From Clostridiales bacterium (lineage in GTDB: Bacteria > Bacillota > Clostridia > Christensenellales > CAG-314), in the NCBI GenBank assembly GCA_004558105.1, contig SFEB01000004.1, forward strand, positions 5,120 through 69,119: 64,000 nucleotides of DNA, read 5' to 3'. The notes under the pieces are model-generated. The model was not told the DNA's origin, did not search any database, and saw only the letters and a list, made by a program, of their open reading frames with translations. This document shows, in pieces, positions 1 to 64,000 of the stretch. Each line of letters starts with the position of its first letter. Within the stretch, counting starts at the first letter, position 1. Made by a program: the position numbers and the translations under genes.

Positions 1-478
1 AAGTAGTTTCGTGGTACCCCGTGCCGAAAGCAACGCCGCTTTCTATCTTTAATACGTTTTTACAGTCGCCGTCGTAAGCCAGCCAGTTGGGACAGACGCA
101 TACGTCGCCTATAACGACCGGCTTGAAGTTTTTTTGCCATTCCTTAAGCCAGTCGACCTCCTGTGCCTGCTCGGTTTGTATTCTCAGACTGCCGCAGGCG
201 TCGCCGAAAATTTCTTTTACCCTGTTTAAATCCTCTTTAAGACGACCGAGAATTTGCTCCTCGTCCGACTCGGCGCAATACGCAACTACGCGCACTTCCT
301 GACCGAAAGATTCGCGCACGCCCTTTTCCACGTAATCCCAACCGCACTCGTCGAGGTCTCTGACGTCGTAAACGGTAACGGCGTTTGCCGTAAGTTCTTC
401 TAAAAAATACGCCACCGTCTCACTGCACCCGGTCGTGGTAAAGACGGTGATTTTTACGTTATCTCCGTTGTCCTTCAT
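1..478 (-). CDS. prmA: Ribosomal protein L11 methyltransferase PrmA, N-terminal part (gene continues beyond the window start)
   Basis: Own translation of the minus strand from the ATG at 478: MKDNGDNVKITVFTT...EVDWLKEWQKNFKPVVIGDVCVCPNW...IESGVAFGTGYHETT. This matches the PrmA pattern, including the AFGTG.H.TT signature. It is absent from the ORF track because no stop codon lies inside the window. Confidence 0.75.
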   Translation of the reverse strand, partial: MKDNGDNVKITVFTTTGCSETVAYFLEELTANAVTVYDVRDLDECGWDYVEKGVRESFGQEVRVVAYCAESDEEQILGRLKEDLNRVKEIFGDACGSLRIQTEQAQEVDWLKEWQKNFKPVVIGDVCVCPNWLAYDGDCKNVLKIESGVAFGTGYHETT

Positions 479-482
479 CTCG

Positions 483-815
483 TTAACCTATCAAAATATC
501 TATCAATTGCTTGACCGTTTGCCATTTGGCTTTGTTGGCGGCGTACGCTTTGCGCCCTTCGTCGGTAATTTCGTAATACTTGCGCGTCGCCCCCTGACTT
601 TCGTCGCCCCATCTGCCTTTAATAAGGCGGTATTCTTCCATACGGTGGCATGCCGAATACAACGATTGCTCGTTAAGCTGATAGATTCCGTTCGTTTTTT
701 TGGCAATAAGTTTTCTTATCTCACCGCCGTACTGAGGTCCGTCGAGAAGAACGCTTAAAATAAAAGTCTCAATATGCCCCCTTAAACTGTCGCTGTCGAG
801 AATATTTACCGCCAT
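483..815 (-). CDS. PadR family transcriptional regulator
   Basis: 110-aa ORF with a winged-helix PadR signature (LRGHIETFILSVLLDGPQYGGEI ... YSACHRMEEYRLI ... RKYYEITDEG). It ends 4 nt upstream of the prmA start. Confidence 0.85.
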   Translation of the reverse strand: MAVNILDSDSLRGHIETFILSVLLDGPQYGGEIRKLIAKKTNGIYQLNEQSLYSACHRMEEYRLIKGRWGDESQGATRKYYEITDEGRKAYAANKAKWQTVKQLIDILIG

Positions 816-854
816 AACTTTACCTCCGATAAATCGTACTTTTTTTTCACCGCT

Positions 855-883
855 ATTATATCACGCATAGCTATTTTTGACAA
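855..883 (-). promoter_or_regulatory. Sigma-A type promoter for padR-prmA
   Basis: Minus strand reads TTGTCA, a 17-nt spacer ending in TGA, then TATAAT (extended -10). It lies about 40 nt upstream of the padR start. Confidence 0.55.
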
Positions 884-901
884 GTATAATTTCCGTTAAA
901 T

Positions 902-929
902 AAAAAAATCGTCCGCAAAACACGGACGA
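902..929 (-). terminator. Rho-independent terminator after the dap/asd operon
   Basis: Hairpin tcgtccg-N7-cggacga. On the minus strand it is followed by a run of seven U (plus-strand A-run 902-908). It lies just downstream of the M20 gene stop at 954. Confidence 0.7.
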
Positions 930-953
930 CGGCGGTCGTAGAAATCGTTTCGC

Positions 954-2042
954 TTAACCCAACCTGATTTTTTCCAAAATCGCCAGACAAAAATCAACGC
1001 CGATTCTCAATACCCTTTCGTCAAAGTCGAAAGCGTCGGAATGAAGGTCTGCCGTTTCGCCCGCTCCGAGTAAAAAATAAACCGACGGCACGCTTTCGGC
1101 AATCACCCCGAAGTCGTCGCCGATAAGTTGTTTTTTTGCAGGAAAAATCTCCCACGCTTTTTTAGCGCGTGCCAGCAATTTTTTGTCGTTTACCACGGGC
1201 GGAATACCTCGTTGGGCGTCGAACGTACCCGTTACCCCTCGTTTTCGGCATATTTCATTCATCGCGCGAGTCATTTTTTTTATCGCTTTATCTGCAAATT
1301 CTTTTTCAAAAAAGCGCAAAGTTCCCTCGGCTTCCGCTCTTGCGCACACCACGTTGCGCGCAACGCCGCCGCTGAGTTTGCCGAAAGAAACGAAGCCGTC
1401 TTCACTCCGTTTAATCTCGTCGCCCGTCCGCGCTAAAAATTCTACGGCGGCAGACAAAGCGTCCACGCCTTCGCCCCTCGCGACGTGTGCGGATTTGCCG
1501 GTAAAAGCAACGTTGACCTCCCTCGTCCCCGCGCAGATCGTCCCCTCCCGACTGAAAACATTGCCGAACGGAAGGTGCGGAAATAAATGTAGCGCAAAAG
1601 CGGAAGTAACGTTGACTTCCTGCCAGAACGGTTGAGAAAGAAGGTACTGCGCTCCGCCGTATTCTTCTTCCGCCGGTTCAAAAACGATAAGTAAGTTGTC
1701 GGGAAAACTCAAACCTTTTTTTCCGACGATTCTCGCAACCTCCAGAGCAATAGCCATGTGTCCGTCATGTCCGCACGCATGCATATTGTTTTTTGCCGCA
1801 AAAGACAACCCCGTCCGCTCCGACAACGGCAGAGCGTCCATCTCGGCGCGAAAAGCGACGGTACTGCTTTTGCCGAAATCAAAAAACAACGCAACGCAAC
1901 TTTCGGTCTTAAAAATCCTGCAACCGAAATCACGAGCCGCTTCGTACAGGTACTCAATCGTCTTTTTCTCCCGCCACGCACACTCCGCGATAAAGTGAAG
2001 CGCACGACGGTCTGCTTTCAATAGGTCGGTCTCACTCGTCAC
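954..2042 (-). CDS. M20 family amidohydrolase, probably N-acetyl-diaminopimelate deacetylase
   Basis: 362-aa ORF with M20 metal-binding motifs (HACGHDGH, EPAEE). It is the last gene of the asd-dap cluster and overlaps the asd stop. Confidence 0.7.
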   Translation of the reverse strand: MTSETDLLKADRRALHFIAECAWREKKTIEYLYEAARDFGCRIFKTESCVALFFDFGKSSTVAFRAEMDALPLSERTGLSFAAKNNMHACGHDGHMAIALEVARIVGKKGLSFPDNLLIVFEPAEEEYGGAQYLLSQPFWQEVNVTSAFALHLFPHLPFGNVFSREGTICAGTREVNVAFTGKSAHVARGEGVDALSAAVEFLARTGDEIKRSEDGFVSFGKLSGGVARNVVCARAEAEGTLRFFEKEFADKAIKKMTRAMNEICRKRGVTGTFDAQRGIPPVVNDKKLLARAKKAWEIFPAKKQLIGDDFGVIAESVPSVYFLLGAGETADLHSDAFDFDERVLRIGVDFCLAILEKIRLG

Positions 2043-3006
2043 AAACCAGTCTCCTCACGATTTCTACGGCGTTGGAAGCCGAACCCTTGTAAAGATTGTC
2101 GGCAACGCAATAAAAAGTTACGCCGTTTTCGCTTGCCGTATCCCGTCTGAGCCGTCCGACGAAAGTTTTGTCGCTGCATCTCGCCATTTCTCCGAGCGGA
2201 TAAACGTCATGACACGCGTCGTCCGCCACCACCACTCCGTCCTGTTTTTTCCACTCCTCTCTTATCTCGTTGAGAGTGAAATTTTCTTTCAGTTCCGCCG
2301 ATACGGCTACGCCGTGACAAAACGGCACGGGAACGCGGACGCAGGTGGCGGAAACGGACAGGTCGGGCAAATGCAATATTTTTTTCGTTTCGTTCCGCAT
2401 TTTCTCTTCCTCTCCCGTGTAACCGTCGGGAAGAAAATCGTCGATTTTCGGTATGCAATTTTTAGCGAGAGACGCAGGGAAAAACCTCGGATTTTCACCT
2501 CTTAACGTAACGGTAAGGTCGTCCAATCCCTTTCGCCCCGCACCGCTCGCGGACTGAAAAGTTACGTAACGGACGGACGTTAACCCGAATTTTTTAAGAG
2601 CGTTCAACGCCAGTATCGCGGTAATCGTACTGCAATTGGGATTGGCGATAACGGGACTTTCGCCTACGTCCGAAAAGTTTATTTCCGGAACGACCAGCGG
2701 CACACCCTCTTTCATTCTGAAAAAACTGCCGTTATCCACCACCCGTACTCCCTTTTTTACGGCGATGGGTACGTATTCTCTGCTTATCTCCCGTCCTGCG
2801 GAAAACAAAGCGAAGTCCACGCCGTCAAAGACGTCGGGAGAAAGTTCTTCCACCTTTCGCGCTTTGCCGTACAGATAAAGTCTTTTTCCTGCGCTTGCGC
2901 CCGAAGCGGCGAGAACAAGTCTGTCAACCGGGAGAGACAAACGCTCTGTCTCACGCAAAAAAGCGCGCCCCACCAGACCCGTCGCGCCGATAATAGCCAA
3001 TTTCAT
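2032..3006 (-). CDS. asd: Aspartate-semialdehyde dehydrogenase
   Basis: 324 aa. N-terminal Rossmann motif MKLAIIGATGLVG and active-site region NPNCSTI. Confidence 0.9.
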   Translation of the reverse strand: MKLAIIGATGLVGRAFLRETERLSLPVDRLVLAASGASAGKRLYLYGKARKVEELSPDVFDGVDFALFSAGREISREYVPIAVKKGVRVVDNGSFFRMKEGVPLVVPEINFSDVGESPVIANPNCSTITAILALNALKKFGLTSVRYVTFQSASGAGRKGLDDLTVTLRGENPRFFPASLAKNCIPKIDDFLPDGYTGEEEKMRNETKKILHLPDLSVSATCVRVPVPFCHGVAVSAELKENFTLNEIREEWKKQDGVVVADDACHDVYPLGEMARCSDKTFVGRLRRDTASENGVTFYCVADNLYKGSASNAVEIVRRLVCDE

Positions 3007-3008
3007 TT

Positions 3009-3701
3009 TTACCCCCTGAGAACGCTTGCTATTTTTGTCTTTCTTTTTGTTTTTTCGTCGGCGTATTTAACTATTTTTGCAGGGCAACCCACGACGACGG
3101 CAAGAGGCGGAACGTCTTTCGTTACCACCGCTCCGGCGCCGACTACCGCGCCCGCACCCACCGTTATTCCCTCTAAAATAACGGCGTTTGCGCCTATCGT
3201 TACGCCGTTGCCAATGCGTACGGGGCGTTTGTCGGGCGGTTCCAACACCCCTGCAATCACCGCCCCCGCGCCGACGTGACAATCTTCGCCCACTACCGCG
3301 TTACTGCCCACTACGGCGTTCATGTCAATCATAGTCCGCTTTCCTATTTTCGCGCCGATATTGACGACCGCGCCGTGCATTACGACGGCGTCGTCTCCTA
3401 TTTCCGCATGCTCCCGTATGACTGCAAAAGGTTCTATGCGCGCTTTGAACCTGAAAATTTCTGCCAACGGAACGCCGCTGTTAGCGCACTCGTATTCGAA
3501 AAAACTCTCCGCCACGGCGTCGGCGTTGTCAGACAAAACGGCGTCTATATCCTTTTTGTCTCCGACGACCATAATAAAATCTTTTCCGCCGACGGTCAGA
3601 CAGTTTTTAAAATCCACCTCACGAGTCAGGCGTAAATAAGCCTTGGTCACAGTCTTTTTTTTACTTTTCGCAACGTAATCCGCCAACTCCCGACTATCCA
3701 T
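3009..3701 (-). CDS. dapH: Tetrahydrodipicolinate N-acetyltransferase (DapH/DapD, acetylase branch)
   Basis: 230 aa with left-handed beta-helix hexapeptide repeats (GAVVNIGAKIG, GAGAVIAGVLEPP, GANAVILEG). It lies between dapB and asd. Confidence 0.85.
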   Translation of the reverse strand: MDSRELADYVAKSKKKTVTKAYLRLTREVDFKNCLTVGGKDFIMVVGDKKDIDAVLSDNADAVAESFFEYECANSGVPLAEIFRFKARIEPFAVIREHAEIGDDAVVMHGAVVNIGAKIGKRTMIDMNAVVGSNAVVGEDCHVGAGAVIAGVLEPPDKRPVRIGNGVTIGANAVILEGITVGAGAVVGAGAVVTKDVPPLAVVVGCPAKIVKYADEKTKRKTKIASVLRG

Positions 3702-4410
3702 TTTTCACCTCGAAAAGCAATTCTTCGTATCTGAAAAAGCCGATTTTTCCTATCAGCTTTTCAGCCGCCTTAATCGCGCCGTCGGCAAAAATTCCTCTTT
3801 CCCACGCCGTATGGGTGAACGTAAGACTCTCTCCGTCGCCCAAAAACTCAATCCGATGCTCGCCCACGACCGAACCGCCTCTTTCGCTGAATACGCCTAC
3901 TTGGTTTTTCGTCCGTTTGCCCGATTGCCGTCCGTAAACGAATTCTGCGTTTTTCCGCGCGTCTGCCACTCGGCGCATAAGCATTTTTGCCGTGCCGCTC
4001 GGCGCGTCGAACTTGTTTCTGTGGTGTTTTTCCACTATTTCTATATCGAAATCGGACAAAACAGCCAAAACCCGTTTCAACGCCGCACGCATCGCCGCAA
4101 CGCCGACCGAAAAGTTTTCGCTCGCGCATACGGACGATTTTAAAGCCAGTCTCGCCAGACCGTTTTTCGTCTTACCCGACAAAGCCGTCGTACCCGTTAC
4201 CAACGGTAAAGAGTTTTTGATGCAAAAATCAACGGCTTTTTGCGTGAGTTCGTCATGAGAAAAATCAATCACGCAGTCGACGCTTTCGTATCCGTCCGCG
4301 TCAAAATTTCCGTCCGCGCTTACTACCCCTGCGACTTTTATTTTTTTCTCCCGCGCTTTTTCACACACGGCTCTGCCCATTTTTCCGTCACCGACTACCA
4401 GTATTTTCAT
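3694..4410 (-). CDS. dapB: 4-hydroxy-tetrahydrodipicolinate reductase
   Basis: 238 aa. N-terminal MKILVVGDGKMG, central EKHHRNKFDAPSGTA motif. Confidence 0.9.
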   Translation of the reverse strand: MKILVVGDGKMGRAVCEKAREKKIKVAGVVSADGNFDADGYESVDCVIDFSHDELTQKAVDFCIKNSLPLVTGTTALSGKTKNGLARLALKSSVCASENFSVGVAAMRAALKRVLAVLSDFDIEIVEKHHRNKFDAPSGTAKMLMRRVADARKNAEFVYGRQSGKRTKNQVGVFSERGGSVVGEHRIEFLGDGESLTFTHTAWERGIFADGAIKAAEKLIGKIGFFRYEELLFEVKNG

Positions 4411-5315
4411 TTAAGACTTTCCCCCAGACCGAGTACCTGTTTTTTTAATTCCTGCCGCGTTTTAGCCGAAAGCCTTCCGAGCGGCAATCTCGGTAAACCC
4501 ACGTTAAACCCCGCCATATTCAATAACGTCTTTATCGGAATAGGATTTGGCTCGGCAAACAGCAGGTTTATGAAATCAAGATAACGCAGTTGAATTTTTC
4601 TCGCTCTTTCAACGTCTCCGACCTGCCACGCCGTCAACAACTCGGCAACTTTGGTCGGCGTAAAGTTTGCCCATACCGAAACTACGCCTTTTGCGCCGAT
4701 TGACAGATAGGGCAATATCAAATCGTCGTTTCCGCAGTACAGCGAAAAGTTTTCGTCGGTCAGCGTCGCGATTTTTGCCGCAAACGAAAGATTTCCGCTT
4801 GCCTCCTTTATTCCCGCCACGTTCGGATGACTTTTGAGTTTTTTTGCCACGTCGAAAGAAATCTCGCAACCCGTGCGGCTCGGAACGTTGTACAGCATTA
4901 TCGGTAAATCCACCGCGTCCGCTACGCTCTCGAAATGACGGAACAATCCGTCGGCGTTGGTGCGGTTGTAAAAGGGCGTAACGACAAGCAACCCGTCCGC
5001 ACCCGTTTTAGACAACTCGCGCGAAAGTTCCGTCGCTTTCGCCGTATCGTTGCTGCCGCTCCCGGCAAGAACGAAAATTTCGCCGTCGGCGGCAGTTACG
5101 CATGTTTCCGTTACCAACCGCTTTTCGGCGTCGGTAAGCGTCGCCCCCTCTCCCGTCGTACCGCATGCCACGATTCCCACCGTTCCGCTTGCCTTGTGCC
5201 ACCCCACCAACTGTTTGATTTTTTTGCAATCCACTCGCCCGTATTTGTCAAAAGGGGTGACGAGGGCGACGATACTGCCGTACGGCAACTCTTTTTTTCC
5301 TTTCATTTTTCCCAC
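4407..5315 (-). CDS. dapA: 4-hydroxy-tetrahydrodipicolinate synthase
   Basis: 302 aa with DapA signatures (VALVTPF, GTTGE, YNVPSRTG, active-site Lys context GIKEASG). Confidence 0.9.
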   Translation of the reverse strand: MGKMKGKKELPYGSIVALVTPFDKYGRVDCKKIKQLVGWHKASGTVGIVACGTTGEGATLTDAEKRLVTETCVTAADGEIFVLAGSGSNDTAKATELSRELSKTGADGLLVVTPFYNRTNADGLFRHFESVADAVDLPIMLYNVPSRTGCEISFDVAKKLKSHPNVAGIKEASGNLSFAAKIATLTDENFSLYCGNDDLILPYLSIGAKGVVSVWANFTPTKVAELLTAWQVGDVERARKIQLRYLDFINLLFAEPNPIPIKTLLNMAGFNVGLPRLPLGRLSAKTRQELKKQVLGLGESLK

Positions 5316-6079
5316 TCCTTTTTTACTTCGCCGGTTATAAAAATTTTATTTTCCTCCGTTTCCACCGTCAACCTGCCGCCGTCGAAAAACACCGTCGATT
5401 TATCGCCCACCAGTCCGAGCCTGCGACATACGGCAAATACGGCGCCTCCGCCCGTGCCGCATGCTTTCGTCCAGCCGACGCCGCGCTCGAAAGTTTTTAT
5501 TCTTATTTTACCGTTTTCCGTATCGGCAAAATCGACGTTCGTGCCTCGTTCAAAACTCTCGTGCTTACTGATTTGTTCCGCCAGACGGTACAACCCGTCG
5601 CCGCCGAATATTACGGCGTGAGGTACTCCCGTGTCGACGACAAAAAGACGCACCCGTCTGCCGTCTATCTCTATTTCAACGGGATCAAGACCTTCTTCCC
5701 GTATCCCCTTTCCGTCGGAAAAAACCGCTTCGCCCAACTCGACGCGACAGACGAACGGTCTGCCGTTCAGTATCTCGGCAAGTTTTTCTCCCGCGTCGGT
5801 TTTTATCGTAAATTTATGCTTATTCACGCCTTTTTCATGGCAAAATGCGGCGACGCACCTGAGTCCGTTTCCGCATGTTTCCGCGCGACTGCCGTCCGCG
5901 TTGAATATAACCATTTCCGGCGTCGTTCCGGGGTTTTTTACTACGATAAAACCGTCGACGCCGCCGTTTTCGCACTCTTTTTTTACCCGTTCTGCCGTCG
6001 GCAACCTTCTTCTTTCGCAAATAAGAAAATCGTTGCCCAACGCAGAATACTTGCAGATTGCCCCACGTAAAAAAACCAT
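5303..6079 (-). CDS. dapF: Diaminopimelate epimerase
   Basis: DapF motifs GNDF, ETCGNGLRC and TKACGTGG. I prefer the ATG at 6079 (MVFLRGAICKYSALGNDF) over the track start at 6109. That start is a GTG buried in a terminator stem. The start remains uncertain because there is no obvious SD. Confidence 0.8.
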   Translation of the reverse strand: MVFLRGAICKYSALGNDFLICERRRLPTAERVKKECENGGVDGFIVVKNPGTTPEMVIFNADGSRAETCGNGLRCVAAFCHEKGVNKHKFTIKTDAGEKLAEILNGRPFVCRVELGEAVFSDGKGIREEGLDPVEIEIDGRRVRLFVVDTGVPHAVIFGGDGLYRLAEQISKHESFERGTNVDFADTENGKIRIKTFERGVGWTKACGTGGGAVFAVCRRLGLVGDKSTVFFDGGRLTVETEENKIFITGEVKKEWEK

Positions 6080-6093
6080 AGTAAAGTGTATGC

Positions 6094-6132
6094 AAAAAAA
6101 TCCCGTCACGTGACCGCGTGACGGGATTTTTT
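6094..6132. terminator. Bidirectional hairpin terminator between mrp and dapF
   Basis: Perfect 10-bp stem tcccgtcacg / cgtgacggga with a 6-nt loop, flanked by an A-run (6094-6100) and a T-run (6127-6132). Confidence 0.7.
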
Positions 6133-6147
6133 AAGCAATCGGTAAAA

Positions 6148-6190
6148 ACCTGCCTTTTAGCGTATTTTTTACCTGCCTTTTTAACGTATT
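6148..6190. repeat. Two direct repeats ACCTGCCTTTT(T)A(G/A)CGTATT, 23 bp apart
   Basis: Copies at 6148-6166 and 6171-6190, read directly from the sequence. They lie in the mrp 3' end and the region upstream of the dap operon. Confidence 0.6.
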
Positions 6191-7004
6191 ATTTTAAATT
6201 GATTACGGCGTCAACCAGCCCGTCGATTTCTTCCATCGAAACGGCTTCTACTCTTCCGCCGTCAACGAGTTGCGCCACGTCGGGGCGAATGGGCAATTGG
6301 CAAAGCAATGGCAATCCGTATTGCGCGGCAACCTCCGCCGTTTTGCTTTCGCCGAACGGGAAAAACTTTTTACCGCAATCTGGACACTCGGCGTAAGCAA
6401 AGTTCTCCGCAATTCCCAAAACCTTGATATTCATCATTTCTGCCATTTTTACGGCCTTCTGAACGATCATACTCACCAATTCCTGCGGACTCGTGACAAT
6501 GATAAGCCCGTCAAGCGGAATACTTTGAAAAACCGTGAGCGCAACGTCTCCCGTCCCCGGAGGCATATCGACGAACATATAATCCACGTCTCCCCAGATA
6601 CACTCCGTCCAGAACTGTTTGACAAGCCCCGCGATGACGGGACCGCGCCACAACACCGGATCGGTGACGTTTTCCAACAACAGGTTAGCGGACATTACTT
6701 TGATACCGTTGGCGCTTTCCAGAGGAAAGAACCCGTTATCGTTGCCGTACGCTTTGCCGTTGATTCCGAACATTTTAGGAACGCTCGGACCCGTGACGTC
6801 TGCGTCTAAAACGGCTGTCGCAAAACCAAGTCTGCTGAACTTTGACGCCAGCAAACCCGTGACGAGTGATTTTCCCACTCCGCCTTTGCCGCTGACGACG
6901 CCGATAACTTTTTTGATATGACTGTCCTTGTGCGGTTGGTCAAACTTGATTTCGTTCTCGCATTTGCTGTCGCAGTGAGAACAATCGTGATTGCAATCTG
7001 ACAT
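6189..7004 (-). CDS. Mrp/NBP35 (ApbC) family iron-sulfur cluster carrier ATPase
   Basis: 271 aa. Deviant Walker A SGKGGVGKS, a CPDC motif, and a Cys-rich N-terminus (CNHDCSHCDSKC). Confidence 0.85.
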   Translation of the reverse strand: MSDCNHDCSHCDSKCENEIKFDQPHKDSHIKKVIGVVSGKGGVGKSLVTGLLASKFSRLGFATAVLDADVTGPSVPKMFGINGKAYGNDNGFFPLESANGIKVMSANLLLENVTDPVLWRGPVIAGLVKQFWTECIWGDVDYMFVDMPPGTGDVALTVFQSIPLDGLIIVTSPQELVSMIVQKAVKMAEMMNIKVLGIAENFAYAECPDCGKKFFPFGESKTAEVAAQYGLPLLCQLPIRPDVAQLVDGGRVEAVSMEEIDGLVDAVINLK

Positions 7005-7105
7005 AGTACCTTCTCCTTTTAACGTAAATCCGAAAAAAATTCTTTACGGATCAAACTTTTTTATTCTTCAGCACCCGACGACCGCCGTTTGCGGTTAACG
7101 CGTAC

Positions 7106-8956
7106 CTATTGCTGAAACTGACTGTTGTAAAGTTGGGCGTAAAAACCGTTTTTGTCAAGTAACTGCTTGTGGTTGCCCTGTTCGATAATATCGCCGTCTT
7201 TAAGCACCAATATTATATCCGCATTCTTTATCGTTGACAAGCGATGGGCGATAATAAACGAAGTTCTTTTTTCCGTAAGGTAATCCATTGCCTGCTGAAT
7301 GACCACTTCCGTACGGGTATCGACGCTGCTGGTCGCCTCGTCGAGAATAAGCATCGGCGCGTCTTCTACGATGGCGCGTGCAATGGTAAGAAGTTGCTTC
7401 TGCCCTGCCGAAAGACCGCTCTTTTCGTCCAACACCGTGTGGTAGCCCTCCGGCAAAGTTTTGATAAAGCGATGTAGTCCTACGGCTTTGCACGCTTTTA
7501 CCACGTCTTCTTCCGTTGCCGAGGTTTTACTGTAACGGACGTTGTCGATAATAGTGCCTTCGAAAATCCACGTATCCTGCAACACCATTCCGAACAAATC
7601 GTGAATGTTCTGTCTCGACAAATCGGTCAACGGCACCCCGTCTATCCTTATACAACCGCCGTTGAGTTCGTAAAACCGCATGAGCAGATTAACGATTGTG
7701 GTTTTGCCTGCGCCCGTGGGACCTACGATAGCCACCTTCTGACCTGCTTTGACATGCGCGCAAAAGTCGTTGATAATAATTTTATCCGACGTGTATCCGA
7801 ATTTCACATGGTCGAAATCCACGTCGCCTTTTACGGTAGTCAAAGTTTGTCTGACTTCTTCCTCGGGCATTTCTTCCGCGTCTAAAAATTCAAATACTCT
7901 TTCGCTTGCCGCCGCCATGGATTGAAAGTTTGTCAAAGCCTGCGCTATCTGCGACAACGGGTTGGTGAAAAAGCGGACGTACAACATAAACGCAACTATC
8001 GTCGCCGCCGACATATGCCCCGAAACAACCAGTGCTCCGCCCACTACGCAAACCACGACGTACCCGAGATTGCCGACAAACCCCATGGTCGGTTGCATAA
8101 GTCCGCTCAAAAACTGACTTTTCCACGCAGAAGTACAAAGTTTTTCATTATACTCCTCAAATTTATCTATCGCCTCCCGAGTACCGTTAAAAACTCTGAC
8201 GATATTGTGTCCCGAGTACATTTCCTCAACGTGCCCGTTAAGGTCTCCGAGATATCTCTGTTGCTGACGGAAGAACTTTTGCGAACAATTCAATATGATA
8301 AACATTGCCACTACGCCCAATAACGTACTTCCGACCACCGATAAACCGAGGATATAGTTGGTAACGAACATCATGATAAGCGAACCCAACAGGAATATCG
8401 ACTGTCTGACGAGCAACGCAAGGCTGTTGTGCAACGCCTGACCGATAGTGTCCACGTCGTTGGTCACACGGGACAAAACGTCGCCGAAAGTGACGTTGTC
8501 AAAATACGACAACGGCAGTCTGTTGACCTTTTTATCGATTTCGCTACGCATCTTCTGCGTTATTCTTTGAGACACGACGATAAGGACTTGTTCCTGAAAA
8601 ATATGAAGTATACCGCTGCCTAAGTAACACGCCGCCAGAATAACGCACATTTTTATCGTCTGATCAAATACTTCGCCCGCAAAGTTTCCATCGTCTATGC
8701 CCTTTGCGATAATATCGGCTATACCTGCCAACTGACTCGGGCCGGAAACCAGCAAAGCAACGCTTATTATTGCCGCAATAACCGCCGCTATTATCCAACC
8801 CATATATTTTTTACCGAAGGACATCAGTCTGGCAAGTGCTTTTTTGAGGTTTTTGGGCTTTTCTATCATTCCGATACCGCCCCTCGGTCCGCCGCCGCGC
8901 TGTATCTGAGGACGGGAGGTTGCCAATCTGTCTAACTCTCTCTGATTATCGCTCAT
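7106..8956 (-). CDS. ABC exporter, fused permease/ATPase subunit (heterodimer partner B)
   Basis: 616 aa. Six-TM N-terminal half, Walker A GPTGAGKTT, signature LSAGQKQ, Walker B ILDEATS. Confidence 0.9.
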   Translation of the reverse strand: MSDNQRELDRLATSRPQIQRGGGPRGGIGMIEKPKNLKKALARLMSFGKKYMGWIIAAVIAAIISVALLVSGPSQLAGIADIIAKGIDDGNFAGEVFDQTIKMCVILAACYLGSGILHIFQEQVLIVVSQRITQKMRSEIDKKVNRLPLSYFDNVTFGDVLSRVTNDVDTIGQALHNSLALLVRQSIFLLGSLIMMFVTNYILGLSVVGSTLLGVVAMFIILNCSQKFFRQQQRYLGDLNGHVEEMYSGHNIVRVFNGTREAIDKFEEYNEKLCTSAWKSQFLSGLMQPTMGFVGNLGYVVVCVVGGALVVSGHMSAATIVAFMLYVRFFTNPLSQIAQALTNFQSMAAASERVFEFLDAEEMPEEEVRQTLTTVKGDVDFDHVKFGYTSDKIIINDFCAHVKAGQKVAIVGPTGAGKTTIVNLLMRFYELNGGCIRIDGVPLTDLSRQNIHDLFGMVLQDTWIFEGTIIDNVRYSKTSATEEDVVKACKAVGLHRFIKTLPEGYHTVLDEKSGLSAGQKQLLTIARAIVEDAPMLILDEATSSVDTRTEVVIQQAMDYLTEKRTSFIIAHRLSTIKNADIILVLKDGDIIEQGNHKQLLDKNGFYAQLYNSQFQQ

Positions 8957-10806
8957 TTTGCCAATTCCTCCTCCGAAAGTTGTGATAACGCTATCTGTCT
9001 GTACGTTTCGTTGGTTTCCAGTAACTCGCGGTGTGTACCCATTCCGGCCATTTTGCCGTCCTGAAGAACGATTATCTTGTCTGCGTCTTTAATCGTTCCG
9101 ATACGCTGCGCCACAATAAGACACGTTGCTCCGTCGGTGTGTTTTTTCAACGCCGCGCGCAATTCTTTGTCCGTCTTAAAGTCCAGAGCGGAAAAACTGT
9201 CGTCGAATATGTAAATTTCCGGATCCCTGGCAATGGCGCGCGCTATCGACATGCGCTGTTTTTGCCCTCCGCTTACGTTTGTACCGCCCTGTGCAATATG
9301 TTCGCCGTACTTGTCGGGCATTTTTTCGATAAACTCGGTGCAATGCGCGACCTCTGCCGCCGCAACCACCTGCTCGTCCGTAGGTTTCGGTCTGCCGTTG
9401 TCGCCGTAAGTGATATTGCTTTTTACGTCGCCGCTGAAAAGCACCGACCGTTGAGGAACGTAACCGAGTTTGTTGTTAAGCTCCTGTATTTTATAATCCT
9501 TTACGTTTACGCCGTCTACGAGTACTTCGCCCTCGGTTGCGTCAAAAAATCTGGGGACGAGATTGATAACGGTGCTTTTTCCGCTACCCGTGCCGCCGAT
9601 AAACGCTACCGTTTCGCCGCGGTTGGCTTTAAAGCTGATGTTTTCAAGCACGCATTCTTCCGCGTCGGGATACTTGAAACTGACGTTTTTAAACTCTACG
9701 ACGCCCACTAGCGGATTGCCGTTTTCGTCCTTTTCGCCCTCGGTACGGCTTCCGTCCTTAATGGTGGTCTCTGTGTCGAGAACCGCATTGATACGCGCCG
9801 CCGCAACGCTTGCTCTCGGCCACATCATAAAGATAAAGGACAATACGATAAACGACATTACTACGTGCATGGAATACTGACTGAACGTCACCATATTTGC
9901 CCACGCCATATTCTGAGCGACCGTGTTTCCCGCAAGTCGGGTAATAAGAACTGCGCCTATCCAGTATATAGCCAGATTAAGACCGTTTTGCATCGCGTTG
10001 GTCATCGGATTCATAAACGCCATTGCGCGCGCGCCGCCCAGGAAGTTTTCGGTAAGACTGTTATTGCTCTTTTCAAACTTGCTTTCCTGAAAACTTTCGG
10101 CGTTATAGGCACGCACTACGCGTAAACCCGTAAGATTTTCTCTCATATCGCGGTTGACGTCGTCTATTAAACTTTGCATACGCTTAAACCGCGGCGTTGC
10201 GATGGAAATAATGACGATAATACAGATGATGAGCAAAGCCGCCGTTATCGCCGTTGCCAACGACCACTGCCACTGATTTTTCGCGCCGATTTTAGTTACC
10301 GAAGCGATAATCATAATGGGAGCCTTAATCATCATATGCAATCCCATCGCGATAAACATGGTGATTTGCGTTACGTCGTTGGTAGAACGGGTAATGAGAC
10401 TTGCGGTAGAAAACTTGTTGATTTCCGCCTGACCGAAAGACTGCACTTTCGAAAACGTCATACTGCGAAGACGCTTACCGATGCTTGCCGCTATTACCGC
10501 AGAACAAAAACCCGCGCATATGGTAGAAAGAAAACTTAAAACGGCGTAGGTTAACATCGTGAGCCCCATTGCCAGGATTTCCGTCATCTGCTCCGTTCCG
10601 CCGCCTAAAAGTTTTAAAAAACAGTTACTATACAAAAAATCGCTTATTCCCGTCATATTGATGTCTTTGCCCTGCACCAGCAAAAGCAAATTTGACGAAA
10701 CGTCGGGAACGGCGAGATCGAGTACGCCGCTGATGCCGATAAAAATCATACAGCACAATACTCCCAGCCACTCTTTTTTGTTGAATTTGCCTATTATTTT
10801 TAACAT
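8953..10806 (-). CDS. ABC exporter, fused permease/ATPase subunit (heterodimer partner A)
   Basis: Walker A GGTGSGKST, signature VSGGQKQR, Walker B IFDDSFS. The start is moved to the ATG at 10806 (MLKIIGK), which has an AGGAGG 7 nt upstream. It overlaps the marR stop. Confidence 0.9.
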   Translation of the reverse strand: MLKIIGKFNKKEWLGVLCCMIFIGISGVLDLAVPDVSSNLLLLVQGKDINMTGISDFLYSNCFLKLLGGGTEQMTEILAMGLTMLTYAVLSFLSTICAGFCSAVIAASIGKRLRSMTFSKVQSFGQAEINKFSTASLITRSTNDVTQITMFIAMGLHMMIKAPIMIIASVTKIGAKNQWQWSLATAITAALLIICIIVIISIATPRFKRMQSLIDDVNRDMRENLTGLRVVRAYNAESFQESKFEKSNNSLTENFLGGARAMAFMNPMTNAMQNGLNLAIYWIGAVLITRLAGNTVAQNMAWANMVTFSQYSMHVVMSFIVLSFIFMMWPRASVAAARINAVLDTETTIKDGSRTEGEKDENGNPLVGVVEFKNVSFKYPDAEECVLENISFKANRGETVAFIGGTGSGKSTVINLVPRFFDATEGEVLVDGVNVKDYKIQELNNKLGYVPQRSVLFSGDVKSNITYGDNGRPKPTDEQVVAAAEVAHCTEFIEKMPDKYGEHIAQGGTNVSGGQKQRMSIARAIARDPEIYIFDDSFSALDFKTDKELRAALKKHTDGATCLIVAQRIGTIKDADKIIVLQDGKMAGMGTHRELLETNETYRQIALSQLSEEELAK

Positions 10807-11270
10807 CCTTCCTCCTTGCTGCATTCTCCCTTTAAGTTTTCGGCAATCTTATCCGCAACGCGGCAGAAAATCTTTAATTCTTCCTCGTCTATACCCCGTT
10901 TCATAAGCTCCTCGGTCTGTTGGATTTTTTTCTTCATAATTTTGCTTGCTTGCAGAGCCTTGTCGGTAAGTACGATTTTTTTCAACCGCGCGTCGCTCTC
11001 AACCGACTCGCGCGTAACGAGACCGTTTTTTTCCATCAACTGCAACATTTTGGTGACGGTACTGCGGCGCATGTTAAACCTTTTTTCTACGTCCCGCTGA
11101 TACACGTCCCCCTGCCTCTCGATATAACCGATAAGCCACCCGTGCATACCCGTAACTTCGTCGATGTGCTCGGCTGCGACGTCGTTCGCCATACGCCTTT
11201 TGAGCAGGTTGGACAAGCATTTGATTTTTACCCCTATCCTGTCCGGAGAAGTCGATTTTTTTTCTTCCAT
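10800..11270 (-). CDS. MarR family transcriptional regulator
   Basis: 156 aa with a winged-helix core (QRDVEKRFNMRRSTVTKMLQLMEKNGLVTRE). First gene of the ABC exporter operon. Confidence 0.85.
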   Translation of the reverse strand: MEEKKSTSPDRIGVKIKCLSNLLKRRMANDVAAEHIDEVTGMHGWLIGYIERQGDVYQRDVEKRFNMRRSTVTKMLQLMEKNGLVTRESVESDARLKKIVLTDKALQASKIMKKKIQQTEELMKRGIDEEELKIFCRVADKIAENLKGECSKEEGC

Positions 11271-11330
11271 ATCTCTTCCTCTTTATTGAAACACCCTGTC
11301 TGAATATTATATTTTGAATATTCTATTTTT

Positions 11331-11346
11331 TGTTAGCTGGCTAACA
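11331..11346. promoter_or_regulatory. Candidate MarR operator (inverted repeat TGTTAGC-TG-GCTAACA)
   Basis: Perfect 7-bp inverted repeat about 60 nt upstream of the marR start. An adjacent duplicated TGAATATT lies at 11301-11326. Confidence 0.45.
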
Positions 11347-11505
11347 TTATATTCTTGCTTAAAGTATTTGTCAACAAAATAAACGACAAAAACGAAAGTT
11401 TTTAGATTATTTTTTCCTAACGCTAAAAATTTTTCACGTTAAAAAACCCCGCTTAAAAAAGTACGAGGTTTTTTGCTCATTTTTTCCTATGTTTTTTCCG
11501 CCTTT

Positions 11506-12873
11506 TTACGGCTGTTTTTTATTGATTCCGAAGTACCGTTTCACAAAGTTTGTCTTTGCGTCGGTATAGGGCGGATATTTGAGGTTAAGTTCCTGCTTGT
11601 TTTTATACAACAGGCTTTTCGCATGGGTAAACGTTTCGTAAGATTTTGCGCCATGATAACTACCCGTCCCCGACCTTCCGACGCCGCCGAAAGGCAATCT
11701 TTCTTCCGTAAGGTGCATTACCGTGTCGTTCATGCAGCCGCCGCCGCTGACAACGTGTTCCGCAACGTAATCGCACGCCGCTTTGCTCTCCGAAAAATAG
11801 TAAAACGCCAACGGTCTGTCCATTACGTTAATTTTTGCCAGCAAACCCTTCAATTCGGTAAAGGTTAATACGGGCAATACCGGCGCGAAAATTTCGTTTT
11901 GCATTATCGGCGAGTCAAAAGTCACCTCGTCCACTACGGTAGGATACATTTTGCGTCCTTCGGCCTTACCGCCCACGATGATTTTCTCGCCCTCGATAAG
12001 TCCGAGAACTTCCTTAACTTTGCTTTCGGTAATGACGTAGGGGTAGTCGTCGCGCAAGGCGTCGCCCAAAAAGTAAAACCGTCTGATATATTCTAGCAGT
12101 TTTTTAATAAATTCTTCCTTGACGCTCTCATGCACGACGCAATAGTCGGGAGCGACGCAGGTCTGTCCCGCGTTGAGAAATTTTCCCCAGGCAATTCGTT
12201 TTGCCGCCAGATCTACGTCTGCGTCCCTGTCCACCACGCAGGGCGACTTGCCGCCCAACTCCAACACGCACGGAACGAGGTTTTTCGCCTGTACCGCGCG
12301 AATCTTTTTTGCGAAGTCCGCGCTACCCGTGTAAAACATAAAGTCGAATTTTTGTTCGAATAACGTCTCGTCACGCTCGCAGTTGACGTAAACGTATTCT
12401 TCGTCAAATACCGACAGAATGTCTTTAATGACCTTGCTTACGTTGGGAGTTTTAGAACTCGGTTTGACGACCGCCGTATTGCCTCCCGCAATTGCTCCGA
12501 TAAGCGGCACGAAAGTAAGTTGGAAGGGGTAGTTCCAGGGCGACACGACCAACGTGACGCCGTAAGGAAGGCGGACTATTTTTCCGTAGGAAGAATAATT
12601 CGTCAGACTCGTACGCACACGGGTGGGGCGCGAAAGCTTTCTCAGACGTTTCAAAAAGAAATTCAATTCCTGCAAAACCATACCCACTTCCGTCGAGCAG
12701 ACGTCGAATTCGCACTTATTGAAATCCGTTTTAAAAGCGACCGTAAGGTCGTCTACATGGGCAAGTATCGATTGTTTCAGTTTCTTTAACGCGTCGAGGC
12801 GGTAGTCGACGGAAAAGGTTGCTCCGCCGTTAAAAAAATCGCGCTGTTTATCTACTATCTGCTTAATCTCCAT
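11506..12873 (-). CDS. NAD(P)-dependent aldehyde dehydrogenase (ALDH3-like)
   Basis: 455 aa. Catalytic Glu context ELGGKSP and catalytic Cys context GQTCVAPDY. Confidence 0.85.
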   Translation of the reverse strand: MEIKQIVDKQRDFFNGGATFSVDYRLDALKKLKQSILAHVDDLTVAFKTDFNKCEFDVCSTEVGMVLQELNFFLKRLRKLSRPTRVRTSLTNYSSYGKIVRLPYGVTLVVSPWNYPFQLTFVPLIGAIAGGNTAVVKPSSKTPNVSKVIKDILSVFDEEYVYVNCERDETLFEQKFDFMFYTGSADFAKKIRAVQAKNLVPCVLELGGKSPCVVDRDADVDLAAKRIAWGKFLNAGQTCVAPDYCVVHESVKEEFIKKLLEYIRRFYFLGDALRDDYPYVITESKVKEVLGLIEGEKIIVGGKAEGRKMYPTVVDEVTFDSPIMQNEIFAPVLPVLTFTELKGLLAKINVMDRPLAFYYFSESKAACDYVAEHVVSGGGCMNDTVMHLTEERLPFGGVGRSGTGSYHGAKSYETFTHAKSLLYKNKQELNLKYPPYTDAKTNFVKRYFGINKKQP

Positions 12874-13032
12874 AACTGCTCCTTACTGCGGACGGAAAAA
12901 GTCGGAAAGAATAATCTTTGCGTTTATTCGTAAAACTGCCGTTCGCCATAACCGTAAATAATATTATAGCACAAATCGAAAATATTGCCAATTTTATTTG
13001 CCAAGTATATTTTATTTTGCTAAAATAACGGT

Positions 13033-13737
13033 ATGAAAAAAACCATTATAGCCATTGGCGGCGGAGAAATCAAAACAAAGCAAACTCTCGACATAGACCG
13101 TTTCGTAGTGGACTACGTCAAACAACGCATACCTGCGGACAAACGCCCTTACGGGTTGTTTCTCGGTACGGCAAGTCACGACAGTATGCCATACTTTAAC
13201 AGTTACCGAAAAACCTACACTTCCGTTCTGGACGTCAAAGCCGACTGCGCCCTTTCGGTGTACGGCGAGATGGATTTCGAACACATCAGAGAAAAATTTT
13301 TTAAAGCCGATTTTCTTTACGTCGGCGGCGGCGACACCAAGTTTTTGATGGAAAAGTGGCGCGAAAGCGGTATCTACGACCTCGTAGCGGACGCTTACGA
13401 CCGCGGCGTAGTCATCGTCGGTCTTTCCGCCGGCGCAATCTGCTGGTTCAAGGATATTTACAGCGATTACGACATTATCGGCGGACAAAGCGGCGAATAT
13501 AAACTGCTCAAAGGGTTCGGTTGGATAGACAACCTCGCCTGCCCTCACTACGACGACAGAACCGAGTTTGACCAAACCTTTTTAAATAGCGAACAAACGA
13601 GCGCATACGGGTTGGAAAACAACGCCGCTCTTGTCTTTGAGGACCTCGTCCCCGTAAAGACCGTGTCCGCCGGCGGAAACGTTTATCGCCTCGTAAAAGA
13701 AAACGGAAAACTCGTCAAAACGGTATTGAAACTATGA
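13033..13737 (+). CDS. Peptidase S51 (dipeptidase E-like) family protein
   Basis: 234 aa with IIAIGGGEI, YVGGGDT and the nucleophile context GLSAGA. Confidence 0.7.
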   Translation: MKKTIIAIGGGEIKTKQTLDIDRFVVDYVKQRIPADKRPYGLFLGTASHDSMPYFNSYRKTYTSVLDVKADCALSVYGEMDFEHIREKFFKADFLYVGGGDTKFLMEKWRESGIYDLVADAYDRGVVIVGLSAGAICWFKDIYSDYDIIGGQSGEYKLLKGFGWIDNLACPHYDDRTEFDQTFLNSEQTSAYGLENNAALVFEDLVPVKTVSAGGNVYRLVKENGKLVKTVLKL

Positions 13738-14669
13738 CCTTCACTTTTTTAGACTCTATGCTGGCCGTGGCGGGAATGTTAATTTTCGCCGTTCCCGGCT
13801 TTTTATTCATCAAAACGAAACTTCTCGACGAAACGAGTATTCCCAACTTTGCAAAACTGCTGCTGTACGTTTGTCAGCCCTGCCTGAGCCTGTACAGTTT
13901 TAATCAGGCGACCAAAGCGAATATCAACCCCGTCAACGTCGGTATCGTGTTTTTGTTGGCGCTGGTCATGCAATGTCTGATTATTTTTCTCGTCTGGCTG
14001 GCGTTAAGAAAAAGGTTTGACGACGTAAACTACCGCGTGACCTGCGTTGCTGGCGCTTTCGGAAACGTCGGTTTTCTCGGCGTGCCGTTGCTGGAAAAAC
14101 TTCTGCCCGACTCCCCCGGTATCGTGGCGTATTCCGCCGCTTTTATCGTGGCTCTCAACCTGTTGGCATGGACGCTCGGTTGTTTCGTCCTGACAAAAGA
14201 TAAAAAATATTTCAGCGCAAAAAAACTGTTTCTGAACCCACCCATGCTTACTTTAATCGTGGCGTTGCCACTGTTTTTGACGGGGACGCAACTGCCTGCC
14301 GGCGCCGTTGATATCGAAGGCATCGTCACCACCCTCGGCAAAATGACCACGCCGCTTTGCATGATTATACTCGGTATGCGACTTGCTACCGTTTCGCCCA
14401 AAGATTTGTTCTGCGACTGGAAAGTGTATCTGGCTACGGCAATCAAACTTATCGTCCTGCCTTTAATCACATTTACGGTCATGCTCGCGCTCCCGTTGTC
14501 CGACGAAATAAAGGTCGCAACCTTTATACTCAGTTGTTGCCCGTCCGCCACGGTTGTGCTTAATCTGTCGGAAATGTTCGGCAGCGGTCAGAAGGTCTCG
14601 GCAAACATCATACTGCTCAGCACGATTTGTTGTATAGTCACTATTCCTTTAATGTTACTGTTGGTATAA
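13734..14669 (+). CDS. AEC (auxin efflux carrier) family transporter
   Basis: 311-aa polytopic membrane protein with the 5+5 TM layout typical of the AEC/malate permease family. Its start overlaps the upstream stop. Confidence 0.7.
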   Translation: MTFTFLDSMLAVAGMLIFAVPGFLFIKTKLLDETSIPNFAKLLLYVCQPCLSLYSFNQATKANINPVNVGIVFLLALVMQCLIIFLVWLALRKRFDDVNYRVTCVAGAFGNVGFLGVPLLEKLLPDSPGIVAYSAAFIVALNLLAWTLGCFVLTKDKKYFSAKKLFLNPPMLTLIVALPLFLTGTQLPAGAVDIEGIVTTLGKMTTPLCMIILGMRLATVSPKDLFCDWKVYLATAIKLIVLPLITFTVMLALPLSDEIKVATFILSCCPSATVVLNLSEMFGSGQKVSANIILLSTICCIVTIPLMLLLV

Positions 14670-14721
14670 CCCCGTTTATACTCGTTTATCGGATAAAACC
14701 GTCTTTCACGGAGGATAAATA

Positions 14722-15159
14722 ATGAAAATAAGAGTAAAAAAACTTTATCCCGACGCAAAACTGCCTACGTACTCCACCCCCTACGCCGCAGGCGCAGACC
14801 TTTACGCTTATACCGAAAAGGACGTGACGATAGAACCGCATACGACGGTTTTTGTCACCACGGGACTGTCGGTGGAAATTCCCGACGGGTACGCAGGGCT
14901 GGTTTACGCCCGTAGCGGACTGGCAAGCAAAAACGACCTTGCGCCCGCCAACAAAGTAGGCGTCATCGACAGCGACTATCGCGGCGAGACCTTCGTCGCT
15001 CTTCACAATCACGGCAATTATCCTCAGACGATATCCAACGGTCAACGTATCGCTCAACTGGTTATCACGCCCGTAATCGCGGCAGAGTTCGTCGAAGCGG
15101 AAGAACTTTCCCGTACGGAACGCGGCGAAGGCGGTTTCGGAAGCAGCGGCAAGTTTTAA
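14722..15159 (+). CDS. dut: dUTP diphosphatase
   Basis: 145 aa. Trimeric dUTPase motifs AGADL, GVIDSDYRGE and C-terminal RGEGGFGSSG. Confidence 0.9.
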   Translation: MKIRVKKLYPDAKLPTYSTPYAAGADLYAYTEKDVTIEPHTTVFVTTGLSVEIPDGYAGLVYARSGLASKNDLAPANKVGVIDSDYRGETFVALHNHGNYPQTISNGQRIAQLVITPVIAAEFVEAEELSRTERGEGGFGSSGKF

Positions 15160-15317
15160 AACGAAAGTCACTTAAAGCGGTTTACGGAAACAAAATAATA
15201 GCGGAAATCTTATTAAAATATATTGCAAATTCTTAACTATTTTGTTAAACTAAGTAGTGGAGTAATTTGCAATTTTTTATTTTTGCTCCATTTTTAGAAA
15301 AATTAAAGGGAGAACTT

Positions 15318-16979
15318 ATGTTTAACGGAGAAATTGTCCTTGCCGTTGCGGAACTACTTGCCGGACTCGGCGCGTTCCTGCTCGGCTTTAACCTCTTGTC
15401 CGGTTCGATGACCAAACTTGCCGGCGGCGGATTGAAAAACATGTTGGGTAAAACTGTTCATTCGCCCTTGAAAGGCGTCGGCATAGGCGCTTTATCTACG
15501 GCAGTGATGCAATCGAGCAGTATTACCACCGTTATGTTCGTCGGTTTCGTCAATGCGGGTATTATGACTCTTCCGCAGGCTACGGCGTTGATAATGGGCA
15601 GCAACATCGGCTCAACGATAACGGCTCAGATCGCCGCTTTGCAGAGTATCGATATCATGAGTTATCTCATGCTCCTCGCCTGCGTGGGCGCGTTTATGAA
15701 TCTGTTTGCCAAACGCGAAAAATTTAAGACGCTCGGCCTCGCTCTCGGCGGTCTCGGACTTATTTTCGTAGGCATGTGGATGATGGAAGGCAGTATGGAA
15801 ATCTTTAAAGACGACCCGTTTTTCCAGACAGCTATCACCAGCGTTACCAACCCCGTCCTGCTCCTTCTTATCGGTGCTGCCGTAACCGCCCTCTTCCAGA
15901 GCAGCGGCGCGGTCACCAGTATCGTCATCTCTATCGCCGCGGCAGGAATCACCATCGGCAACGGCGGCAACAGCGTACTTTTCGTCATCATGGGCAGTAA
16001 CATAGGTACCTGCGTAACGGCACTTTTAAGCGCCATAGGCGCAACCGCAAACGGCAAGCGCGCAAGTATTATCCACCTGATGTTCAACACCTTCGGCGCA
16101 GTTCTTTTTACCGTTGTGTTGCTTATATGGAAAAACTTTTTCGAAGTTACTTTCCAACGCTGGTTTACCTTACCGGCGACGCAAATCGCAATGTTCCACA
16201 CCTTCTTCAACGTTATATGCACCGCTATATTCCTGCCGTTTATCAACGTTTTCGTAAAAATTTCGGAATGTGTGATAAAGGACAAGAAACCCGCTTCGTC
16301 CGTGGCGGAAAGCGACTTTATGGACGAAAGATTGCTCAATACCCCCACCGTCGCTCTCGCCCAACTCTCCAACGAAGCAGTAATCGTTGCCCGCAAGGCG
16401 TTTGAAAACCTTTCGACGTCATTCGAAAAATTCCTTGAACTAGACGACTCGACTGCCAACGATATCGGCGACAAAACGATAGAAGTGGAACAAACTATCG
16501 GCGCAATGGTCAATTACCTGGTAAAAATCAGTTCCCGCAACATAGGTCAGCACGAAGAAGAACTGATCAACGTAATGCACCACAACCTCAACGATATTCT
16601 GCGCGTCAACGCTTTTGCCGACAACTTCGTCAAGTACACAGCAAAATCCATAAAGGAAGACCTGACCTATTCCGACAACGTAAAAGCGCAACTGCGCGAT
16701 ATGTTCGACAATATCACCAAACTTTTCGAACTCAGCGTCACCGTCTTAAACGACAGCGAACACGTCCAGATGGATAAAGTGGACGAATACGAAGATAAAA
16801 TCGACCGCAACAAAAACCAACTTATCGACGGACATATCGAACGCCTCAATCAGGGCATCTGCCAACCGGCTTGCAGCGGCATCTTTATCAATCTTGTCAG
16901 CAACCTCGAACGTGCAGGCGACCACCTGACCTACATAGCCCACTCTTTCGACGAAATAAATGGCAAAGTAAACGCCTGA
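15318..16979 (+). CDS. Na/Pi cotransporter family protein with PhoU-like C-terminal domain
   Basis: Na/Pi-II related membrane repeats (QSSSITT, QSSGAVTS) followed by a helical PhoU-like domain. The start is moved to the ATG at 15318 (MFNGEIV), preceded by AAAGGGAGAA. Confidence 0.8.
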   Translation: MFNGEIVLAVAELLAGLGAFLLGFNLLSGSMTKLAGGGLKNMLGKTVHSPLKGVGIGALSTAVMQSSSITTVMFVGFVNAGIMTLPQATALIMGSNIGSTITAQIAALQSIDIMSYLMLLACVGAFMNLFAKREKFKTLGLALGGLGLIFVGMWMMEGSMEIFKDDPFFQTAITSVTNPVLLLLIGAAVTALFQSSGAVTSIVISIAAAGITIGNGGNSVLFVIMGSNIGTCVTALLSAIGATANGKRASIIHLMFNTFGAVLFTVVLLIWKNFFEVTFQRWFTLPATQIAMFHTFFNVICTAIFLPFINVFVKISECVIKDKKPASSVAESDFMDERLLNTPTVALAQLSNEAVIVARKAFENLSTSFEKFLELDDSTANDIGDKTIEVEQTIGAMVNYLVKISSRNIGQHEEELINVMHHNLNDILRVNAFADNFVKYTAKSIKEDLTYSDNVKAQLRDMFDNITKLFELSVTVLNDSEHVQMDKVDEYEDKIDRNKNQLIDGHIERLNQGICQPACSGIFINLVSNLERAGDHLTYIAHSFDEINGKVNA

Positions 16980-17068
16980 TTTCGTATTGCGCCGTTGACG
17001 GTTTTCAGACCGTATTTTGTCCTCATTAACCCTCTTTCGCATAAAATTACATTGTGAAAATACTAAGT

Positions 17069-17212
17069 GGTGGAAAAGTTGTCCACGAAAACCAAAACAC
17101 CGATTATTTGATTTTTTATGGGTTTTTCAACCCGAAACAGGGCGTTTTTGGGGGTGTTTATCCACTTATCCACCAACTTATCCACATTTTTCCACCGACA
17201 CGGTGGGGATAA
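17069..17212. promoter_or_regulatory. DnaA-box cluster (seven boxes, five of them within 55 bp)
   Basis: Box TTATCCACT at 17158-17166. Box TTATCCACC at 17166-17174. Box TTATCCACA (perfect) at 17178-17186. Box TTTTCCACC at 17188-17196. Inverted TGGGGATAA at 17204-17212. Weaker boxes at 17069-17077 and 17079-17087. Consensus used: TTATCCACA. Confidence 0.75.
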
Positions 17213-17292
17213 AAATGATAAAAATTCATCAAATACTTGACGGTTTTTGCATAATATAAAAAATACGAAAATAACGACAGGAGAAGAAGTTT

Positions 17293-17550
17293 ATGCAACA
17301 TTTTTCTTTCAGTCCGCACGGAGTGTGCGCTGTGAAAATCGATTTCGATATCGACGACGGAACGGTAAAAAATATCGTTTTTAAGGGCGGCTGCGACGGT
17401 AACCACAAGGCTATTGCCCGCCTTGCCGAAGGCGTCCCCGCTAAAAAAGTTGCCGAATTACTCAAAGGCAATACCTGCGGTTTTCGCAATACGAGTTGCG
17501 CAGACCAGTTGGCAATCGGTATTAACCTGGCTCTCGAACAAATGGAATAA
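17293..17550 (+). CDS. TSCPD-domain small protein (TIGR03905-like)
   Basis: 85 aa with four Cys: GVCAVKIDF...GGCDGNHKAI...GNTCGFRNTSCADQL. Confidence 0.7.
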   Translation: MQHFSFSPHGVCAVKIDFDIDDGTVKNIVFKGGCDGNHKAIARLAEGVPAKKVAELLKGNTCGFRNTSCADQLAIGINLALEQME

Positions 17551-17573
17551 CCCGAACGAAAACGCACGTACCG

Positions 17574-18422
17574 ATGAAAATTCAACATGAACACGTGGGG
17601 CACAGACAGCGATTGAGAGACCGATACGAAAAAGGCGGCATCACCGCCCTGTTCGACTACGAAATTCTGGAAATGCTGTTGGCTCAGATTATTTTATACG
17701 CCGATACTCAACCCACCGCCAAAAGACTGCTTAAAAAGTTCGGTACCGTCAGACACGTTCTGACGGCAAGCCTGGAAGAATTGGAAAGCGTGGACGGCGT
17801 AGGAAAACGAACGGCGTCGATACTCAACTTTTTCGGCCAGACCTTCGACTATATCCGCAGCGACCGGATAGACGCACATTCTTCCTATTCCAGGGTGGAA
17901 ATTGCCAACGCCTGCTACGAAGCGTTCAAAGGCAAAAACTACGAATGTATGGTATTTTTGTGTTACGACCGCAATATGGAGTTATGCCACTCGGGCGAAA
18001 GCACCGAGTATCGCAGAGGCTACACCTTTTCGCCGACGATCGAAGAAATTATCGCCGAAGCGAAAGCACATCACGCAAAGTATATCTATTTTGCTCACAA
18101 CCACCCGAAGGGAAGCATCGTCCAACCGTCGAACGTCGACCTTAAGTTTATCGAAAAATCCGTTCGCGTTGCCATGGAAAACGGAATAATCGTGCTTGAC
18201 CACACGATTACCTGCGAACCCGATACTTACAGCGTATACTACGCCAACACTCTGGGCAACGTCGCCCTTAAAGTTATGGCAGAACTGGGCGGCGACAACC
18301 CGTATAACGACAACTTCGTCAAGGAAAACTTTTTCAACGATTCAAATTGGGACAGCGGATACTTCAACAAAACCGAAATGGAACGGCTTATAATGAATAA
18401 ATTCGACCCCATCCTTACCTGA
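17574..18422 (+). CDS. radC: RadC-like JAB-domain protein
   Basis: 282 aa. N-terminal GHRQRLRDR plus a helix-hairpin-helix (LESVDGVGKRTA). JAB motif AHNHPKG. It has a longer C-terminal tail than typical RadC. Confidence 0.8.
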   Translation: MKIQHEHVGHRQRLRDRYEKGGITALFDYEILEMLLAQIILYADTQPTAKRLLKKFGTVRHVLTASLEELESVDGVGKRTASILNFFGQTFDYIRSDRIDAHSSYSRVEIANACYEAFKGKNYECMVFLCYDRNMELCHSGESTEYRRGYTFSPTIEEIIAEAKAHHAKYIYFAHNHPKGSIVQPSNVDLKFIEKSVRVAMENGIIVLDHTITCEPDTYSVYYANTLGNVALKVMAELGGDNPYNDNFVKENFFNDSNWDSGYFNKTEMERLIMNKFDPILT

Positions 18423-18476
18423 AAATAAAATAAACGACAAAATTTATTGCCGTCGGAAACCAACAGAGGTATAACT

Positions 18477-19811
18477 ATGCAAAAAGAATACTATTACAGA
18501 CTAAAAGACGAAATGATGGAAACGTTAATCAAAACGCTTTCCATAGATACCGTCCGTACCGCACCCGCAGACGGGGCGCCTTTCGGTAAAGGCGTGGCGG
18601 ATTGTCTCGCTTTCGTCCTGGACGTAGCGAAAAAAATGGGTTTTGAAACCTACAACTGCGACAATTACGCCGGTCACGTAGAATTCGGCGACGGTGAAGA
18701 AATCGTCGGCGTTCTCGGACATCTCGACGTCGTTCCCGTCACCGACGGTTGGACGACTCCTCCCTTTACCCCGACTATCCGCGACGGGAAACTGTACGCA
18801 CGCGGAGCAAGCGACGACAAAGGACCTATGATTGCCTGCCTGTACGCGTTAAAAGCATTAAAGGACAGCGGTTTTAAACCGTCAAAACGCATTCGCCTGA
18901 TCTTCGGTTGCGACGAAGAAACCAATATGGAATGCGTAAAATATTACAAAACAAAAATGCCCTTACCCGACGTCGCTTTCAGCCCCGACGGCGATTTTCC
19001 CGTCATCAACATCGAAAAAGGTATCTATGCCTTCGACCTCGACGTGGGAGAATTGCCCAAAGAAATCAAGCAAATGCACGCAGGTACCCGCGTTAACGTC
19101 GTTCCCGACCTCTGCGAAGTTACTCTTTGCGGTTGCGTAGACGAAAACCTTATCAAAAAGAGCGGTATCGAATACGAAAAGAACGAGGACGGGTGCTACC
19201 GTCTCACCACGCGTGGCGTTTCCTGCCACGGCGCAAGTCCGTATCTCGGCAAAAACGCAACGTGGCAGATGTTCGAAGGCTTGTCGGTAATTTTCCCCGA
19301 CAGTGAAACTTTGCGTTTCGTTGCAGACAAAATGTGCAAGGACGTGTACGGCGAAAAATGGGGTTTTGCTCTCCATGACCAACCGAGCGGAAAAATCACT
19401 CACAATATAGGCGTCGTCGACCTGGTGGACGGCCATTTGAAAATAAAACTCGACGTACGCTTTCCCGTTACCTTTAAAAGCGATTTCGTCCGCGAGTGCC
19501 TGCTGTCCAACAGCATTGCAAGTTTAAAAATCGACCAGAGCCATATAAAGGAACCGCTCTTCGTCAAAGCCGACGAACCGTTGGTCGTGTCTTTGCTTAA
19601 AATCTACAACGATTTTACCGGCAGTAACGCGCTTCCCCTCGCCATCGGCGGAGGAACGTATTCGAGAGTTCTGCCCAAATGCGTGGCGTTCGGCCCCGCC
19701 TTCCCGGGAGAAATGACGGCTATACACGAAAAAGACGAATGGATTTCTCTGGAAAACCTCGACAAAATGGCGTTGATGTACGCTCAGGCAATAGAAGAAT
19801 TGGCAAAATAA
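18477..19811 (+). CDS. pepV: M20 family dipeptidase (PepV/Sapep-like)
   Basis: Motifs GHLDVVP, RGASDDKGP, GCDEE. The start is moved to the ATG at 18477 (MQKEYYY), downstream of an AGAGG SD. Confidence 0.8.
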   Translation: MQKEYYYRLKDEMMETLIKTLSIDTVRTAPADGAPFGKGVADCLAFVLDVAKKMGFETYNCDNYAGHVEFGDGEEIVGVLGHLDVVPVTDGWTTPPFTPTIRDGKLYARGASDDKGPMIACLYALKALKDSGFKPSKRIRLIFGCDEETNMECVKYYKTKMPLPDVAFSPDGDFPVINIEKGIYAFDLDVGELPKEIKQMHAGTRVNVVPDLCEVTLCGCVDENLIKKSGIEYEKNEDGCYRLTTRGVSCHGASPYLGKNATWQMFEGLSVIFPDSETLRFVADKMCKDVYGEKWGFALHDQPSGKITHNIGVVDLVDGHLKIKLDVRFPVTFKSDFVRECLLSNSIASLKIDQSHIKEPLFVKADEPLVVSLLKIYNDFTGSNALPLAIGGGTYSRVLPKCVAFGPAFPGEMTAIHEKDEWISLENLDKMALMYAQAIEELAK

Positions 19812-19858
19812 AAGCAACCGTATCTCATCAAAACTACTTTTTACGTTGATAAAAAATT

Positions 19859-20467
19859 ATGGATAAATACTTATATTACGTAGACGACAAACCGTATCTC
19901 AATATCACCAACAAATGCAGCAATCACTGCGACTTTTGTATACGCAACGACCGCAAAACGATGGACGGTCAGAACTTGTGGCTGAAAAATCAGACTCCGA
20001 CCGCCGAAGAAATTATCGAACAAGTAAAGACGGAAAAAAACCTTTCGCAGGAATTCGTCTTTTGCGGTTTCGGCGAACCGACGGAAAACCTGTCCGCACT
20101 TCTCTCCGTCGCACGCTTTATCAAGGCAAACGGGGGCACGATAAGACTTAACACCAACGGACAGAGCGACCTTATAAACCGCCGTTCCACGGCAAAAGAA
20201 ATAAGCGAGGTCTGCGACGTTATCAGCATCAGCCTTAACGACTGCACGCCTGCCGATTATCAAAAACTTTGCCATTGCGAATTCGGCGAAGACGCTTTTC
20301 CCGCTTTGCTCAAGTTCGCCAAAGAATGCGACGAAAACGGCGCAAAGGTTATTTTGTCCGTCGTTGACGTTATCGGCGAAGAAAAAGTCGAAAAGTGCCG
20401 CGAAATCTGCAACCGACTCGGACTGACGTTAAGGGTACGCACTTATATCCCCGTCACTCAACACTGA
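19859..20467 (+). CDS. TatD-associated radical SAM protein
   Basis: 202 aa with the CxxxCxxC cluster motif (CSNHCDFC). It lies immediately upstream of tatD, as in the TIGR04038 family. Confidence 0.75.
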   Translation: MDKYLYYVDDKPYLNITNKCSNHCDFCIRNDRKTMDGQNLWLKNQTPTAEEIIEQVKTEKNLSQEFVFCGFGEPTENLSALLSVARFIKANGGTIRLNTNGQSDLINRRSTAKEISEVCDVISISLNDCTPADYQKLCHCEFGEDAFPALLKFAKECDENGAKVILSVVDVIGEEKVEKCREICNRLGLTLRVRTYIPVTQH

Positions 20468-20469
20468 TT

Positions 20470-21228
20470 ATGGCAAAATACGTCGACTGTCACTTACATT
20501 TAGAAGACCATGCGTTTGACGGCATGCGAGAAGCGATTATCGCCGCATTCAAGGCCGACGACGTCGATTTCGTTATCGATTGCGGCAGCGACCTGAACCT
20601 GGCGGAAAAATACGACGATATTTACGCCGTGGTGGGTTGCCACCCTCACGAGGCAAAAGATTTCGACGACAAAGCGGCGGAATTTTTTACCGCCGTCTCT
20701 TCTCACGAAAAAGTGGTGGGCATAGGTGAAATCGGTCTGGACTATCACTACGATCTTTCGCCCCGTTCCGTTCAGAAAGACGTTTTCGAAAAGCAAATCG
20801 TTCTTGCCGACAGCCTTAACCTGCCCATTGTAATTCACACCCGTGAGGCGTGGAAAGACACTCTGGACGTTCTTGCCGCCAACAAAAAACGCCTCAACAA
20901 CGGCGTACTGTTTCATTGTTTTAACGGCAGTAAAGAAACGGCGAAAATACTCGTTGATAAATACGACGCCTATTTCTCGCTCGGCGGCGCGGTAACCTTT
21001 AAAAATTTCAACGGATTCGACGCCATCGAAGTTCTTCCGCGCGACAGAATTCTGACCGAGACCGACGCACCGTACATGACGCCCGTGCCTTTCAGGGGAA
21101 AAACCAACGAGCCGAAATACGTTGCGCTGACCGTCGCCGCACTATGCGGACGATTCGGTTGGGATAAAGACGAGTTTACCCGTCAGGTCAAAGAAAACAC
21201 CCTGAGACTGTTTGGAATAAAAAGGTAA
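20470..21228 (+). CDS. tatD: TatD family metal-dependent hydrolase/DNase
   Basis: Motifs DCHLHL, GEIGLDYHY, IHTREA. The start is moved to the ATG at 20470 (MAKYVDCHLHL). Confidence 0.85.
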   Translation: MAKYVDCHLHLEDHAFDGMREAIIAAFKADDVDFVIDCGSDLNLAEKYDDIYAVVGCHPHEAKDFDDKAAEFFTAVSSHEKVVGIGEIGLDYHYDLSPRSVQKDVFEKQIVLADSLNLPIVIHTREAWKDTLDVLAANKKRLNNGVLFHCFNGSKETAKILVDKYDAYFSLGGAVTFKNFNGFDAIEVLPRDRILTETDAPYMTPVPFRGKTNEPKYVALTVAALCGRFGWDKDEFTRQVKENTLRLFGIKR

Positions 21229-21261
21229 TCGAAAAAAACGAAAAGCAAAAATTTTTATACC

Positions 21262-21301
21262 AAAAAGGGACGCTGTTAAAAACAGCGTCCCTTTGTTTTT
21301 T
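21262..21301. terminator. Bidirectional rho-independent terminator
   Basis: 10-bp stem GGGACGCTGT / ACAGCGTCCC with a 5-nt loop, an A-run upstream and a T-run downstream. It lies between the convergent tatD and the membrane-protein gene. Confidence 0.8.
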
Positions 21302-21319
21302 AACAAAACGTCTTGTTCT

Positions 21320-22069
21320 TTATGCCTCTCTTTTTTTATTCTTTATATTTATCGCTTTTGCCAGAAAGTATAACCCGGCGTAGACAAGCCCGAACACGGC
21401 AATCAACGTTAACGTGTACAGCCAATTTATACTGAACCAGCCGTAAACGCTCGTGGGCGTCGCATTGTATAAAAATGCCAACGGCGTTCCGTCGTAATGG
21501 TAAATGTAAAAGTAGTTGGGAGTCCAGCCGAACCACAGTCTGAAAGCGTTGTTTGAAAACACGGCGACAACCAACATAATCACCACGAAACCGAGAGAAT
21601 AAATAAGGTCTTTGCGGTTAAAGTCGCTTTTATAAACGAAAATCCCGTACAAAGCGCCGACCACGATAAGCAGATGTCCCCAGATATACGCTTGCGGCCG
21701 TATTGCCCACAGAGTAGCGTAATTGACGAGAGAATCCGCAAAAACTATCGACAAAAAACCGGGCATCATATTAAAGCAAAAAGCCGTCAGTAAAAGCCAT
21801 TTCTTTTTAAAAATCAACGCCAGTCCCACGATTATACTGCCGATATGACAGACCTGAAACGGAATAACTTCTACCCCCATTCCTTCTCTTACGTAAATAT
21901 CTACGTTTCTTGCAATAATAACGACTAAAGAAAGAGCGCCCATGACTATTCCGACGATGCGTTTAGTTTTTTCGCTCGCTTTTCTCGTGCATAAATAAAT
22001 AACGGAAAAAAGGACGAAAGGCGATAAAATATACAAAATGTGCCAGACCGACCATAATGTGAATTTCAT
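21320..22069 (-). CDS. Integral membrane protein (YwaF/TIGR02206-like), function unknown
   Basis: 249 aa, about 7 predicted TM helices. The family assignment comes from overall pattern only. Confidence 0.5.
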   Translation of the reverse strand: MKFTLWSVWHILYILSPFVLFSVIYLCTRKASEKTKRIVGIVMGALSLVVIIARNVDIYVREGMGVEVIPFQVCHIGSIIVGLALIFKKKWLLLTAFCFNMMPGFLSIVFADSLVNYATLWAIRPQAYIWGHLLIVVGALYGIFVYKSDFNRKDLIYSLGFVVIMLVVAVFSNNAFRLWFGWTPNYFYIYHYDGTPLAFLYNATPTSVYGWFSINWLYTLTLIAVFGLVYAGLYFLAKAINIKNKKREA

Positions 22070-22221
22070 ATTCCCTCCGAAAACACGCTTATTATATCAA
22101 ACCGTTTACTCGTATGTCAATGTTTTTCCGAAGCGATATAACTTTTCCGAAATTTTCTTTAATAAACGACGCGGCGCTTTTACCAAAAAACGCAACGAAA
22201 ACGCACCCGTCCGGACAGGTT

Positions 22222-24498
22222 TTAAAATACTTTTGCAACAAGAACGGTAATATCGTCCACGGCTACGCCGTCGGTGGCGGAAAGCGCTTGTTCCAACAGA
22301 TTTTCCGCAAGAGCCTGAGGGTTGGTGATAAAACTGTCGTGAAGTAAGGTTGCGGGAACGGTTTTGTCGTCAAAACTGTCCCAGAATCCGTCGCTCGCCA
22401 GAACTATCATATCGTCTTTTCTCAACACTTTTTTGGTTATCGTCGGTTTTACCTCTTCTACGATACCGACGGGAAGGCTGGCTCCTTCGATAAAATTGAC
22501 AGCGTCACCGACCTTTATCATTCCCATAGGCGCGCCGAGTTTGACGAAATCGGCAAGCCCGTCTTTAAGGTCTACTACGCAGATATCCACGGCGGTAAAC
22601 ACTTCGCTTTCGGCGGCAGTCAGCAACCTGTTGACGCAATCGAGTATCAGGTCGTTATCAAACCCGGCGCGGTAAAAATTTTCTACCATACCGATAGCGG
22701 TGGCGGAGGCTTTTTCCGCCCTTTCGCCGCTACCCATTCCGTCGCAAAGCGCAACCAGATATTTGTCCTGCGGCAAGCGCAAAAAAGTATACGTGTCGCC
22801 GCTCAGCTCGCTTCCGTTTTTCGTCGCCCGTGACAGCCCGACTGACAAATCGAAACGCGGACGGGGCGAAAAATACAACATACACCATTCTTCCTGCGGC
22901 AGTTTCTCCCGCGCGCAACAGACCAAAGGCGTGGCGCACACCTTGCTTACTATATCCGAAATCTGCGGTTTGTCGATATCCGATCTTGCAACTACCAACG
23001 CAACGGAAAAGTTTTCCTTTTCGCAATAAATTATCGCTTCTTTTACCAAAACGTTGTAGTAGGTCAGTTGTTCTATCAACGCCTTTTCTTTTTCTTTATC
23101 AAATCCGACCGTCGCTCGACTGTCTTCCGACATTTTAAGCATCACCCGTCCTATGCCGTCCGACACCGACGCCAACAACTCCCGACTTCCGTCGAAACTC
23201 GAATTTACCAGATAATACTGTTTGTAACTCATGACTTCGCCGTTTGCAATAGAAAGAATACTGCTCGACCGGTTGCAACTTGCGGCAAGGTCGGGCGGCA
23301 AATCAAGCAGATTTACCCGTCCTCTGTCAAGGCCGCAGGAAATGAGTTTTTCAAACCTGTTTTGCGACACGGTTGCGTTTTCACGCCAACATTTATTTCT
23401 GTTGGGACAGTCGTTGCACACGTTGGTCACCACTTCCTGCGTGATGGCGTAAACAGCCTTTTCCGGCGGCATAACTCCGCGCGTCAGGCTGTTGAAAGTA
23501 CGTTGCATCGCAAAAAATACTTCCGACAAATCGAATAGCCGTCGCGAAAAATTGACGCGCATACGGTTGACGATCTGACGGGGAGAATATGCGTCGTCGT
23601 CCTGTCCGAGATACTGTCTGAGTTTTTTAATAGCTCGGTTGGGTATCATACAACAGCACGCGCACCCTGCAAAAGTCATCAACAGCGCAGTCACTGCGGC
23701 GTTCCGGTAAAGATTAAAAAAGTAAACGACCGCCACCTGGCAAAGTATCACTGCCGCCGCCGACAGGTACCTGTTGATTTTAAACGCCGTAGCCACCGCC
23801 GCCCACGATACGAATAAAGCGAGAGGAACGAGCGAACCGTTCGTCAGGGCACTGCCTGCCCCTATACATGTCGCCGTCATAAACGCTCCCCCCGCGCCGC
23901 CGACAAGCAAAGCCAACGGCACAGCCAATGCGGCTAAAAACAGGTTTAACTCCACGCCGTTAAGGACAAAATAACCGACTCCCCGAGCCAAAGCCATACA
24001 AAAAACGAAAATACATATGCTTTCGTCTGCCCCCGCCTTGTACCTTAATCCTCTGACGAACACCGACCTGAAAGCAAAAACGCACACGTAACCGAACGCC
24101 GCGCCCACAAGAAAACACCCCAGCGTCGCTCCCGCGCCTTCGGTCGGCACCAGTTTAAAAAAGTAGTACCCGTGCGCCAACAGAATATAAAAAAACAGCC
24201 AGAACTTACCTATTCTTTTTTTTAATTTGTAGCTTATAGCCGTCAAAAGAATCATTACTGCGCCCTGACTTGCCGCAATCAGCCCGTGGGTAAGATTGTT
24301 TAAACAGGACGTCGCAACGAAAAGAAGAAAAGGCACCAGGCGTTGTTTAAGATATATGCAACCCACGAACAGACCGAAGGATAGTGCGCCGAGGAGGTTT
24401 TCGCCCCGCGACAAAAGGAAAAAAGCCGCCGCAAGAGCCAAATAGGTAATTATTTTTTCTCCTATATTTATTTTTTCTTTTTTTGCTTTTTTTGACAT
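22222..24498 (-). CDS. spoIIE: Stage II sporulation protein E (membrane PP2C phosphatase)
   Basis: 758 aa. About 10 N-terminal TM helices, a central linker and a C-terminal PP2C domain (SGDTY..., CDGMGSGERA, ASDGFWD). Confidence 0.85.
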   Translation of the reverse strand: MSKKAKKEKINIGEKIITYLALAAAFFLLSRGENLLGALSFGLFVGCIYLKQRLVPFLLFVATSCLNNLTHGLIAASQGAVMILLTAISYKLKKRIGKFWLFFYILLAHGYYFFKLVPTEGAGATLGCFLVGAAFGYVCVFAFRSVFVRGLRYKAGADESICIFVFCMALARGVGYFVLNGVELNLFLAALAVPLALLVGGAGGAFMTATCIGAGSALTNGSLVPLALFVSWAAVATAFKINRYLSAAAVILCQVAVVYFFNLYRNAAVTALLMTFAGCACCCMIPNRAIKKLRQYLGQDDDAYSPRQIVNRMRVNFSRRLFDLSEVFFAMQRTFNSLTRGVMPPEKAVYAITQEVVTNVCNDCPNRNKCWRENATVSQNRFEKLISCGLDRGRVNLLDLPPDLAASCNRSSSILSIANGEVMSYKQYYLVNSSFDGSRELLASVSDGIGRVMLKMSEDSRATVGFDKEKEKALIEQLTYYNVLVKEAIIYCEKENFSVALVVARSDIDKPQISDIVSKVCATPLVCCAREKLPQEEWCMLYFSPRPRFDLSVGLSRATKNGSELSGDTYTFLRLPQDKYLVALCDGMGSGERAEKASATAIGMVENFYRAGFDNDLILDCVNRLLTAAESEVFTAVDICVVDLKDGLADFVKLGAPMGMIKVGDAVNFIEGASLPVGIVEEVKPTITKKVLRKDDMIVLASDGFWDSFDDKTVPATLLHDSFITNPQALAENLLEQALSATDGVAVDDITVLVAKVF

Positions 24499-24515
24499 TT
24501 CCTTTCTCCTTACGG

Positions 24516-25211
24516 CTAAAACAACTTGCTGATTTCTTTTTTCAGCCGCTTTATTATTTTTTTCTCAAGTCGGGATATGTAGGACTGAGATATTCCCAAC
24601 AAATCCGCCACCTCTTTTTGCGTCTTCTCTTCGCCCCCGTCCAGACCGAAACGCAAATCCACGATTTTTCTCTCGCGCTCCGAAAGCTTTTTAAGCCCTT
24701 CGGCGAGCAGTTGTTTTTCTACCGTCGTTTCGAGATTTTTAAAAACGAGGTCGTTGTCGGTGCCGAGAACGTCGCCGAGTAACAGTTCGTTGCCCTCCCC
24801 GTCTACGTTCAACGGCTCGTCGAGAGAGACTTCCGTCTTTAATCGAACGGTTTTTCTCAGGTACATCAGTATTTCGTTTTCGATACACCGCCCGGCAAAG
24901 GTCGCCAGCTTTATCTTTTTTTCCGGATCGAACCCGTTGACCGCCTTGATAAGACCGATGGTGCCTATACTGACTAAATCTTCCGTATCGACGGAAGTGT
25001 TTTCGAATTTTTTTGCAATGTACACGACGAGACGCAGGTTATGTTCGATAAGTTTTTCGCGAGCCGCCGCATCGCCGTTTTTCGCCGCTACCGCATACTG
25101 TTCTTCTTCTTCGGGCGTAAGCGGTTTGGGAAGAGCTTCCGCGCCGCAGATGTACGCCACCAGACGTTTGCCAAAAATAAAAGAAATCGCTTTTTTCAAT
25201 AAACCAATCAT
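24516..25211 (-). CDS. sigE: Sporulation sigma factor, pro-sigma-E type
   Basis: 231 aa. N-terminal pro-sequence, then sigma-70 regions 2 to 4 ([35 protein letters not shown]). It lies directly downstream of spoIIGA. Confidence 0.8.
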
Positions 25212-26026
25212 ACTTTTTCCTCCGATAAATAATAATTGACCAGACAGTCAAACCCGTCGCCGCGCGTGGGCGAAAAGGCTAAAAAAGTGCGAACGGACAG
25301 GTCGTTTATAGTCGTTTTATCCGCTTCGAAAACAGCCACTTCGTCCGCTCCGCTGACCGTCGCAAAACTTACGTAGTGAAAGTTTTTCGGCGGTGCGCCG
25401 CTTATTACGCCTTGTGTCACGAGATTTTTTAATTTTTTTGAAGCAGGCGTCGAGCAAACGAAGCACACGGGTATTCCCTTGTCGGTCAGACCGTTGCCGC
25501 TGTCGATTAAACCCACCAGATCGACGGCAACGCCGTTAAACTCGACCGTAACCTTGCACCCGAATCGTTTGATTTTTCTCACCCGTCTGACGTAGGCGGC
25601 TACGGAGCGAAGCAAAGCCAAAAAAACCAGCGTTCCCAGACCGACGAAACCGATAGGAACGGGTGAAAGATAATACAATCCGACGCCGGCGACGTAATCC
25701 ACCTTAAACAGATTGAACAGAGCAATTATCGTTCCGCCTGCCGCAAAGGTAATAAAGGCGAACACCGCTGCGGCAAGGAAGGTTTTTTTTATTCTTCTGC
25801 TTCCGAACGCAACCGCAACGATGGCGACGAATACCGCGATTTTAGCGACGACAGCCCAAACGCCTTCGGTCAAAGCCGACGCCACCGCGCCGACCGCTCC
25901 CACAGCCGCGGCAAGAAATATCCTGCCGCCGCGTACGGGTATTTTCGTCAGCCTTGCCGTCAACCGAACCAACAACCAGTCGAAAAAAAGGTTGTCTGCA
26001 AGGGCGTACTCAACGTAAACCTTCAT
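25208..26026 (-). CDS. spoIIGA: Sigma-E processing peptidase SpoIIGA
   Basis: Membrane N-terminal half ([20 protein letters not shown]...) and a C-terminal aspartic protease region ([10 protein letters not shown]). The start is moved from 26200 to the ATG at 26026, because the upstream 58 codons look non-coding. Confidence 0.8.
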
Positions 26027-26265
26027 AGACCAAGAATAAATCTTTTCGGCAGTGGATAAACGATGTTTTTTGTCGAAAGGACTCAAATCACGGCAAAAAC
26101 AACCCTTCCCGCCCTTTCGGGCGCAATCGGAAACCGAAATATAAATCAAAATACCCCGAACGGGGTGCGAAAAATAACGAATGCCATAAAAAAAAGACAA
26201 AATTTGTTATTGTCTTGCTTTTTTTTATAAAATATGGTATAGTATTCCCTGTCAATAATAACCAT

Positions 26266-26339
26266 GCGGGTGTAGTTCATCGGTAGAATGCGAGCTTCCC
26301 AAGCTTGAGAGGAGGGTTCGATTCCCTTCACCCGCTCCA
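26266..26339 (+). tRNA. tRNA-Gly (anticodon CCC), encoded CCA end
   Basis: Cloverleaf folded by hand. Acceptor GCGGGTG/CACCCGC. Anticodon stem CGAGC/GCTTG with loop TTCCCAA. T-arm GAGGG-TTCGATT-CCCTT. Terminal TCCA. Confidence 0.85.
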
Positions 26340-26345
26340 AATAAG

Positions 26346-26390
26346 AACGCAGAACAGGATACAATTATTTGTGCCAATTCTGCGTTTTTT
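26346..26390 (+). terminator. Possible terminator after tRNA-Gly
   Basis: AACGCAGAA ... TTCTGCGTT stem followed by TTTTTT. The loop is large (about 23 nt), so confidence is modest. Confidence 0.4.
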
Positions 26391-26503
26391 ATTGCTTTTT
26401 AGTGGTATTTTTGCCATTTGAAAGCGTAAAACTGAATATTATAATAAAAAAGAGCCTATCTTCCGAGAATTTTTGCACTCCCGGCGAATGGGCTCTTTTT
26501 GCT

Positions 26504-26558
26504 TTCGTTAAAATTATGGGTATTCGTTAAATTTATAGTATTTCGTTAAATTTATGGA
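26504..26558 (+). repeat. Three tandem direct repeats TTCGTTAAAWTTATRG, 19-bp period
   Basis: Copies at 26504-26520, 26523-26539 and 26542-26558, read directly. They lie about 40 bp upstream of a consensus promoter. Confidence 0.7.
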
Positions 26559-26598
26559 GCTAATCGCTACAATATAGCTGGCAAAGGATAAAATAGTG

Positions 26599-26627
26599 TT
26601 GAAATTATTGGAAAAATATGATATAAT
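26599..26627 (+). promoter_or_regulatory. Sigma-A type promoter of the lipoprotein gene
   Basis: TTGAAA, a 17-nt spacer ending in TGA, then TATAAT (extended -10). Confidence 0.6.
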
Positions 26628-26682
26628 ATATTATATAAACTCGCAGTATAAATTTATGTAGACAAAGGAAAGGAGAAATACC

Positions 26683-27597
26683 ATGACAAAAATCAACGGA
26701 AGATTTATTGCGCTTTTACTTATTGTCGCGACTGTTTTGGCTATGTTTTCGGGATGCGACTTGATTTTCGGTCAGAAGCCTGACGGTACGGTTAATTATG
26801 ACGAAAAAATGGATGCCTCCACGGGAAAGTGGCTACTTATGGACGAGGAGGATACATACTTCGTTTTTGACGGTTCGGAGGGCGTTATGACCTTCAGCTA
26901 CTACGAGGACGACGCGCTGAAATATCAGGGCGGCTTCAGATCTATATATAGAAGCTCCGACAATGCAAAGACTCCCTTGACCTTCATTCTCACAAGAAGC
27001 GACAAGGAGAATGAGGACTGGATCAGCTGCTACGCCGAGGGCGTTGACGATGGCTTCACACAGTTCAGCATCATCTACGCCGAGGAGGACCTGGGCTTCA
27101 CAGACGGCACGGTCTATACTCACGTTTACCGCATAGGCGAGATGCCATACAAATTCGGAACCTACGTGCTGGAGGGCAATTCTCATAAGTCCTACAGTAA
27201 GGACATCTATAACGACGGACAGTACCGTCTGCCCGAGGGCACCTACACCGCAGAGAGCAGCCAGAGCTTATTTGTACTGCCCCTGATAAATCAGAGCTTC
27301 TCGCTCTTCATCTACACAAACGGCGAGACAGTCATTGAGGGAATCTTCAATATTTCCGAGGACAGAAAAACGCTCTATCTCTATATCGAAAACGACATTT
27401 ATGAGAAGGTAAGAAAGGCCGACAAGGATAACTACGACACCACCGTCAGCAACTACTATCCGCCCGATTTCTATCTCCGCGGCAGCTTCGATAACAATGA
27501 CAACAGCATCGTTATAAACGGGCTCTATCATCATCCATATAGCCCCACCGAAATTCAGGACTCGGTCTGGGTATTTGACACATACACAAGACAATAA
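26683..27597 (+). CDS. Lipoprotein of unknown function (compositionally atypical gene)
   Basis: 304 aa. Signal peptide plus lipobox (LAMFSGC). SD AAAGGAGA. Codon usage differs from the neighbours (GAG/AAG/AGA/AGC rich, fewer CpG). Confidence 0.75.
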   Translation: MTKINGRFIALLLIVATVLAMFSGCDLIFGQKPDGTVNYDEKMDASTGKWLLMDEEDTYFVFDGSEGVMTFSYYEDDALKYQGGFRSIYRSSDNAKTPLTFILTRSDKENEDWISCYAEGVDDGFTQFSIIYAEEDLGFTDGTVYTHVYRIGEMPYKFGTYVLEGNSHKSYSKDIYNDGQYRLPEGTYTAESSQSLFVLPLINQSFSLFIYTNGETVIEGIFNISEDRKTLYLYIENDIYEKVRKADKDNYDTTVSNYYPPDFYLRGSFDNNDNSIVINGLYHHPYSPTEIQDSVWVFDTYTRQ

Positions 27598-28030
27598 GAA
27601 CTCATTACACATATTGGAGAAAGCAAAGAATAACCAAACAGGCTTAAGGTTTCAGCCGAATAATTAAAATTGAAACCGCTTTGGTAAAAACTCATCCGTT
27701 TTTGACCTAACTCATCCGCTTTCAATTTTGTATCCTTTTCATAGCTCTTTCACAAACAAACACGATTATTCGATACCGTCGGCATTGAATTTTCGTGTTT
27801 ATTTTTTTAAACGAAAACGCCCGTCGCAACTTTAAAAGGATACCGAAACACGCTTGAAACAGCCGTGCCAAACGGAGATCTGAAAATTGCGGAGGAAAAT
27901 CGTTCAAAAACGGCGTAAAAGCGCGGAACTTACGCGGCGAGGGCTTGCCCTCGCCGCGTCTTTTATCCGCTTGACTAAGACTTAAAACCGAAAAAAAGAA
28001 AAACACGAAAAAGATTTTTGTAGATTTATA

Positions 28031-28059
28031 TTGCATTTAACGGCGATTTTTGTTATAAT
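28031..28059 (+). promoter_or_regulatory. Sigma-A type promoter of the M18 aminopeptidase gene
   Basis: TTGCAT, a 17-nt spacer ending in TGT, then TATAAT. Confidence 0.55.
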
Positions 28060-28136
28060 ATATCCTGATAAACGTGAAGTTTGGCTTTACGTCCGTCGCT
28101 TATCGATAAAAATGAAAAAACATAGGAGATATTATT

Positions 28137-29534
28137 ATGGAAGAAAAAACTCAAGGTCAATTACTCAAAGAACAACTTTGCTGGAATATTCCCAACATTG
28201 CCAAAGACAACAAAGACGAAGTCGCAAAAGCACAGGAATTTTGCGAGGGTTACAAAGATTTTCTCAATAAAGGGAAAACCGAACGCGAATGCGTAGAGTA
28301 CTCGGTGGACTTGCTCGTAAAAGCCGGTTACAAACCCTTTGACAGAAATAAAAAATACAAGGCGGGCGACAAGGTTTATTTCATCAACCGCGAAAAAGCA
28401 GTTATCGCAACGACTTTCGGTCAACGTCCTCTGACGGAAGGCTCCCGTCTCAACTTCGCACATATCGACGCACCCCGTCTCGACCTTAAACCCAACCCCC
28501 TGTACGAAAAGTCCGATATTTCTTATCTCAAAACGCACTACTACGGCGGAATAAGAAAATATCAATGGACCTGTATTCCTCTCGCTATCCACGGCGTCGT
28601 CTGCAAGGCAGACGGAACCAAAGTTAAGGTCTGCATAGGCGAAGAACCCGGCGACCCCGTGTTCGTTATCACCGATTTATTGCCTCACCTCGCAGCAGAA
28701 CAGGGTAAACGTACCCTCAACGACGGAATAAAAGGCGAAGAACTCAACATCATTACGGGTTGCCTGCCCTTTGACGAAAAAGATATCAAAGAACCCGTCA
28801 AACTCATGACTCTCAAACTTCTCAACGAAAAATACGGTATCGTCGAAAAAGACTTCGTCCGCGCGGAAATCGAAATCGTCCCCGCAACGAAAGCAACCGA
28901 CGTCGGTCTGGATCGCGGATTTGTCGGCGCGGCAGGTCAGGACGACAGAGTGTGCGGCTACACCGCTCTCATGGCGGAAATCGACACCAAAACCCCCGTC
29001 TACACCACCATCACCGCTTTGGTTGACAAAGAAGAAATCGGTTCGGTAGGCAATACCGGTCTCAACAGCGACTTTATTCTTCACTACATCGAATTCCTCG
29101 CGCAAAACGCAGGCGTCGATTACAAAGACGTATGCGCAAACGCTCTCTGCATGAGCAGTGACGTAAACGCGGCTTTCGATCCCACCTTCCCCTCCGTACA
29201 TGAACCGATGAACGCAAGTTACGCAGGTAAAGGTTGCGTCATCACCAAATACACCGGCTCCCGCGGAAAGAGCGGCAGCAACGACGCAAGCGCGGAAGTT
29301 ATGCAAAAGGTCATCGCAATGATGGATGAAGAAAAAGTTTATTGGCAAATCGGCGAACTCGGCGCCATCGACGTGGGCGGCGGCGGCACGGTTGCGGCGT
29401 ACGTAGCGCATATGAATATCGACGTCGTCGACGTAGGCGTACCTATCCTCAGCATGCACTCGCCCTTCGAGTTGGCGGCAAAAGTCGACGTTTACAACGC
29501 TTACAGAGCTTATCTCGCTTTCTTTAAACACTAA
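28137..29534 (+). CDS. M18 family aminopeptidase
   Basis: 465 aa. The overall pattern matches clostridial aminopeptidase 1 / aspartyl aminopeptidase family (HIDAPRLDLKP, GQDDRVCGY, DKEEIGS, SMHSP). Confidence 0.8.
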   Translation: MEEKTQGQLLKEQLCWNIPNIAKDNKDEVAKAQEFCEGYKDFLNKGKTERECVEYSVDLLVKAGYKPFDRNKKYKAGDKVYFINREKAVIATTFGQRPLTEGSRLNFAHIDAPRLDLKPNPLYEKSDISYLKTHYYGGIRKYQWTCIPLAIHGVVCKADGTKVKVCIGEEPGDPVFVITDLLPHLAAEQGKRTLNDGIKGEELNIITGCLPFDEKDIKEPVKLMTLKLLNEKYGIVEKDFVRAEIEIVPATKATDVGLDRGFVGAAGQDDRVCGYTALMAEIDTKTPVYTTITALVDKEEIGSVGNTGLNSDFILHYIEFLAQNAGVDYKDVCANALCMSSDVNAAFDPTFPSVHEPMNASYAGKGCVITKYTGSRGKSGSNDASAEVMQKVIAMMDEEKVYWQIGELGAIDVGGGGTVAAYVAHMNIDVVDVGVPILSMHSPFELAAKVDVYNAYRAYLAFFKH

Positions 29535-29543
29535 TCAAATTTA

Positions 29544-29572
29544 AAACGCACCCGCACGGGTGCGTTTTTTTT
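29544..29572. terminator. Rho-independent terminator (bidirectional context)
   Basis: 8-bp stem ACGCACCC / GGGTGCGT with a GCAC loop, followed by eight T. It lies between the convergent aminopeptidase and uppP genes. Confidence 0.8.
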
Positions 29573-29616
29573 AACCGAAAAAACCTCTTTCCTTTTTTCA
29601 AAGTAAACCGCTCGCT

Positions 29617-30381
29617 TTACCATGCCGTCAGAATACTCAGCAGTAAAGGTAATATCATGTACAGCGCAAAAGGACGTAAGGATTTGTTTTTAAGATAACC
29701 GATAAACAGTCTCAGACAAACCGTCCCTACGATATAGGCGACCAGCATACCGAGCAATACGGGTAACATGTTAGAAACGACAGGCGCGTCGGTCACTACC
29801 GCCTTGTACCCTTTTACAACGGTTCCGGCAAGGATAACGGGCAAAGACAACAAAAAGGCGAATTCCGCGCTTTCCTCTTTTTTTACGCCGAAAAAGTTCA
29901 ATACCGACAGTATCGAGCCGCTACGGGACAAACCCGGTATCACGGCTATACCCTGAGCAATACCCGCCGCCCAGACGTGTGTATACGGGGGAGCGTAAAG
30001 CGGACGGACGTTCTTGCCTTTATCGGAAAAAAACAGTAATACCGCCGTCGCAAGAAATCCCACGGGCAATATCCACGAGTACCACTCTTCGGGCAAAAAC
30101 AATTCTGCTGCCGCCGCAAGAATAAATGTCGGCACGCTTGCCATAATCACCATTCCCAACCTCATATCGGTAAACGGATGAAAAATCATTTTTCGCACGG
30201 GTCCCCACATAACCGTAACGACGGCAAAAAGCGTGCCGAGGTGCAGCAAGAGGTTAAAAAACACGTCCACTTCGCACCCGAGCAGTTTTTCCGCCAAAAA
30301 AAGATGACCGCTGCTGCTGACGGGTAAAAATTCCGTCAGTCCTTGCAGTACACCTAAAAATATTCCCTGCCAGACGGACAA
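29617..30381 (-). CDS. uppP: Undecaprenyl-diphosphate phosphatase
   Basis: 254 aa. BacA/UppP signature LQGLTEFLPVSSSGHL and PGLSRSG. Confidence 0.9.
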   Translation of the reverse strand: MSVWQGIFLGVLQGLTEFLPVSSSGHLFLAEKLLGCEVDVFFNLLLHLGTLFAVVTVMWGPVRKMIFHPFTDMRLGMVIMASVPTFILAAAAELFLPEEWYSWILPVGFLATAVLLFFSDKGKNVRPLYAPPYTHVWAAGIAQGIAVIPGLSRSGSILSVLNFFGVKKEESAEFAFLLSLPVILAGTVVKGYKAVVTDAPVVSNMLPVLLGMLVAYIVGTVCLRLFIGYLKNKSLRPFALYMILPLLLSILTAW

Positions 30382-30516
30382 AAAATCATCTCCTTAGTTT
30401 ACAAATTCTTAAAGGTAATGTATAATGATTTCGTATGGTTTTGCGAACACTGTCAATCGGTCGTTTCGCTTAACCGTAAAAAAGTCTAAAATAGTATATG
30501 GAGATATTTCGTTAAT

Positions 30517-31611
30517 ATGAAACTCGGAGTCGTAGGTTTGCCCAACGTAGGCAAAAGCACTTTGTTTAACGCCATCACACATGCAGGCGCACAGATAGCC
30601 AACTACCCCTTTTGCACCATCGAACCCAACGTGGGCGTGGTTGCCGTTCCCGACGAACGGTTGGATAAACTGGCGGCGCTGTACGACAGCAAAAAAATCA
30701 CGCCCGCCTTCGTAGAGTTCGTCGACATTGCCGGGTTGGTCAAAGGCGCAAGCCACGGCGAAGGTCTCGGAAACAAGTTTTTGAGCCATATCAGAGAGGT
30801 TGACGCCATCGTCCACGTCGTCCGTTGCTTTATCGACAGCAACGTCACGCACGTAGAAAACAGCGTAAACCCCGCCCGCGACGTGGAAATCATCAATCTC
30901 GAACTTATTTTAGCCGACATCGACACCGTAACCAAAGCCGTGGACAGGGCTAAAACCGCGGCAAAGGGCGACAAAAAGTATCTGTTGGACGTCGACGTTT
31001 TAACCCGTCTGTTAAATCACCTGACCGACGGTAAGTCGGCGAGAAATTTTTCCGCTTCCGACGAGGAAAAGGAAATTATCTCTAACCTCTTCCTTTTGTC
31101 CGCAAAACCCGTAATCTACGCCGCCAACATTTCCGAAAGCGACCTCGGTAAAAACGAACGTGACCTTCCTCTCGTTAAGGAAGTGGAAAAAATCGCCGAA
31201 GCCGAAGGCAGTCAGGTTCTCGTCATCTGCGCAAAAGTCGAAGAAGAACTCTCCGCGTTGCCGCCCGAAGAACAGGAAATGTTCCTTGCCGAATACGGCA
31301 TCACCGAAAGCGGCTTAAACCGCATGATTAAAAAATGTTACGCCCTGCTCGGTCTTATCAGTTATCTGACCGCGGGTGAAAAAGAAACCCGCGCCTGGAC
31401 GATAAAAGAAGGCACCAAAGCCCCTCAGGCGGCGGGAAAAATTCACACCGATTTTGAAAAAGGCTTTATCCGCGCCGAAATCGTTCCTTACGACGTGCTG
31501 TTGGAGTGCGGAAACTTCAACAACGCCAAAGAAAAAGGAAAGGTACGCAGCGAAGGCAAAGACTACGTCGTTAAAGACGGCGACGTCGTTCTGTTCAGGT
31601 TCAACGTTTAA
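30517..31611 (+). CDS. ychF: Redox-regulated ATPase YchF
   Basis: 364 aa. G1 motif GLPNVGKSTLFNA and the C-terminal TGS-like domain (GFIRAEIV...). Confidence 0.9.
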   Translation: MKLGVVGLPNVGKSTLFNAITHAGAQIANYPFCTIEPNVGVVAVPDERLDKLAALYDSKKITPAFVEFVDIAGLVKGASHGEGLGNKFLSHIREVDAIVHVVRCFIDSNVTHVENSVNPARDVEIINLELILADIDTVTKAVDRAKTAAKGDKKYLLDVDVLTRLLNHLTDGKSARNFSASDEEKEIISNLFLLSAKPVIYAANISESDLGKNERDLPLVKEVEKIAEAEGSQVLVICAKVEEELSALPPEEQEMFLAEYGITESGLNRMIKKCYALLGLISYLTAGEKETRAWTIKEGTKAPQAAGKIHTDFEKGFIRAEIVPYDVLLECGNFNNAKEKGKVRSEGKDYVVKDGDVVLFRFNV

Positions 31612-31624
31612 ATTCAGGTAAAAA

Positions 31625-32419
31625 ATGAAATTCGTCAACAAATACAGCGGAAGCAAAGGCAATCTTACCGTCGTCCGCGAAGGCGGCAGAGCGGTTTTAA
31701 TCGATTGCGGCGGCGGTTCGGGAAAGATTTTTCCCGCCATCAAGTCATGCGGACTGAGTCCGTCGGACGTTGACGCCGTTCTCGTCACGCATGAACATTC
31801 CGACCATATCGGCGGAATGGAGACTTTGCTTGCCGCAAATCCGCAGATAAAAGTTTACGTACACGCCAAAGGTTACGTCGCGTTGGTTGATAAATTCAGG
31901 CAGTACGAAGGAAGAATTATTTCCTTCGATTCTCCGTTCGACGCAGGCGCTTTCCGCGTAGAATACTACCCGTGCAGCCACGATTCCGTTTATTGTTGCG
32001 GCTATAAACTGACCGACGACAAGGGTATGTCGGTTGCGTCGGTTACGGACACGGGCGAAGTCGACGACAAAACTTTATTGGCGTTTTTCAACGGTTGCGA
32101 TACCATTCTGCTCGAAAGCAATCACGACGTAAAAATGCTTACCGAAGGCAACTACACCGCCCAACTTAAAAAACGCATACTCGGCGTCAACGGACACCTG
32201 TCCAACGCCCGTGCGGCTCAAATCGTCTCCCGTCTCCCCGATATCAACGTAAAAAACGTTTTTCTGGGACACCTGAGTCTTGACAACAACACCGAAGAAA
32301 TAGCGTTTGCAGAGTCGATAAACGCCCTTGTTTCACGCGGCGCCGTAGACGGCAGAGATATCTGCGTTTACGTTGCCAGACAGCTGTTCGGAGGAAAAGA
32401 AATCAATGTTAACCGATAA
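31625..32419 (+). CDS. MBL-fold metallo-hydrolase (YycJ/WalJ-like)
   Basis: 264 aa with the HxHxDH motif (THEHSDH). Confidence 0.75.
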   Translation: MKFVNKYSGSKGNLTVVREGGRAVLIDCGGGSGKIFPAIKSCGLSPSDVDAVLVTHEHSDHIGGMETLLAANPQIKVYVHAKGYVALVDKFRQYEGRIISFDSPFDAGAFRVEYYPCSHDSVYCCGYKLTDDKGMSVASVTDTGEVDDKTLLAFFNGCDTILLESNHDVKMLTEGNYTAQLKKRILGVNGHLSNARAAQIVSRLPDINVKNVFLGHLSLDNNTEEIAFAESINALVSRGAVDGRDICVYVARQLFGGKEINVNR

Positions 32420-33359
32420 ACTTACCAAGCGTCAGAGTTACAAATTGTTTACCTTTGCGGTGGGCGTCTTTTTGGTACTGCAAGTTATTTTCGTCGCTTT
32501 GAATTCCCTCTCCGGAATGGTGGACGACGACGGCAACTACACGGGGTACTGGTTCTGGATAGTCAACGGCATACTGCAACTTTCGCTTATCGCGGCGGTG
32601 GCGGTTTTTTGCAAAATCTCAAAAGTTAAATATTTCAGCGCAGTCGGCTTGAATAAAAAACCCAAACTTTCCACGCTTTTGCTTTCCGTCGGGCTTGCCG
32701 TGGGGTTATTCTGTTTCGTCTACCCCATACAGACGTGGGTGCTTAAATTGCTGGAAGAACTCGGTTTTTCGGCGAGCAGCAGCGTACCCGTCGACAACGA
32801 TCCGATTACTTTCGTTTTGCTTATCGTAGTCGTCGGTCTTCTCCCCGCTTTTGCGGAAGAACAACTTTTCAGAGGCGCTTTGCTCGGCGGACTTAAAAGT
32901 TTCGGAACAATAAAAGCCTGCCTCGTCTGCGGAGCGCTGTTTGCGCTGTTCCACATGAACCCGGCTCAGACGGTACATCAGTTTATAATGGGATTTGCGT
33001 TGGCGTATATCGCTTTACGCGCGGACAACCTGTACCCGTCAATGCTCGTCCATTTATTCAACAACATTATCGTTATCGTTCTGGCAGTTACCTTAGGCGA
33101 CGCGGTCGATCTTTTCGTCGAAAAATACTGGTACGCCTTTTTGCTTGTCGGCGCCGCAGTTTGCGCGGCGTGCGCTTACGCGTTTATAAAACTCACTCCG
33201 TCAAACGAACGGAACGTTGAGGCAGAAAAAACTTCGCCCACGGCATCCACTGCCGGCGGCGAAACAACGGAAAAACAAACCACGGGAGACGTGTTGATTC
33301 TCTTTTCCGGAATACTTGCGTGTGCAATTCTCTGGATATCGGGTTTCAACGCAGGCTGA
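32406..33359 (+). CDS. CPBP family intramembrane glutamic endopeptidase
   Basis: Motifs EEQLFRG and FALFH ... HLFNN. The start is moved to the ATG at 32406 (MLTDKL). Confidence 0.75.
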   Translation: MLTDKLTKRQSYKLFTFAVGVFLVLQVIFVALNSLSGMVDDDGNYTGYWFWIVNGILQLSLIAAVAVFCKISKVKYFSAVGLNKKPKLSTLLLSVGLAVGLFCFVYPIQTWVLKLLEELGFSASSSVPVDNDPITFVLLIVVVGLLPAFAEEQLFRGALLGGLKSFGTIKACLVCGALFALFHMNPAQTVHQFIMGFALAYIALRADNLYPSMLVHLFNNIIVIVLAVTLGDAVDLFVEKYWYAFLLVGAAVCAACAYAFIKLTPSNERNVEAEKTSPTASTAGGETTEKQTTGDVLILFSGILACAILWISGFNAG

Positions 33360-33360
33360 A

Positions 33361-33831
33361 ATGTTAAAGGTAAAAATAGTTTGCGTAGGCAAGATAAAAG
33401 AAGATTTTTTTGAAAAGGCGTTGGCGGAATACGGCAAACGTCTTTCTCGTTTCTGCGCCTTTAAAATAGAAGAAATCGCAGAATCCCGTCTCAACGACGA
33501 AACGGCGACAGATATCGCCCGCGCGCTGGAAGAAGAAGGCAAAAGCATTCTTAAAAAAACAGACGGGTTGGCGGTTTTATTGGACAGGCAGGGCGTCGAA
33601 GTATCCTCCTGCGACGTGGCGAAACTGTTGAAATCTTCCGCCGACGTCAAAGGCGGTATTACTTTTATCGTCGGCAGTAGCCACGGCGTCAGTCATTCCG
33701 TTTTTCAACGCGCGGACAAAGTGATTTCGTTCGGAAAAATCACCTTCCCACACCAACTGTTCAGAGTCGTTCTGGCAGAACAGATTTATCGGGGATTCAC
33801 GATAATAAACGGCTCCGCTTATCACAAGTAA
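33361..33831 (+). CDS. rlmH: 23S rRNA (pseudouridine1915-N3)-methyltransferase RlmH
   Basis: SPOUT-family pattern (MLKVKIVCVGKIKE ... FIVGSSHG ... FPHQLFRVVLAEQIYR). The start is moved to the ATG at 33361. Confidence 0.85.
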   Translation: MLKVKIVCVGKIKEDFFEKALAEYGKRLSRFCAFKIEEIAESRLNDETATDIARALEEEGKSILKKTDGLAVLLDRQGVEVSSCDVAKLLKSSADVKGGITFIVGSSHGVSHSVFQRADKVISFGKITFPHQLFRVVLAEQIYRGFTIINGSAYHK

Positions 33832-33950
33832 AACGAGTGCCGCCTCTAACCGCTCCAGTCGGTCGATAATCGTTTTAAACGGTTTTCAATCCGTCACTTT
33901 TTCCTTTTTTTCGCATATAATATCAAGACGAACAAAAAGGGAGAAACGGA

Positions 33951-34886
33951 GTGTTTAAATATTTTGATTTATTGAAAGAAATCGACGAATTCGAAAGACG
34001 CGGCGTAGAAGTCGGCAGCATTGGCAACAGTACCCTCGGTTTTGACACGCCTTATATCTTTATCGGCGACAAATCCAAAAACTGCATCGTCGTGACGGGA
34101 GCGATACACGCGCGTGAACACATTACCGCTTTGCTGGTGGTCAACCAGGCAAAACATCTGCTGAAAAACGCCGATTTAACCCTCCTGGGCGGTATCTACT
34201 TCATTCCCATGGTCAACGTTGACGGGGTACGGCTCTGCCAGGAAGGCGTGGGTTTCCTGACCGACAAACAACTCAAAAAAAACCTGATAAAAATCAACGG
34301 CGGCACGGACTTTTCGCTGTGGAAAGCCAATATAGCGGGCGTCGACCTCAACGTCAATTTCGACGCGCGGTGGGGACAGGGAAAAAGCAACGTCTTTTAC
34401 AAAGCCCCTGCCAACTACGTCGGCAAAAAACCCAACAGCGAAGTCGAAACGAAAAATCTCGTTCGTTTCACCCGTACCGTCAATCCGTTATCCACCGTCA
34501 GTTATCATTGCAAAGGCGAAGTCATTTTCTGGCGGTTTTTCCAAAAAGACAAACGCACCTTGTGGCAGCACTACTGCCTTGCGAAAAGTCTTTCCCAGGC
34601 TACGGGGTATCGCCTTATCGCGACCGAAGCAGGCAGTTGCGGCGGTTACAAGGACTGGTGTATTGACCGACTGGGCATTCCGGCGTTTACCGTAGAAGTG
34701 GGCAGCGACAAGTTTACCCACCCCTACCCTTACGACCAGTTCGAAGATATTTACAACAAAAACATAGACGTTCCGAGACGGTTGCTCAACACCGTCTGCC
34801 GCGAAAAAGAGAGGGCAAGTCAGAATGGATCAAAAGATAAAGATGATGAAACGGGCCTTATTCCAAGCGAAAAAAGCTTCCGCTGA
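33951..34886 (+). CDS. M14 family zinc carboxypeptidase (gamma-D-glutamyl-diamino-acid peptidase-like)
   Basis: 311 aa, GTG start. Zinc motif HAREHIT. The 3' end overlaps tadA by 62 nt. Confidence 0.7.
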   Translation: MFKYFDLLKEIDEFERRGVEVGSIGNSTLGFDTPYIFIGDKSKNCIVVTGAIHAREHITALLVVNQAKHLLKNADLTLLGGIYFIPMVNVDGVRLCQEGVGFLTDKQLKKNLIKINGGTDFSLWKANIAGVDLNVNFDARWGQGKSNVFYKAPANYVGKKPNSEVETKNLVRFTRTVNPLSTVSYHCKGEVIFWRFFQKDKRTLWQHYCLAKSLSQATGYRLIATEAGSCGGYKDWCIDRLGIPAFTVEVGSDKFTHPYPYDQFEDIYNKNIDVPRRLLNTVCREKERASQNGSKDKDDETGLIPSEKSFR

Positions 34887-35274
34887 GGATGAAGTCCCTA
34901 TCGGCGCCGTAATAGTCAAAGACGGCAAAGTCGTTTCCGTCGGACGAAACGAGCGCGACAAAAAACAAATCGCCACCAAACACGCCGAAATCGTCGCCAT
35001 CGAATCTGCATGCAGAAAACTCAAAAGCTGGCGTCTCAACGGTTGCGAACTGTACGTCACTTTGGAGCCGTGCGCGATGTGTCTGGGCGCATGTTTTAAC
35101 GCCCGCCTGGATAAAGTCTATTTTGGCGCCTACGACCCCCGAGGCGGCGCCTGCGGAAGCGTAATCGACCTGTCGATTGTCAACCAATTAAACCACAATC
35201 TAGAGGTCGAAGGCGGCATTCTCGCCGACGACTGCGCAAAACTGCTGAAAGATTTTTTCGCCGCCAAAAGATAG
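34825..35274 (+). CDS. tadA: tRNA adenosine(34) deaminase
   Basis: 149 aa. CDA-fold zinc motifs HAEIVAI and PCAMC. Confidence 0.9.
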   Translation: MDQKIKMMKRALFQAKKASAEDEVPIGAVIVKDGKVVSVGRNERDKKQIATKHAEIVAIESACRKLKSWRLNGCELYVTLEPCAMCLGACFNARLDKVYFGAYDPRGGACGSVIDLSIVNQLNHNLEVEGGILADDCAKLLKDFFAAKR

Positions 35275-35588
35275 TTTTTCGTTTTAACCTTTTTGTAACC
35301 GCTCTCACTTGCCGGTCGGCAGAAATCAACGGACGTTAAAAACCCTAACTCGCCTGACACAAAACGAATTCACAGGAAAACCAACGGAAAAGCCTTGATT
35401 TTTGCGTCAGAACAAACGCCGTAAAACTTTTAATAATAACGTTAATAGCGTCATAAAAAACTTATTCAAGATAAAACCTTTATTCGCATATATCCGTATA
35501 AAACGACACAATATAACCCTACATCCGAAAAACACAACAAAAGAGTATTCAAAAACGTAATATCGTATAAGATCTTATATCGGTAAAG

Positions 35589-35620
35589 AAATGCTGACGA
35601 AAATTTCGTCAGCATTTTAA
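35589..35620. terminator. Bidirectional hairpin terminator at the left edge of the gene desert
   Basis: About 12-bp stem AATGCTGACGAA / TTCGTCAGCATT, flanked by A- and T-rich runs. It lies 315 nt downstream of the tadA stop. Confidence 0.6.
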
Positions 35621-36065
35621 TTGTCGGAAAACATAGAAAATCAAACTACGAAACAGCAAAAACGTATCGTATTTTTCGTTTTAAAAACGGATTCTGCCTT
35701 TCAAAACCCGCTTACCTTTCCTTGCGGCATTAATTACCACAGGATACGATTCATTGACGTACAATGCAATTCACCAAGATTTCTATCGAACCGCGCCGCC
35801 GATAAACGTTTATAAACCCGTAAAATCCTTACATTTTTACCCTTTTAAACCCAACAACAATACCCGTTAATGAAATGACGGCTTCCCACAAGACCGTAAA
35901 AAAGTACTTCAACCAAATAACACTTATATCAGCACCGGTCAACGTACGTGCGCATTGCCAACGTTTTAACAATCATTAAATTAAATATAAACGTCTATTT
36001 CCCGAGCAACGCCCATGCCGAGACGATGCGCAAAACAATCGCGACGAATACCGCCGATTTGATAT

Positions 36066-36081
36066 TGTTTCACGTGAAACA
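36066..36081. other. parS: parS site 1 (ParB binding site)
   Basis: TGTTTCACGTGAAACA. Perfect 16-bp palindrome matching the Firmicute parS consensus TGTTNCACGTGAAACA. Confidence 0.85.
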
Positions 36082-36126
36082 AAAAGCGACAAAATACCCA
36101 TGCTATCGCCCGAAACCCACAATAAA

Positions 36127-36142
36127 TGTTTCACGTGAAACA
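36127..36142. other. parS: parS site 2
   Basis: TGTTTCACGTGAAACA. Identical to site 1 and 61 bp from it. Confidence 0.85.
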
Positions 36143-37002
36143 ATCAAACAACAGCAAGCAAAAACCAATATAACATAAAACCGCATATTTTCTCTGAATT
36201 TTAAAAAATAATGAAAACACAAAAAACAAGACAATTTTTACAAATAGTAGAAAAACATTGCATTTCGCTCTTATCCGACACAATAATACTTAATTTAAAA
36301 ACTTATTGATTAACAATTAATAAATTATTTCATTTTTGACGTAAACAACTTAGAAAATAATTTATTTGTTTATTTTTGGGTTTTGAAAATTTAATTGAAC
36401 TCAACAAGCGAACCTAAACCATACACAACTTAAACACCAAAAACAACAATAAACCCACTTCAAAAAACCAAATTGAAAACAAAAAAGACACAACACACAT
36501 ACGCCTCGCCGCAACATGTGCACACAACAACAAACCCCACAAAAGCCACAGCAATAATGAACATTTTGGCATTTTTTCGCTTTTAGAGAAAAAATTTTTA
36601 CAAAAATCGTATTATTGGGCGTTTTAAAAACTGAAAAAAGCCAGGTTTTTCCTTGTGTTGAGCGATTTTACCCCACCCTGAAACGCTCTCAGACAGAATT
36701 TTTTAAAACCTTCGGCGTTTTTGGCGCGATTTTGGTACCAATGTACCGGCTTTTCCGTACGTTTTTGAGCCCTAGCGAAAAGAGCACCGCACCAAAAAGA
36801 CACATACCGGTCGCACCGTCAGAAAAACCAAAACAACAAGAAAACTATAATACAACTTAAAACACAACGATTTACACATCAAATATTTTTATTTTACCAA
36901 CCAAAGCAAGGATTTACGCGCTTAAACGTATAAAAGCATAAAACACAACCCAAAAAAAGCAAACCACAACCGAACCTAAGCTCTTTTACCCGCTAAAAAT
37001 TG

Positions 37003-37018
37003 AGTTTCACGTGGAACA
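37003..37018. other. parS: parS site 3
   Basis: AGTTTCACGTGGAACA. This is the reverse-complement form of the B. subtilis TGTTCCACGTGAAACA type, with one flank mismatch. Confidence 0.8.
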
Positions 37019-37064
37019 TTCACACTAAAATACAATAAAAACGACTAGTTTTCAAGAAAAACAA

Positions 37065-37080
37065 CGTTTCACGTGAAACA
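37065..37080. other. parS: parS site 4
   Basis: CGTTTCACGTGAAACA. The 14-bp core is perfect and one outer base differs. Confidence 0.8.
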
Positions 37081-37166
37081 AACCCAAATAAGCCGCCTTA
37101 AAGCATCAGATTTATGCTATTTGCACAAAAACTATTAAGAATGTTGCTTTGTAATTAAAATTTTTA

Positions 37167-37182
37167 CGTTTCACGTGAAACT
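37167..37182. other. parS: parS site 5
   Basis: CGTTTCACGTGAAACT. The 14-bp core is perfect and both outer bases differ. Confidence 0.75.
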
Positions 37183-37251
37183 TGTTGTACTGTTTGTGCG
37201 CTTTTTGCCGTATTTGGTAGCATTAGGGGTGAATTAATTATTGTTTTTCTT

Positions 37252-37267
37252 TGTTTCACATGAAACA
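37252..37267. other. parS: parS site 6 (variant)
   Basis: TGTTTCACATGAAACA. A single central mismatch (CACATG instead of CACGTG). Confidence 0.6.
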
Positions 37268-37363
37268 ATCGTTAAATTGTGTTATTTGTCTTGCGATTTA
37301 TATTTTTTTGACGGAGTCTTTCGCTTTTTTGGGTTTTTTACGCCATATTTGGTGTTATTTTCT

Positions 37364-37379
37364 TGTTTCACGTGAAACT
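37364..37379. other. parS: parS site 7
   Basis: TGTTTCACGTGAAACT. One outer mismatch. Confidence 0.8.
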
Positions 37380-37656
37380 TGACGCTTTTGTATGGTTTGT
37401 TTTGGTTTTTTTTGCGTTATTTTTTCATTTTTTTGTGGGATATATTTACTTGTTTTGAGTGCTATTTTACTTTTTTGGAATAAAATTGGCATTATATCGA
37501 TGTTTTTTGGCTCAACATGGCTGTTTCCGATGTTTTTATTTGGTATCCGGGCTTAGATAAGTCTTAACCATATCGAGTAGCAATTTATTTGTACTGCTGT
37601 GCTCTGTTTTTTTGCATGTTTGTTTTGTCCGATTATTGATAAATTGCTTTAAATAA

Positions 37657-37695
37657 AAAATAATCTACACTTACATATTAAATGTAGATTATTTT
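37657..37695. terminator. Bidirectional AT-rich hairpin terminator at the right edge of the gene desert
   Basis: 13-bp stem AAAATAATCTACA / TGTAGATTATTTT with a 13-nt loop. It lies about 170 nt downstream of the yitT-family stop on the minus strand. Confidence 0.55.
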
Positions 37696-37866
37696 CATAT
37701 AAATGCTTAATATTTACGTTTTTTAATTAGTGTTTTGGATGTTATCTTGTAAATATTGTTTTGGATCGTGAACAATTCGCTTAAAAGTTTGCCTTTGTGT
37801 ATACTCTTTAAAAGTCTTTGTGACGTTATCTTGTGCGGTCTACCTGTTGCTTAGTCATCTTGTGGG

Positions 37867-38760
37867 TTATTTTATCTTTTTAAAATTACCTACCGTTTCG
37901 TTGACGTTTTCTGCCACGGCAAAAGTATTGTCGTATTTTTTTATTATCGATTGAAAATCAACCATCTGGTGCTTGTTGACGACGCAAAGTAAAATACTTT
38001 TTTCCTGTTGAGAGTATCCTCCGTATCCTACTATCCTGGTAGAGGTATGCTTCAATTTTGTAATAATTTCATCATTGATTTCTTCTGCGTGAGTCGTTAC
38101 CACGATAAATTTACATGCCGTTTTACAACCTCTGAGGATAAGATTACCTATAAAGTTTGATATAAAGGCGTAAGCGATACATTTGCATACCGGAAGGTAA
38201 TTCAATGCAATTTCGCTTGTTTTTTCGTTGATATCGGCGTAAACAAACAGCGAAGCTACGGCAACGGCGGCGTTTATTACGAAAGTGACGTAAAAAAAGT
38301 TCCACTGCGGCTTTTTGATACTTAAGAATTTTGACACCACGTCGGTACCGCCGGTAGACGCGCTCGCTTTGTACAAAAAGCCCGATACTACGCCGCATAT
38401 TGCCCCGGCTATAACGGCAGGAAAGACGTCGGTATCGGCGGCAACGTATTTAAAACGTTGTATATCCCATGCGCCCATCAAAAGGTAGAATAAAGAATAC
38501 GCCACGCAAAAAGTAAGCGTTTTGGCGGCATACTTTTTATCGATGAAGAAAAACGCAAATACGCACAGCGGAACGTTAATAATAAGAGACATGTATCCGA
38601 TACTGAATCCGCATTTATATTGTATCATCGTAGCGATGCCGTTAATGCCTGCCGGCGCAAAGTTGTTTTCTACGATAAAAAGCCGATAATCGAGCGCCAG
38701 CACTGCGCCCAAAACGATGACGAAAGCGTATTCTTTCGCCTTTGAAATAATTTTTTTCAT
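37867..38760 (-). CDS. YitT family membrane protein (DUF161 repeats plus C-terminal DUF2179)
   Basis: 297 aa, polytopic. Family hallmark STGGTDV. The C-terminal soluble domain (TRIVGYGGYSQQEKSILLCVVNKHQMVDFQSIIKKYDNTFAVAENVNETVGNF) fits DUF2179. Confidence 0.75.
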   Translation of the reverse strand: MKKIISKAKEYAFVIVLGAVLALDYRLFIVENNFAPAGINGIATMIQYKCGFSIGYMSLIINVPLCVFAFFFIDKKYAAKTLTFCVAYSLFYLLMGAWDIQRFKYVAADTDVFPAVIAGAICGVVSGFLYKASASTGGTDVVSKFLSIKKPQWNFFYVTFVINAAVAVASLFVYADINEKTSEIALNYLPVCKCIAYAFISNFIGNLILRGCKTACKFIVVTTHAEEINDEIITKLKHTSTRIVGYGGYSQQEKSILLCVVNKHQMVDFQSIIKKYDNTFAVAENVNETVGNFKKIK

Positions 38761-39036
38761 TAAAAAAGCCCTCTTTCCCTAAAGAAAAAGGACACAACAA
38801 ACCTGTCGTCAGAACGACCTATCGGACAAATCGGTTGTATCCTCCTCACCAAAGAATATTTCCCTTCACATGCGGCAGGTCTCCTGACTCGTGATTTGCA
38901 CCGGGCAACCCGGAGCAAACGGATTCCTTCTCGGACGACGTCCAATGGGTAACAATCCTTTAACACTTACAGTAGTGGTAGCTGTCCCGGTTTTTCACCG
39001 GGTTCCCTCTTTTCGGCGCGAAAAACGCACCGCATG
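38761..39036 (-). promoter_or_regulatory. Cobalamin (B12) riboswitch with expression platform
   Basis: Minus-strand RNA contains AGAGGGAACCCGGUGAAAAACCGGGACAGCUACCACUACUGUAA. It also contains CAUUGGACGUCGUCCGAGAAGG and the B12 box AGUCAGGAGACCUGCC. P1 is closed by CAUGCGG (39036-39030) pairing with CCGCAUG (38875-38869). A downstream hairpin UUUUCUUU-AGGG-AAAGAGGG plus a U-run overlaps the SD. Confidence 0.85.
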
Positions 39037-39051
39037 TTTATTGACCGTATA

Positions 39052-39080
39052 GTTTTATCATACGCCGATAACTTTGTCAA
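39052..39080 (-). promoter_or_regulatory. Promoter of the riboswitch-yitT transcript
   Basis: Minus strand reads TTGACA, a 17-nt spacer ending in TGA, then TAAAAC (extended -10). It lies about 10-15 nt upstream of riboswitch P1. Confidence 0.5.
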
Positions 39081-39100
39081 GTAAATACCTTTTAAAAAAC

Positions 39101-39132
39101 AAAAAATCCGGTTTTTTTCGACCGGATTTTTT
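39101..39132. terminator. Bidirectional terminator after cvpA
   Basis: Stem ATCCGGT / ACCGGAT with an 8-nt loop, flanked by AAAAAA and TTTTTT. Confidence 0.75.
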
Positions 39133-39201
39133 CCCTGTTTTTTTATTTTTAAACGACTTTTCGGCTACCCGTGTGCGCTGTTTTTGCTTTAATACCGTTC
39201 G

Positions 39202-39927
39202 TCAGCCAACGGAAATTTTCGTCAGCACCCATTCGACTATCGGTTTTAAAATACTGCTGCCTATCGCGCTTTCGGTAAATACGGCGTTGCTGACAAAGTT
39301 TCCGATAAATCCGACAAAACTGCCGACTATCGTTAAAACGGCAAGAACACAGACGACTATCGCCGTTATTTTTATTCCGCCCATTGCCATCCCAAGCAGA
39401 CGGTTGATGGTGTTCAATCCCGCTATTTTAGCAACTTTTTTCAATATCGCTTTCAGGATCGCTATCACTATCATTATCAAAATGAACAGAACGATAAAAA
39501 CCAGCACGTTGTTTACCGTTTGCGTCAACTGTTGAGGCAAAACTTCTCTGAGCGTCGTTTCTCCTTCCGGAAAATTCTTAAAAATCCCGTTAAACAAGCC
39601 TAATTCCACGATAAATCCGGGAACGCCCAATTGTTTTATAACTTCGTTTGTTTTTTCTTTATTTTCCTCAACGTCGCTCCAGTTGACCGGCATATCGTAA
39701 TATTCGCTGCCACCCAGTTTTTCGTCGGCAATTTGTTCTATTTTCGTATATATAGCTCCGCTGTCGTCGGGAAAAATTTTCGCTACCGAACCGCACAAAG
39801 AAGTTGAAAGGTAAATAGCGACAAATACCCCAAGTAAACCGAATAATTGATCGACAAAACCTTTTACGGCGCCTATTATCATAAAGACCGCAAGCACTAT
39901 TAAAAACGCTACGTCAAACCAGTTCAT
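39202..39927 (-). CDS. cvpA: CvpA family membrane protein
   Basis: 241 aa. N-terminus MNWFDVAFLIVLAVFMIIGAVKGF is typical of the colicin V production protein family. Confidence 0.75.
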   Translation of the reverse strand: MNWFDVAFLIVLAVFMIIGAVKGFVDQLFGLLGVFVAIYLSTSLCGSVAKIFPDDSGAIYTKIEQIADEKLGGSEYYDMPVNWSDVEENKEKTNEVIKQLGVPGFIVELGLFNGIFKNFPEGETTLREVLPQQLTQTVNNVLVFIVLFILIMIVIAILKAILKKVAKIAGLNTINRLLGMAMGGIKITAIVVCVLAVLTIVGSFVGFIGNFVSNAVFTESAIGSSILKPIVEWVLTKISVG

Positions 39928-39980
39928 TATTTTTCTCTCCTTTTTTTATACCCGTGTATCGTTTTACGGCGTTTTTCCTT

Positions 39981-41345
39981 TTATTTTCCGAAAATCATGT
40001 CTTTTATATCTTTTGCCTGCGCCGCATATCTGGGGTCGTTGGCAACGAGGTCCGCCATCTTATCTCTCGTATACATTATCGTTGTGTGATCTCTTCCGCC
40101 GAAGTACTGACCTATCGACAACAAGGGGAGAGTAAGCAACTCAGTAACAAGATATACGCACATTTGTCTGGGTTCTACTATTTCTTTTGTCTTTTTTTTG
40201 CCTATTATATCTTTTTTTGTAACGTTGGGGTAATATTTACAGACGCAATCAACTATTTTATCGATTGTAACGAGTTCCGTTTTATCGTCGTTATAATCTT
40301 TCAAAGCCGAATTTACGACTTCCATATCGTTGACGTTTTTACAGATAAGTTGCGAATAGCAGATTATTTTAGTAAGAACGCCTTTCATTTCTCTGATATT
40401 CGTCGTAACCTTATTGGCTATAAGTTTTAATATTTCGTCGTCGATATTTTGTTTTTCCGCCAACGCCTCGCTTTTTAAAATTGCTATTCTTGTTTCCAAA
40501 TCGGGTTCGCTTATATCCGCCACCACGCCGCCCTGAAAACGCGTTCTCAATCTTTCTTCCAACGGCGCTATTTCCTGAGGCGGGCGGTCGGAACAAATGA
40601 TAATTTGTTTATCTTTGTAGTACAAATCGTTGAAGGTGTGGAATAATTCTTCTTGCGTGGATACCGTCTTAGCTATAAACTGAATATCGTCTATCATCAA
40701 AACGTCTACGCTGCGGTATCTCTTTCGGAATTCCTTCATTTCGTCGGTATGCTTATTACCGCGCAACGCTTCAATCAGTTCGTTCGTAAACCGTTCGCAA
40801 CTGATATTCATACACCTCAGTTTCGGATTGGTTTTTCTTATATGATTGCCTATTGCGTTAAGCAAGTGTGTTTTTCCGAGTCCGACGCCGCCGTATATAA
40901 ACAACGGGTTATATTTCGTTCCTGGGTTTTGCGCTACAGCCTTACTCGCTGCCGCGGCAAACTCGTTGCTTTTGCCGACGATAAAATTGTCGAAGGTACA
41001 CTTTGGAGAAAAACTGCAAGTCGTTTCTTCCACGATTATGTTTTCACTGTTTATTTCGCCTATATCCGCATTAGCGTATTTTTCGTATTTTTCCCTTTCT
41101 TCCTCTAAAATAAACAGCACACCCTCGTTGTGAGGCATTACTTTTTTACAACTTTCGGAAATAACGTCGATATATCTTTCTTCCACGACTCGTTTTTTTG
41201 CGGAATTCTCGCACAACAAGACCACGTTATCCTCGTATATACATACGGGTACCAATCCTTCTATCCATGATTCGTAAGCAAACGCGGTAACGCGCGCCTG
41301 AATTTCTATCAATACGTTTTCCCATACCTGTGTAGTTGAAATCAT
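39981..41345 (-). CDS. dnaA: Chromosomal replication initiator protein DnaA
   Basis: 454 aa. Walker A GGVGLGKTHLL, Walker B LMIDDIQF, sensor and box VII regions, and the C-terminal DNA-binding domain (GGRDHTTIMY). Confidence 0.95.
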   Translation of the reverse strand: MISTTQVWENVLIEIQARVTAFAYESWIEGLVPVCIYEDNVVLLCENSAKKRVVEERYIDVISESCKKVMPHNEGVLFILEEEREKYEKYANADIGEINSENIIVEETTCSFSPKCTFDNFIVGKSNEFAAAASKAVAQNPGTKYNPLFIYGGVGLGKTHLLNAIGNHIRKTNPKLRCMNISCERFTNELIEALRGNKHTDEMKEFRKRYRSVDVLMIDDIQFIAKTVSTQEELFHTFNDLYYKDKQIIICSDRPPQEIAPLEERLRTRFQGGVVADISEPDLETRIAILKSEALAEKQNIDDEILKLIANKVTTNIREMKGVLTKIICYSQLICKNVNDMEVVNSALKDYNDDKTELVTIDKIVDCVCKYYPNVTKKDIIGKKKTKEIVEPRQMCVYLVTELLTLPLLSIGQYFGGRDHTTIMYTRDKMADLVANDPRYAAQAKDIKDMIFGK

Positions 41346-41757
41346 TTTTTTATTTCCCTTTGTTAAAATTTAGATACTTTCACTTATAAAATAATTGTAA
41401 CATAAGAATTCGTTTTGTCAACTTAATATTTTTATCTTTTCGTTAATTTTTTTTATAAATTTTTCTTGTGTTTTTATCAACGCTTGCTTTTTAACGGGTT
41501 TTGGTGTATAATAACTAACCGAAAAATCTTTTTATTTTTTTTTCCACAAATTAAAGATTAAAATCTTGATACTTTGTGAATAAAAAACCGACTTATTAAA
41601 GATTTTTCCATACTCGTTTTAAGGAAAAAGAACATCGTTTTTTGCTTTATTTTTAAAGACGTTTATCTTCTTTAAAAAAAAGTTTTCAACAATTCTACAT
41701 TACCTACTGTTACTACTACTTAATCAAAGAACCTTAATAAAAAGGAGGACGGAAAAA
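41346..41757. other. oriC: AT-rich dnaA-dnaN intergenic region, candidate oriC
   Basis: 412 bp, very AT-rich. One-mismatch DnaA boxes TTTTCCACA (41540-41548) and TGTGAATAA (41575-41583), plus several two-mismatch boxes. Plus-strand promoter TTGCTT-17-TATAAT at about 41485-41513. Trinucleotide-periodic run TAC TGT TAC TAC TAC TTA at 41705-41722. Confidence 0.5.
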
Positions 41758-42861
41758 ATGAAATTAATTTGCGAAGGTCTCGATTTAAGCGACGCCATCA
41801 ATAAAGTCAGCAGAGCGTTACCCGCCAAAGCGGTAAACCCCATACTCGAAGGTATTCTTTTTTCGGCAAAAGGAACGAAACTTACGGTTTACGCTTCCGA
41901 TACGGAGATATCAATCAAAAAGACGATAAACGCCGAAATAATAGAAGAAGGTTCTATACTTTTACCCGGAAGATTTATAGGAGAATACATGCGTAAACTT
42001 TCCGATCAACAGATAGAACTTTTCACCAACGAAAAAAATCAGTTGCGTATAAAATACGGAGACAGCGAAGGATTCGTACAGGTACTGGATAAAAACGAAT
42101 ATCCGTTTAACGAACAGGGAAAAGGCGATTATAAAGTCACGATAAATCAAAAAGACCTTAAAGACGCGATAGAAAAAACGATATTTTCAGTCGCACAGGA
42201 CGACACCCGTCCTGTGTTAAAAGGTTGTTTAATGGAATTTGAGGGCAGACGTATGACGGTTGTCGCGCTTGACGGATACCGTCTTGCGTTAGTTAAAAAG
42301 CCCTTAACGCAGGAAGCGGAAAAGAAAAACATAATAGTACCTGCAAGAAGTTTATACGAAGCGTCCCGCCTGATGGAAAGTCAGGAAGACGAAGCGGAAA
42401 TGTTCGTTACCGACAAACAGGTAGTGTTCGATATCAAAGATACGGAAGTTACCGCGCGTTTAATAAACGGAGAATTCGTAAATTATCGTCAGATATTGCC
42501 CGACAACTACGTTTCCAACGTCGTAATAAACAAAAAACAGTTTGAAGAAAGTTTAGACAGAGCGAGCCTTCCCAGCCGTCAGGAAAAAAACAATCTAGTA
42601 AAGCTAGAAGTAAAAGAAAAAGTCATTACCATCAGCGGAACGTCGGAGTTAAGTAATATAAAAGAGAATCTCGCAATAAGTCTTAAAGGTAAGGACATAA
42701 CCATAGCGTTTAACGCAAAGTATCTTGCCGACTGTCTGAGAGTGATGGAAAACGAGTTTATAAAGATAAACTTTACGTCTTCGGTATCCAGCACGACAAT
42801 TACCCCGTGCGAGTCCGACGAATGTTTGTATCTGGTTTTACCCGTAAGATTAGTAGGCTAA
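41758..42861 (+). CDS. dnaN: DNA polymerase III subunit beta (sliding clamp)
   Basis: 367 aa. Typical three-domain clamp pattern (MKLICEGLDL..., LDGYRLA, INGEFVNYRQILP). SD AAAGGAGG. Confidence 0.95.
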   Translation: MKLICEGLDLSDAINKVSRALPAKAVNPILEGILFSAKGTKLTVYASDTEISIKKTINAEIIEEGSILLPGRFIGEYMRKLSDQQIELFTNEKNQLRIKYGDSEGFVQVLDKNEYPFNEQGKGDYKVTINQKDLKDAIEKTIFSVAQDDTRPVLKGCLMEFEGRRMTVVALDGYRLALVKKPLTQEAEKKNIIVPARSLYEASRLMESQEDEAEMFVTDKQVVFDIKDTEVTARLINGEFVNYRQILPDNYVSNVVINKKQFEESLDRASLPSRQEKNNLVKLEVKEKVITISGTSELSNIKENLAISLKGKDITIAFNAKYLADCLRVMENEFIKINFTSSVSSTTITPCESDECLYLVLPVRLVG

Positions 42862-42884
42862 AAAAAGAAAAACATTCAAAATAT

Positions 42885-42913
42885 TTGACAAAAGAACTTA
42901 AAAACACTATAAT
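42885..42913 (+). promoter_or_regulatory. Consensus sigma-A promoter of rpmH-rnpA
   Basis: TTGACA, a 17-nt spacer, then TATAAT. Both hexamers are perfect. Confidence 0.7.
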
Positions 42914-42976
42914 ATTTCAGCTGTACTTTTTTAGGTACGTTAAAAAGAAATCTACGGATAAAAGGAGTATATAAAA

Positions 42977-43111
42977 ATGAAAAGAACTTACCAACCCAAA
43001 AAGAGACAACGCAATAAGGTACATGGCTTTCGTAAAAGAATGTCCACCACCGGCGGAAGAAGAACGTTAGCCCGCAGACGCAACAAGGGCCGCAAAAAAT
43101 TGTCGGCTTAA
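42977..43111 (+). CDS. rpmH: 50S ribosomal protein L34
   Basis: Own translation: [44 protein letters not shown] (44 aa), below the ORF-track size cutoff. SD AAAGGAG. Confidence 0.95.
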
Positions 43112-43130
43112 TCGGCGCGTAACGTAAAGA

Positions 43131-43460
43131 GTGAAAAAGATTTATCGTTTAAAAAGCAATTTGCAGTATAAAATGGTATACAAAAAGGGTAACGTCTTGT
43201 CTAACAAGGCGTTTACTCTCATTTTTGTTAGAAACAATTTTAATACGGCAAAGTTTGGTTTTAATATTTCAGGCAAATACGGCAAAGCCGTCAAACGCAA
43301 CAAACTCCGCAGACAACTGAAAGCCGTCTGTTCGGAATTTGCGGCGACAACAAAGGCGGGTTTTTACGTTTTACGGCCTCGCTTTTATGCTTGCGATGCG
43401 CCGACTTTTGAAGTATTGAAAAAAAGCGTAAAAGAGCTTTTTGACCGGGTAGACAAATGA
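43131..43460 (+). CDS. rnpA: Ribonuclease P protein component
   Basis: 109 aa, GTG start, basic. The RNR-like motif KAVKRNKLRRQLK is present. Position after rpmH. Confidence 0.9.
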   Translation: MKKIYRLKSNLQYKMVYKKGNVLSNKAFTLIFVRNNFNTAKFGFNISGKYGKAVKRNKLRRQLKAVCSEFAATTKAGFYVLRPRFYACDAPTFEVLKKSVKELFDRVDK

Positions 43461-43699
43461 AGTACGTATGCATTGCTTTGTTAAAACTCTACAAAGCGAC
43501 GATAAGTAAAATAAAACCTAAAACCTGTCGTTTTCAGCCGTCTTGTTCGGTTTATTCTATGGAAAGTTATTATTATCACGGGTTTTTTAAAGGGACGTGG
43601 CTGACAATCAAAAGATTGTTCAGGTGTAATCCGTGGTCAAAGGGCGGGTTTGATCCGACACCGTACGACTATAAGGGAGTTATTAAATGGTCAATTTAA
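43457..43699 (+). CDS. yidD: Membrane protein insertion efficiency factor YidD
   Basis: 80 aa. Signature CRFQPSCSVY ... RCNPW. Confidence 0.9.
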   Translation: MKYVCIALLKLYKATISKIKPKTCRFQPSCSVYSMESYYYHGFFKGTWLTIKRLFRCNPWSKGGFDPTPYDYKGVIKWSI

Positions 43700-45009
43700 C
43701 GCAATTATTGAGCGTCGGCATTGACGCCGTCGTTACCGTATTGGAAAAATGGGGCGTAACGGGGTTGAATATCAATTTTGATTTTCAGGCTTCGGAAAAC
43801 CTTATTTCCAGATTGTTGATGTGGATATACGGGTGGATGGGTAACTACGGATGGACGATAATTTTATTCACCGTCGTACTCAGACTAATTACGCTTCCGT
43901 TGGACTTCTGGCAAAAGTTTTCAATGAAGAAAAACAGTAAAATAATGGAAGAAATTACTCCCATTATGACCAAAATAGATAAGGCTTACGGCGATAACGT
44001 GCAGGCAGCCAACGCCGAGAAACAAAAGATAATGAAAAAGTACCGCTACAACCCGGCGGCGTCATGTTTGCCGATGTTGGTTACTATGGTGGTCTTTATC
44101 ATTATGTTCAGCGGTCTCAACAACTGCAGCAGCGCGCTCAATATAAAAACGTATCAGAGTATTCAGGAAGCGTACCTTCGCGGATATTATTCCGTAATAA
44201 CCGACGAAACAAAAACGGGCGTTGCCATATTGGACAACGAGGGCAACGAAATTTTAAACAAAGACGGTCAACCTACCACTTTGATTTATTACGCGGAATG
44301 GAAAAACAATAAAACTACGGAAAACGAAAACGAATTTACTACGGCGCAGGTAACGGCGTTGAATGCGGCGTATAACGCCGTGACGACCGAGGCTGAGTAC
44401 AAAGCGAAAAGAGACGCTGTCATGATATTCAGCGAAAGCGGCGAAGGGTTTTTGTGGATAAAGAGTTTGTGGCGCAGCGACAACTGGCAAAAAGTTTTAC
44501 CGGACAACGCAACCAAGTTTGCGAGTACGTTGTCGGGAAATAAAGACGTTTCGGGGCTTACAAGCGACGTTATATACGACAGTATTTACGATGCGTTTAC
44601 CAATCCGGACAAGTATTTCGATACCAACGACCCCGTTCAGGCAGAACAGTTGGTAAAAGCCAAAAAATCACTCGGTTACGGCAAAGGAATGTGGAACGGG
44701 TTGCTTATTTTGCCTGTTCTGGCTATCGCGCTGACATGGCTGACAACAAAAATTAACGGTAAAAACCAAGGAACGGTAGGCACGGGGGCGCAACTCGAAT
44801 CCGCGCAAAAACAACAGAAGACGATGACGATAATTATGCCCGTTATGATGGGTATATTTGCGTTGTTTTATTCCGCGGCGTTTGCGTTATACCTCGTTGC
44901 GAGCAACGCTATCAGTATACTGTTTAACCTTATCGAGACACCTCTCGTAAACAAGATGGCGGAAAAAACGAAGAGCGTCATAAAAAACGACGCAAGTTAT
45001 AGGAGATAA
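43687..45009 (+). CDS. yidC: Membrane protein insertase YidC (long form with large inserted loop)
   Basis: 440 aa. Conserved core (GWTIILFTVVLRLITLPL, KKYRYNPAASCLPMLV, C-terminal TMs) interrupted by an insertion of about 170 aa. Confidence 0.85.
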   Translation: MVNLTQLLSVGIDAVVTVLEKWGVTGLNINFDFQASENLISRLLMWIYGWMGNYGWTIILFTVVLRLITLPLDFWQKFSMKKNSKIMEEITPIMTKIDKAYGDNVQAANAEKQKIMKKYRYNPAASCLPMLVTMVVFIIMFSGLNNCSSALNIKTYQSIQEAYLRGYYSVITDETKTGVAILDNEGNEILNKDGQPTTLIYYAEWKNNKTTENENEFTTAQVTALNAAYNAVTTEAEYKAKRDAVMIFSESGEGFLWIKSLWRSDNWQKVLPDNATKFASTLSGNKDVSGLTSDVIYDSIYDAFTNPDKYFDTNDPVQAEQLVKAKKSLGYGKGMWNGLLILPVLAIALTWLTTKINGKNQGTVGTGAQLESAQKQQKTMTIIMPVMMGIFALFYSAAFALYLVASNAISILFNLIETPLVNKMAEKTKSVIKNDASYRR

Positions 45010-45010
45010 A

Positions 45011-45739
45011 ATGGAAAAAATAGTAGTGGGCGGAAAAAATTTGCAAGCCGCTATAGCTAACGGGCTGGAAAAACTTTCGGCGACCAAAGAAGAGGTAGAG
45101 TACGAAGTTTTAACGGCAGGCGGATTGTTCCGTCAATGTAAAATAGAAATATGGAAAAAACAAACGGAAGGAGACGTATACAGGGAGTTTTTGCAGACGA
45201 CTCTGGAAAAAGCGGGCTGGAAAGCGACGGTTGAAAAAACGGAGGACGACGAAACCGTTTTGCTCAACGTAGTGAGCGACGACAGCGGCGACATTATCGG
45301 ACACAGAGGAGACGTACTGGAGAGTCTGAGGTTTTTGACCGCAGTTGCCGCGCGCAACGGAGAGGGAAAGAAACAGGTTATCGTCGACTGCAACGGATAC
45401 CGCGAAAAACGCGCAAAGACGTTGGAAAAATTAGCCAGAAACCTGGAACAAAAGGTAATAAGAACGGGCAGAAAAACCCGCCTCGAACCGATGAATTCTT
45501 ACGAAAGGCGCATCATTCACACCGCTTTAAAAAACAGCGACAAAGTCGAGACGCACAGTGAGGGTACCGAACCCGTCAGATACGTCGTTATCCAAAAAAA
45601 ACAGCGCGAAAAAACTGAGCGTGAAAAGGCAGAGCCAAACGAAAGCGGCGTAAATACGGCGCAAACCGCCGACCGCCCAAAGCGCAAACAACTCACTTTC
45701 GTCTATCGAACCAAACCGAAAAAAACATTTATGAAGTAG
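45011..45739 (+). CDS. jag: RNA-binding protein Jag/KhpB (KH and R3H domains)
   Basis: 242 aa. R3H motif region MNSYERRIIHTAL. Position between yidC and mnmE. Confidence 0.85.
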   Translation: MEKIVVGGKNLQAAIANGLEKLSATKEEVEYEVLTAGGLFRQCKIEIWKKQTEGDVYREFLQTTLEKAGWKATVEKTEDDETVLLNVVSDDSGDIIGHRGDVLESLRFLTAVAARNGEGKKQVIVDCNGYREKRAKTLEKLARNLEQKVIRTGRKTRLEPMNSYERRIIHTALKNSDKVETHSEGTEPVRYVVIQKKQREKTEREKAEPNESGVNTAQTADRPKRKQLTFVYRTKPKKTFMK

Positions 45740-45761
45740 GCGGATTTTGCCTACTTTTTTT
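45736..45761 (+). terminator. Rho-independent terminator after jag
   Basis: Stem GTAGGC / GCCTAC with a 7-nt loop, followed by seven T. The jag stop codon lies in the stem. Confidence 0.7.
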
Positions 45762-45795
45762 GTAAACAAAGAGCAAAAAGAATAAAAGGAAAAAC

Positions 45796-47100
45796 ATGCA
45801 AGACAAAATTTTCGCGCTTTCGACCGCCGTCGGCAAGAGTGCCGTTGCGATATTGCGCATGAGCGGAGAAGGAACAAAGGCGGCGTTGAAAGAAATTTTT
45901 CAACCGTTTCCCGACAAACCGAACTATTTAAAATACGGAAATCTGACCATAGACGGCTTGACCGACACGGCAATGCTGGTTTATTTCGACGCGCCTAAAA
46001 GTTATACGGGAGAAGAAATGGCGGAAATTCACCTGCACGGCAGTATGCCACTCGTCAGGCTCGTCAGCGAAAAACTTTTCAGTCTCGGTTTCAGAACGGC
46101 AAATAACGGCGAATTTACCAAACGCGCATACGTGAACGGAAAAACCAATCTTTCCAAAGCAGAAGGGCTTGCAGACCTGGTCAACGCCGAAAGTCTTGCG
46201 GCTTTGCGTGCTGCGGGTATTCTCGCACGCGGCGGACTGGGCGATATTGCCGACGGACTGCAAAACGACCTTACGGATTGTCTTGCGCGACTGGAGGCAG
46301 CGTTGGATTATCCCGAAGAAGACCTCGAAGGCGCGGAAATGCCTCTGGTAGAAGAAATTCTTACGGCGGCGCAGAAAAAAATAGACGGTTTGCTGCGTAC
46401 GGCAAGGCAAGGAAAAACGGCAAAATTCGGCGCACGGGTGGCGATTGTGGGCGACGTAAACGTGGGCAAAAGCAGTTTGTTAAACGCCATTGTCGGTTAC
46501 GACAGAGCAATAGTTTCGTCAGTCAAGGGTACTACGCGCGATACGATAGAAGAAAGCATTGATTTTAAGGGAATAAAATTTACTTTTATAGACACGGCAG
46601 GGCAAAGAGAGACAGAAGACGAAATAGAAATGATAGGAGTACGTCGCGCAAGAGCGGCGATGGAGGATGCGGATATCGTTTTGTTCGTTTCAGACGACGA
46701 TTCTTCCGAGCCGGATTGGATAAAAACGGCACCCGTCCCCACGATTTTTGTCAAGAGCAAGGGAGACAAGAACCCAACGCGACAAAAAGCGGATATAGTC
46801 GTATCGGGCAAAACGGGCGAAAACGTGCAACAACTGCTGGAAAAGATTTTCGACGCGTTAGGCGGACGGCAGGTAATGACGGCGCCCGTGTTACTCACCA
46901 ACCAACGCCATGAGGAATGTCTGACGTCGGCGCAAGAGTGTATAAAGGAAGCGAAAAGTATGATACGGGACGGAATCACCGCCGACCTCATAGCGGCGAC
47001 GATAAGACAGGCGTGGCAATACGTAGGGCAAATCACCGGCAACACGGATATGCAGACGGTAGTGGACGCGATATTTTCCAAATTTTGTTTAGGAAAGTAA
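45796..47100 (+). CDS. mnmE: tRNA modification GTPase MnmE
   Basis: 434 aa. G1 GDVNVGKSSLLNA, G3 DTAG, C-terminal FCLGK. Confidence 0.95.
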   Translation: MQDKIFALSTAVGKSAVAILRMSGEGTKAALKEIFQPFPDKPNYLKYGNLTIDGLTDTAMLVYFDAPKSYTGEEMAEIHLHGSMPLVRLVSEKLFSLGFRTANNGEFTKRAYVNGKTNLSKAEGLADLVNAESLAALRAAGILARGGLGDIADGLQNDLTDCLARLEAALDYPEEDLEGAEMPLVEEILTAAQKKIDGLLRTARQGKTAKFGARVAIVGDVNVGKSSLLNAIVGYDRAIVSSVKGTTRDTIEESIDFKGIKFTFIDTAGQRETEDEIEMIGVRRARAAMEDADIVLFVSDDDSSEPDWIKTAPVPTIFVKSKGDKNPTRQKADIVVSGKTGENVQQLLEKIFDALGGRQVMTAPVLLTNQRHEECLTSAQECIKEAKSMIRDGITADLIAATIRQAWQYVGQITGNTDMQTVVDAIFSKFCLGK

Positions 47101-47163
47101 AAAGATTTTTAGTAAGAACGAACAAACTTTGCAATTTGCAACAGGGACAAAGAGAACAAAAAC

Positions 47164-49044
47164 ATGCAGTCAGATAAAAACGATTTCATTTTCGATATCA
47201 TCGTCATAGGGGCGGGGCACGCAGGATGCGAGGCCGCTCTGGCATGCGCGCGCCTGGGCAAAAAAACGCTGTGTCTGGCAACCAATCTGGACACGGTAGC
47301 TTATCTTGCGTGCAATCCGAGCATCGGAGGCACGGCAAAGGGACAGATTGTCAAAGAAATCGACGCGCTCGGCGGAGAAATGGCGGTCAATACCGACAAA
47401 AGTTTGTTGCAACTGAGAATGTTAAACCGTTCCAAGGGTCCGGCAGTATACAGTCCGCGCGCGCAGGTTGATAAAAACAAATACCACGCGAACATGAAAC
47501 TCACCATCGAGCGCACGCCCAATCTTTTTTTGCGGCAAGGCGAGGCAAAAACCCTCGTAAAGACGGAAGACGGAGGGTACGGGGTGACGATTGCCAACGG
47601 ACAAAATTATTTTGCAAAAGCGGTTGTCGTCGCAACGGGCGTATACCTTAACAGCAGAACGGTTGTCGGCAGTCTCGTACAGGACAGCGGTCCCAACGGT
47701 TTTGCGAACGCGCACGGGCTGACCGACAGTCTGCGTGAGATGGGTTTTAAAATTTTGCGGTTCAAAACGGGCACGCCTGCGCGTGTAAACGCCAGAAGTA
47801 TAGACTTCGACCGACTTGAAAGCCAACAGGGCGAAGAAAGCATGCCGCCTTTCAGTTATCTTAACGATTATAAAAATACGAAACAATTTCCGTGCTACCT
47901 CACGTGGACGACGGCGGAAACGAAAAAGGTCATTTTAGACAACAAGCATCTTGCGCCGATATTCAGCGGCACGGTAAAAGGAGTGGGGCCGAGATATTGT
48001 CCGTCGATAGAAGACAAGGTCGTACGCTTTTCCGACAAGGAGCGTCACCAGATTTTTCTTGAACCGGAAGGAGCGGACACCGACGAGTATTACGTTCAGG
48101 GCGTGTCAAGCAGTATGCCTGCAGACGTACAATACGAGATTTATCATACCATAGAGGGTTTGGAAAGGGTGGAAATAATGCGCGACGCCTACGCCATCGA
48201 GTACGACTGTATAGACGCTACGGCGCTTTATCCGTCGCTTATGAGTAAAAATCACGACGGTTTGTTTTTTGCCGGGCAGATAAACGGTACCAGCGGATAC
48301 GAAGAAGCGGCGGGGCAGGGTCTCGTCGCAGGCATCAACGCAGTCAGGTATCTTGACAACTTAAAACCGCTTATTCTTCGTCGCGACCAGGCGTATATCG
48401 GCGTTCTTATCGACGACCTTACCACCAAAGGTACTAACGAACCGTATCGCATGATGACGGGCAGGGCGGAACACAGGCTGGTTTTACGACAAGACAACGC
48501 CGACCTTCGTCTGACGGAAATCGGTCGTGAGATAGGGTTGGTGGACGACGCCCGTTACGCTTTGTTTAAAGAAAAGCTTTCGCAACTCGAAAAAGCAAAG
48601 GAACAACTTAACCGCGTTTTAAAACCGACGGAAATCAACGGATTTTTAGCGGAAAAAGGAGAGCCGCAAACGGTAACGGGTATACCCGTGCGTACGCTTT
48701 TAAAGCGTTCGTCCGTTCGCATCTCTGATCTTGTCGAAAACGGACTATTCGACGAATTTTCGCCGCAGGTATTGGAACAAATAGAGATAGAGGCAAAGTA
48801 CGAGGGGTATATTTCTAAGGAAGAAACAGCCATTCAGACGGCGGCAAAAACGGAAAACAAACCGTTACCGACCGACGTGGATTACAATGCGATAGAGGGA
48901 TTGAGATTGGAGGCGCGACAGAAGCTCAACGCGATAAAACCGTTGACTCTCGGACAAGCCGCCCGAATCAGCGGCGTCAGTCCTGCCGACGTTACCGTTC
49001 TGGCAATATATCTGAGCGGGAGGAAAAAAGACGAAAATGAATGA
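47164..49044 (+). CDS. mnmG: tRNA uridine 5-carboxymethylaminomethyl modification enzyme MnmG
   Basis: 626 aa. FAD motif VIGAGHAGCEAA, plus GPRYCPSIEDK. Confidence 0.95.
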   Translation: MQSDKNDFIFDIIVIGAGHAGCEAALACARLGKKTLCLATNLDTVAYLACNPSIGGTAKGQIVKEIDALGGEMAVNTDKSLLQLRMLNRSKGPAVYSPRAQVDKNKYHANMKLTIERTPNLFLRQGEAKTLVKTEDGGYGVTIANGQNYFAKAVVVATGVYLNSRTVVGSLVQDSGPNGFANAHGLTDSLREMGFKILRFKTGTPARVNARSIDFDRLESQQGEESMPPFSYLNDYKNTKQFPCYLTWTTAETKKVILDNKHLAPIFSGTVKGVGPRYCPSIEDKVVRFSDKERHQIFLEPEGADTDEYYVQGVSSSMPADVQYEIYHTIEGLERVEIMRDAYAIEYDCIDATALYPSLMSKNHDGLFFAGQINGTSGYEEAAGQGLVAGINAVRYLDNLKPLILRRDQAYIGVLIDDLTTKGTNEPYRMMTGRAEHRLVLRQDNADLRLTEIGREIGLVDDARYALFKEKLSQLEKAKEQLNRVLKPTEINGFLAEKGEPQTVTGIPVRTLLKRSSVRISDLVENGLFDEFSPQVLEQIEIEAKYEGYISKEETAIQTAAKTENKPLPTDVDYNAIEGLRLEARQKLNAIKPLTLGQAARISGVSPADVTVLAIYLSGRKKDENE

Positions 49045-49801
49045 TACCCTCACCCCGTGCGCCGATTTAACCGCCCGTTCGGCAGAAAAAGCGGAATGGA
49101 ACGAACGGGAAATAATAACGGCGTTTACCGAACGACAAATACCGTTGACAGAAGAAAAAGCCAAAAAACTTTGTGTTTTCGGCTCTTTTTTGCAGGAAAA
49201 GAACGCTGAGTTCAACCTTACCGCCATTACCGAAAAAAACGAAATAATCGTCAAGCATTTTATCGACAGCGCGTTGACGGCAAAATTTATACCGCTCTGC
49301 AGCAGGGTGTGCGACGTGGGGTGCGGCGCAGGTTTTCCGTCGGTGGTGTTAAAGATTTTACGTGAGGATTTAAAGGTGACGTGCGTAGATTCGGTGGGCA
49401 AAAAGGTCAATTTTGTGCGGGAACTGACGGAGAAAATCGGAGCGGAGTGCCGTACGTTGCATATAAGAGCGGAAGAACTTGCCGAGAAAGAACGCGAGAG
49501 TTTCGACGCGGTATGCGCCAGAGCGGTAGCGGCTTTGCCTACCCTTCTGGAGTATCTTGCGCCGCTGGTCAGGGTCGGAGGTAAGATAATCGCGCTGAAA
49601 GGAAAGGACGGAGAACAAGAAAAAGCCGATGCGGAATATGCGAGCGACGTTCTGGGACTTTGCGTCGCCGAAACGGCAAGTTTTTCGTTGGACGGAGACA
49701 GAAGAACGATAATCGTTTACGACAAAGTTTCGCCCACGCCGTTAAAGTACCCCAGAGGTCAGAACGCGCCGAGAAAGAATCCGATTGTTAAAAAAAAGTA
49801 A
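49037..49801 (+). CDS. rsmG: 16S rRNA (guanine527-N7)-methyltransferase RsmG
   Basis: 254 aa. SAM motif DVGCGAGFP. Position after mnmG. Confidence 0.9.
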   Translation: MNDTLTPCADLTARSAEKAEWNEREIITAFTERQIPLTEEKAKKLCVFGSFLQEKNAEFNLTAITEKNEIIVKHFIDSALTAKFIPLCSRVCDVGCGAGFPSVVLKILREDLKVTCVDSVGKKVNFVRELTEKIGAECRTLHIRAEELAEKERESFDAVCARAVAALPTLLEYLAPLVRVGGKIIALKGKDGEQEKADAEYASDVLGLCVAETASFSLDGDRRTIIVYDKVSPTPLKYPRGQNAPRKNPIVKKK

Positions 49802-49827
49802 AACCGTTGATTTTTTTTCGATAAAGG

Positions 49828-49856
49828 TTGCTTGTATCGTAAAATTGTGGTACAAT
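49828..49856 (+). promoter_or_regulatory. Promoter of parA-parB
   Basis: TTGCTT, a 17-nt spacer ending in TGG, then TACAAT (extended -10). Confidence 0.55.
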
Positions 49857-49942
49857 TGCCTCGTATAGGTAAAAAAGGCAATTTTTGTCGAAGAAAAGAA
49901 AAAAGAGTCTGAGGAATATCCTAAAGAGAAAAGGTAAAGATT

Positions 49943-50713
49943 ATGTCAAAGATTATTGCCATCAGCAACCAGAAAGGCGGAGTAGGCAAAACCACAACCG
50001 CCATCAATATGTCGGCTTGTATTGCCGCAACGGGGAGAAAGGTTCTGCTTGTAGACCTCGATCCGCAAGGTAACGCCACCACGGGTATCGGCATTGACAA
50101 GAGTAAGTTGGAAAAAAACATTTACGACGTTTTGCTATTGAACGAACCCGTTGCAAACGTCGTTTTGCCCACGCAGGTAGAAAATCTCGACGTTCTTCCC
50201 TGTAACAAAGATCTCGTCGGAGCGGAAATTCCGATGAGCGGCTTTGCAAAGAGAGAATTCGTGTTGAAAACGGCGCTCGAAAGCGTAGCAGACAGGTACG
50301 ATTACGTCTTTATCGACTGTCCGCCGTCTCTGGGTTTGCTGACGCTCAACGCATTGACGGCATGCGACGGGGTTATTATTCCCATTCAAAGCGAATTTTT
50401 CGCATTGGAAGGTCTCAGCCAGCTTATTTACACGATTCGCCTGGTTACCAAGCACACCAACCCCGACCTGAAGGTCAAGGGGGTAGTGATGACTATGTAC
50501 GACAGCCGCAGCATTTTAACGAGACAGGTTACGGCGGAAATTCAGAAGTATTTCGGTACGGCAGTATACAGCGTACCCGTCCCCCGCAACATCAAGGTGA
50601 CGGAAGCGCCAAGTTTCGGCGTGCCGGTATCGGTCCATGCGCCTCGCAGCAGCGGCGCCGTAGCGTATCAGAGAATAACGAAACAGTTTTTAGCAAGAGA
50701 GGAGGGTAATTAA
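49943..50713 (+). CDS. parA: Chromosome partitioning ATPase ParA (Soj)
   Basis: 256 aa. Deviant Walker A KGGVGKTTT, followed by DLDPQGN. Confidence 0.95.
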   Translation: MSKIIAISNQKGGVGKTTTAINMSACIAATGRKVLLVDLDPQGNATTGIGIDKSKLEKNIYDVLLLNEPVANVVLPTQVENLDVLPCNKDLVGAEIPMSGFAKREFVLKTALESVADRYDYVFIDCPPSLGLLTLNALTACDGVIIPIQSEFFALEGLSQLIYTIRLVTKHTNPDLKVKGVVMTMYDSRSILTRQVTAEIQKYFGTAVYSVPVPRNIKVTEAPSFGVPVSVHAPRSSGAVAYQRITKQFLAREEGN

Positions 50714-51756
50714 TGGCAGCGCAAAGAAAAGGTCTTGGCAGAGGTTTGTCTGCTTTACTGGGTATGAACGACATGGGCGACGACGTTTTGTCCACACCCG
50801 TAGCCCCCGGTTTGAATACGGAACCGCAACAGGAACAACCGCGTGAAGAATTTGTCGATGTCGGCTTGACGACGGAAGACGTTACGGGCGTTGCGGATAT
50901 GGATTTTGCCCCGGCGGAACCGACGGAAGAGGAACAACCGCAGGAAAAAATAGTGGCGGTCAATATTGCCGTTTCGGATATCGACCCCAACTACGAGCAA
51001 CCGCGTAAAAACTTTGACGAAGCCGCTCTCAACGAGTTGGCGGAAAGCATTCGTCAGCACGGAGTTATCCAACCCATCGTAGTAGTGCGCATGGGTATGC
51101 GCTTTATGATTATTTCGGGCGAAAGACGTTGGCGCGCAAGCAAACTTGCCAACAAGACGACCATCCCCGCAATAATCAAAGACTATACTCCGCAACAAAT
51201 CAAAGAAATCGCCATCATCGAAAACTTGCAGAGAGAAGACCTCAACCCCGTGGAAGCGGCGCGAGCAATCAAGCAGTTGATGGAAGAATTCAATATGACG
51301 CAGGAAATGGCGGCAGATCGTATCGGCAAGAGCCGCAGCGCAATCGCCAATACACTCCGTTTGCTGACCTTGGACGAAAAGGTGCTGGATCTTATCGCCA
51401 AAGGCGAACTGTCTGCGGGACACGGCAGGGCTCTGGTTGTGATAGAAAACAAAAACGATCAGGTTGCCATCGCCCAAAAAGCTCGCGACAGCCAGATGAG
51501 CGTAAGAGAACTTGAAAAGAAGGTCAAGGATTATCTCAACCCCAAAAATGACGAGAAAGAACTCGCCCGCAAGAAGGAGGTTTGTCTCGAACTTAAAGAC
51601 CTCGTAGTAAACATGCAAAGAGCGTTTGCCACCAAAGTCACGGCGGTCGGCAATAATAAAAAAGGTCGTATCTGTATAGATTATTTTTCCAGCGACGACC
51701 TCGACCGCATCTGTACTATGATAAGAGACTGGCAAGACAATCTGCCCACGGCGTAA
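50713..51756 (+). CDS. parB: Chromosome partitioning protein ParB (Spo0J) with extended acidic linker
   Basis: 347 aa. N-terminal KGLGRGLSALL peptide, ParB/Srx CTPase box GERRWRA, HTH region (QEMAADRIGKSRSAIANTLRLL), and the ENLQREDL motif. Confidence 0.95.
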   Translation: MAAQRKGLGRGLSALLGMNDMGDDVLSTPVAPGLNTEPQQEQPREEFVDVGLTTEDVTGVADMDFAPAEPTEEEQPQEKIVAVNIAVSDIDPNYEQPRKNFDEAALNELAESIRQHGVIQPIVVVRMGMRFMIISGERRWRASKLANKTTIPAIIKDYTPQQIKEIAIIENLQREDLNPVEAARAIKQLMEEFNMTQEMAADRIGKSRSAIANTLRLLTLDEKVLDLIAKGELSAGHGRALVVIENKNDQVAIAQKARDSQMSVRELEKKVKDYLNPKNDEKELARKKEVCLELKDLVVNMQRAFATKVTAVGNNKKGRICIDYFSSDDLDRICTMIRDWQDNLPTA

Positions 51757-51813
51757 ACGGCAATTGGTCGAAAAAAGAAAATAATAAAAATAAAACGATA
51801 AAAAGGCAAAAAA

Positions 51814-53388
51814 ATGAAAAAACAGGATAAAAAATTTTATATCACCACGCCGCTATATTACAGTAGCGGCAAACTTCATTTAGGACACTGTTATACCACC
51901 GTGGTGTGCGACAGTCTGGCGCGCTTTAAGCGCAAAGACGGATACGACGTATTTTTCCTGACGGGTACGGACGAACATGGTCAGAACATTGCCAAACGCG
52001 CGGAAGAAAAGGGTATTACGCCTAAAGAATTCGTAGACAATCTCTATCGCGACATTACCGATTTGTGGTCGTTGATGAAAATAACTTACGACAAGTTTAT
52101 CCGCACTACCGACGAATATCACGAAGAAACGGTTAAAAAAATATTTACCAAGCTTTACGAGCAAGGCGATATTTACAAAGCCGAGTACGAAGGTTGGTAC
52201 TGTTCGCCGTGCGAGTCCTTCTGGGCGGAGAGCCAGTTGGAAGACGGCAAATGTCCCGACTGTCACAGAGAAGTATCGCGCGCGAAAGAAGAGAGTTATT
52301 TTTTCCGTCTTTCCAAGTATGGCGACAAGTTATTGAAACTTTACGAAAAAAATCCGGAATTTCTGCAACCCAAATCTCGCGTCAACGAGATGGTCAACAA
52401 CTTTATCAAACCCGGTTTGCAGGATCTGGCGGTCAGCCGCACCAGCGTAAGTTGGGGCGTACCCGTGCCCTTCGATAACAAGCACAGCATCTACGTATGG
52501 ATAGACGCGCTTGCCAATTATCTGACTGCGCTCGGGTACATGAGCGACGACGAAGAGTTGTTTAAAAAGTACTGGCCTGCTGACGTCCACATGATGGCGA
52601 AAGAAATCGTCCGCTTCCACAGCATTATCTGGCCGAGCCTGCTGATGGCGTTGGATTTACCGTTGCCCAAGCACGTTTACGGTCACGGTTGGTTGTTGTT
52701 CGGCGGAGACAAGATGAGTAAAAGCAAGGGTAACGTGGTTGACCCGTATTTCCTTGTCGGCAGATACGGACTCGACGCAATACGGTATTACCTGCTCAGA
52801 GAAGTTCCGTTCGGCAACGACGGCGTTTTCTCGATAAAATCTCTTCTCGGTCGCTACAACGACGACCTTTGCAACAGTCTCGGCAATCTCGTCAGTCGTA
52901 CCATTGCGATGATAGAAAAGAATTTCGACGGAAAAGTCCCCGCGAAGGGAAACTTTAAAGACAGCCTTGACAAAGAACTCAAAGACATGTCCGAATGCCT
53001 TATCGGTAAGGTCCGCGAGGCGGTGGACGGGTTTAACGTACCGCAAGCCCTGACGGAAATTATGGCGTTGGTGTACCGCGCCAACAAGTACATTGACGAA
53101 ACCACGCCCTGGACGCTCGCAAAGGATCTCGAACAAAAAGGGAGACTGGGTGAAGTTTTGTACAACCTGGCGGAAGTTCTGCGTTTCGTCGCGGTTGCGC
53201 TTTCTCCCTTCCTGCCCGATACGGCGCAAAGCATTTTCGATAAACTCGGTTTGGGAAAAGTGCCCGACGACTTTGACAGCCTCGCGCGTTTCGGCGGACT
53301 GGAAGAAGGTACGCCCGTCACCAAGGGTAAAAACCTCTTCGACCGTATCAATATCGACGAAGAACTGAAAAAACTTGAAGAAGAGTAA
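51814..53388 (+). CDS. metG: Methionine--tRNA ligase (short form)
   Basis: 524 aa. Class I motifs HLGH and KMSKS, plus a zinc knuckle (CSPCE...CPDC). Confidence 0.95.
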   Translation: MKKQDKKFYITTPLYYSSGKLHLGHCYTTVVCDSLARFKRKDGYDVFFLTGTDEHGQNIAKRAEEKGITPKEFVDNLYRDITDLWSLMKITYDKFIRTTDEYHEETVKKIFTKLYEQGDIYKAEYEGWYCSPCESFWAESQLEDGKCPDCHREVSRAKEESYFFRLSKYGDKLLKLYEKNPEFLQPKSRVNEMVNNFIKPGLQDLAVSRTSVSWGVPVPFDNKHSIYVWIDALANYLTALGYMSDDEELFKKYWPADVHMMAKEIVRFHSIIWPSLLMALDLPLPKHVYGHGWLLFGGDKMSKSKGNVVDPYFLVGRYGLDAIRYYLLREVPFGNDGVFSIKSLLGRYNDDLCNSLGNLVSRTIAMIEKNFDGKVPAKGNFKDSLDKELKDMSECLIGKVREAVDGFNVPQALTEIMALVYRANKYIDETTPWTLAKDLEQKGRLGEVLYNLAEVLRFVAVALSPFLPDTAQSIFDKLGLGKVPDDFDSLARFGGLEEGTPVTKGKNLFDRINIDEELKKLEEE

Positions 53389-53439
53389 AACACGGTAAAG
53401 AAAACCGATAAAAAACAAAAAAACAAACACGGAAACGAT

Positions 53440-54885
53440 ATGGAAAAAGAAAACAAACAAATCCGCACGAGATTCGCGCCGAGTCCCACGGGATACCTTC
53501 ACATCGGCGGATTGAGAACGGCGCTTTACAGTTATCTATACGCCAAAAAAACGGGCGGCAAGTTTATTCTCAGGATAGAAGACACGGACAGGGAACGGTT
53601 GGTTGAAGACAGCGTCCAAAAGATTATGGACACGCTCAAAGACGCCGGGCTCACGTACGACGAAGGTCCGGACGTCGGAGGCGACTACGGTCCGTATATT
53701 CAAAGCGAGAGAAAGAACGAATACCTCAAATACGCCCGTATACTTGTAGAAAAAGGCGCGGCGTATTATTGCTTTTGTTCCAAGGAGAGGCTGGACAGTC
53801 TTCCCGACGTCAACGGCGCGCGTCATTACGACAAACATTGCCTGCATTTATCCAAAGAAGAGGTTGAAAGACGCATAGCCGACGGCGAACCGTGGGTTAT
53901 CAGACAGAATATGCCGACCGAAGGCGTTTCGTCCTACACGGACGCCGTTTACGGTGAGATTGCCGTCAAAAACGAAGAACTGGAAGATAATATTCTCATC
54001 AAATCGGACGGCATGCCGACCTACAACTTTGCCAACGTCATCGACGACCACCTGATGGGTATCAACTGCGTTATGCGCGGCACGGAGTATCTGACCAGCA
54101 CGCCCAAGTACAATCTTTTGTACGACGCGTTCGGGTGGGAACGTCCCATGTACGTTCACATGCCTCCCATCATGCGAGACGCTCAACACAAACTCAGCAA
54201 GCGCGACGGAGCGGCGAGTTACGAAGACCTTATAGAAAAGGGTTATCTTAAAGAAGCGATTATCAACTACATCGCTTTGCTGGGCTGGTCTCCCAAAAAC
54301 AATATGGAAAAAATGACCTTCGAGCAACTTCAGGAGTTGTTCAGTCTGGAGGGAATAAACAAATCCCCCGCTATTTTCGACGAGACGAAATTAAAATGGC
54401 TTAACGGTTTGTATATAAAGGAACTGCCGTTTGAAAAGTTCGTTGAAATGGCGACGCCGTATTTTGAAAAGAGCAAGGCGGCGGGTAAGTACGACTACGC
54501 AAAACTTGCAAAACTTTTGCAGGGCAGAGTAGAGGCGTTGACCGAAATTCCGGAAAAAATAAACTTTCTGGAAGAATTCGGCGCATTTGACCGGAATCTT
54601 TACGTCAATCAAAAGCAAAAGAGCGATATCGCGTCGGCGCAGGAAGTTCTGCCCAAGGTCAGAGAAACGTTGGCAGGCGTAGAGAATTGGGAAAACTCGG
54701 TGCTGTATCAGACGCTGGTAGAACTGGCAGGCAAGCTCGGCAAGAAGAACGCGACGGTGCTTTGGCCCACCCGTGTGGCGATAAGCGGCAAGGAAAGCAC
54801 TCCCGGCGGCGCGACGGAATTGGCGGAATTGCTCGGCAAGGAAGAGACTTTACGTCGTCTGGATTTTTCCATTAAACTTTTTTAG
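53440..54885 (+). CDS. gltX: Glutamate--tRNA ligase
   Basis: 481 aa. HIGG motif (PTGYLHIGGLRTAL) and KLSKR. Confidence 0.95.
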   Translation: MEKENKQIRTRFAPSPTGYLHIGGLRTALYSYLYAKKTGGKFILRIEDTDRERLVEDSVQKIMDTLKDAGLTYDEGPDVGGDYGPYIQSERKNEYLKYARILVEKGAAYYCFCSKERLDSLPDVNGARHYDKHCLHLSKEEVERRIADGEPWVIRQNMPTEGVSSYTDAVYGEIAVKNEELEDNILIKSDGMPTYNFANVIDDHLMGINCVMRGTEYLTSTPKYNLLYDAFGWERPMYVHMPPIMRDAQHKLSKRDGAASYEDLIEKGYLKEAIINYIALLGWSPKNNMEKMTFEQLQELFSLEGINKSPAIFDETKLKWLNGLYIKELPFEKFVEMATPYFEKSKAAGKYDYAKLAKLLQGRVEALTEIPEKINFLEEFGAFDRNLYVNQKQKSDIASAQEVLPKVRETLAGVENWENSVLYQTLVELAGKLGKKNATVLWPTRVAISGKESTPGGATELAELLGKEETLRRLDFSIKLF

Positions 54886-54894
54886 GTAAAAAAT

Positions 54895-54939
54895 AACGCT
54901 GTTTTTCAGTAAAAAATCGCTGAAAAACGGCGTTTTTTA
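54895..54939 (+). terminator. Rho-independent terminator after gltX
   Basis: About 15-bp stem AACGCTGTTTTTCAG / CTGAAAAACGGCGTT followed by a T-run. Confidence 0.8.
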
Positions 54940-54965
54940 TATACTTTTTCCGATAATAAAAAAAG

Positions 54966-54994
54966 TTGCCAAAAAGAGACAAAAGGGGTATAAT
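54966..54994 (+). promoter_or_regulatory. Promoter of trkH, predicts a leaderless mRNA
   Basis: TTGCCA, a 17-nt spacer, then TATAAT. The -10 ends 6 nt before the trkH ATG (55001) and there is no SD in between. Confidence 0.55.
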
Positions 54995-55000
54995 ATACCT

Positions 55001-56353
55001 ATGTTGAACTATAAGAAAAACAAAAAACGGATTTTAACGTTGCCGCAAACGGTTGCGTTGGGATTCGTTGCTATAATACTCGCAGGCGCAGGGCTGTTGT
55101 GTCTGCCTTTTGCAACCAAGGGGGACGGGAGCTTGTCTTTTATCGACGCTCTTTTTACCTCGACGTCGGCAACATGCGTGACGGGGTTGGTGGTGGCGAG
55201 CACTTACGACACCTTTACCGTTTTCGGACAGGTGGTGATAACGATGCTTATACAAGTGGGCGGACTGGGGTTTATGACCTTGTCAAGCGCCGTTTACCTG
55301 TTGATTGGTAAGCGTATAGGACTTCGTACGCAACTGGAACTTCAACGCGATTTCGACGAGGACGGCGGCAGACGGGGGTTTGTTCGCCTTATCAGGAAGA
55401 TCATGCTGATATCGCTCGTTTGCGAGTCTGTCGGCGCGTTGATACTGACGGTAGCGTTTAAGGCGCACGGGTACGGATTTTTAAAGGCACTCGGCGTGGG
55501 TGTGTTTACGTCCATATCGGCGTTTTGCAACGCGGGTTTCGATCTCACTCCGAGTGGCGGCTCGTTGGCGGAGTTCGGCGGTAACGGGGTGGTACTGATT
55601 ACCGTGATGTTGCTTATCGTCATAGGCGGCATAGGCTTTTTGGTGGTAGGAGACGTTTTTGATAAAGGGCGTTGGGCAAGGCTGAAAATGCATACCCGTA
55701 TAGTCCTTATCGCAACCCCCGTTCTTATCGTGACGGGTGCGTGCGTGTTCTGTTTTGCAGAGTGGAACGGCGTGTTGGCGGACATGACGGCAGGCGAAAA
55801 AATTCTTAACGCCTTTTTCAGTTCGGTGACTTTACGTACGGCGGGATTTTCCACCGTCGATTTCGGAAAACTTTCTTCGCCGTCCTACGTTTTGTCGGTG
55901 GTGTTTATGTTTATCGGCGCAAGCCCGGCAAGTACGGGCGGCGGTATCAAAACGACGACTTTCGTGGTACTGCTTCTCGCCGCCGTTGCTACCGTCCGAC
56001 AGAAAGACGAAGTGGTGGTTTCACGCAGAGAAATAACCAAAAACACCATTCGCCGCGCCGCCTCGACTTTGTTTATCGGGTTGCTTTGGGTAGTCGTTTC
56101 GTTTTTCGTCCTTTGTTGTATCGAACAAGGCAGGTTTTCTACCCAACAACTTTTGTTTGAAGAAGTTTCCGCTTTCGCAACCGTCGGTTTGTCAACCGGC
56201 ATCACGGGTGCGTTGAGCGTTGCAAGCAAGGTGATTATTATTCTGTCGATGTACGTGGGCAGAATAGGAATGTTGACTTTTTGCATGTGTTTTGCCGCGC
56301 CGCCGTCGGAGTTGGCAAAAATCAAATACAAACAAGCGCAAATCAGCGTTTAG
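55001..56353 (+). CDS. trkH: TrkH/KtrB family potassium uptake membrane subunit
   Basis: 450 aa with repeated pore-loop architecture (TATCVTG, NAGF, RTAGF, TVGLSTG). Confidence 0.9.
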   Translation: MLNYKKNKKRILTLPQTVALGFVAIILAGAGLLCLPFATKGDGSLSFIDALFTSTSATCVTGLVVASTYDTFTVFGQVVITMLIQVGGLGFMTLSSAVYLLIGKRIGLRTQLELQRDFDEDGGRRGFVRLIRKIMLISLVCESVGALILTVAFKAHGYGFLKALGVGVFTSISAFCNAGFDLTPSGGSLAEFGGNGVVLITVMLLIVIGGIGFLVVGDVFDKGRWARLKMHTRIVLIATPVLIVTGACVFCFAEWNGVLADMTAGEKILNAFFSSVTLRTAGFSTVDFGKLSSPSYVLSVVFMFIGASPASTGGGIKTTTFVVLLLAAVATVRQKDEVVVSRREITKNTIRRAASTLFIGLLWVVVSFFVLCCIEQGRFSTQQLLFEEVSAFATVGLSTGITGALSVASKVIIILSMYVGRIGMLTFCMCFAAPPSELAKIKYKQAQISV

Positions 56354-56365
56354 CGAGGTGATAGT

Positions 56366-57031
56366 ATGAACAGAAGATTTAAAAATAAAACCAAACAACA
56401 GGTCGCCGTTATCGGTCTCGGACGTTTCGGCACCGAGATGACCAGATATCTTTATTCCAACGGTTGCGACGTGATGGCTGTCGATATTGCGGAGGAACGC
56501 ACCCTCGCCGTTGCCGATTACGCCGTGCATACGTTGGTAGCAGACGCGTCGGACGAATCGACGTTGAAGCGCATGGGGATAGAATCGTTCGACACCGTGG
56601 TTATCGCTATCGGCGAAATGCAACCTAGTATCGTGTGTGCTCTCAACTGTCTCGAAATGAAGGTAAATAAAATTATTGCCAAGGCGAGCGACGAAAAACA
56701 CGCGAAAATTCTTGAAAAAATAGGAATAAAGAATATCGTTATTCCCGAAGCGGACAGCGCGATAAAGACAGCCGTCGGTATTCTCAACCCCAACGTGGGC
56801 GATATAATGGAACTTGCCGTCGGTTACGACGTCGCCGTTATCAACACTCCGCATGAGTGGAAAGGAAAGACCATTAAGGAATTGGATCTTCGCAATATTC
56901 ACGGCGTCAATATTCTTACCGTTATACGCGACGGACAGATAATCAGTCCTCTTGCCGACACACTGGTCAAAGAGGACGACAAATTTATCATCGGCGGTCT
57001 TGCCGAAGACGTCAAAAAGTTTATTTATTGA
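56366..57031 (+). CDS. trkA: TrkA/KtrA potassium uptake regulatory subunit (RCK domains)
   Basis: 221 aa. Rossmann motif VIGLGRFG and a C-terminal RCK_C domain. Confidence 0.9.
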   Translation: MNRRFKNKTKQQVAVIGLGRFGTEMTRYLYSNGCDVMAVDIAEERTLAVADYAVHTLVADASDESTLKRMGIESFDTVVIAIGEMQPSIVCALNCLEMKVNKIIAKASDEKHAKILEKIGIKNIVIPEADSAIKTAVGILNPNVGDIMELAVGYDVAVINTPHEWKGKTIKELDLRNIHGVNILTVIRDGQIISPLADTLVKEDDKFIIGGLAEDVKKFIY

Positions 57032-57091
57032 CGGATAAAACCGAAAAAAGAAAAATAAAAAAAGCAATAAGTTTTTTAACCTTTAACAAAC

Positions 57092-57132
57092 AAACAGCCG
57101 CATGAGACAAATTCTCACACGGCTGTTTTTTT
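57092..57132. terminator. Bidirectional terminator between trkA and the UPF0597 gene
   Basis: Stem CAGCCG..TGAGA / TCTCA..CGGCTG followed by seven T. Confidence 0.7.
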
Positions 57133-57185
57133 GTTTTACTAAACGCGTAAAAGGACGGAAACGGGAATGGCAATCGGTAAAATCG

Positions 57186-58403
57186 TTATTCCGTCATTAT
57201 CTTTATTATTTCTTTATCCGTTTCTTTCATGCCCTGTCTGGCGAGTCTTCCGACGTTGGCTATCGTATTGTCCACGCCTTTGGTGACGATTCCTTCGCCG
57301 CTGACGAATTCGTGTCCCGCAAGGTACATTTTGTAGCCGAGCAGTCCGGAATAAATTGCCGTGGCAATTTTGCCTGCGCATGACGCTTTTGCTCCGTCAC
57401 AGACAATTCCGCTGCTTATCGCAAGGGCGTTTACCGCGGTATGGGCTATGGCTTCGTATCTGCCGCCTTTGAGATAGGCTATTCCGCATGCCGCGCCTAC
57501 GCCTGCGCTTACCGCGCCGCAGTAGGCGGAAAGTTTGCCGATGCCCGTCTTTTGGTGAATGGTCATGAGATCGCTTACCGCAAGGGCGCGCAAGAGCAGG
57601 TCGTGGGTGCTGTTAAGTTCTTTGGCGTAGGTAATGACGGGTAAAGACGCCGTCATACCCTGGTTTCCGCTGCCCGACACTATGACCACCGGCAATTCGC
57701 AACCGCTCATACGTGCGTCGCTGCCTGCCGCCGCCGAAGCGATAGCGCGACTTTCGACGTCGCCGTTTGCCGCCAAAATCCTGCCGATACCCACGCCCCA
57801 GTTGTTTTTAAGTCCCTCTTCGCTTATTACGGAGTTGAGGGTTATCTGGTTTTCCAACGCGGCTTTGACGGGTGTAAGGTCGGCGTTGTCCGCAAAGTCG
57901 ATAATGTCTTTTACCGAAAGCAGAGAGTATTTTTCGTCAAAATCTTTGTCGGCTTGTTCTGCTTTTTTCAGCAGGTCTTTGTCGTTTTTGCGGATTAAAG
58001 TGATATTCGTATGCTGGTCTTCGATGACGACCTTGGCGGACTCGGAACCGTGTCGGACTGTTACGCCGATGTAAAAAATCTTGTCGGTGTCGGCAGGGAC
58101 AACCTTGACTTTGCCGGACTTTGCAAATTCCGTTATCAAAGGCTTGTCCTGCGGACGGATATCGCAAAGAACCTGCAAAAGTTTATCGGGGTTGCCGAAG
58201 AGTATACCCGGCACCACGACGCTTTTTGTGTTTTTTATAATGTTTCCGCTGCCTTCGACCAGTACGGAATCTGGTAATGCGCCGAGAATCTGACGGGCTT
58301 TCGCGCCTGCGTAAGCAATGGCAATGGGTTCGGTACAGCCGAGCGCCGTCAAAAGTTCCTGATTGAGAATGTCGCAGTATGCGTCGTAAATCTTCTGTTC
58401 CAT
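57186..58403 (-). CDS. UPF0597 / serine dehydratase alpha-like family protein (putative L-cysteine desulfidase, YhaM/CyuA-like)
   Basis: 405 aa. N-terminus LGCTEPIAIAYA, central SGSGNQG motif, and glycine-rich C-terminal half. Confidence 0.7.
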   Translation of the reverse strand: MEQKIYDAYCDILNQELLTALGCTEPIAIAYAGAKARQILGALPDSVLVEGSGNIIKNTKSVVVPGILFGNPDKLLQVLCDIRPQDKPLITEFAKSGKVKVVPADTDKIFYIGVTVRHGSESAKVVIEDQHTNITLIRKNDKDLLKKAEQADKDFDEKYSLLSVKDIIDFADNADLTPVKAALENQITLNSVISEEGLKNNWGVGIGRILAANGDVESRAIASAAAGSDARMSGCELPVVIVSGSGNQGMTASLPVITYAKELNSTHDLLLRALAVSDLMTIHQKTGIGKLSAYCGAVSAGVGAACGIAYLKGGRYEAIAHTAVNALAISSGIVCDGAKASCAGKIATAIYSGLLGYKMYLAGHEFVSGEGIVTKGVDNTIANVGRLARQGMKETDKEIIKIMTE

Positions 58404-58621
58404 GGTTTACTCCCGAGTTTTTTTAACGAAAATCACTTTTTATTTCCGTTTTTTTATTATACCCTTTTTCTCTTTTTTCGTCAATTATTTTAGGCTCGGT
58501 AGGTAAACAAGAGCAGGCAGGAGAGCCGACGGAGAGGTCGGAAAAGGAAAATTATATTAAAGTTTTCGACCAAAATGAACGAAATCAGGAAAAATGTACG
58601 GAATTATTTTAAAAAAAGGTC

Positions 58622-58650
58622 TTGTCAAAACCGTCTGAATGGTGTAGAAT
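58622..58650 (+). promoter_or_regulatory. Promoter of the V-type ATPase operon
   Basis: TTGTCA, a 17-nt spacer, then TAGAAT. Confidence 0.5.
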
Positions 58651-58706
58651 AAGTATACTGTTATCTTTTGCATTTTTTCGATAACGGCAAGAAGGCAAGG
58701 TTTAAA

Positions 58707-59015
58707 ATGAAAGAAATTATCGACAGCATTTTAAAAGCAGAGCAACAGGCGGAGCAGATCGTTGCCGACGCCAAGGTAAAAGCCGCAAAAATCACCGGCG
58801 ACGGCGAAGCGCAGGTCATGAAAGTTAACGCCACTTCGCAGGAAGACGTTAAAAACGCCAAGCGCAGTGCGGCAAAAGCGGCGCAGGAGGAGGCGGACGA
58901 GTTGTACGCCAAACGCCTTGCGGAAGCGCGTTCGGAGGGCGAGGCTCTCGTTAAGGAAGCCGAAAAAAATCTCGACGACGCGGTTAACTTTATCGTAGGA
59001 AAGGTACTTGGCTGA
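58707..59015 (+). CDS. V-type ATPase small peripheral-stalk subunit (G/H-like)
   Basis: About 102-aa Ala/Glu/Lys-rich coiled coil (MKEIIDSILKAEQQAEQIVADAK...). First gene of the operon. The start is moved to the ATG at 58707. Confidence 0.7.
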   Translation: MKEIIDSILKAEQQAEQIVADAKVKAAKITGDGEAQVMKVNATSQEDVKNAKRSAAKAAQEEADELYAKRLAEARSEGEALVKEAEKNLDDAVNFIVGKVLG

Positions 59016-60997
59016 TGGCTATTGCGAAGTTAAAAAAACTACGCCTTATCGGCATAAATTACGAGAGGCAGTTGTTGCTCAACGCTCTTGCGGAGACTAA
59101 CGCCGTCCATGTCAAATGCGACGAGGACGCGCTCGTTGCCGCGCAGGAAAACGAAAAAGTTGCGGATATTTCCGAAAAAGCGGATCGCGTTGAGGCGGCA
59201 ATCGAGTTTATAGAGAGCACGGCAAAGAAAAACGACAAGGATTTTTCGCCGCAAAAAGAGCCGTTGAACGTGACGTTCGACGGGTTTATGGCTGTTCTTG
59301 ACGACGCCAAAGCGTTGCAGAAGACGGTGGAAGAGGCGGAAAAACTCAAAGCGGCTTTTAACGACGTCGCGCAAAAGTCTCTTAAAATAAAAACGCTCAA
59401 AACGCAGGTGGCAGGTTATTCCGGAGTAGACGTGCCTTTCAACAGGGTTAAAAACACGAAAAACACCGTTGCTTTTCTCGGTCTAATTTCGTCGGGCGGA
59501 ATTAATCGTCTTCAGGGTTTCGTTGCGGAAAACTGCCCGTTGACCGTTATCGAACGACTGAACGAGCAGGACGGGGGCGTGGTGACCTTCGTGGTTTGCC
59601 ACAACAGCGAGAGGGAGGCGGTTGCGTCCAAACTTGCGGAACTTAATTTCGTGCGCTGCCCCTTCGACTACGACGTCACTCCCGAAAAAAAGGTTAAAGA
59701 ACTCGAAGGTCAGGAAAAAGAGCTTGCCGAAAAAGAAAAACAACTGACGGCGGATACGTTGGCGTTGCTCGGCAAGGACGACGACCTGAAACTGTATTAC
59801 GACAGACTTAAATTTGAGAAGCAAAAACAAGAGTATGCGGTCAATTTTGAAGAAACCGCTGCTACCTTTACGCTCGAAGCGTACGTTCCCGAGGGGGAAG
59901 AACAAGCCGTAACCGAAAAAATAAACGAAAAAACGCAGGCAACGTATTTCTCCTTCGAAGACGCGGGTACGGGTGAAGAAGTACCCACTCTTATGAAAAA
60001 CAACAAGGTGGTCAGACAGTTTGAGTTCGTTACCAACATGTATTCGCCGCCTGCGTATAAGGAATACGACCCCAACACTTTCGTAAGTATTTTCTTTTCG
60101 ATATTCTTCGGTTTTATTATGGCGGATATCGGATACGGAATACTGTTGGCTCTCGGCGGGTTGTTCCTCGCAAGTCGCAAAAAACGCGACACGGGTATGC
60201 GCAGACTGATGTATATCATCGGTATCGGCGGTCTATTTACCATTCTTTTCGGAATAATGTTCGGTAGTTTCTTCGGTCTGGGCAACGAATATATAAAGTG
60301 GTTGCCCGATCCGATTTTCCCCGATCCCGTTTCCAACTGTTCGGAAGTATTGATGTATTCGCTTATGTTCGGCGTCGTTCACCTGGCGTTTGCCTATATC
60401 GCCAAAGGTCTGACCTGCGTCAAACAGGGCAGCGTATGGGACGGAATATGGGACGGTTTTCTCTGGGCGGTGTTTTTCGTCGGTCTGGGGCTGTTGTTCC
60501 CGGCGGGAGCAAGGCTGTTCTTTGACGAAAGCACGACCTTGTTCGGTCTGGAAGAAATTCCGCCGATGCTCAACTACGTGGGCGGCGGAATATGTATCGG
60601 CGTTCTCGTTATCGAAATTTTCGCAGCGGGCAGGCACTCCAGGTTTTTCGGAAAGTTTGCCAAAGCCTTTTCGACGGTATACGGGCTTATCAACTTCTTC
60701 TCCGACCTTTTGTCTTACGCCCGTCTGTACGGCTTGATGCTGTCGGGCGCGATGATTGCCGAAATCGTCAGTACGATGAGCCTCGACCTTATGGCAAACG
60801 GCGCGGGCGGTTTCGTCGGAGGAATACTCGTTCTTATCGTGGGACATGCTTTTAATATTGCGATGGGTACGCTGGGCGCTTACGTTCACAACGCGCGTTT
60901 GCAGTTTATCGAATTCTTCGGCAAGTTCTACGAGGGTAACGGCGAACTGTTTACGCCCATCGGGTCTAAGTTGTCTTATACCGAGGTAAGCAGATAA
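59015..60997 (+). CDS. ntpI: V-type ATPase subunit I (a)
   Basis: 660 aa. Soluble N-terminal half and a C-terminal membrane domain containing the conserved Arg region (LSYARLYGL). Confidence 0.9.
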   Translation: MAIAKLKKLRLIGINYERQLLLNALAETNAVHVKCDEDALVAAQENEKVADISEKADRVEAAIEFIESTAKKNDKDFSPQKEPLNVTFDGFMAVLDDAKALQKTVEEAEKLKAAFNDVAQKSLKIKTLKTQVAGYSGVDVPFNRVKNTKNTVAFLGLISSGGINRLQGFVAENCPLTVIERLNEQDGGVVTFVVCHNSEREAVASKLAELNFVRCPFDYDVTPEKKVKELEGQEKELAEKEKQLTADTLALLGKDDDLKLYYDRLKFEKQKQEYAVNFEETAATFTLEAYVPEGEEQAVTEKINEKTQATYFSFEDAGTGEEVPTLMKNNKVVRQFEFVTNMYSPPAYKEYDPNTFVSIFFSIFFGFIMADIGYGILLALGGLFLASRKKRDTGMRRLMYIIGIGGLFTILFGIMFGSFFGLGNEYIKWLPDPIFPDPVSNCSEVLMYSLMFGVVHLAFAYIAKGLTCVKQGSVWDGIWDGFLWAVFFVGLGLLFPAGARLFFDESTTLFGLEEIPPMLNYVGGGICIGVLVIEIFAAGRHSRFFGKFAKAFSTVYGLINFFSDLLSYARLYGLMLSGAMIAEIVSTMSLDLMANGAGGFVGGILVLIVGHAFNIAMGTLGAYVHNARLQFIEFFGKFYEGNGELFTPIGSKLSYTEVSR

Positions 60998-61095
60998 TTC
61001 CGGATTTTATACCGGTGTTTTACGGAAAAAATCAAAACCACGTTTAGTGGTTGACCAAATAAAAAACTTCAATCAACGTTAAGGAGGATTAACAA

Positions 61096-61566
61096 ATGTT
61101 GACATTTCTTTTGGCAGCAAACAACGCACCCGTTATCGGTGGTTTAGGCATTGCACTTTGTGTTCTGATGTGCGGCGTGGGCAGCGCGTTCGGTCTGAGA
61201 ATGACGGGCGTCGCGGCTTCGGCGGTACTGGTTGAAAAACCCAAAAAGAGCGGCTCGGTCATGATGTTGTCCGTTTTGCCCGCCACGCAAGGTCTTTACG
61301 GTCTTGTTCTCGGTCTTATCAACTATACCAAGGTCGGCGCATTGACGGGTACCCAAGGTTGGCAGATGTTCGTAGCTTGTTTGCCCCTCGCTATCGTCGG
61401 TATGTTGTCTGCAATTCTGCAAGCCAGCACTTCCGTCGGAGGATTGAAAGCAATGGCAAAGAGCGAATTGTCCGCAGGTCAACTCATGCTTTACCCGGTC
61501 ATGGTTGAAACGTACGCTATTCTTGCTCTCGTTATCAGCATTATGATGACGGGTAACGTTGCCTAA
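61096..61566 (+). CDS. ntpK: V-type ATPase proteolipid subunit K (c), Na+-binding signature
   Basis: 156 aa, four TM helices. LPATQGLYG and VMVETYAIL closely resemble Enterococcus hirae NtpK as I recall it. Confidence 0.9.
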   Translation: MLTFLLAANNAPVIGGLGIALCVLMCGVGSAFGLRMTGVAASAVLVEKPKKSGSVMMLSVLPATQGLYGLVLGLINYTKVGALTGTQGWQMFVACLPLAIVGMLSAILQASTSVGGLKAMAKSELSAGQLMLYPVMVETYAILALVISIMMTGNVA

Positions 61567-61602
61567 AATAAAAACAGGAACCAAAAAAAACAGGAACAAA
61601 AA

Positions 61603-62175
61603 ATGACGGAAAATAATTTGATTAACAGAATATTGTCCGACGCAGAATCATCTGCCGCCGCTATCGTTGAAAAGGCGAGACAGTCCGCCGACGAAAGCGT
61701 AAGGCAGGCACAGGAAAAAGCGTTACAGACGCAGCAAAAGCTTTTTGTCGAGCTGGAGCAGGAACGCAGACGGACGCTGGAGCGTCGCGCCACGGTTGCG
61801 GAAATCGACGCAAAAAAAGAAGTTCTTGCCGCGCGCGTCAGGTGCATTGACATGGCTTTTTCCCGTGCGGAAGAAAAACTTTGCAATATAGACACCGCAA
61901 CCTACCTCGCGTTCATAGAGGCGATGCTCGTTAAGTATGCCGACGACGGGGACGTTGTGGTTGTTGCAAAGAACGCCAAGGTTGACAGAGAAGATATAAA
62001 GCGACTTGCCGTTTTCGGCGAAAAGCATCTTACTTTGGGCGAAGACGGCGATTTTAGCGGCGGGCTCGTGCTCAGCGGCAAAAAATACGACAAAAGTCTG
62101 ACTTTCAAGTCACTTTTGCAGGAAACGAGGAGCGTTTTGCAAAGTGAGGTCTTTGCAAAACTCGTAAAAAGATGA
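61603..62175 (+). CDS. ntpE: V-type ATPase subunit E
   Basis: 190 aa. N-terminal long charged helix and a C-terminal globular part. Operon position. Confidence 0.8.
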   Translation: MTENNLINRILSDAESSAAAIVEKARQSADESVRQAQEKALQTQQKLFVELEQERRRTLERRATVAEIDAKKEVLAARVRCIDMAFSRAEEKLCNIDTATYLAFIEAMLVKYADDGDVVVVAKNAKVDREDIKRLAVFGEKHLTLGEDGDFSGGLVLSGKKYDKSLTFKSLLQETRSVLQSEVFAKLVKR

Positions 62176-63140
62176 GCGATAAACTTTTTAGCGGAGTGTT
62201 GGCGGCGGCACAGCAAGCCAAACTTCTGCGCGGTGAAAGATTAACCCGTATGCTGGAAAGCGAATCGGGGGAAGAAGCGTTGAAAATCGCTTTCGAAGGC
62301 GGTTTCGGCGGCGGCACGGCTACTACTCTGGAACAAGCCGTTCTTTTCGAGCGCAATGCTCTGGCTGATTTTATCCGCGTCAACTGCCCGACGGAAAAAT
62401 TAAAGCAATATCTTCTTTGCCGTTACGACTTTTTAAACGCGGAGACGCTCGTCAAGGCAAAGTACGTTCACTTTGACTGCGAGGGGGCGTTGTCCGAATG
62501 TGGAACCGTTCCGTCAAAACTCATGAAAGAATACGTGGACAATTCCGATTACGGAGCTTTGCCCAAGGAACTGGCGGACGCCCTTAAAAATGCGGACGTT
62601 GCGTACGGAGAAAATAAGGCGGACGGGTACGAGATAAACAACCTTTTCGTTAAGGCGTATTACGCGTATATTAAAAGACTGGCAAAGTTCGGTTGTTTTT
62701 CTTTCGACGTAAAGCAACGCATCGACAGCGTCAATCTGATGACGGCAGTCCGTGTGGACGGCGACGTCGAAGCGTTGAAAAATTCTTTCATCGAAGGCGG
62801 TACGATTCCTTTCGAAAGAGTTAAGGCGGTTGCCGTACAGGACGCGGAAAAAACGGAAAAAGACTTTTTATTTGACAAATCGCGCGAGTTTGTGGACGCA
62901 CTGTTGACCGACGTCCGTGCGAGAAGGCCGCTGATTGCGGCGGAAAACGCGGCGGACAGCAACGCAGTCAGACGTTTGTCGGACAAACGGTTGGATTTAA
63001 AACCCATCGAGGAGTTTTATCTGTATTGTTTGTACAAGCAAACGCAAATCACCAACGTCAACGTAATCGTTGTCGGTCTTGACGGCGGCGTGGACAGAAG
63101 CGAAATAAAAGCGCGGTTGAGGACGAGTTATGAAATCTAA
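62172..63140 (+). CDS. ntpC: V-type ATPase subunit C (d)
   Basis: 322-aa helical protein. Operon position between E and F. Confidence 0.8.
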   Translation: MSDKLFSGVLAAAQQAKLLRGERLTRMLESESGEEALKIAFEGGFGGGTATTLEQAVLFERNALADFIRVNCPTEKLKQYLLCRYDFLNAETLVKAKYVHFDCEGALSECGTVPSKLMKEYVDNSDYGALPKELADALKNADVAYGENKADGYEINNLFVKAYYAYIKRLAKFGCFSFDVKQRIDSVNLMTAVRVDGDVEALKNSFIEGGTIPFERVKAVAVQDAEKTEKDFLFDKSREFVDALLTDVRARRPLIAAENAADSNAVRRLSDKRLDLKPIEEFYLYCLYKQTQITNVNVIVVGLDGGVDRSEIKARLRTSYEI

Positions 63141-63450
63141 TCTCGCTATTCTCGGCGACAAGGAAAGCATACTTTGTTTTAAAGCGGCAGGCGTAGACAC
63201 TTTCGGCGCAACCAACGACGACGTGGCGTCGATTTTACGCAGGCTTGCCAAACAGTACAAAGTTATCTTCGTCACCGATAATTTTGCCGAACAGACGGCA
63301 GAAACAATTAAGAAATTCGACGACCAGACGTACCCCATCGTCATCACCTTGCCTAGCAAGGCGGGTAGCAACGGGAGCGGTCTGGCATTGCTGAAATCTC
63401 TCAGCGAAAAAGCGTTGGGAGTAGATATTTTAAATAAAGAGGACAAATAA
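63130..63450 (+). CDS. V-type ATPase subunit F
   Basis: 106 aa. MKSNLAILGDKESILCFKAAGVD pattern typical of subunit F. Confidence 0.85.
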   Translation: MKSNLAILGDKESILCFKAAGVDTFGATNDDVASILRRLAKQYKVIFVTDNFAEQTAETIKKFDDQTYPIVITLPSKAGSNGSGLALLKSLSEKALGVDILNKEDK

Positions 63451-64000
63451 ATGCAAGGCAAAATCGTAAAAGTGTCCGGACCGCTTATCGTGGCGGAAAA
63501 CATGGCGGACAGCAAAATGTACGACGTTGTTAAGGTCAGCGAACTCGGTCTTATCGGCGAAATAATCGAGCTCAGAGGCGACAAAGCGAGTATTCAGGTG
63601 TACGAAGAAACCGGCGGTCTCGGCGTGGGCGAAAGCGTCGAAAGTACCGGCGAACCTTTGTCGGTAGAACTTGCGCCCGGCCTCATCGAAGGCATATTCG
63701 ACGGTATTCAACGTCCGTTGACCACGCTTTGTGAAAAATACGGTTCGAGAATAGGTCGTGGGGTAAAGGTTACCAACCTCGACCATGAAAAGCTCTGGCA
63801 CTTCGTCCCCAAGGTAAAGGTCGGCGACGTGGTTGAGGCCGGCGACGTTCTCGGTACCGTTCAGGAAACGGTCATAGTCGAACACCGTATTATGACTCCG
63901 TTCGGCGTAAAAGGCAAGGTAAAGAGTATTAACGAAGGCGACTTCAATATTCTTCAGACGATAGCCGTTATCGAGACGGAAGAAGGCGACCACGAAGTTT
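63451..64000 (+). CDS. ntpA: V-type ATPase catalytic subunit A, N-terminal part (runs off window end)
   Basis: Own translation from the ATG at 63451: [61 protein letters not shown]... Typical A-subunit N-terminal beta-barrel. There is no stop in the window, so it is not in the track. Confidence 0.9.

Follow-up and report, generated by a model that had tools for sequence, protein, structure and literature searches.

A conserved DnaA-box cluster outside oriC lies upstream of a TSCPD/RadC-like operon in uncultured Christensenellales-like Clostridia and is a probable cis-regulatory site

The intergenic DNA upstream of a TSCPD / RadC-like / PepV / radical SAM / TatD operon was found to carry a compact group of DnaA boxes, which is probably a DnaA-box cluster outside oriC acting as a cis-regulatory DnaA-binding site of the operon promoter. 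The cluster lies 24.5 kb from oriC in the 64,000-nucleotide stretch of DNA that was analyzed (the window). Sequence comparison gives it good support as a conserved DnaA-box element, unremarkable in principle; that DnaA occupies the cluster, where the promoter lies and that transcription is affected are inferred. A sequence-only reading of the same DNA had proposed either a DnaA-controlled promoter or titration site, or an alternative or true replication origin. As far as sequence can show, the first branch was supported, with conserved islands of boxes, the same operon downstream and a double box with a 3-bp gap, and the origin branch was not supported, given the nucleotide skew and the lack of DnaA-trios at the cluster.

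Boxes were scored against the DnaA-box consensus TTATNCACA and are presented in Table 1 together with the surrounding features. When 16700-17600 was read again, all box positions and sequences that had been given for the cluster proved correct. The upstream boxes form a palindromic (back-to-back) pair, GGTGGAAAA-G-TTGTCCACG, at 17069-17087, and boxes 2 and 3 form a same-orientation double box with a 3-bp gap. Box clustering is far above chance. Where 9.55 boxes with no more than one mismatch were expected, the window contained 26, and 17001-17500 was its sole 500-bp bin with three or more of them. For a chance baseline, the window was simulated 1000 times with a first-order Markov model: four boxes of this quality were present inside 60 bp, where the simulation maximum was two (in 8.5% of runs), and the seven boxes with at most two mismatches inside 150 bp were reached in 0/1000 simulations. 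The AT-rich stretch described earlier as following the boxes was borne out, since 17205-17292 is 72.7% A+T against 53% for the window; a narrower section, 17213-17279, reaches 77.6% A+T, which fits a promoter and 5' UTR equally as well as an unwinding element.

Table 1. DnaA boxes, flanking elements, operon genes and oriC, with positions numbered in the window
Feature	Position	Strand	Remarks
Na/Pi symporter with PhoU domain	15267-16979	+	upstream neighbour
Terminator-like hairpin and T-run, ACGGTTTTCAGACCGT then ATTTTG	16998-17013	+	3' of Na/Pi symporter gene; consensus match only
Upstream GCATAAWAT copy, GCATAAAAT	17039-17047	+	31-42 bp 5' of palindromic pair in 4/4 lineages
Palindromic pair, left box GGTGGAAAA (TTTTCCACC on minus strand)	17069-17077	-	
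Palindromic pair, right box TTGTCCACG	17079-17087	+	
Box 1, TTATCCACT	17158-17166	+	
Box 2, TTATCCACC	17166-17174	+	1-nt overlap (a T) with box 1
Box 3, TTATCCACA	17178-17186	+	perfect consensus match
Cluster core, head-to-tail boxes 1-3	17158-17186	+	AAC between boxes 2 and 3
Box 4, TTTTCCACC	17188-17196	+	2 mismatches; weaker; 1 bp past box 3
Inverted box TGGGGATAA (TTATCCCCA on minus strand)	17204-17212	-	1 mismatch
Conserved AT-rich block, TTTTTGCATAATATAAAAA	17244-17262	+	9/19 columns invariant, mean pairwise identity 0.74
Ribosome-binding site of TSCPD gene, GGAGAAG	17280-17286	+	direct reading; GGAG kept in relatives
TSCPD protein, operon gene 1	17293-17550	+	PF12637 E=5.9e-23; TIGR03905 94.8 bits vs cutoff 67.7
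Divergent RadC-family protein (HhH + JAB)	17574-18422	+	Pfam RadC E=5e-13; below NCBIfam RadC cutoffs
PepV-type M20 dipeptidase	18447-19811	+	
TatD-associated radical SAM protein	19859-20467	+	
TatD-family exonuclease	~20470-21228	+	last operon gene
oriC, divergent dnaA/dnaN spacer	41346-41757		77% A+T, skew switch, box and trio run

The cluster was present in four lineages of uncultured Christensenellales-like Clostridia, which are kin to one another and not independent, and it always stood before the same operon. The lineages were that of the window (with L082 and L083), L081 (RadC 65% identical), L163-165 (40%) and L168-171 (48%). All share a layout of the palindromic pair, an interval of 87-89 bp, TTATCCACTTATCCACM-N3-TTATCCACA, and an AT-rich block with a -10-like sequence. 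In a MAFFT four-way alignment the columns of the pair and the triple box were invariant at 36/48 positions, compared with 48/204 elsewhere in the intergenic region (Fisher p=4.5e-11), a contrast which is somewhat inflated because the alignment was anchored on the boxes. Invariance was highest in the triple box (25/29 columns of 17158-17186, where variation is confined to the 3-nt spacer and the final position of box 2), and in the palindromic pair 11/19 columns were invariant in the four lineages, while the 70-bp spacer between pair and array showed a pairwise identity of 0.44, near saturation. Box 4 kept 6/9 columns, its CCACCG core being retained and the box degenerate in L163 and L168. The inverted box kept 2/9 columns and was absent in L081, L163 and L168; it is probably not a functional part of the cluster.

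Spacing was held along with the boxes. The gap between boxes 2 and 3 was 3 bp in 4/4 lineages, filled by AAC, GAT, GGC or AGT; the pair-to-array distance was 87-89 bp in the four lineages, and the downstream GCATAA lay 89-101 bp from the array. The upstream neighbour varied (a Na/Pi symporter gene on the same strand, or a MaoC or hypothetical gene on the opposite strand) and the downstream operon was constant, with the TSCPD, RadC-like, PepV, radical SAM and TatD order kept in L081 and L168-L171; L163-L165 end after the start of the M20 gene. As judged from these alignments the box cluster is under (purifying) selection.

Neither the boxes nor a radC neighbour was found at any of 159 other TSCPD loci (0/159) from genomes and metagenomes with 47-64% protein identity, and wherever a RadC-like gene follows the TSCPD gene the box cluster is present. 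A box cluster as a general feature of TSCPD genes was rejected, the 159 loci having 0.18 boxes per kb upstream versus 0.27 per kb elsewhere and none having two or more boxes. The more distant RadC-like lineages L172-L175 are without a TSCPD gene and have a RadC-like gene (39% identical) divergent from the PepV / radical SAM / TatD genes. One perfect TTATNCACA box (TTATACACA) lies in the 96-bp spacer between them at L172 5929, L173 2620 and L175 113; the L172-L175 spacers are 96% identical to each other and are therefore uninformative on selection of this single box. A contig near-identical to the window comes from a pig-gut metagenome.

Relatives of the RadC-like protein fall in only 6 protein clusters. 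The five operon genes form a tight unit, with gaps of 23-47 bp between genes. No literature linking DnaA boxes to radC or TIGR03905 was found. The terminator-like hairpin after the Na/Pi symporter gene implies a separate promoter for the operon that follows. In the intergenic region a conserved -10-like sequence is carried by the AT-rich block alone, which is present in 4/4 lineages and lies ~30 nt before the ribosome-binding site; the probable -10 region of the operon promoter, 69 bp after the start of box 3, is CATAAT or CATAATAT inside this block. No conserved -35 was found in the four-lineage intergenic comparison, and a sigma-70 scan gave a sole plus-strand match, TTGACG-16-AAAAAT (9/12), which is not conserved in L081. 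In L163 and L168 there is an extra canonical promoter, TTGACA-17-TACAAT, located 3' of the AT-rich block and more than 110 bp downstream of all boxes; it is missing in the window and L081. Both promoter candidates lie downstream of all boxes, and relative to the putative start site the boxes are ~65-105 bp upstream, which makes direct occlusion unlikely.

Copies of GCATAAWAT were observed on both sides of the box cluster, at 17039-17047 and 17249-17257 in the window and at matching positions in L081, L163 and L168. The pattern CATAnnnT is the -10 pattern of mother-cell sporulation sigma factors. GCATAAWAT fits this pattern, and spoIIGA, sigE and spoIIE are encoded at 22-26 kb of the window; the flanking motifs might belong to another factor. 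No LexA (GAAC-N4-GTTC) or Spo0A boxes were found in 16980-17292, and no Rfam families or tRNAs in the cluster region. Open reading frames over the boxes (17017-17259 and 17054-17212) were rejected as spurious, as the region aligns with indels and without a codon pattern.

The DnaA protein encoded in the window was aligned to E. coli and B. subtilis structures and keeps the box-contacting residues of domain IV (PRQ and GGRDHTT, corresponding to E. coli R399 and D433-H434-T435), so the canonical box should apply. Stringer, Fitzgerald and Wade (2024, PMC11317965) showed by ChIP-seq that E. coli DnaA in vivo binds almost only pairs of boxes 2-3 bp apart, and that the DnaA regulon is compact and concerns nucleotide synthesis, replication and DNA repair. 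Boxes 2 and 3, with the same orientation and a 3-bp separation in 4/4 lineages, conform to this pair rule. They resemble the E. coli double DnaA box of that study (PMC11317965) also in that the spacing is kept while the spacer drifts, and the neighbours of the window element, like the members of the E. coli regulon, relate to DNA and nucleotide metabolism. The window differs from the E. coli double boxes in its overlapping box 1, in box 4 following after 1 bp, in the distal palindromic pair and in belonging to another phylum.

In the mechanism which we propose, ATP-DnaA would bind cooperatively at boxes 2 and 3, which make up the double box, and at the flanking boxes 1 and 4, and DnaA would also occupy the palindromic pair 88 bp upstream. 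The tandem boxes point to the operon, with the same polarity as the oriC box toward its trios, and a DnaA oligomer growing in this direction may arrive, after ~60 bp, at the conserved AT-rich block with its -10-like sequence and there influence the start of transcription. Expression of a DNA/nucleotide-metabolism operon would then track DnaA activity and replication status. In the four lineages the boxes stand at a constant place relative to the putative promoter region of a single operon. For the sign of regulation we lean slightly to activation, by analogy with sda, because the boxes lie upstream of both promoter candidates and TTGACA-17-TACAAT is too distant for occlusion. The sda promoter of B. 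subtilis is activated by DnaA (PMC4447404). It too has a box array upstream of the promoter region, and sda is a gene responding to replication status; unlike at sda, the promoter in the window is putative and the downstream genes are non-homologous.

The closest known counterparts are the DnaA-box clusters of B. subtilis outside oriC, which are oriC-proximal, stand before different genes in different species, regulate some of their neighbours and restrain initiation (PMC3245932). The element of the window is likewise an intergenic cluster of consensus boxes which is not an origin, lies near oriC and is directly upstream of possibly regulated genes, and its position is lineage-specific as in Bacillus species (PMC3245932). 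It differs from the B. subtilis clusters in having the TSCPD/RadC-like operon as neighbour, fewer boxes (4 strong, ~7 in total), a fixed bipartite layout and an uncultured Christensenellales-like Clostridium as host. By these features it is most likely an element of a known kind, a B. subtilis-type DnaA-box cluster outside oriC.

As no better DnaA boxes lie within 24 kb of oriC, some DnaA would be withdrawn from the free pool, and such titration is regarded here as a side effect. The opposite weighting, in which the cluster is primarily a titration or activity-control site that holds or inactivates DnaA near the origin, like E. coli datA or the B. subtilis clusters in their role as negative regulators of initiation, and any effect on the operon is incidental, we consider rather unlikely. 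It would agree with the 24.5-kb distance from oriC, since the B. subtilis clusters typically lie near oriC (PMC3245932), and with boxes that are better than those of oriC itself; the bipartite layout with its fixed 87-89 bp also suggests a defined nucleoprotein complex over a simple operator. A pure sink, however, needs no constant position and orientation to one operon and a -10-like block while the upstream neighbours change, and with only 4-7 boxes its capacity would be small.

It is more doubtful still that Clostridia have in this element a dedicated locus for the control of DnaA activity, as datA and DARS are, or a sensor of replication status that gates a head-on DNA-repair operon. This idea draws on the composite of GCATAAWAT, 31-42 bp, palindromic pair, 87-89 bp, overlapping triple box, ~90-100 bp and GCATAAWAT, which is kept with the lagging-strand operon in at least three lineages. 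To our knowledge, no dedicated DnaA-activity control element of such a kind has been defined for Clostridia, and we know of no datA/DARS-type element in Firmicutes. The likeness to E. coli datA and DARS1/2 is that of non-origin box clusters with a defined geometry, and DARS also mixes oppositely oriented boxes. In the three-box core of DARS, which has a fixed spacing, boxes II and III are neighbours and box I faces the other way (PMC5742627). In the window, unlike in DARS, the triple is all in one orientation and the inverted pair is separate, 87-89 bp away, so the element does not belong to the DARS class.

The 1-nt overlap of boxes 1 and 2 is a spacing without known simultaneous occupancy, and it counts against regulation by DnaA. 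The 29-nt triple-box module, TTATCCACTTATCCAC-N4-TTATCCACA, recurs exactly in two IMG/VR viral contigs, L177 (393-421) and L178 (2516-2544). In L177 it lies inside an array of at least 10 DnaA boxes near a J-domain gene, and in L178 two more boxes come after the module and replication-like ORFs are nearby; these viral arrays may be phage origins or DnaA sinks. The occurrence of the module inside larger viral arrays of canonical DnaA boxes argues that the odd overlap is a recurrent DnaA-binding module.

The same observations enter into a further explanation, that the boxes are operators of a different, lineage-specific DNA-binding protein and match the DnaA box by coincidence, or, in a variant, that they are left over from the origin of a mobile element. 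In its favour, boxes 1 and 2 keep an 8-bp register that is unusual for DnaA, the element has GCATAAWAT motifs on either side, and the 29-nt module is shared with the two viral contigs. We nevertheless hold this explanation to be very improbable: three boxes match the 9-mer consensus at 8-9/9 positions in all lineages, the viral copies within larger canonical arrays point to DnaA, and the genes flanking the element are housekeeping genes in synteny.

The origin of replication is the dnaA/dnaN spacer at ~41.5 kb and not the cluster at 17.2 kb. dnaA (39981-41345, minus strand, 454 aa) is divergent from dnaN (41758-42861), which corrects the sequence-only reading, and with this arrangement the single 412-bp spacer is both the dnaA promoter region and oriC. 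The gene order at the origin is non-canonical, with rpmH, rnpA, yidD, yidC, jag, mnmE, mnmG, rsmG, parA and parB on the plus strand after dnaN. The spacer has, as had been remarked before, a poorer box array than the cluster, its 412 bp containing two boxes with one mismatch and four with two. One of these boxes, TTTTCAACA (41683-41691), is followed after 12 nt by a DnaA-trio-like run, CTACTGTTACTACTACTT (41704-41721, 6 trios), just before dnaN, and 41683-41757 is the genuine box and trio unwinding module of the window. The run closely resembles the trio of C. difficile oriC2, CACCTACTACTATTACTACTATGA (PMC7561715), and the box at 41683 fits the box-spacer-trio rule with looser NTN triplets (PMC8287927); the trio part of the oriC call is based only on this loose rule and the C. 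difficile similarity. A strict scan for unwinding modules (a box, at most 16 nt, then at least three [CT]T[AT] triplets), which also missed the oriC candidate, found no DnaA-trio run after the boxes at 17 kb, and inspection by eye for at least three NTN triplets after boxes 3 and 4 found none.

Cumulative GC skew of the window falls to a minimum at 41-43 kb and then rises. GC skew of the coding strand at third codon positions (GC3 skew) was calculated per gene, as this separates replication from transcription effects. Genes co-oriented with an origin at 41.5 kb had GC3 skews of ~-0.03 (minus strand, left of the origin) and -0.055 (plus strand, right), and head-on genes had -0.375 (plus strand, 13-21 kb), -0.38 (plus strand, 26-35 kb) and -0.364 (the lone minus-strand gene on the right). 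Across the cluster the value was unchanged: the four plus-strand genes to its left (13.0-17.0 kb) averaged ~-0.35, and the five that follow on its right (17.3-21.2 kb) averaged -0.40. An origin at 17 kb predicts leading-strand GC3 skew for 17-35 kb, which was not seen, and the origin reading is therefore unsupported.

The sequence-only reading had also counted gene orientation in the window, finding fewer head-on genes with an origin near 17 kb. The count was reproduced, with 12 head-on genes for an origin at 17.2 kb versus 18 for 41.5 kb, and it is misleading as evidence on the origin because two head-on blocks consist of long-standing lagging-strand genes. These plus-strand blocks, 13033-21228 and 26683-35274, hold 17/35 genes left of oriC, and their GC3 skew of ~-0.38 indicates that they have long been head-on and did not arise by a recent inversion. 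The TSCPD operon has a lagging-strand GC3 skew in L081 and L168 also, which argues that its head-on orientation is conserved.

That the cluster is a second, alternative or former origin, or a displaced half of a bipartite oriC which loops to the dnaA/dnaN spacer, is the least credible explanation, with only a slight chance of being correct: tandem boxes of one orientation followed by ~80 bp of 73-78% A+T, a weak local oriC array, a rearranged dnaA/dnaN region and the gene-orientation switch left of 17 kb (12 versus 18 head-on) would favour it, but there is no skew change at 17.2 kb, where GC3 on both sides (~-0.35 to -0.40) has the lagging-strand value, the cumulative minimum is at 41-43 kb, the trio run follows box 41683 and none of the 17-kb boxes, the operon has lagging-strand skew in L081 and L168 too, and the element travels with the operon and not with dnaA. 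The likeness to the basal unwinding system of oriC (B. subtilis, C. difficile oriC2) is in the same-orientation tandem boxes and the AT-rich DNA which follows; unlike that system, the 17-kb cluster is without DnaA-trios, without a skew switch and not beside dnaA.

For the prediction of origins this case advises caution, as the best box array and a switch in gene orientation need not mark oriC; here the third-position skew and the DnaA-trio put the origin 24 kb from the best box array. If DnaA controls the operon, as the preferred reading of a cis-regulatory site would have it, uncultured gut Clostridia would join E. coli and B. subtilis in having a compact DnaA regulon for DNA/nucleotide metabolism. 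The TIGR03905 TSCPD protein and the divergent RadC, both poorly understood, would then receive a first clue to their function, and the element would be a case from nature of bipartite DnaA binding at fixed spacing.

A low-GC, ORF-poor island at 35.3-37.9 kb was considered as an origin and rejected, since it had no box enrichment and the GC3 skew of cvpA and dnaA, which lie to the right of it, is that of the leading strand. This 2.6-kb island (35275-37866, 33-38% GC, 4-6 kb from oriC) contains seven parS-like palindromes, TGTTTCACGTGAAACA, of which two are perfect (36066 and 36127) and five have 1-2 mismatches (37003, 37065, 37167, 37252 and 37364); the search gave 14 matches, both strands counted, against 0.21 expected. 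Its left part is A/C-rich and its right part T/G-rich, with the switch near 37.15 kb, and parA and parB (49943-51756) lie across oriC from it. A dense non-coding parS array is unusual for Firmicutes. Beside cvpA and dnaA, a cobalamin riboswitch (84 bits) was identified at 38857-39049 on the minus strand, upstream of the gene of a YitT-family membrane protein (37867-38760).

Follow-up and report, generated by a model that had tools for sequence, protein, structure and literature searches.

Mirror-image strand composition around an origin-proximal parS array in a Clostridiales bacterium

ParB-parS complexes load SMC and organise the origin region, and RNA polymerase is an obstacle both to SMC and to ParB spreading, which raises the question of how cells keep the loading site clear. 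In Streptococcus pneumoniae, where a single parS lies beside the com operon, the ParB-parS complex reportedly modulates read-through transcription. Plasmid centromere arrays (F sopC, P1 parS, and similar) are non-coding and hold multiple partition-protein sites in regular tandem repeats. Origin-proximal parS clusters occur in Bacillus subtilis, Caulobacter, Corynebacterium, and gut Clostridia (Livny et al. 2007 as cited in PMC10197239; PMC10197239 for gut bacteria).

Here we describe a parS array in a window of 64,000 nt, the whole stretch analysed, from Clostridiales bacterium GCA_004558105.1 (contig SFEB01000004.1, positions 5,120-69,119, forward strand). Like other chromosomal ParABS centromeres, it carries the 16-bp palindrome TGTTTCACGTGAAACA in several copies a few kb from oriC with parA and parB nearby, and it would be expected to load ParB, recruit SMC, and help segregate the origin. 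Unlike them, it places all seven sites in one 2.6-kb gene-free module rather than in or between ordinary genes, and this module is mirror-symmetric in strand composition, bounded by hairpins, and interrupted by a conserved island. With the plasmid arrays it shares multiple partition-protein sites in non-coding DNA, although its sites are unevenly spaced (61-876 bp), no sequence repeats between them, and the locus is chromosomal. The S. pneumoniae case sets a precedent for a chromosomal ParB-parS complex interacting with incoming transcription, but at a single parS at the com operon with no described compositional feature. The first-pass annotation of this DNA knew of no parS locus with such an architecture, and we likewise found no description of one in the searchable literature.

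A gene-free interval carrying seven parS sites

The interval, or desert, comprises 2592 bp (35275-37866) between tadA and a YitT-family gene, which converge on it as initially reported; the second-largest intergenic gap in the window is 594 bp. Its features and those of the surrounding origin region are as follows.

34825-35274, plus strand: tadA, left flank of the desert
35275-35588, plus strand: tadA-proximal spacer, top strand already A/C-rich (GC skew -0.12 to -0.22, AT skew +0.14 to +0.25)
35589-35620: left edge hairpin, a 14-bp perfect inverted repeat, terminator-like on both strands
35621-36560, plus strand: left (distal) arm segment 1 (A.42, C.24, G.11, T.23), carrying parS-1 and parS-2
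36066-36081: parS-1, perfect TGTTTCACGTGAAACA
36127-36142: parS-2, perfect, 61 bp from parS-1
36553-36790, minus strand: conserved island, unskewed, the sole part of the desert alignable with relatives
36790-37000, plus strand: left (distal) arm segment 2, A/C-rich (C/G 2.8, GC skew -0.48, AT skew +0.44)
37003-37018: parS-3, 2 mismatches
37065-37080: parS-4, 1 mismatch; another strain has T in place of the core G at 37066
37081-37166: changeover zone between parS-4 and parS-5, where cumulative (G+T)-(A+C) bottoms out at 37141
37160-37656, plus strand: right (proximal) arm, T/G-rich and C-poor (A.21, C.12, G.19, T.49)
37167-37182: parS-5, 2 mismatches
37252-37267: parS-6, 1 mismatch
37364-37379: parS-7, 1 mismatch
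37657-37695: right edge hairpin, on the minus strand a well-formed predicted intrinsic terminator of yitT, weaker on the plus strand
37867-38760, minus strand: YitT-family gene, right flank of the desert
41346-41757: divergent dnaA-dnaN spacer, 412 bp, 23% GC, two DnaA boxes with 1 mismatch
49943-51756, plus strand: parA and parB, cognate partition proteins by Pfam

The longest frames in the desert encode 64, 76, and 81 aa. Neither the 81- and 76-aa frames nor a 52-aa frame on the minus strand matched Pfam, and tblastn of the desert, using as queries every ORF from nine related loci that reached 80 aa, produced only noise, with none of hundreds of queries falling below E=0.001 per query. An Rfam scan returned nothing at the gathering threshold and only noise at E<=10, tRNA and tmRNA scans of the desert were empty, and no plasmid or phage similarity was found. 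On these searches, a hidden or decayed gene, a known RNA family, and a mobile element were rejected, and they uphold the original description of a stretch without a credible gene.

The seven parS sites, with 0-2 mismatches to the 16-bp palindrome TGTTNCACGTGAAACA that marks chromosomal ParABS centromeres, fall within 1.3 kb. The whole window holds eight matches, seven of them in the desert, versus 0.58 expected by chance window-wide. The partition genes, encoding a ParA-type ATPase (49943-50713; Pfam AAA_31/ParA) and a ParB with ParB_N, HTH_ParB, and ParB_C domains (50713-51756; Pfam), lie in the same origin region as the array, which is separated by 2.1 kb from the dnaA 3' end and by about 4.4 kb from the spacer between dnaA and dnaN. 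Measured from oriC, the module lies at about 2-6 kb and the parS sites at about 4-5.3 kb. From its sequence, the interval is well supported as the main chromosomal centromere of the organism, a predicted ParB-loading array of seven parS sites, at which SMC would also be loaded.

Each edge of the desert had been assigned a bidirectional hairpin terminator. Both hairpins do fold strongly on both strands (z -5.4 to -6.2; for the left one, -20.9 kcal/mol on plus and -17.2 kcal/mol on minus, z -5.5 and -6.2). Their U-runs are less even, being good for 37695-37657 on the minus strand and moderate in the other cases, and the right hairpin is a weaker terminator on the plus strand than on the minus strand. 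Neither passed a consensus terminator scan, on loop length or GC-pair criteria; the left one was missed because its loop is too short.

The island has blastn matches in three related loci (L001, L010, and L011). On its minus strand, a box, TTCTGYCTGAGAGCGTTT, confined to this clade, is followed by a hairpin (about 36641-36655) and a T-run. Six pairs of this hairpin are kept through two-sided changes (alignments A1-A3), and it alone has compensatory support within an otherwise weak whole-island consensus RNA structure (-6 kcal/mol). The island is also a hot spot of within-species differences. Only two haplotype groups were recovered within the species, with no alignable outgroup by which to polarise the SNPs and so separate mutation from selection. 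The island could be a small RNA or a protein-binding site.

Mirror-image composition of the arms

The top strand is A/C-rich up to about 37141 (left arm: A.40, C.23, G.13, T.25) and G/T-rich beyond, which places the changeover within the 37100-37160 first estimated and inside the parS array. In 100-nt windows, the skew reaches a minimum of -0.72 at 36398, in left arm segment 1, and a maximum of +0.64 at 37379, in the right arm, versus extremes of -0.54 and +0.42 elsewhere in the window, where local extremes arise because of short A-rich leaders before start codons. The earlier hand counts, 9 G and 14 T in 36401-36540 and 9 A+C in 37381-37440, were exact. The arrangement amounts to a two-fold compositional symmetry: on both sides, strands running 5' to 3' toward the array are A-rich and G-poor, and outward strands are T/G-rich and C-poor. 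The V-shaped drop and rise of cumulative skew totals 702 in the desert versus 184±77 (maximum 368) in 563 other 2592-nt stretches, with its lowest point among the parS sites, in keeping with the original view that the asymmetry is centred on them.

The claim that the skew far exceeds replication-associated values also held up: the arms average ±0.25 to 0.34 and peak at ±0.7, versus only about ±0.13 at fourfold sites of genes in the window. The window has 18 further intergenic regions of 100 nt or more, none of which reached this amplitude (all within ±0.23), and a general trait of this genome's non-coding DNA or 3' flanks was therefore rejected. The arms are not the diverged halves of a large inverted repeat, as the left arm, compared with the reverse-complemented right arm after masking of parS sites, scored 19 versus 18.3±2.3 in shuffles.

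One explanation for this composition is a DNA-structural role, in which arms rich in A-tracts and poor in palindromes and promoters form an intrinsically bent or protein-free track, which would either hold the centromere at the tip of a plectoneme or free ParB-CTP clamp sliding and SMC loading of roadblocks. CAAAAA and AAAAAC are the top enriched words in all six arms examined (35-36 occurrences versus about 21 expected), and a strongly skewed strand cannot form inverted repeats, so parS is the only palindrome that stands out in such a context. No discrete repeated protein-binding motif emerged from the k-mer analysis, which yielded just A-tracts punctuated by C, and such a motif was rejected. 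T-tracts showed helical phasing at 10.5 bp in the right arm (P=0.007), in the left segments (P=0.05-0.08), and in the arm and array of L007, a related locus (P<0.003), judged against a second-order Markov null because mononucleotide shuffles overstate the signal. However, under this conservative null the phasing is weak and inconsistent; the sister species L001 lacks it, and the dnaA-dnaN spacer, an ordinary one, shows a comparable signal (P=0.03). Curvature was rejected on these grounds. A trait of the duplex would need neither one strand polarity over 1.5 kb nor a mirror switch, and large parS arrays in the metagenomic loci L061 (unskewed) and L054 (weakly skewed) lack such arms. We regard a structural role as improbable.

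The origin of replication and related loci

The A/C to G/T switch has the sign expected of an origin, and the desert lies near dnaA. The first-pass annotation had also considered an origin-type skew switch, together with an absence of DnaA boxes. That absence was confirmed (none of TTATCCACA with <=1 mismatch in 35275-37866, versus two in the dnaA-dnaN spacer); the origin reading itself failed. In the window and in all relatives examined, 1-3 DnaA boxes lie upstream of dnaA, while the parS intervals of the window and of 7 of 8 comparison loci have none; boxes in parS intervals occur in L009 (one) and in the unrelated L043 (three, interspersed with its parS cluster at a similar switch). Left arm segment 1 has a core of 19% GC (36200-36400), as might suit the AT-rich unwinding element of an origin, but no DnaA trios or boxes adjoin it. 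The GC skew of the window changes sign at 41-42 kb, about 4.4 kb away from the desert's switch. The coding-strand fourfold GC skew of dnaA and cvpA is -0.02±0.04, versus -0.38±0.03 for head-on genes beyond the parS region, and the fourfold skews of yitT-cvpA-dnaA, and of dnaA and cvpA in relatives, fit co-directional replication.

These values place the origin upstream of dnaA, and oriC is most likely the dnaA-dnaN spacer. The right arm therefore opposes the replication skew of its replichore, and with this sign the mirror symmetry cannot stem from chromosome replication. In addition, replication contributes about 0 to AT skew at fourfold sites, compared with AT skews of ±0.2 to 0.5 in the arms. 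That the changeover marks an origin of any kind, whether the true oriC, a second or former one, or a DnaA-independent start, is thus highly improbable. The pattern cautions that a local skew switch or a parS cluster, taken by itself, is no safe basis for assigning an origin.

The sister species L001 (DnaA 96% identical) is diverged to saturation at fourfold sites (39-43% identity), and its arms cannot be aligned with those of the window. It nevertheless has the same order of elements: a distal parS pair, an A/C tract, the island, a second A/C tract, a central parS cluster, the switch, a G/T arm, and a hairpin, which has the same stem core at the matching edge and a U-rich tail on the outward strand only. 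Its flanking genes differ and diverge from the desert, so no annotated gene reads in, and the skew is still present. As the initial reader had proposed looking for, the pattern rather than the sequence is conserved; this comparison indicates that something maintains the composition, centred on the array, while the sequence turns over.

In L007 (DnaA 86%), an A/C arm reaching -0.64 follows cvpA and leads into four parS sites, a G/T arm faces a convergent tatD, and a MatE gene occupies the position equivalent to the desert. This MatE was among the tblastn queries described above, and its intact gene has a skew of only +0.19; decay of a membrane-protein gene cannot yield the larger arm skew and was discarded as its source. 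The parS sites of the closer relatives L009, L010, L015, and L019 show little skew. The amplitude in the desert lies about 5 standard deviations outside a survey of 87 other parS clusters, none of which, as parS-pair loci, had both flanks skewed like the desert; across this survey and another of 53 clusters, similar ones were outliers only, which excludes a general property of parS clusters. Strand-polar parS arrays also appear in two other lineages, namely L043 and the related pair L130 and L050. Two of these arrays, that of L043 and array 1 of L050, are entered by a gene transcribed into a G/T-sense tract.

We considered whether the module arose by neutral array growth, through tandem duplication of parS with a low-complexity spacer and inversion of a block between palindromic parS sites. 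The parS flanks share short similarity in inverted orientation (I1, I2), pair spacings of 58-64 bp recur in the window, L001, and L007, and the locus is a rearrangement hot spot whose flanking genes differ among these three. Arrays of 11-29 canonical parS are found in the metagenomic loci L054, L061, L130, and L050, and in the related L130 and L050, 38/40 spacers share one polarity, as duplication predicts. Set against this, the masked arms are no more similar than shuffles, the switch falls inside a spacer rather than at a parS, the window and L001 share polarity and layout despite saturated neutral sites, and the origin of the spacer skew itself is left unexplained. Neutral growth seems quite improbable.

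Read-in transcription and a possible barrier

The first-pass annotation held that a transcript entering from either flank would be C-rich, G-poor, and unstructured, the signature of a Rho utilization (rut) site, and that the arms insulate the loading zone. RNA read inward from the most skewed tracts has folding energies of -5 to -17 kcal/mol per 150 nt, versus -34 in genes, with RNA from the plus strand of left arm segment 1 nearly unstructured; read-out RNAs fold better. G makes up 0.11-0.12 of the inward strands versus 0.23 in the window. These parts of the proposal stood. The inward strand is rich in A, not in C: the C fraction is 0.23-0.25 in the left arm and 0.19 in the right arm versus 0.24 in the window, and YC dimers, the preferred ligand of the Rho primary binding site, occur at 0.07-0.10 per nt versus 0.11. 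C/G is 2.0-5.1 on the left and 1.7 on the right, and 80-nt windows with C>=25% and C/G>=2.5 on the inward strand number 30 in the left arm and 0 in the right. No rho gene is present in the 64-kb window.

The desert thus resembles rut sites in that its RNA is untranslated (no credible ORF), G-poor (C/G 1.7-5.1), and unstructured over hundreds of nt. It differs from them in that neither C nor YC dimers are raised, and in that its A-rich tracts are 0.5-1.5 kb long, paired, and convergent around a DNA-binding site; Rho action here is a prediction. As a role for the arms, insulation is plausible but weaker than originally stated, given these C and YC values and the diverging flanking genes of L001, where the skew persists.

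As our leading explanation, though one less likely than not, we tentatively propose that the arms form a direction-selective transcription barrier protecting the ParB/SMC loading zone. RNA polymerase moving inward, from a flanking gene or a spurious promoter in AT-rich DNA, would make untranslated, G-poor, near-unstructured RNA. Such RNA would be a preferred substrate of factor-dependent (Rho) termination and a poor R-loop former, so inward transcription would be aborted before colliding with ParB clamps or loading SMC. Outward transcription would go unpenalised and be halted only by the two edge hairpins. The array, the ParA/ParB genes, the composition, the predicted absence of RNA structure, the edge hairpins, the pattern kept without the sequence, and the desert not being the origin are observations; a part played by Rho or any other factor, and a benefit through protected ParB/SMC loading, are inferred.

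Counted in favour of a barrier are the parS sites with parA and parB, the extreme skew centred on them, weak folding and low G of the inward RNA, both edge hairpins, the layout kept in L001, the arms of L007, a skew derived neither from replication nor from an inverted duplication, and its rarity in the surveys. Several observations weigh against it. The inward RNA is not C-rich, and the right arm has no simple-rut window; L001 has no inward-reading annotated gene, while in L043 and array 1 of L050 a gene enters the G/T-sense tract. Putative intrinsic terminators already separate each arm from its flanking gene, which would make the arms superfluous against read-through. Little skew is seen at parS in the closer relatives L009, L010, L015, and L019, and the left arm shift is a plain inward G-to-A (outward C-to-T) change, as mutation would also give.

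A different account takes the skew as the mutational footprint of outward non-coding transcription, or of persistent R-loops, starting within the array. The outward non-template strand would be exposed as single-stranded DNA, and C-to-T and A-to-G deamination would leave it T/G-rich and C-poor, making the skew a by-product or a marker of centromere-associated transcription. Relative to the window, the inward strand of the left arm gains A (+0.12) and loses G (-0.10) with C and T unchanged, and the outward strand of the right arm loses C (-0.12) and gains T (+0.23); in the peak tract, the outward strand has C.06, A.10, G.33, T.51. Such a composition is a classic single-strand deamination signature, and its polarity is correct on both sides. 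The edge hairpins could terminate outward RNAs in the window, L001, and L007, in L001 with one predicted to act outward only. In L007, a predicted consensus promoter (TTGAAA-17-TATAAT) 40 nt past the last parS would fire outward, and tadA, adjoining the left arm, exceeds all other genes of the window in fourfold skew (-0.42).

However, an amplitude of this size means that the strands differ 3- to 8-fold, well beyond the transcription-associated skews known in bacteria. The skew is also patchy, nearly nil at 36200-36400 with no obvious constraint, when transcript-wide pressure should be uniform, and mutation does not predict helical phasing of A/T-tracts. Promoter prediction in the desert gave 7 promoter-like sites versus 9.8 expected, not above shuffles, with no convincing outward promoter. 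We therefore consider a deamination footprint unlikely.

Returning to selected composition, we tentatively suggest, at no more than modest odds, that some bacteria have a "regional" centromere, in which parS sites sit in a strand-polar non-coding module whose polarity is selected as composition. It may serve as a one-way transcription valve, with entry blocked and exit allowed, or else polarise a process moving relative to the ParB/SMC loading site, and it may have arisen in unrelated lineages (the clade of the window, L043, and the related L130 and L050). If a barrier exists, a centromere with compositional polarity, kept through full sequence turnover, would be a testable cis-acting answer to how the loading site is kept clear. 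If the skew is instead a deamination footprint, it would point to a bacterial centromere that is strongly transcribed as non-coding RNA or exposed as single strands, likewise a new finding. Either way, the skew pattern would offer a cheap sequence signature for such centromeres in uncultured genomes.

Gene content of the parS region

The window covers the origin region of a chromosome from a gut member of the Clostridia. Among public sequences, those most closely related to it are metagenome-assembled genomes that carry the label "uncultured Subdoligranulum sp." or "Clostridiales bacterium".

Features of the origin region
34825-35274, + strand: tadA, left neighbour of the desert
35275-37866: desert, without a credible gene
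36066, 36127, 37003, 37065, 37167, 37252, 37364: seven parS sites
37867-38760, - strand: YitT-family membrane gene, right neighbour of the desert
38857-39049, - strand: cobalamin riboswitch (84 bits), about 100 nt upstream of the YitT-family gene
39202-39927, - strand: cvpA
39981-41345, - strand: dnaA
dnaA-dnaN spacer: 412 bp, 23% GC
41758-42861, + strand: dnaN, then rnpA, yidC, jag, mnmE, mnmG, rsmG, parA and parB on the same strand
49943-50713, + strand: parA
50713-51756, + strand: parB

Neither strand of the desert carries a credible gene. Its longest frames are 64, 76 and 81 aa, and a Pfam scan of the 76- and 81-aa frames and of a 52-aa minus-strand frame gave no match. Searches of the desert found no Rfam family, no plasmid or phage similarity and no detectable trace of the genes that border parS in relatives. 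Among the other intergenic gaps of the window, the largest measures 594 bp. The first-pass annotation had described a gene desert with converging flanks and bidirectional edge hairpins, and this description was borne out: tadA lies on the plus strand and the YitT-family gene on the minus strand, and both hairpins fold strongly on both strands. The number of parS matches expected by chance in the entire window is 0.58.

Pairs of parS sites 58-64 bp apart (about six helical turns) recur in three species, with unconserved intervening spacers: 36066/36127 and 37003/37065 in the window, 15010/15072 in the sister species L001, and 12915/12979/13040 in the relative L007. At 37066, the other strain group (L017 and L018) carries T in place of the core G of parS-4, a change that should weaken this site, and strains of the species appear to differ in their number of parS sites.

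The origin gene order is unusual (39981-45009), with dnaA divergent from dnaN; it is common to relatives down to about 75% DnaA identity, where rpmH lies between dnaN and rnpA. The riboswitch suggests B12-dependent control of the YitT-family protein.

Strand composition of the arms and position of oriC

The top strand of the desert is A/C-rich on the left (left arm) and G/T-rich on the right (right arm). To the left of the cumulative-skew minimum (37141), base frequencies are A.40, C.23, G.13 and T.25; to its right they are A.21, C.12, G.19 and T.49. This minimum falls between the parS sites at 37065 and 37167, where the changeover had been placed by eye, and the earlier hand counts of base composition were exact. 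In 100-nt windows, (G+T)-(A+C) skew (hereafter skew, unless GC or AT is named) reached -0.72 and +0.64 in the desert versus -0.54 and +0.42 elsewhere in the window. The V-shaped skew excursion was 702, compared to 184±77 (maximum 368) in other equal-length stretches, and the 18 other intergenic regions stayed within ±0.23. Fourfold-degenerate sites in genes showed a skew of only about ±0.13, and the asymmetry thus goes beyond replication-associated skew, as had been proposed. Among window genes, the strongest fourfold skew was that of tadA, which adjoins the left arm (GC skew -0.54; (G+T)-(A+C) -0.42); on this small sample (n=66), the skewing process of the left arm may extend into the gene.

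Relative to the window average, almost the sole change in the left arm is G to A on the inward strand, read 5' to 3' toward the array (A +0.12, G -0.10), while the outward strand of the right arm has lost C (-0.12) and gained T (+0.23). This leaves the inward strands rich in A and poor in G, but not rich in C. Inward-strand C is 0.23-0.25 in the left arm and 0.19 in the right, YC dimers occur at 0.07-0.10 per nt in the arms versus 0.11, and 80-nt windows meeting a "rut-like" criterion were confined to the left arm. Predicted inward RNAs are almost unstructured, and outward RNAs less so. The proposal that the arms are rut-type Rho insulators is weakened by the C and YC content and survives on the G-poor, unstructured inward RNA.

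The words enriched in the arms are A-tracts bounded by C, and helical phasing is weak. A DNA-structural role for the arms is improbable. An inverted duplication was rejected as the origin of the arms, as the left arm was no closer to the reverse complement of the right arm (parS masked) than shuffles were.

Four lines of evidence place oriC in the dnaA-dnaN spacer. Allowing one mismatch, DnaA boxes are absent from the desert, as reported earlier, and two are present in the spacer. Every relative examined has one to three boxes upstream of dnaA, and none was found in relatives' parS intervals except one in L009. GC skew in the window is negative to about 41 kb and positive past 42 kb. Fourfold sites were used to tell gene-orientation effects apart from replication effects: yitT, cvpA and dnaA in the window have a fourfold skew like that of left-replichore genes replicated co-directionally. 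Pooled over five relatives, coding-strand GC skew at fourfold sites was -0.02±0.04 for dnaA and cvpA and -0.07±0.03 for dnaN-side genes, and -0.38±0.03 for genes past the parS region that read toward it. Forks therefore start upstream of dnaA and traverse the desert from right to left, which makes the right arm opposite in sign to replication skew. At fourfold sites, replication contributes about zero to AT skew, yet AT skew in the arms is ±0.2 to 0.5. The reading of the changeover as an origin-type skew switch was thus rejected, and a cryptic origin in the desert is highly improbable.

Four further DnaA boxes, three direct (TTATCCACT, TTATCCACC, TTATCCACA) and one inverted, lie within 55 bp at 17158-17212, in the 594-bp spacer that precedes a radC-like gene (17574-18422). 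Being far from the skew switch, they are probably a DnaA-regulated promoter or box cluster and not oriC. In relatives, the parS region has a radC/M20/radical-SAM/tatD block as its immediate neighbour.

Conservation and rarity of the skew pattern

Two other strains of the species (98.3-98.5% identity over the aligned region) keep the desert. In the sister species L001, DnaA is 96% identical to that of the window and fourfold sites only 39-43% (saturation). Its desert, about 1.8 kb long, aligns with the window only at the parS sites and at a single island of some 190 nt. Features follow one another in the same order in both: two distal parS sites (47 bp apart in L001), an A/C tract, the island, an A/C-leaning stretch, the central parS cluster, the changeover (adjoining this cluster in L001), a G/T arm and a hairpin, which at the matching edge shares the stem core of the window's. 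The flanking genes of L001 differ from those of the window and are transcribed away from the desert. Comparison with relatives, suggested in the first-pass annotation as a check on pattern over sequence, thus found layout and polarity kept between the unalignable arms of the window and L001; the skew pattern is maintained, and it belongs to the parS array and not to the flanking genes. L007 (86% DnaA identity) is intermediate, with an A/C arm (-0.64) after cvpA, four perfect parS sites, a consensus promoter driving a MatE gene outward, a degenerate parS site and a G/T arm facing tatD. Four other relatives (L009, L010, L015, L019) have one to four parS sites in the same neighbourhood and little skew.

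The L001 parS variants at 14707-15085 are GTTTCCCGTGAAAC (twice), GTTTCCCGCGAAAC and GTTTCGCGTGAAAC, and three variant sites have the common flank ATTTATGC. The C at the sixth core position resembles that of Noc-binding sites. A decayed copy with this flank is kept in the window at about 37108-37132, exactly at the changeover.

Positions of the conserved island
Window: 36553-36790
L001, sister species: 15341-15527
L010, relative: 8985-9085
L011, relative: 13975-14063

The island is without skew. On its minus strand, an 18-nt box (TTCTGYCTGAGAGCGTTT) precedes a hairpin, kept through compensatory changes, and a T-run. Possible identities of the island are a small RNA of about 70 nt on the minus strand and a protein-binding site. 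In L010 and L011 the island is inverted with respect to dnaA. It is also the hot spot of differences between same-species strains: about 37 of the 56 in the desert fall in 36475-36785.

One scan of public metagenomes, which targeted pairs of perfect parS cores separated by 50-80 bp, yielded 120 loci. The flank skew difference (right minus left, 300 nt) averaged -0.007 (sd 0.119, n=87), compared to +0.63 in the window; over 1200 nt, the sd was 0.093 (n=53). In the 300-nt survey, none of the 87 loci had the mirror pattern (both flanks beyond ±0.2), and none had its reverse. Resemblance to the window was seen at three loci. In L043, the origin region of a distant Firmicute (YidC identity only 29%), the left side is A/C-rich and the right side, where GC skew reaches +0.74, is G/T-rich; three DnaA boxes lie among its parS sites. 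L130 and L050, which are related to each other, carry 14 and 29 parS sites, with A/C richness on the same strand in 38 of 40 spacers. The other large arrays, L054 and L061, have weak or no skew. Gene-free parS arrays are therefore not new in themselves, and strand-polar ones are uncommon. No published description of a strand-polar parS array was found in the literature searched, in agreement with the earlier judgement. A history of array growth is quite improbable as the source of the pattern.

The G/T arm of L043 contains direct repeats of about 110 nt at 2280-2560 (..TTGATTGAGAGAT..GTTTGTTGTG..) and short strings like those of the window's right arm, e.g. GGTTTGTTTTG, which may reflect chance in G/T-rich DNA. 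The arrays of L130 (1913 nt) and L050 (6229 nt) are very dense and belong to a lineage with high-GC genes; unskewed repeat units of about 130 nt with a long inverted repeat are scattered among their spacers. In L004, a Bacilli genome bin, four GTTCCACGTGAAAC sites at exactly 53-bp spacing (19006-19165) run up to the contig end, which suggests that assemblies break within such arrays.

Possible function of the arms

A strand bias that is consistent and reverses at a centre points to a vectorial process with the array as its midpoint and, with chromosome replication excluded, transcription is the obvious candidate. RNA that is G-poor, unstructured and untranslated is a preferred Rho substrate and a poor R-loop former. 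Our preferred reading, held tentatively, is that the arms may form a direction-selective transcription barrier. Inward transcripts would have these properties, and inward polymerases would be removed before they reach ParB clamps and SMC in the course of loading. Transcription in the outward direction would be permitted as far as the edge hairpins, which would stop it. Even with diverging flanking genes, as in L001, such a barrier would be useful because of spurious or antisense initiation in AT-rich DNA. We place low confidence in it because C and YC content are unremarkable, genes read into the G/T sense at some loci, and putative intrinsic terminators already guard the flanks.

The main rival explains the skew as the footprint of deamination left by outward non-coding transcription or R-loops. 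It fits the base changes well, but it sits poorly with the amplitude and patchiness of the skew, and we consider it unlikely. The rest of the probability, beyond the barrier and its rivals, falls to some explanation not yet thought of. Whatever produces its polarity, the feature is a chromosomal parS centromere built as a compositionally two-fold-symmetric non-coding module, and this module is worth following up experimentally.

Follow-up and report, generated by a model that had tools for sequence, protein, structure and literature searches.

The parS sites of Caulobacter crescentus, Pseudomonas aeruginosa, Corynebacterium glutamicum, Myxococcus xanthus and Streptomyces coelicolor are clustered, usually close to parAB and in part inside genes or between them. 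Like the locus described here, these species have several 16-bp parS sites (parS1-4 in P. aeruginosa) within a few kb near oriC, together with one ParAB pair (PMC8357415; PMC7333895; PMC7022226). Closely clustered parS are the rule in most bacteria, with clusters spanning a few kb to 40 kb a common arrangement, and scattering is limited to a few lineages including the Bacilli (PMC8357415; PMC7333895). The Spo0J-parS system of Bacillus subtilis comprises 10 sites, eight of them in the origin domain, with the consensus TGTTNCACGTGAAACA. Most are intragenic, one being in spo0J. They are scattered over ~0.75 Mb (PMC8357415).

Cis elements distinct from parS can also lie close to the origin. The RicO-ricS anchor/insulator of Staphylococcus aureus, to which RacA-ram and RocS are related, has a non-palindromic origin-proximal site of ~20 bp; nine ricS are spread over ~700 kb, none of them closer than 5 kb to a parS, and Clostridia are reported to encode members of the RicO family (bioRxiv 10.64898/2026.03.06.710092).

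We analysed a 64-kb stretch of DNA (the window) from a Clostridiales bacterium. The host is an uncultured gut organism. Both it and B. subtilis are sporulating Firmicutes (SpoIIE, SigE and SpoIIGA are encoded in the window) and the parS consensus is the same in the two, but here parB contains no site and the whole set is clustered between genes. In contrast to the Caulobacter-type clusters, the array is 12.6 kb from parAB, on the opposite side of oriC, and all seven sites are packed into a single gene-free gap of 2.6 kb, with a very high density (7 in 1.3 kb). The array is very probably a real and fairly ordinary bacterial centromere; what is unusual is a 22-bp motif, undescribed so far, that is found with the sites in relatives.

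The palindromes and their cognate ParA and ParB

The array lies in an ORF-free gap (35275..37866; 2,592 bp) with 34% GC, compared with a window mean of 47%, flanked by a tadA-like deaminase gene (+ strand) on one side and a YitT/DUF2179 gene (- strand) on the other. Scanning the window yielded seven 16-mers with at most two mismatches to TGTTTCACGTGAAACA, all within 1.3 kb. Each matches the 16-bp palindrome consensus with 0-2 mismatches, two of them perfectly. These two, parS-1 (36066..36081) and parS-2 (36127..36142), both read TGTTTCACGTGAAACA and form a distal pair 61 bp apart; parS-1 is identical in two loci from the same species, L014 and L015. The second sub-cluster has five sites: parS-3 (37003..37018; AGTTTCACGTGGAACA, two mismatches), which is kept in L014; parS-4 (37065..37080; CGTTTCACGTGAAACA, one mismatch); parS-5 (37167..37182; CGTTTCACGTGAAACT, two mismatches, both at the outermost positions); parS-6 (37252..37267; TGTTTCACATGAAACA, one mismatch, giving a central CACATG variant); and parS-7 (37364..37379; TGTTTCACGTGAAACT, one mismatch). 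Start-to-start spacings are 61, 876, 62, 102, 85 and 112 bp. Two of the putative sites carry core changes, CACATG at 37252 and GTGGAAC at 37003, which may alter their affinity and are a reservation about the parS assignment. The sequences between sites are mutually unrelated, which indicates that the sites are not recent tandem duplicates.

When up to three mismatches were allowed, the whole window gave eight matches against 0.58 expected from shuffled sequence, a number reached in 0 of 100 shuffles; the eighth match, at 11430 (TTTTTCACGTTAAAAA, three mismatches), is not a credible parS. With up to two mismatches there was no further site elsewhere in the 64-kb window, inside parB, or in the ~10 kb past each window end covered by same-species contigs, so that all seven sites in ~84 kb fall within 1.3 kb. 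The half-sites GTTTCAC and GTGAAAC occur at background frequency outside the array. The scan thus reproduced every coordinate, sequence and spacing given for the seven sites in the initial annotation, along with its statement that the window holds no other copy and parB none. The distances it gave, 13 kb to parAB and ~3 kb to dnaA, also hold: parA is 12.6 kb away, the dnaA|dnaN spacer ~4 kb and the 3′ end of dnaA 2.6 kb.

The likely oriC is the 412-bp, 23% GC spacer (41346..41757) between the divergent dnaA (- strand) and dnaN (+ strand) genes, which contains a TAG/TAA trio run and degenerate DnaA boxes; the corresponding spacer of a sister lineage, L001, likewise has boxes and a trio run. The cumulative GC-skew minimum of the window, at ~41.8 kb, coincides with this spacer, and the parS sites are 4.0-5.3 kb away from it.

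On the far side of the origin, parA/soj (49943..50713, + strand) encodes a 256-aa protein with AAA_31/CbiA/ParA domains and is followed by parB (50713..51756, + strand; 347 aa). The closest solved relative of this ParB is B. subtilis Spo0J (6SDK, E=5e-54), and its ParB_N domain is recognised with E=3e-30. The protein starts with MAAQRKGLGRGLSALLG, a putative ParA-interacting N-terminal peptide (N-terminal RKGLGRGLSALL), and carries ENLQREDL, the CTP-binding motif GERRWRA (136-142), a helix-turn-helix (HTH) with GKSR (205-208) and a C-terminal dimerisation domain. Caulobacter ParB residues Q162, G170-K171-S172-R173, N178, G201 and R204 correspond to Q197, G205-K206-S207-R208, N213, G236 and R239, and T214 and T219 of the HTH comparison are also present. 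R173 and G201 are reported to be invariant in ParB and changed in Noc, to Q and R (PMC7383237); the window protein has R208 and G236, the parS-specific residues, and not the Noc type. Judged by their sequences, ParA and ParB are canonical, and no sequence feature required for recognising parS, binding CTP or contacting ParA is missing.

The consensus match, the clustering beyond chance, the proximity to oriC, the cognate ParA and ParB and the conserved position together make it very probable that the seven palindromes serve as chromosomal parS, at which the ParB encoded 13 kb away is loaded, and jointly form one compact origin-proximal centromere. Following the established ParABS mechanism, ParB dimers would nucleate at each parS, bind CTP and close into sliding clamps, which would spread across the gene-free gap and several kb of its flanks; the spreading zone would probably take in dnaA and oriC. 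We propose the gap (35275-37866) as the platform for this loading and spreading. ParA would then move this complex, which would also load SMC-ScpAB; several adjacent parS would give a higher loading rate and redundancy, with SMC entry still confined to one point.

The clustered, origin-proximal centromere suggested initially gains support from the cognate ParA and ParB, from retention of the sites within the species and from equivalent clusters in relatives. The word "dedicated" in that suggestion would imply that most parS of the genome lie here; all seven found in the ~84 kb covered do so, and others may exist beyond. The contrast drawn with B. subtilis makes the array look more surprising than it is: clustered parS are the bacterial norm (PMC8357415; PMC7333895), and tight intergenic arrays are found in other gut Firmicutes among the loci compared. 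One of these, L004 (an uncultured Bacilli MAG), likewise has a dense intergenic array close to dnaA. In L004 the array, located downstream of gyrA, consists of a perfect tandem duplication of 53 bp, whereas the window sites are set in unrelated spacers and are old or arose independently. The window array is a clear Clostridia example of the compact bacterial centromere, and the scattered, intragenic pattern of B. subtilis should not be counted as the Firmicute default.

Variation of the array among relatives

All seven sites are retained in L014 and L015, in both of which parS-4 reads CTTTTCACGTGAAACA, an indication that outer positions drift even within a species. In the sister lineage L001 an ORF-free stretch, placed identically with respect to cvpA-dnaA, has eight sites within 1.2 kb, including a distal pair 47 bp apart (15713 and 15760) that resembles parS-1/parS-2, and a CATATG variant at 15221 comparable to the CACATG of the window. 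More distant loci have fewer sites, all intergenic and in separate groups: 4+1 in L007, 2+1 in L009, 1+1 in L010/L011 and in L016/L017, and 2+1+1 in L012/L013. The position of the array is conserved in these relatives while the flanking genes change. It is not universal in the clade, since no parS was found within 7-10 kb of dnaA in L002 (DnaA 83% identical) or L019 (56%). A MatE gene separates the parS groups in L007, L009, L010 and L016; a decayed copy of such a gene was considered for the 860-bp spacer of the window, where tblastn found no trace of one.

These comparisons bear on the possibility that the parS are functional but present in several copies for no particular purpose. A single site would then be enough, with extra copies drifting into and out of dispensable intergenic DNA and new parS tolerated only beside existing ones. 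Relatives whose DnaA proteins are 75-96% identical have anywhere from 2 to 8 copies, which fits weak selection on site number, and the individual sites of the window and L001 are not orthologous. The variable outer positions agree with drift, as does a review describing self-reinforcing expansion of parS near a native site (PMC7333895). Against this, the unrelated spacers argue against recent tandem duplication; a spacing of ~60 bp recurs in three lineages (61 and 62 bp in the window, 58 and 62 in L001, 64 and 61 in L007); and a layout of 5-6 plus 2 sites around the same conserved element has been kept independently in two lineages. Purposeless multiplicity is a possibility to be taken seriously, though on balance we do not favour it.

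A 22-bp motif that accompanies parS

The two sub-clusters are separated by a non-palindromic 22-bp motif (36678..36699, + strand; CTGAAACGCTCTCAGACAGAAT; family consensus CTAAAACGNNCTSAGRCAGAAT). It lies within a conserved element of ~190 bp (36553..36745, + strand) that is 67% identical to L001 in surroundings that cannot be aligned. The motif occurs once in the 64-kb window, with a PWM score of 34.6 compared with a shuffle maximum of 14.8, and is found beside parS in the window and in L014, L001, L007, L009, L010/11 and L012/13. Among metagenome loci retrieved by the motif alone, 18 of 19 have an adjoining parS. The motif accompanies parS in at least nine related lineages whose surrounding DNA no longer aligns. 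We searched the literature for the motif sequence and found nothing relevant.

The gap may be a composite centromere, in which, besides the parS, the motif binds another origin-organising protein, possibly an anchor or insulator of the RicO/RacA/RocS family, and A+C-rich, inward-reading arms stop incoming transcription. We regard this as a tentative reading. It is favoured by the rarity of the motif and its linkage to parS, although that linkage may in part be inherited synteny, because many of the metagenome matches are close to L012. The motif coincides with no conserved ORF or Rfam match, and RNA folds around it are not significant against shuffles (z-scores of -0.97 and +0.10). At position 16, the A/G variation has no compensating change in the inverted half-site copies, a pattern more in keeping with a DNA site than with an RNA stem. 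On the other hand, orientation relative to oriC differs between lineages, and four motif positions vary between strains that are 99% identical overall.

The nearest described counterpart is ricS, also a non-palindromic origin-proximal element, from which the motif differs in being a single copy inside a parS array. The ricS1 sequence GTTTGTCTGAGGTTAGAC shares the 8-mer CTCAGACA (as reverse complement) with the motif core. A second block of ricS1 is shared with the motif in L010, with the block spacing off by 5 nt (5 extra nt between blocks); the comparison is with ricS1 alone among the nine ricS. Sharing of the 8-mer with this single ricS sequence has a chance probability of ~0.005, uncorrected for the several known motifs compared. 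No RicO/RacA/RocS-like gene (MerR-type wHTH, coiled coil and amphipathic helix) was found in the 64-kb window, nor, by a crude HTH regular expression, a RicO-like gene in the fetched loci. The resemblance of the motif to the RicO site is only a lead.

Two other explanations of the motif were rejected. As a mobile-element or plasmid site it had no match in plasmid or phage collections. As one of a pair bounding an invertible segment in L012-like loci it showed the same flank pairing in every locus with both copies; the only discordant junction, in L034, has other genomic surroundings and does not amount to a simple inversion.

Were the motif bound by a second protein that organises the origin, it would physically link the recently described RicO-type anchors to the ParB loading site, and would also provide a sequence handle for finding that protein.

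Content and composition of the gap

The initial annotation described the gap as DNA that encodes nothing. This holds for proteins and known RNAs: the gap contains no ORF conserved in relatives and no tRNA, and Rfam searches of it, by gathering threshold and by E-value, gave only noise. Its longest stop-to-stop frame is 99 codons, and every frame is interrupted by stop codons in at least one relative. A small protein was considered and rejected, since the sole match of six-frame peptides to relatives overlies the nucleotide-conserved element, in a frame that is stopped in L014 and others. The description does not extend to the conserved motif within its ~190-bp element or to the strongly non-neutral composition of the two arms.

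The distal arm (35275..37100, + strand) is A+C-rich, with a keto skew of -0.245, a GC skew of -0.29 and an AT skew of +0.22, and the dnaA-proximal arm (37101..37866, + strand) is G+T-rich, with a keto skew of +0.313. The two arms mirror each other, and the proximal one runs counter to the prediction for an origin at 41.5 kb. The polarity of the distal arm is the same in L001 and L007. Four-fold sites have skews of only -0.13 and +0.105 and other intergenic regions do not exceed 0.19; the arm amplitude, 2-3 times that of neutral four-fold sites, indicates that this is not simple replication skew. Intrinsic DNA bending was also considered and set aside: AAA/TTT periodicity showed no 10.5-bp peak in the distal arm, and the one seen in the proximal arm is borderline (1.36, where the 95% level of shuffles is 1.32).

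This excess over four-fold-site and other intergenic skew is a further point for a composite centromere. More speculatively, the mirrored gene-free arms and the co-conserved motif would be accessory centromere parts, for example the site of a second origin-organising protein, insulation from incoming transcription, or both. In its fullest form, which we consider rather doubtful, the locus would be a composite insulated centromere module conserved throughout an uncultured Clostridia clade: a parS array, one CTAAAACGNNCTSAGRCAGAAT site for a second factor (a RicO/RacA-like membrane or pole anchor, or a ParB/SMC barrier) and mirrored arms that end transcripts. The G-poor arms would render transcripts entering from either side unstructured and C-rich, and these would be terminated before the ParB complex; the Rho/rut idea behind this step is based on composition alone. 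A motif travelling with parS, in gene-free DNA skewed beyond the neutral level, is a testable lead, and in this respect the more useful outcome of the analysis.

The skew switch at ~37.1 kb could also be read as leading-strand skew, with the gap rather than the dnaA|dnaN spacer holding the replication start. Its polarity on the + strand, from A+C-rich on the left to G+T-rich on the right, is origin-like, and yitT, cvpA and dnaA, whose skew at four-fold sites is intermediate (-0.04 ± 0.05, an underpowered estimate), are not clearly assigned by it to the left replichore. A start in the gap is nonetheless very improbable, as no DnaA box with at most one mismatch occurs in 35275-37866, the boxes and trio run are in the dnaA|dnaN spacer both here and in L001, the cumulative skew minimum also falls there, and the skew amplitude is above the neutral level.

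A mainly non-ParB role for the palindromes, as bidirectional terminators or as targets of a different CACGTG-binding regulator, has an antecedent in relatives, where perfect 26-28-bp palindromes with T-runs behind them enclose the parS core at the 3′ ends of genes (L012 4848-4877; L016 11778 and 13347), but is highly improbable here, because the window palindromes are neither extended nor followed by T-runs, seven terminators would make no sense in gene-free DNA, and the exact parS consensus is present together with its cognate ParB.

parS sites and partition proteins

We scanned the 64-kb window with TGTTTCACGTGAAACA, allowing up to three mismatches, and obtained eight matches, against a mean of 0.58 in 100 shuffles, none of which reached eight. 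Seven of the eight have 0–2 mismatches and all fall within the array (starts 36066, 36127, 37003, 37065, 37167, 37252 and 37364), a concentration of parS far above chance. These are the seven sites of the initial annotation, recovered with exactly the same coordinates and sequences; its claim of no further copy in the 64 kb also holds, as the sole extra match (TTTTTCACGTTAAAAA, position 11430) has three mismatches and is not a credible parS. Half-sites beyond the array occur at background frequency only, and no parS with two or fewer mismatches was found in the ~10 kb past each window end, covered by two same-species contigs. A spacing of ~60 bp recurs: 61 and 62 bp in the window, 58 and 62 bp in the sister lineage L001, and 64 and 61 bp in the relative L007. 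Because the sequences between sites are mutually unrelated, the sites are not recent tandem copies.

The cognate ParB comprises ParB_N, HTH_ParB and ParB_C domains, its best solved relative being B. subtilis Spo0J (6SDK, E=5e-54). The peptide RKGLGRGLSALL at its N terminus is the ParA-contact segment; GERRWRA (136–142) is the CTP-binding motif, and ENLQREDL is also present. On alignment, Caulobacter Q162, G170-K171-S172-R173, N178, G201 and R204 correspond to Q197, G205-K206-S207-R208, N213, G236 and R239. According to Jalal et al. (PMC7383237), R173 and G201 do not vary among ParB proteins, whereas Noc has Q and R at these positions; since R208 and G236 match these residues, the window protein is, as judged by alignment, parS-specific rather than a Noc. 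A domain search identified a canonical ParA.

Relative loci were fetched by DnaA-homologue anchoring. The same-species contigs L014 and L015, 99% identical to the window at the DNA level, keep 7/7 sites; the single difference is at an outer position (37066). L001, ~75% identical across cvpA-dnaA, has eight parS-like sites at the equivalent place downstream of cvpA, spread over 1.2 kb free of ORFs, with different flanking genes. Further out, there are 4+1 sites in L007 (DnaA 86% identical), 2+1 in L009 (82%), 1+1 each in L016/17 (77%) and L010/11 (75%), and 2–4 on both sides of cvpA, beside parAB, in L012/13 and L018 (~60%); L002 and L019 showed no parS within reach of the fetched loci. All parS in the fetched relative loci are intergenic. 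L004, an uncultured Bacilli MAG unrelated to these, contains a perfect 53-bp tandem repeat (19005–19202) directly downstream of gyrA, with TGTTCCACGTGAAACA in every unit, at least four copies and an array running to the contig end. Judging from these relatives and L004, dense intergenic parS arrays are not peculiar to the window's organism. In some relatives the parS core lies inside 26–28-bp perfect palindromes at gene 3′ ends, followed by T-runs (L012 4848–4877; L016 11770–11797 and 13339–13368), which may double as bidirectional terminators.

Listeria innocua, a Firmicute, enters published counts of parS sites. It is named among species with 20–23 origin-near sites, within a range of 1 to >20 (PMC7333895; PMC7022226). 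Most bacteria cluster parS within 5–40 kb, scattered sites being limited to a few lineages that include Bacilli (PMC8357415). The array had been considered surprising against B. subtilis; this does not stand, as clustering is the general bacterial rule and the choice of reference created the surprise. Against that rule the array is ordinary, yet unusually dense and unusually gene-free. The reading as a dedicated-looking centromere is borne out with respect to clustering: the parS sites fit the consensus and lie near the origin, the cognate ParB and ParA have every motif required, and the cluster is conserved in relatives. By sequence, then, we regard the array as a real, conserved, clustered parS centromere of a known type.

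The remaining mechanism would follow established ParABS systems. ParB dimers would nucleate at each parS, bind CTP and close into clamps that slide across the gap and into the DNA on either side; the complex would be moved by ParA and would serve as the place of SMC loading. With seven sites packed into 1.3 kb, loading would be faster and redundant while SMC would still have one entry point, consistent with the collision-avoidance argument (PMC8357415). Worth pursuing are a co-conserved motif and the non-neutral arms of the gap, for which accessory centromere roles are speculative.

Genomic setting and origin

The array lies in a 2,592-bp gap (35275–37866) flanked by a tadA-like deaminase gene (+) and a YitT/DUF2179-family membrane-protein gene (37867–38760, −). 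Upstream of the latter is a cobalamin riboswitch (38857–39049, −; 84 bits), though the gene has no obvious B12 connection. Next come cvpA (−) and dnaA (39981–41345, −), then the 412-bp dnaA/dnaN spacer (41346–41757; 23% GC). Past it the order is dnaN (+), yidC, jag, mnmE, mnmG, rsmG, parA (49943–50713) and parB (50713–51756), with rpmH and rnpA after dnaN and ahead of yidC. Degenerate DnaA boxes and a run of TAG/TAA trios make the spacer the likely oriC, placing the array 4.0–5.3 kb from the origin; the cumulative GC skew minimum is at ~41.8 kb. The array is 12.6 kb from parA.

The divergence of dnaA and dnaN (39981–42861) around an AT-rich spacer differs from the usual rpmH-dnaA-dnaN order and is kept in L007, L009, L012, L016, L018 and L019, down to 56% DnaA identity. 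Four DnaA boxes in 55 bp (17158–17212; TTATCCACT, TTATCCACC and TTATCCACA on +, TTATCCCCA on −) lie between the genes for a Na/Pi cotransporter and a RadC-like protein, ~24 kb from oriC, resembling the oriC-distal clusters of B. subtilis. SpoIIE, SigE and SpoIIGA genes in the window and the nearest public records (gut MAGs under the names 'uncultured Subdoligranulum sp.' or 'Clostridiales/Clostridia bacterium') identify the host as an uncultured spore-forming Clostridia bacterium.

A conserved 22-bp motif

Between the gap and its L001 counterpart, only parS cores and a ~190-bp element (36553–36745, 67% identity) align. The core of this element is a non-palindromic 22-bp motif (36678–36699, CTGAAACGCTCTCAGACAGAAT; family consensus CTAAAACGNNCTSAGRCAGAAT), found once in the window by weight-matrix scan (score 34.6 versus a shuffle maximum of 14.8). 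It also lies beside parS in L014, L001, L007, L009, L010/11 and L012/13, the last with two inverted copies; the order from dnaA in the window and L001 is 5–6 parS, motif, 2 parS. A motif-only metagenome scan yielded 19 loci, 18 with parS within ~60–250 bp; the match in the nineteenth is inside a gene and apparently due to chance. The motif has no match in plasmids or phages, and a literature search turned up no account of it.

The array had been said to sit in DNA that encodes nothing. This is right insofar as no frame over the element is open in all relatives and the gap has no Rfam match, but it overlooks the conserved motif and element. RNA folding around the motif is no better than in shuffles. 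L012-like loci carry a second, inverted copy of the 3′ half (TGAGRCAGAAT) 35–40 bp away, and A/G and C/G variation in either half-site copy is uncompensated, arguing for a DNA site bound by protein rather than an RNA stem.

In L012 the copies (4292–4313, +; 4784–4805, −) are ~490 bp apart, with the inverted half-site inside each. On the metagenome contig L034 (754–775), where the surrounding genes differ, the outer flank of one copy is fused to the other copy's inner flank, making the motif a recombination breakpoint at least once. Between the window and L014, strains 99% identical elsewhere, a ~300-bp patch centred on the motif (36470–36790) is 12–17% divergent, with 4/22 motif positions differing; the pattern suggests a local import by recombination, or a hotspot.

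S. aureus RicO, a MerR-like protein whose family has Clostridia members, binds nine non-palindromic 18-bp origin-proximal sites (2026 preprint). The single printed site, GTTTGTCTGAGGTTAGAC, and the motif core have an 8-mer in common (CTCAGACA, reverse complement); we estimate the probability of such a chance match at ~0.005, uncorrected for the several motifs that were compared. No RicO-like gene occurs in the window or fetched loci, and we treat the likeness as a lead, not a finding.

Strand composition of the gap

Measured as (G+T−A−C)/N on the + strand, the distal arm (35275–37100) is A+C-rich (−0.245) and the dnaA-proximal arm (37101–37866) G+T-rich (+0.313). L001 has the same polarity, as does L007, where a MatE gene splits the gap. 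At four-fold degenerate sites the value is −0.131 in the left replichore, regardless of gene orientation, and +0.105 in the right; other window intergenic regions stay within ±0.19. The arm skew is not neutral, because it is 2–3 times the neutral replication skew and in the proximal arm has the opposite sign to that expected with oriC at 41.5 kb. The gap itself is unlikely to hold the origin, as it has no DnaA box with one or no mismatch. Four-fold sites of yitT, cvpA and dnaA have an intermediate skew, −0.04 ± 0.05, which does not clearly assign these genes to the left replichore.

As a consequence of this composition, a transcript running into the gap from either neighbouring gene would be rich in A and C and poor in G, with ~10% G in many 100-nt windows, and would resemble Rho-utilisation sites. 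Transcriptional insulation of the centromere by the arms is purely hypothetical. Two strong hairpins within the gap, at 35591–35625 (ATGCTGACGAAAATTTCGTCAGCAT, then a T-run; 320 bp past tadA) and 37657–37695 (AAAATAATCTACA...TGTAGATTATTTT; 170 bp past yitT), are probably terminators of the flanking genes, and L001 has a comparable ATCTACA...TGTAGAT hairpin at ~14405–14440.
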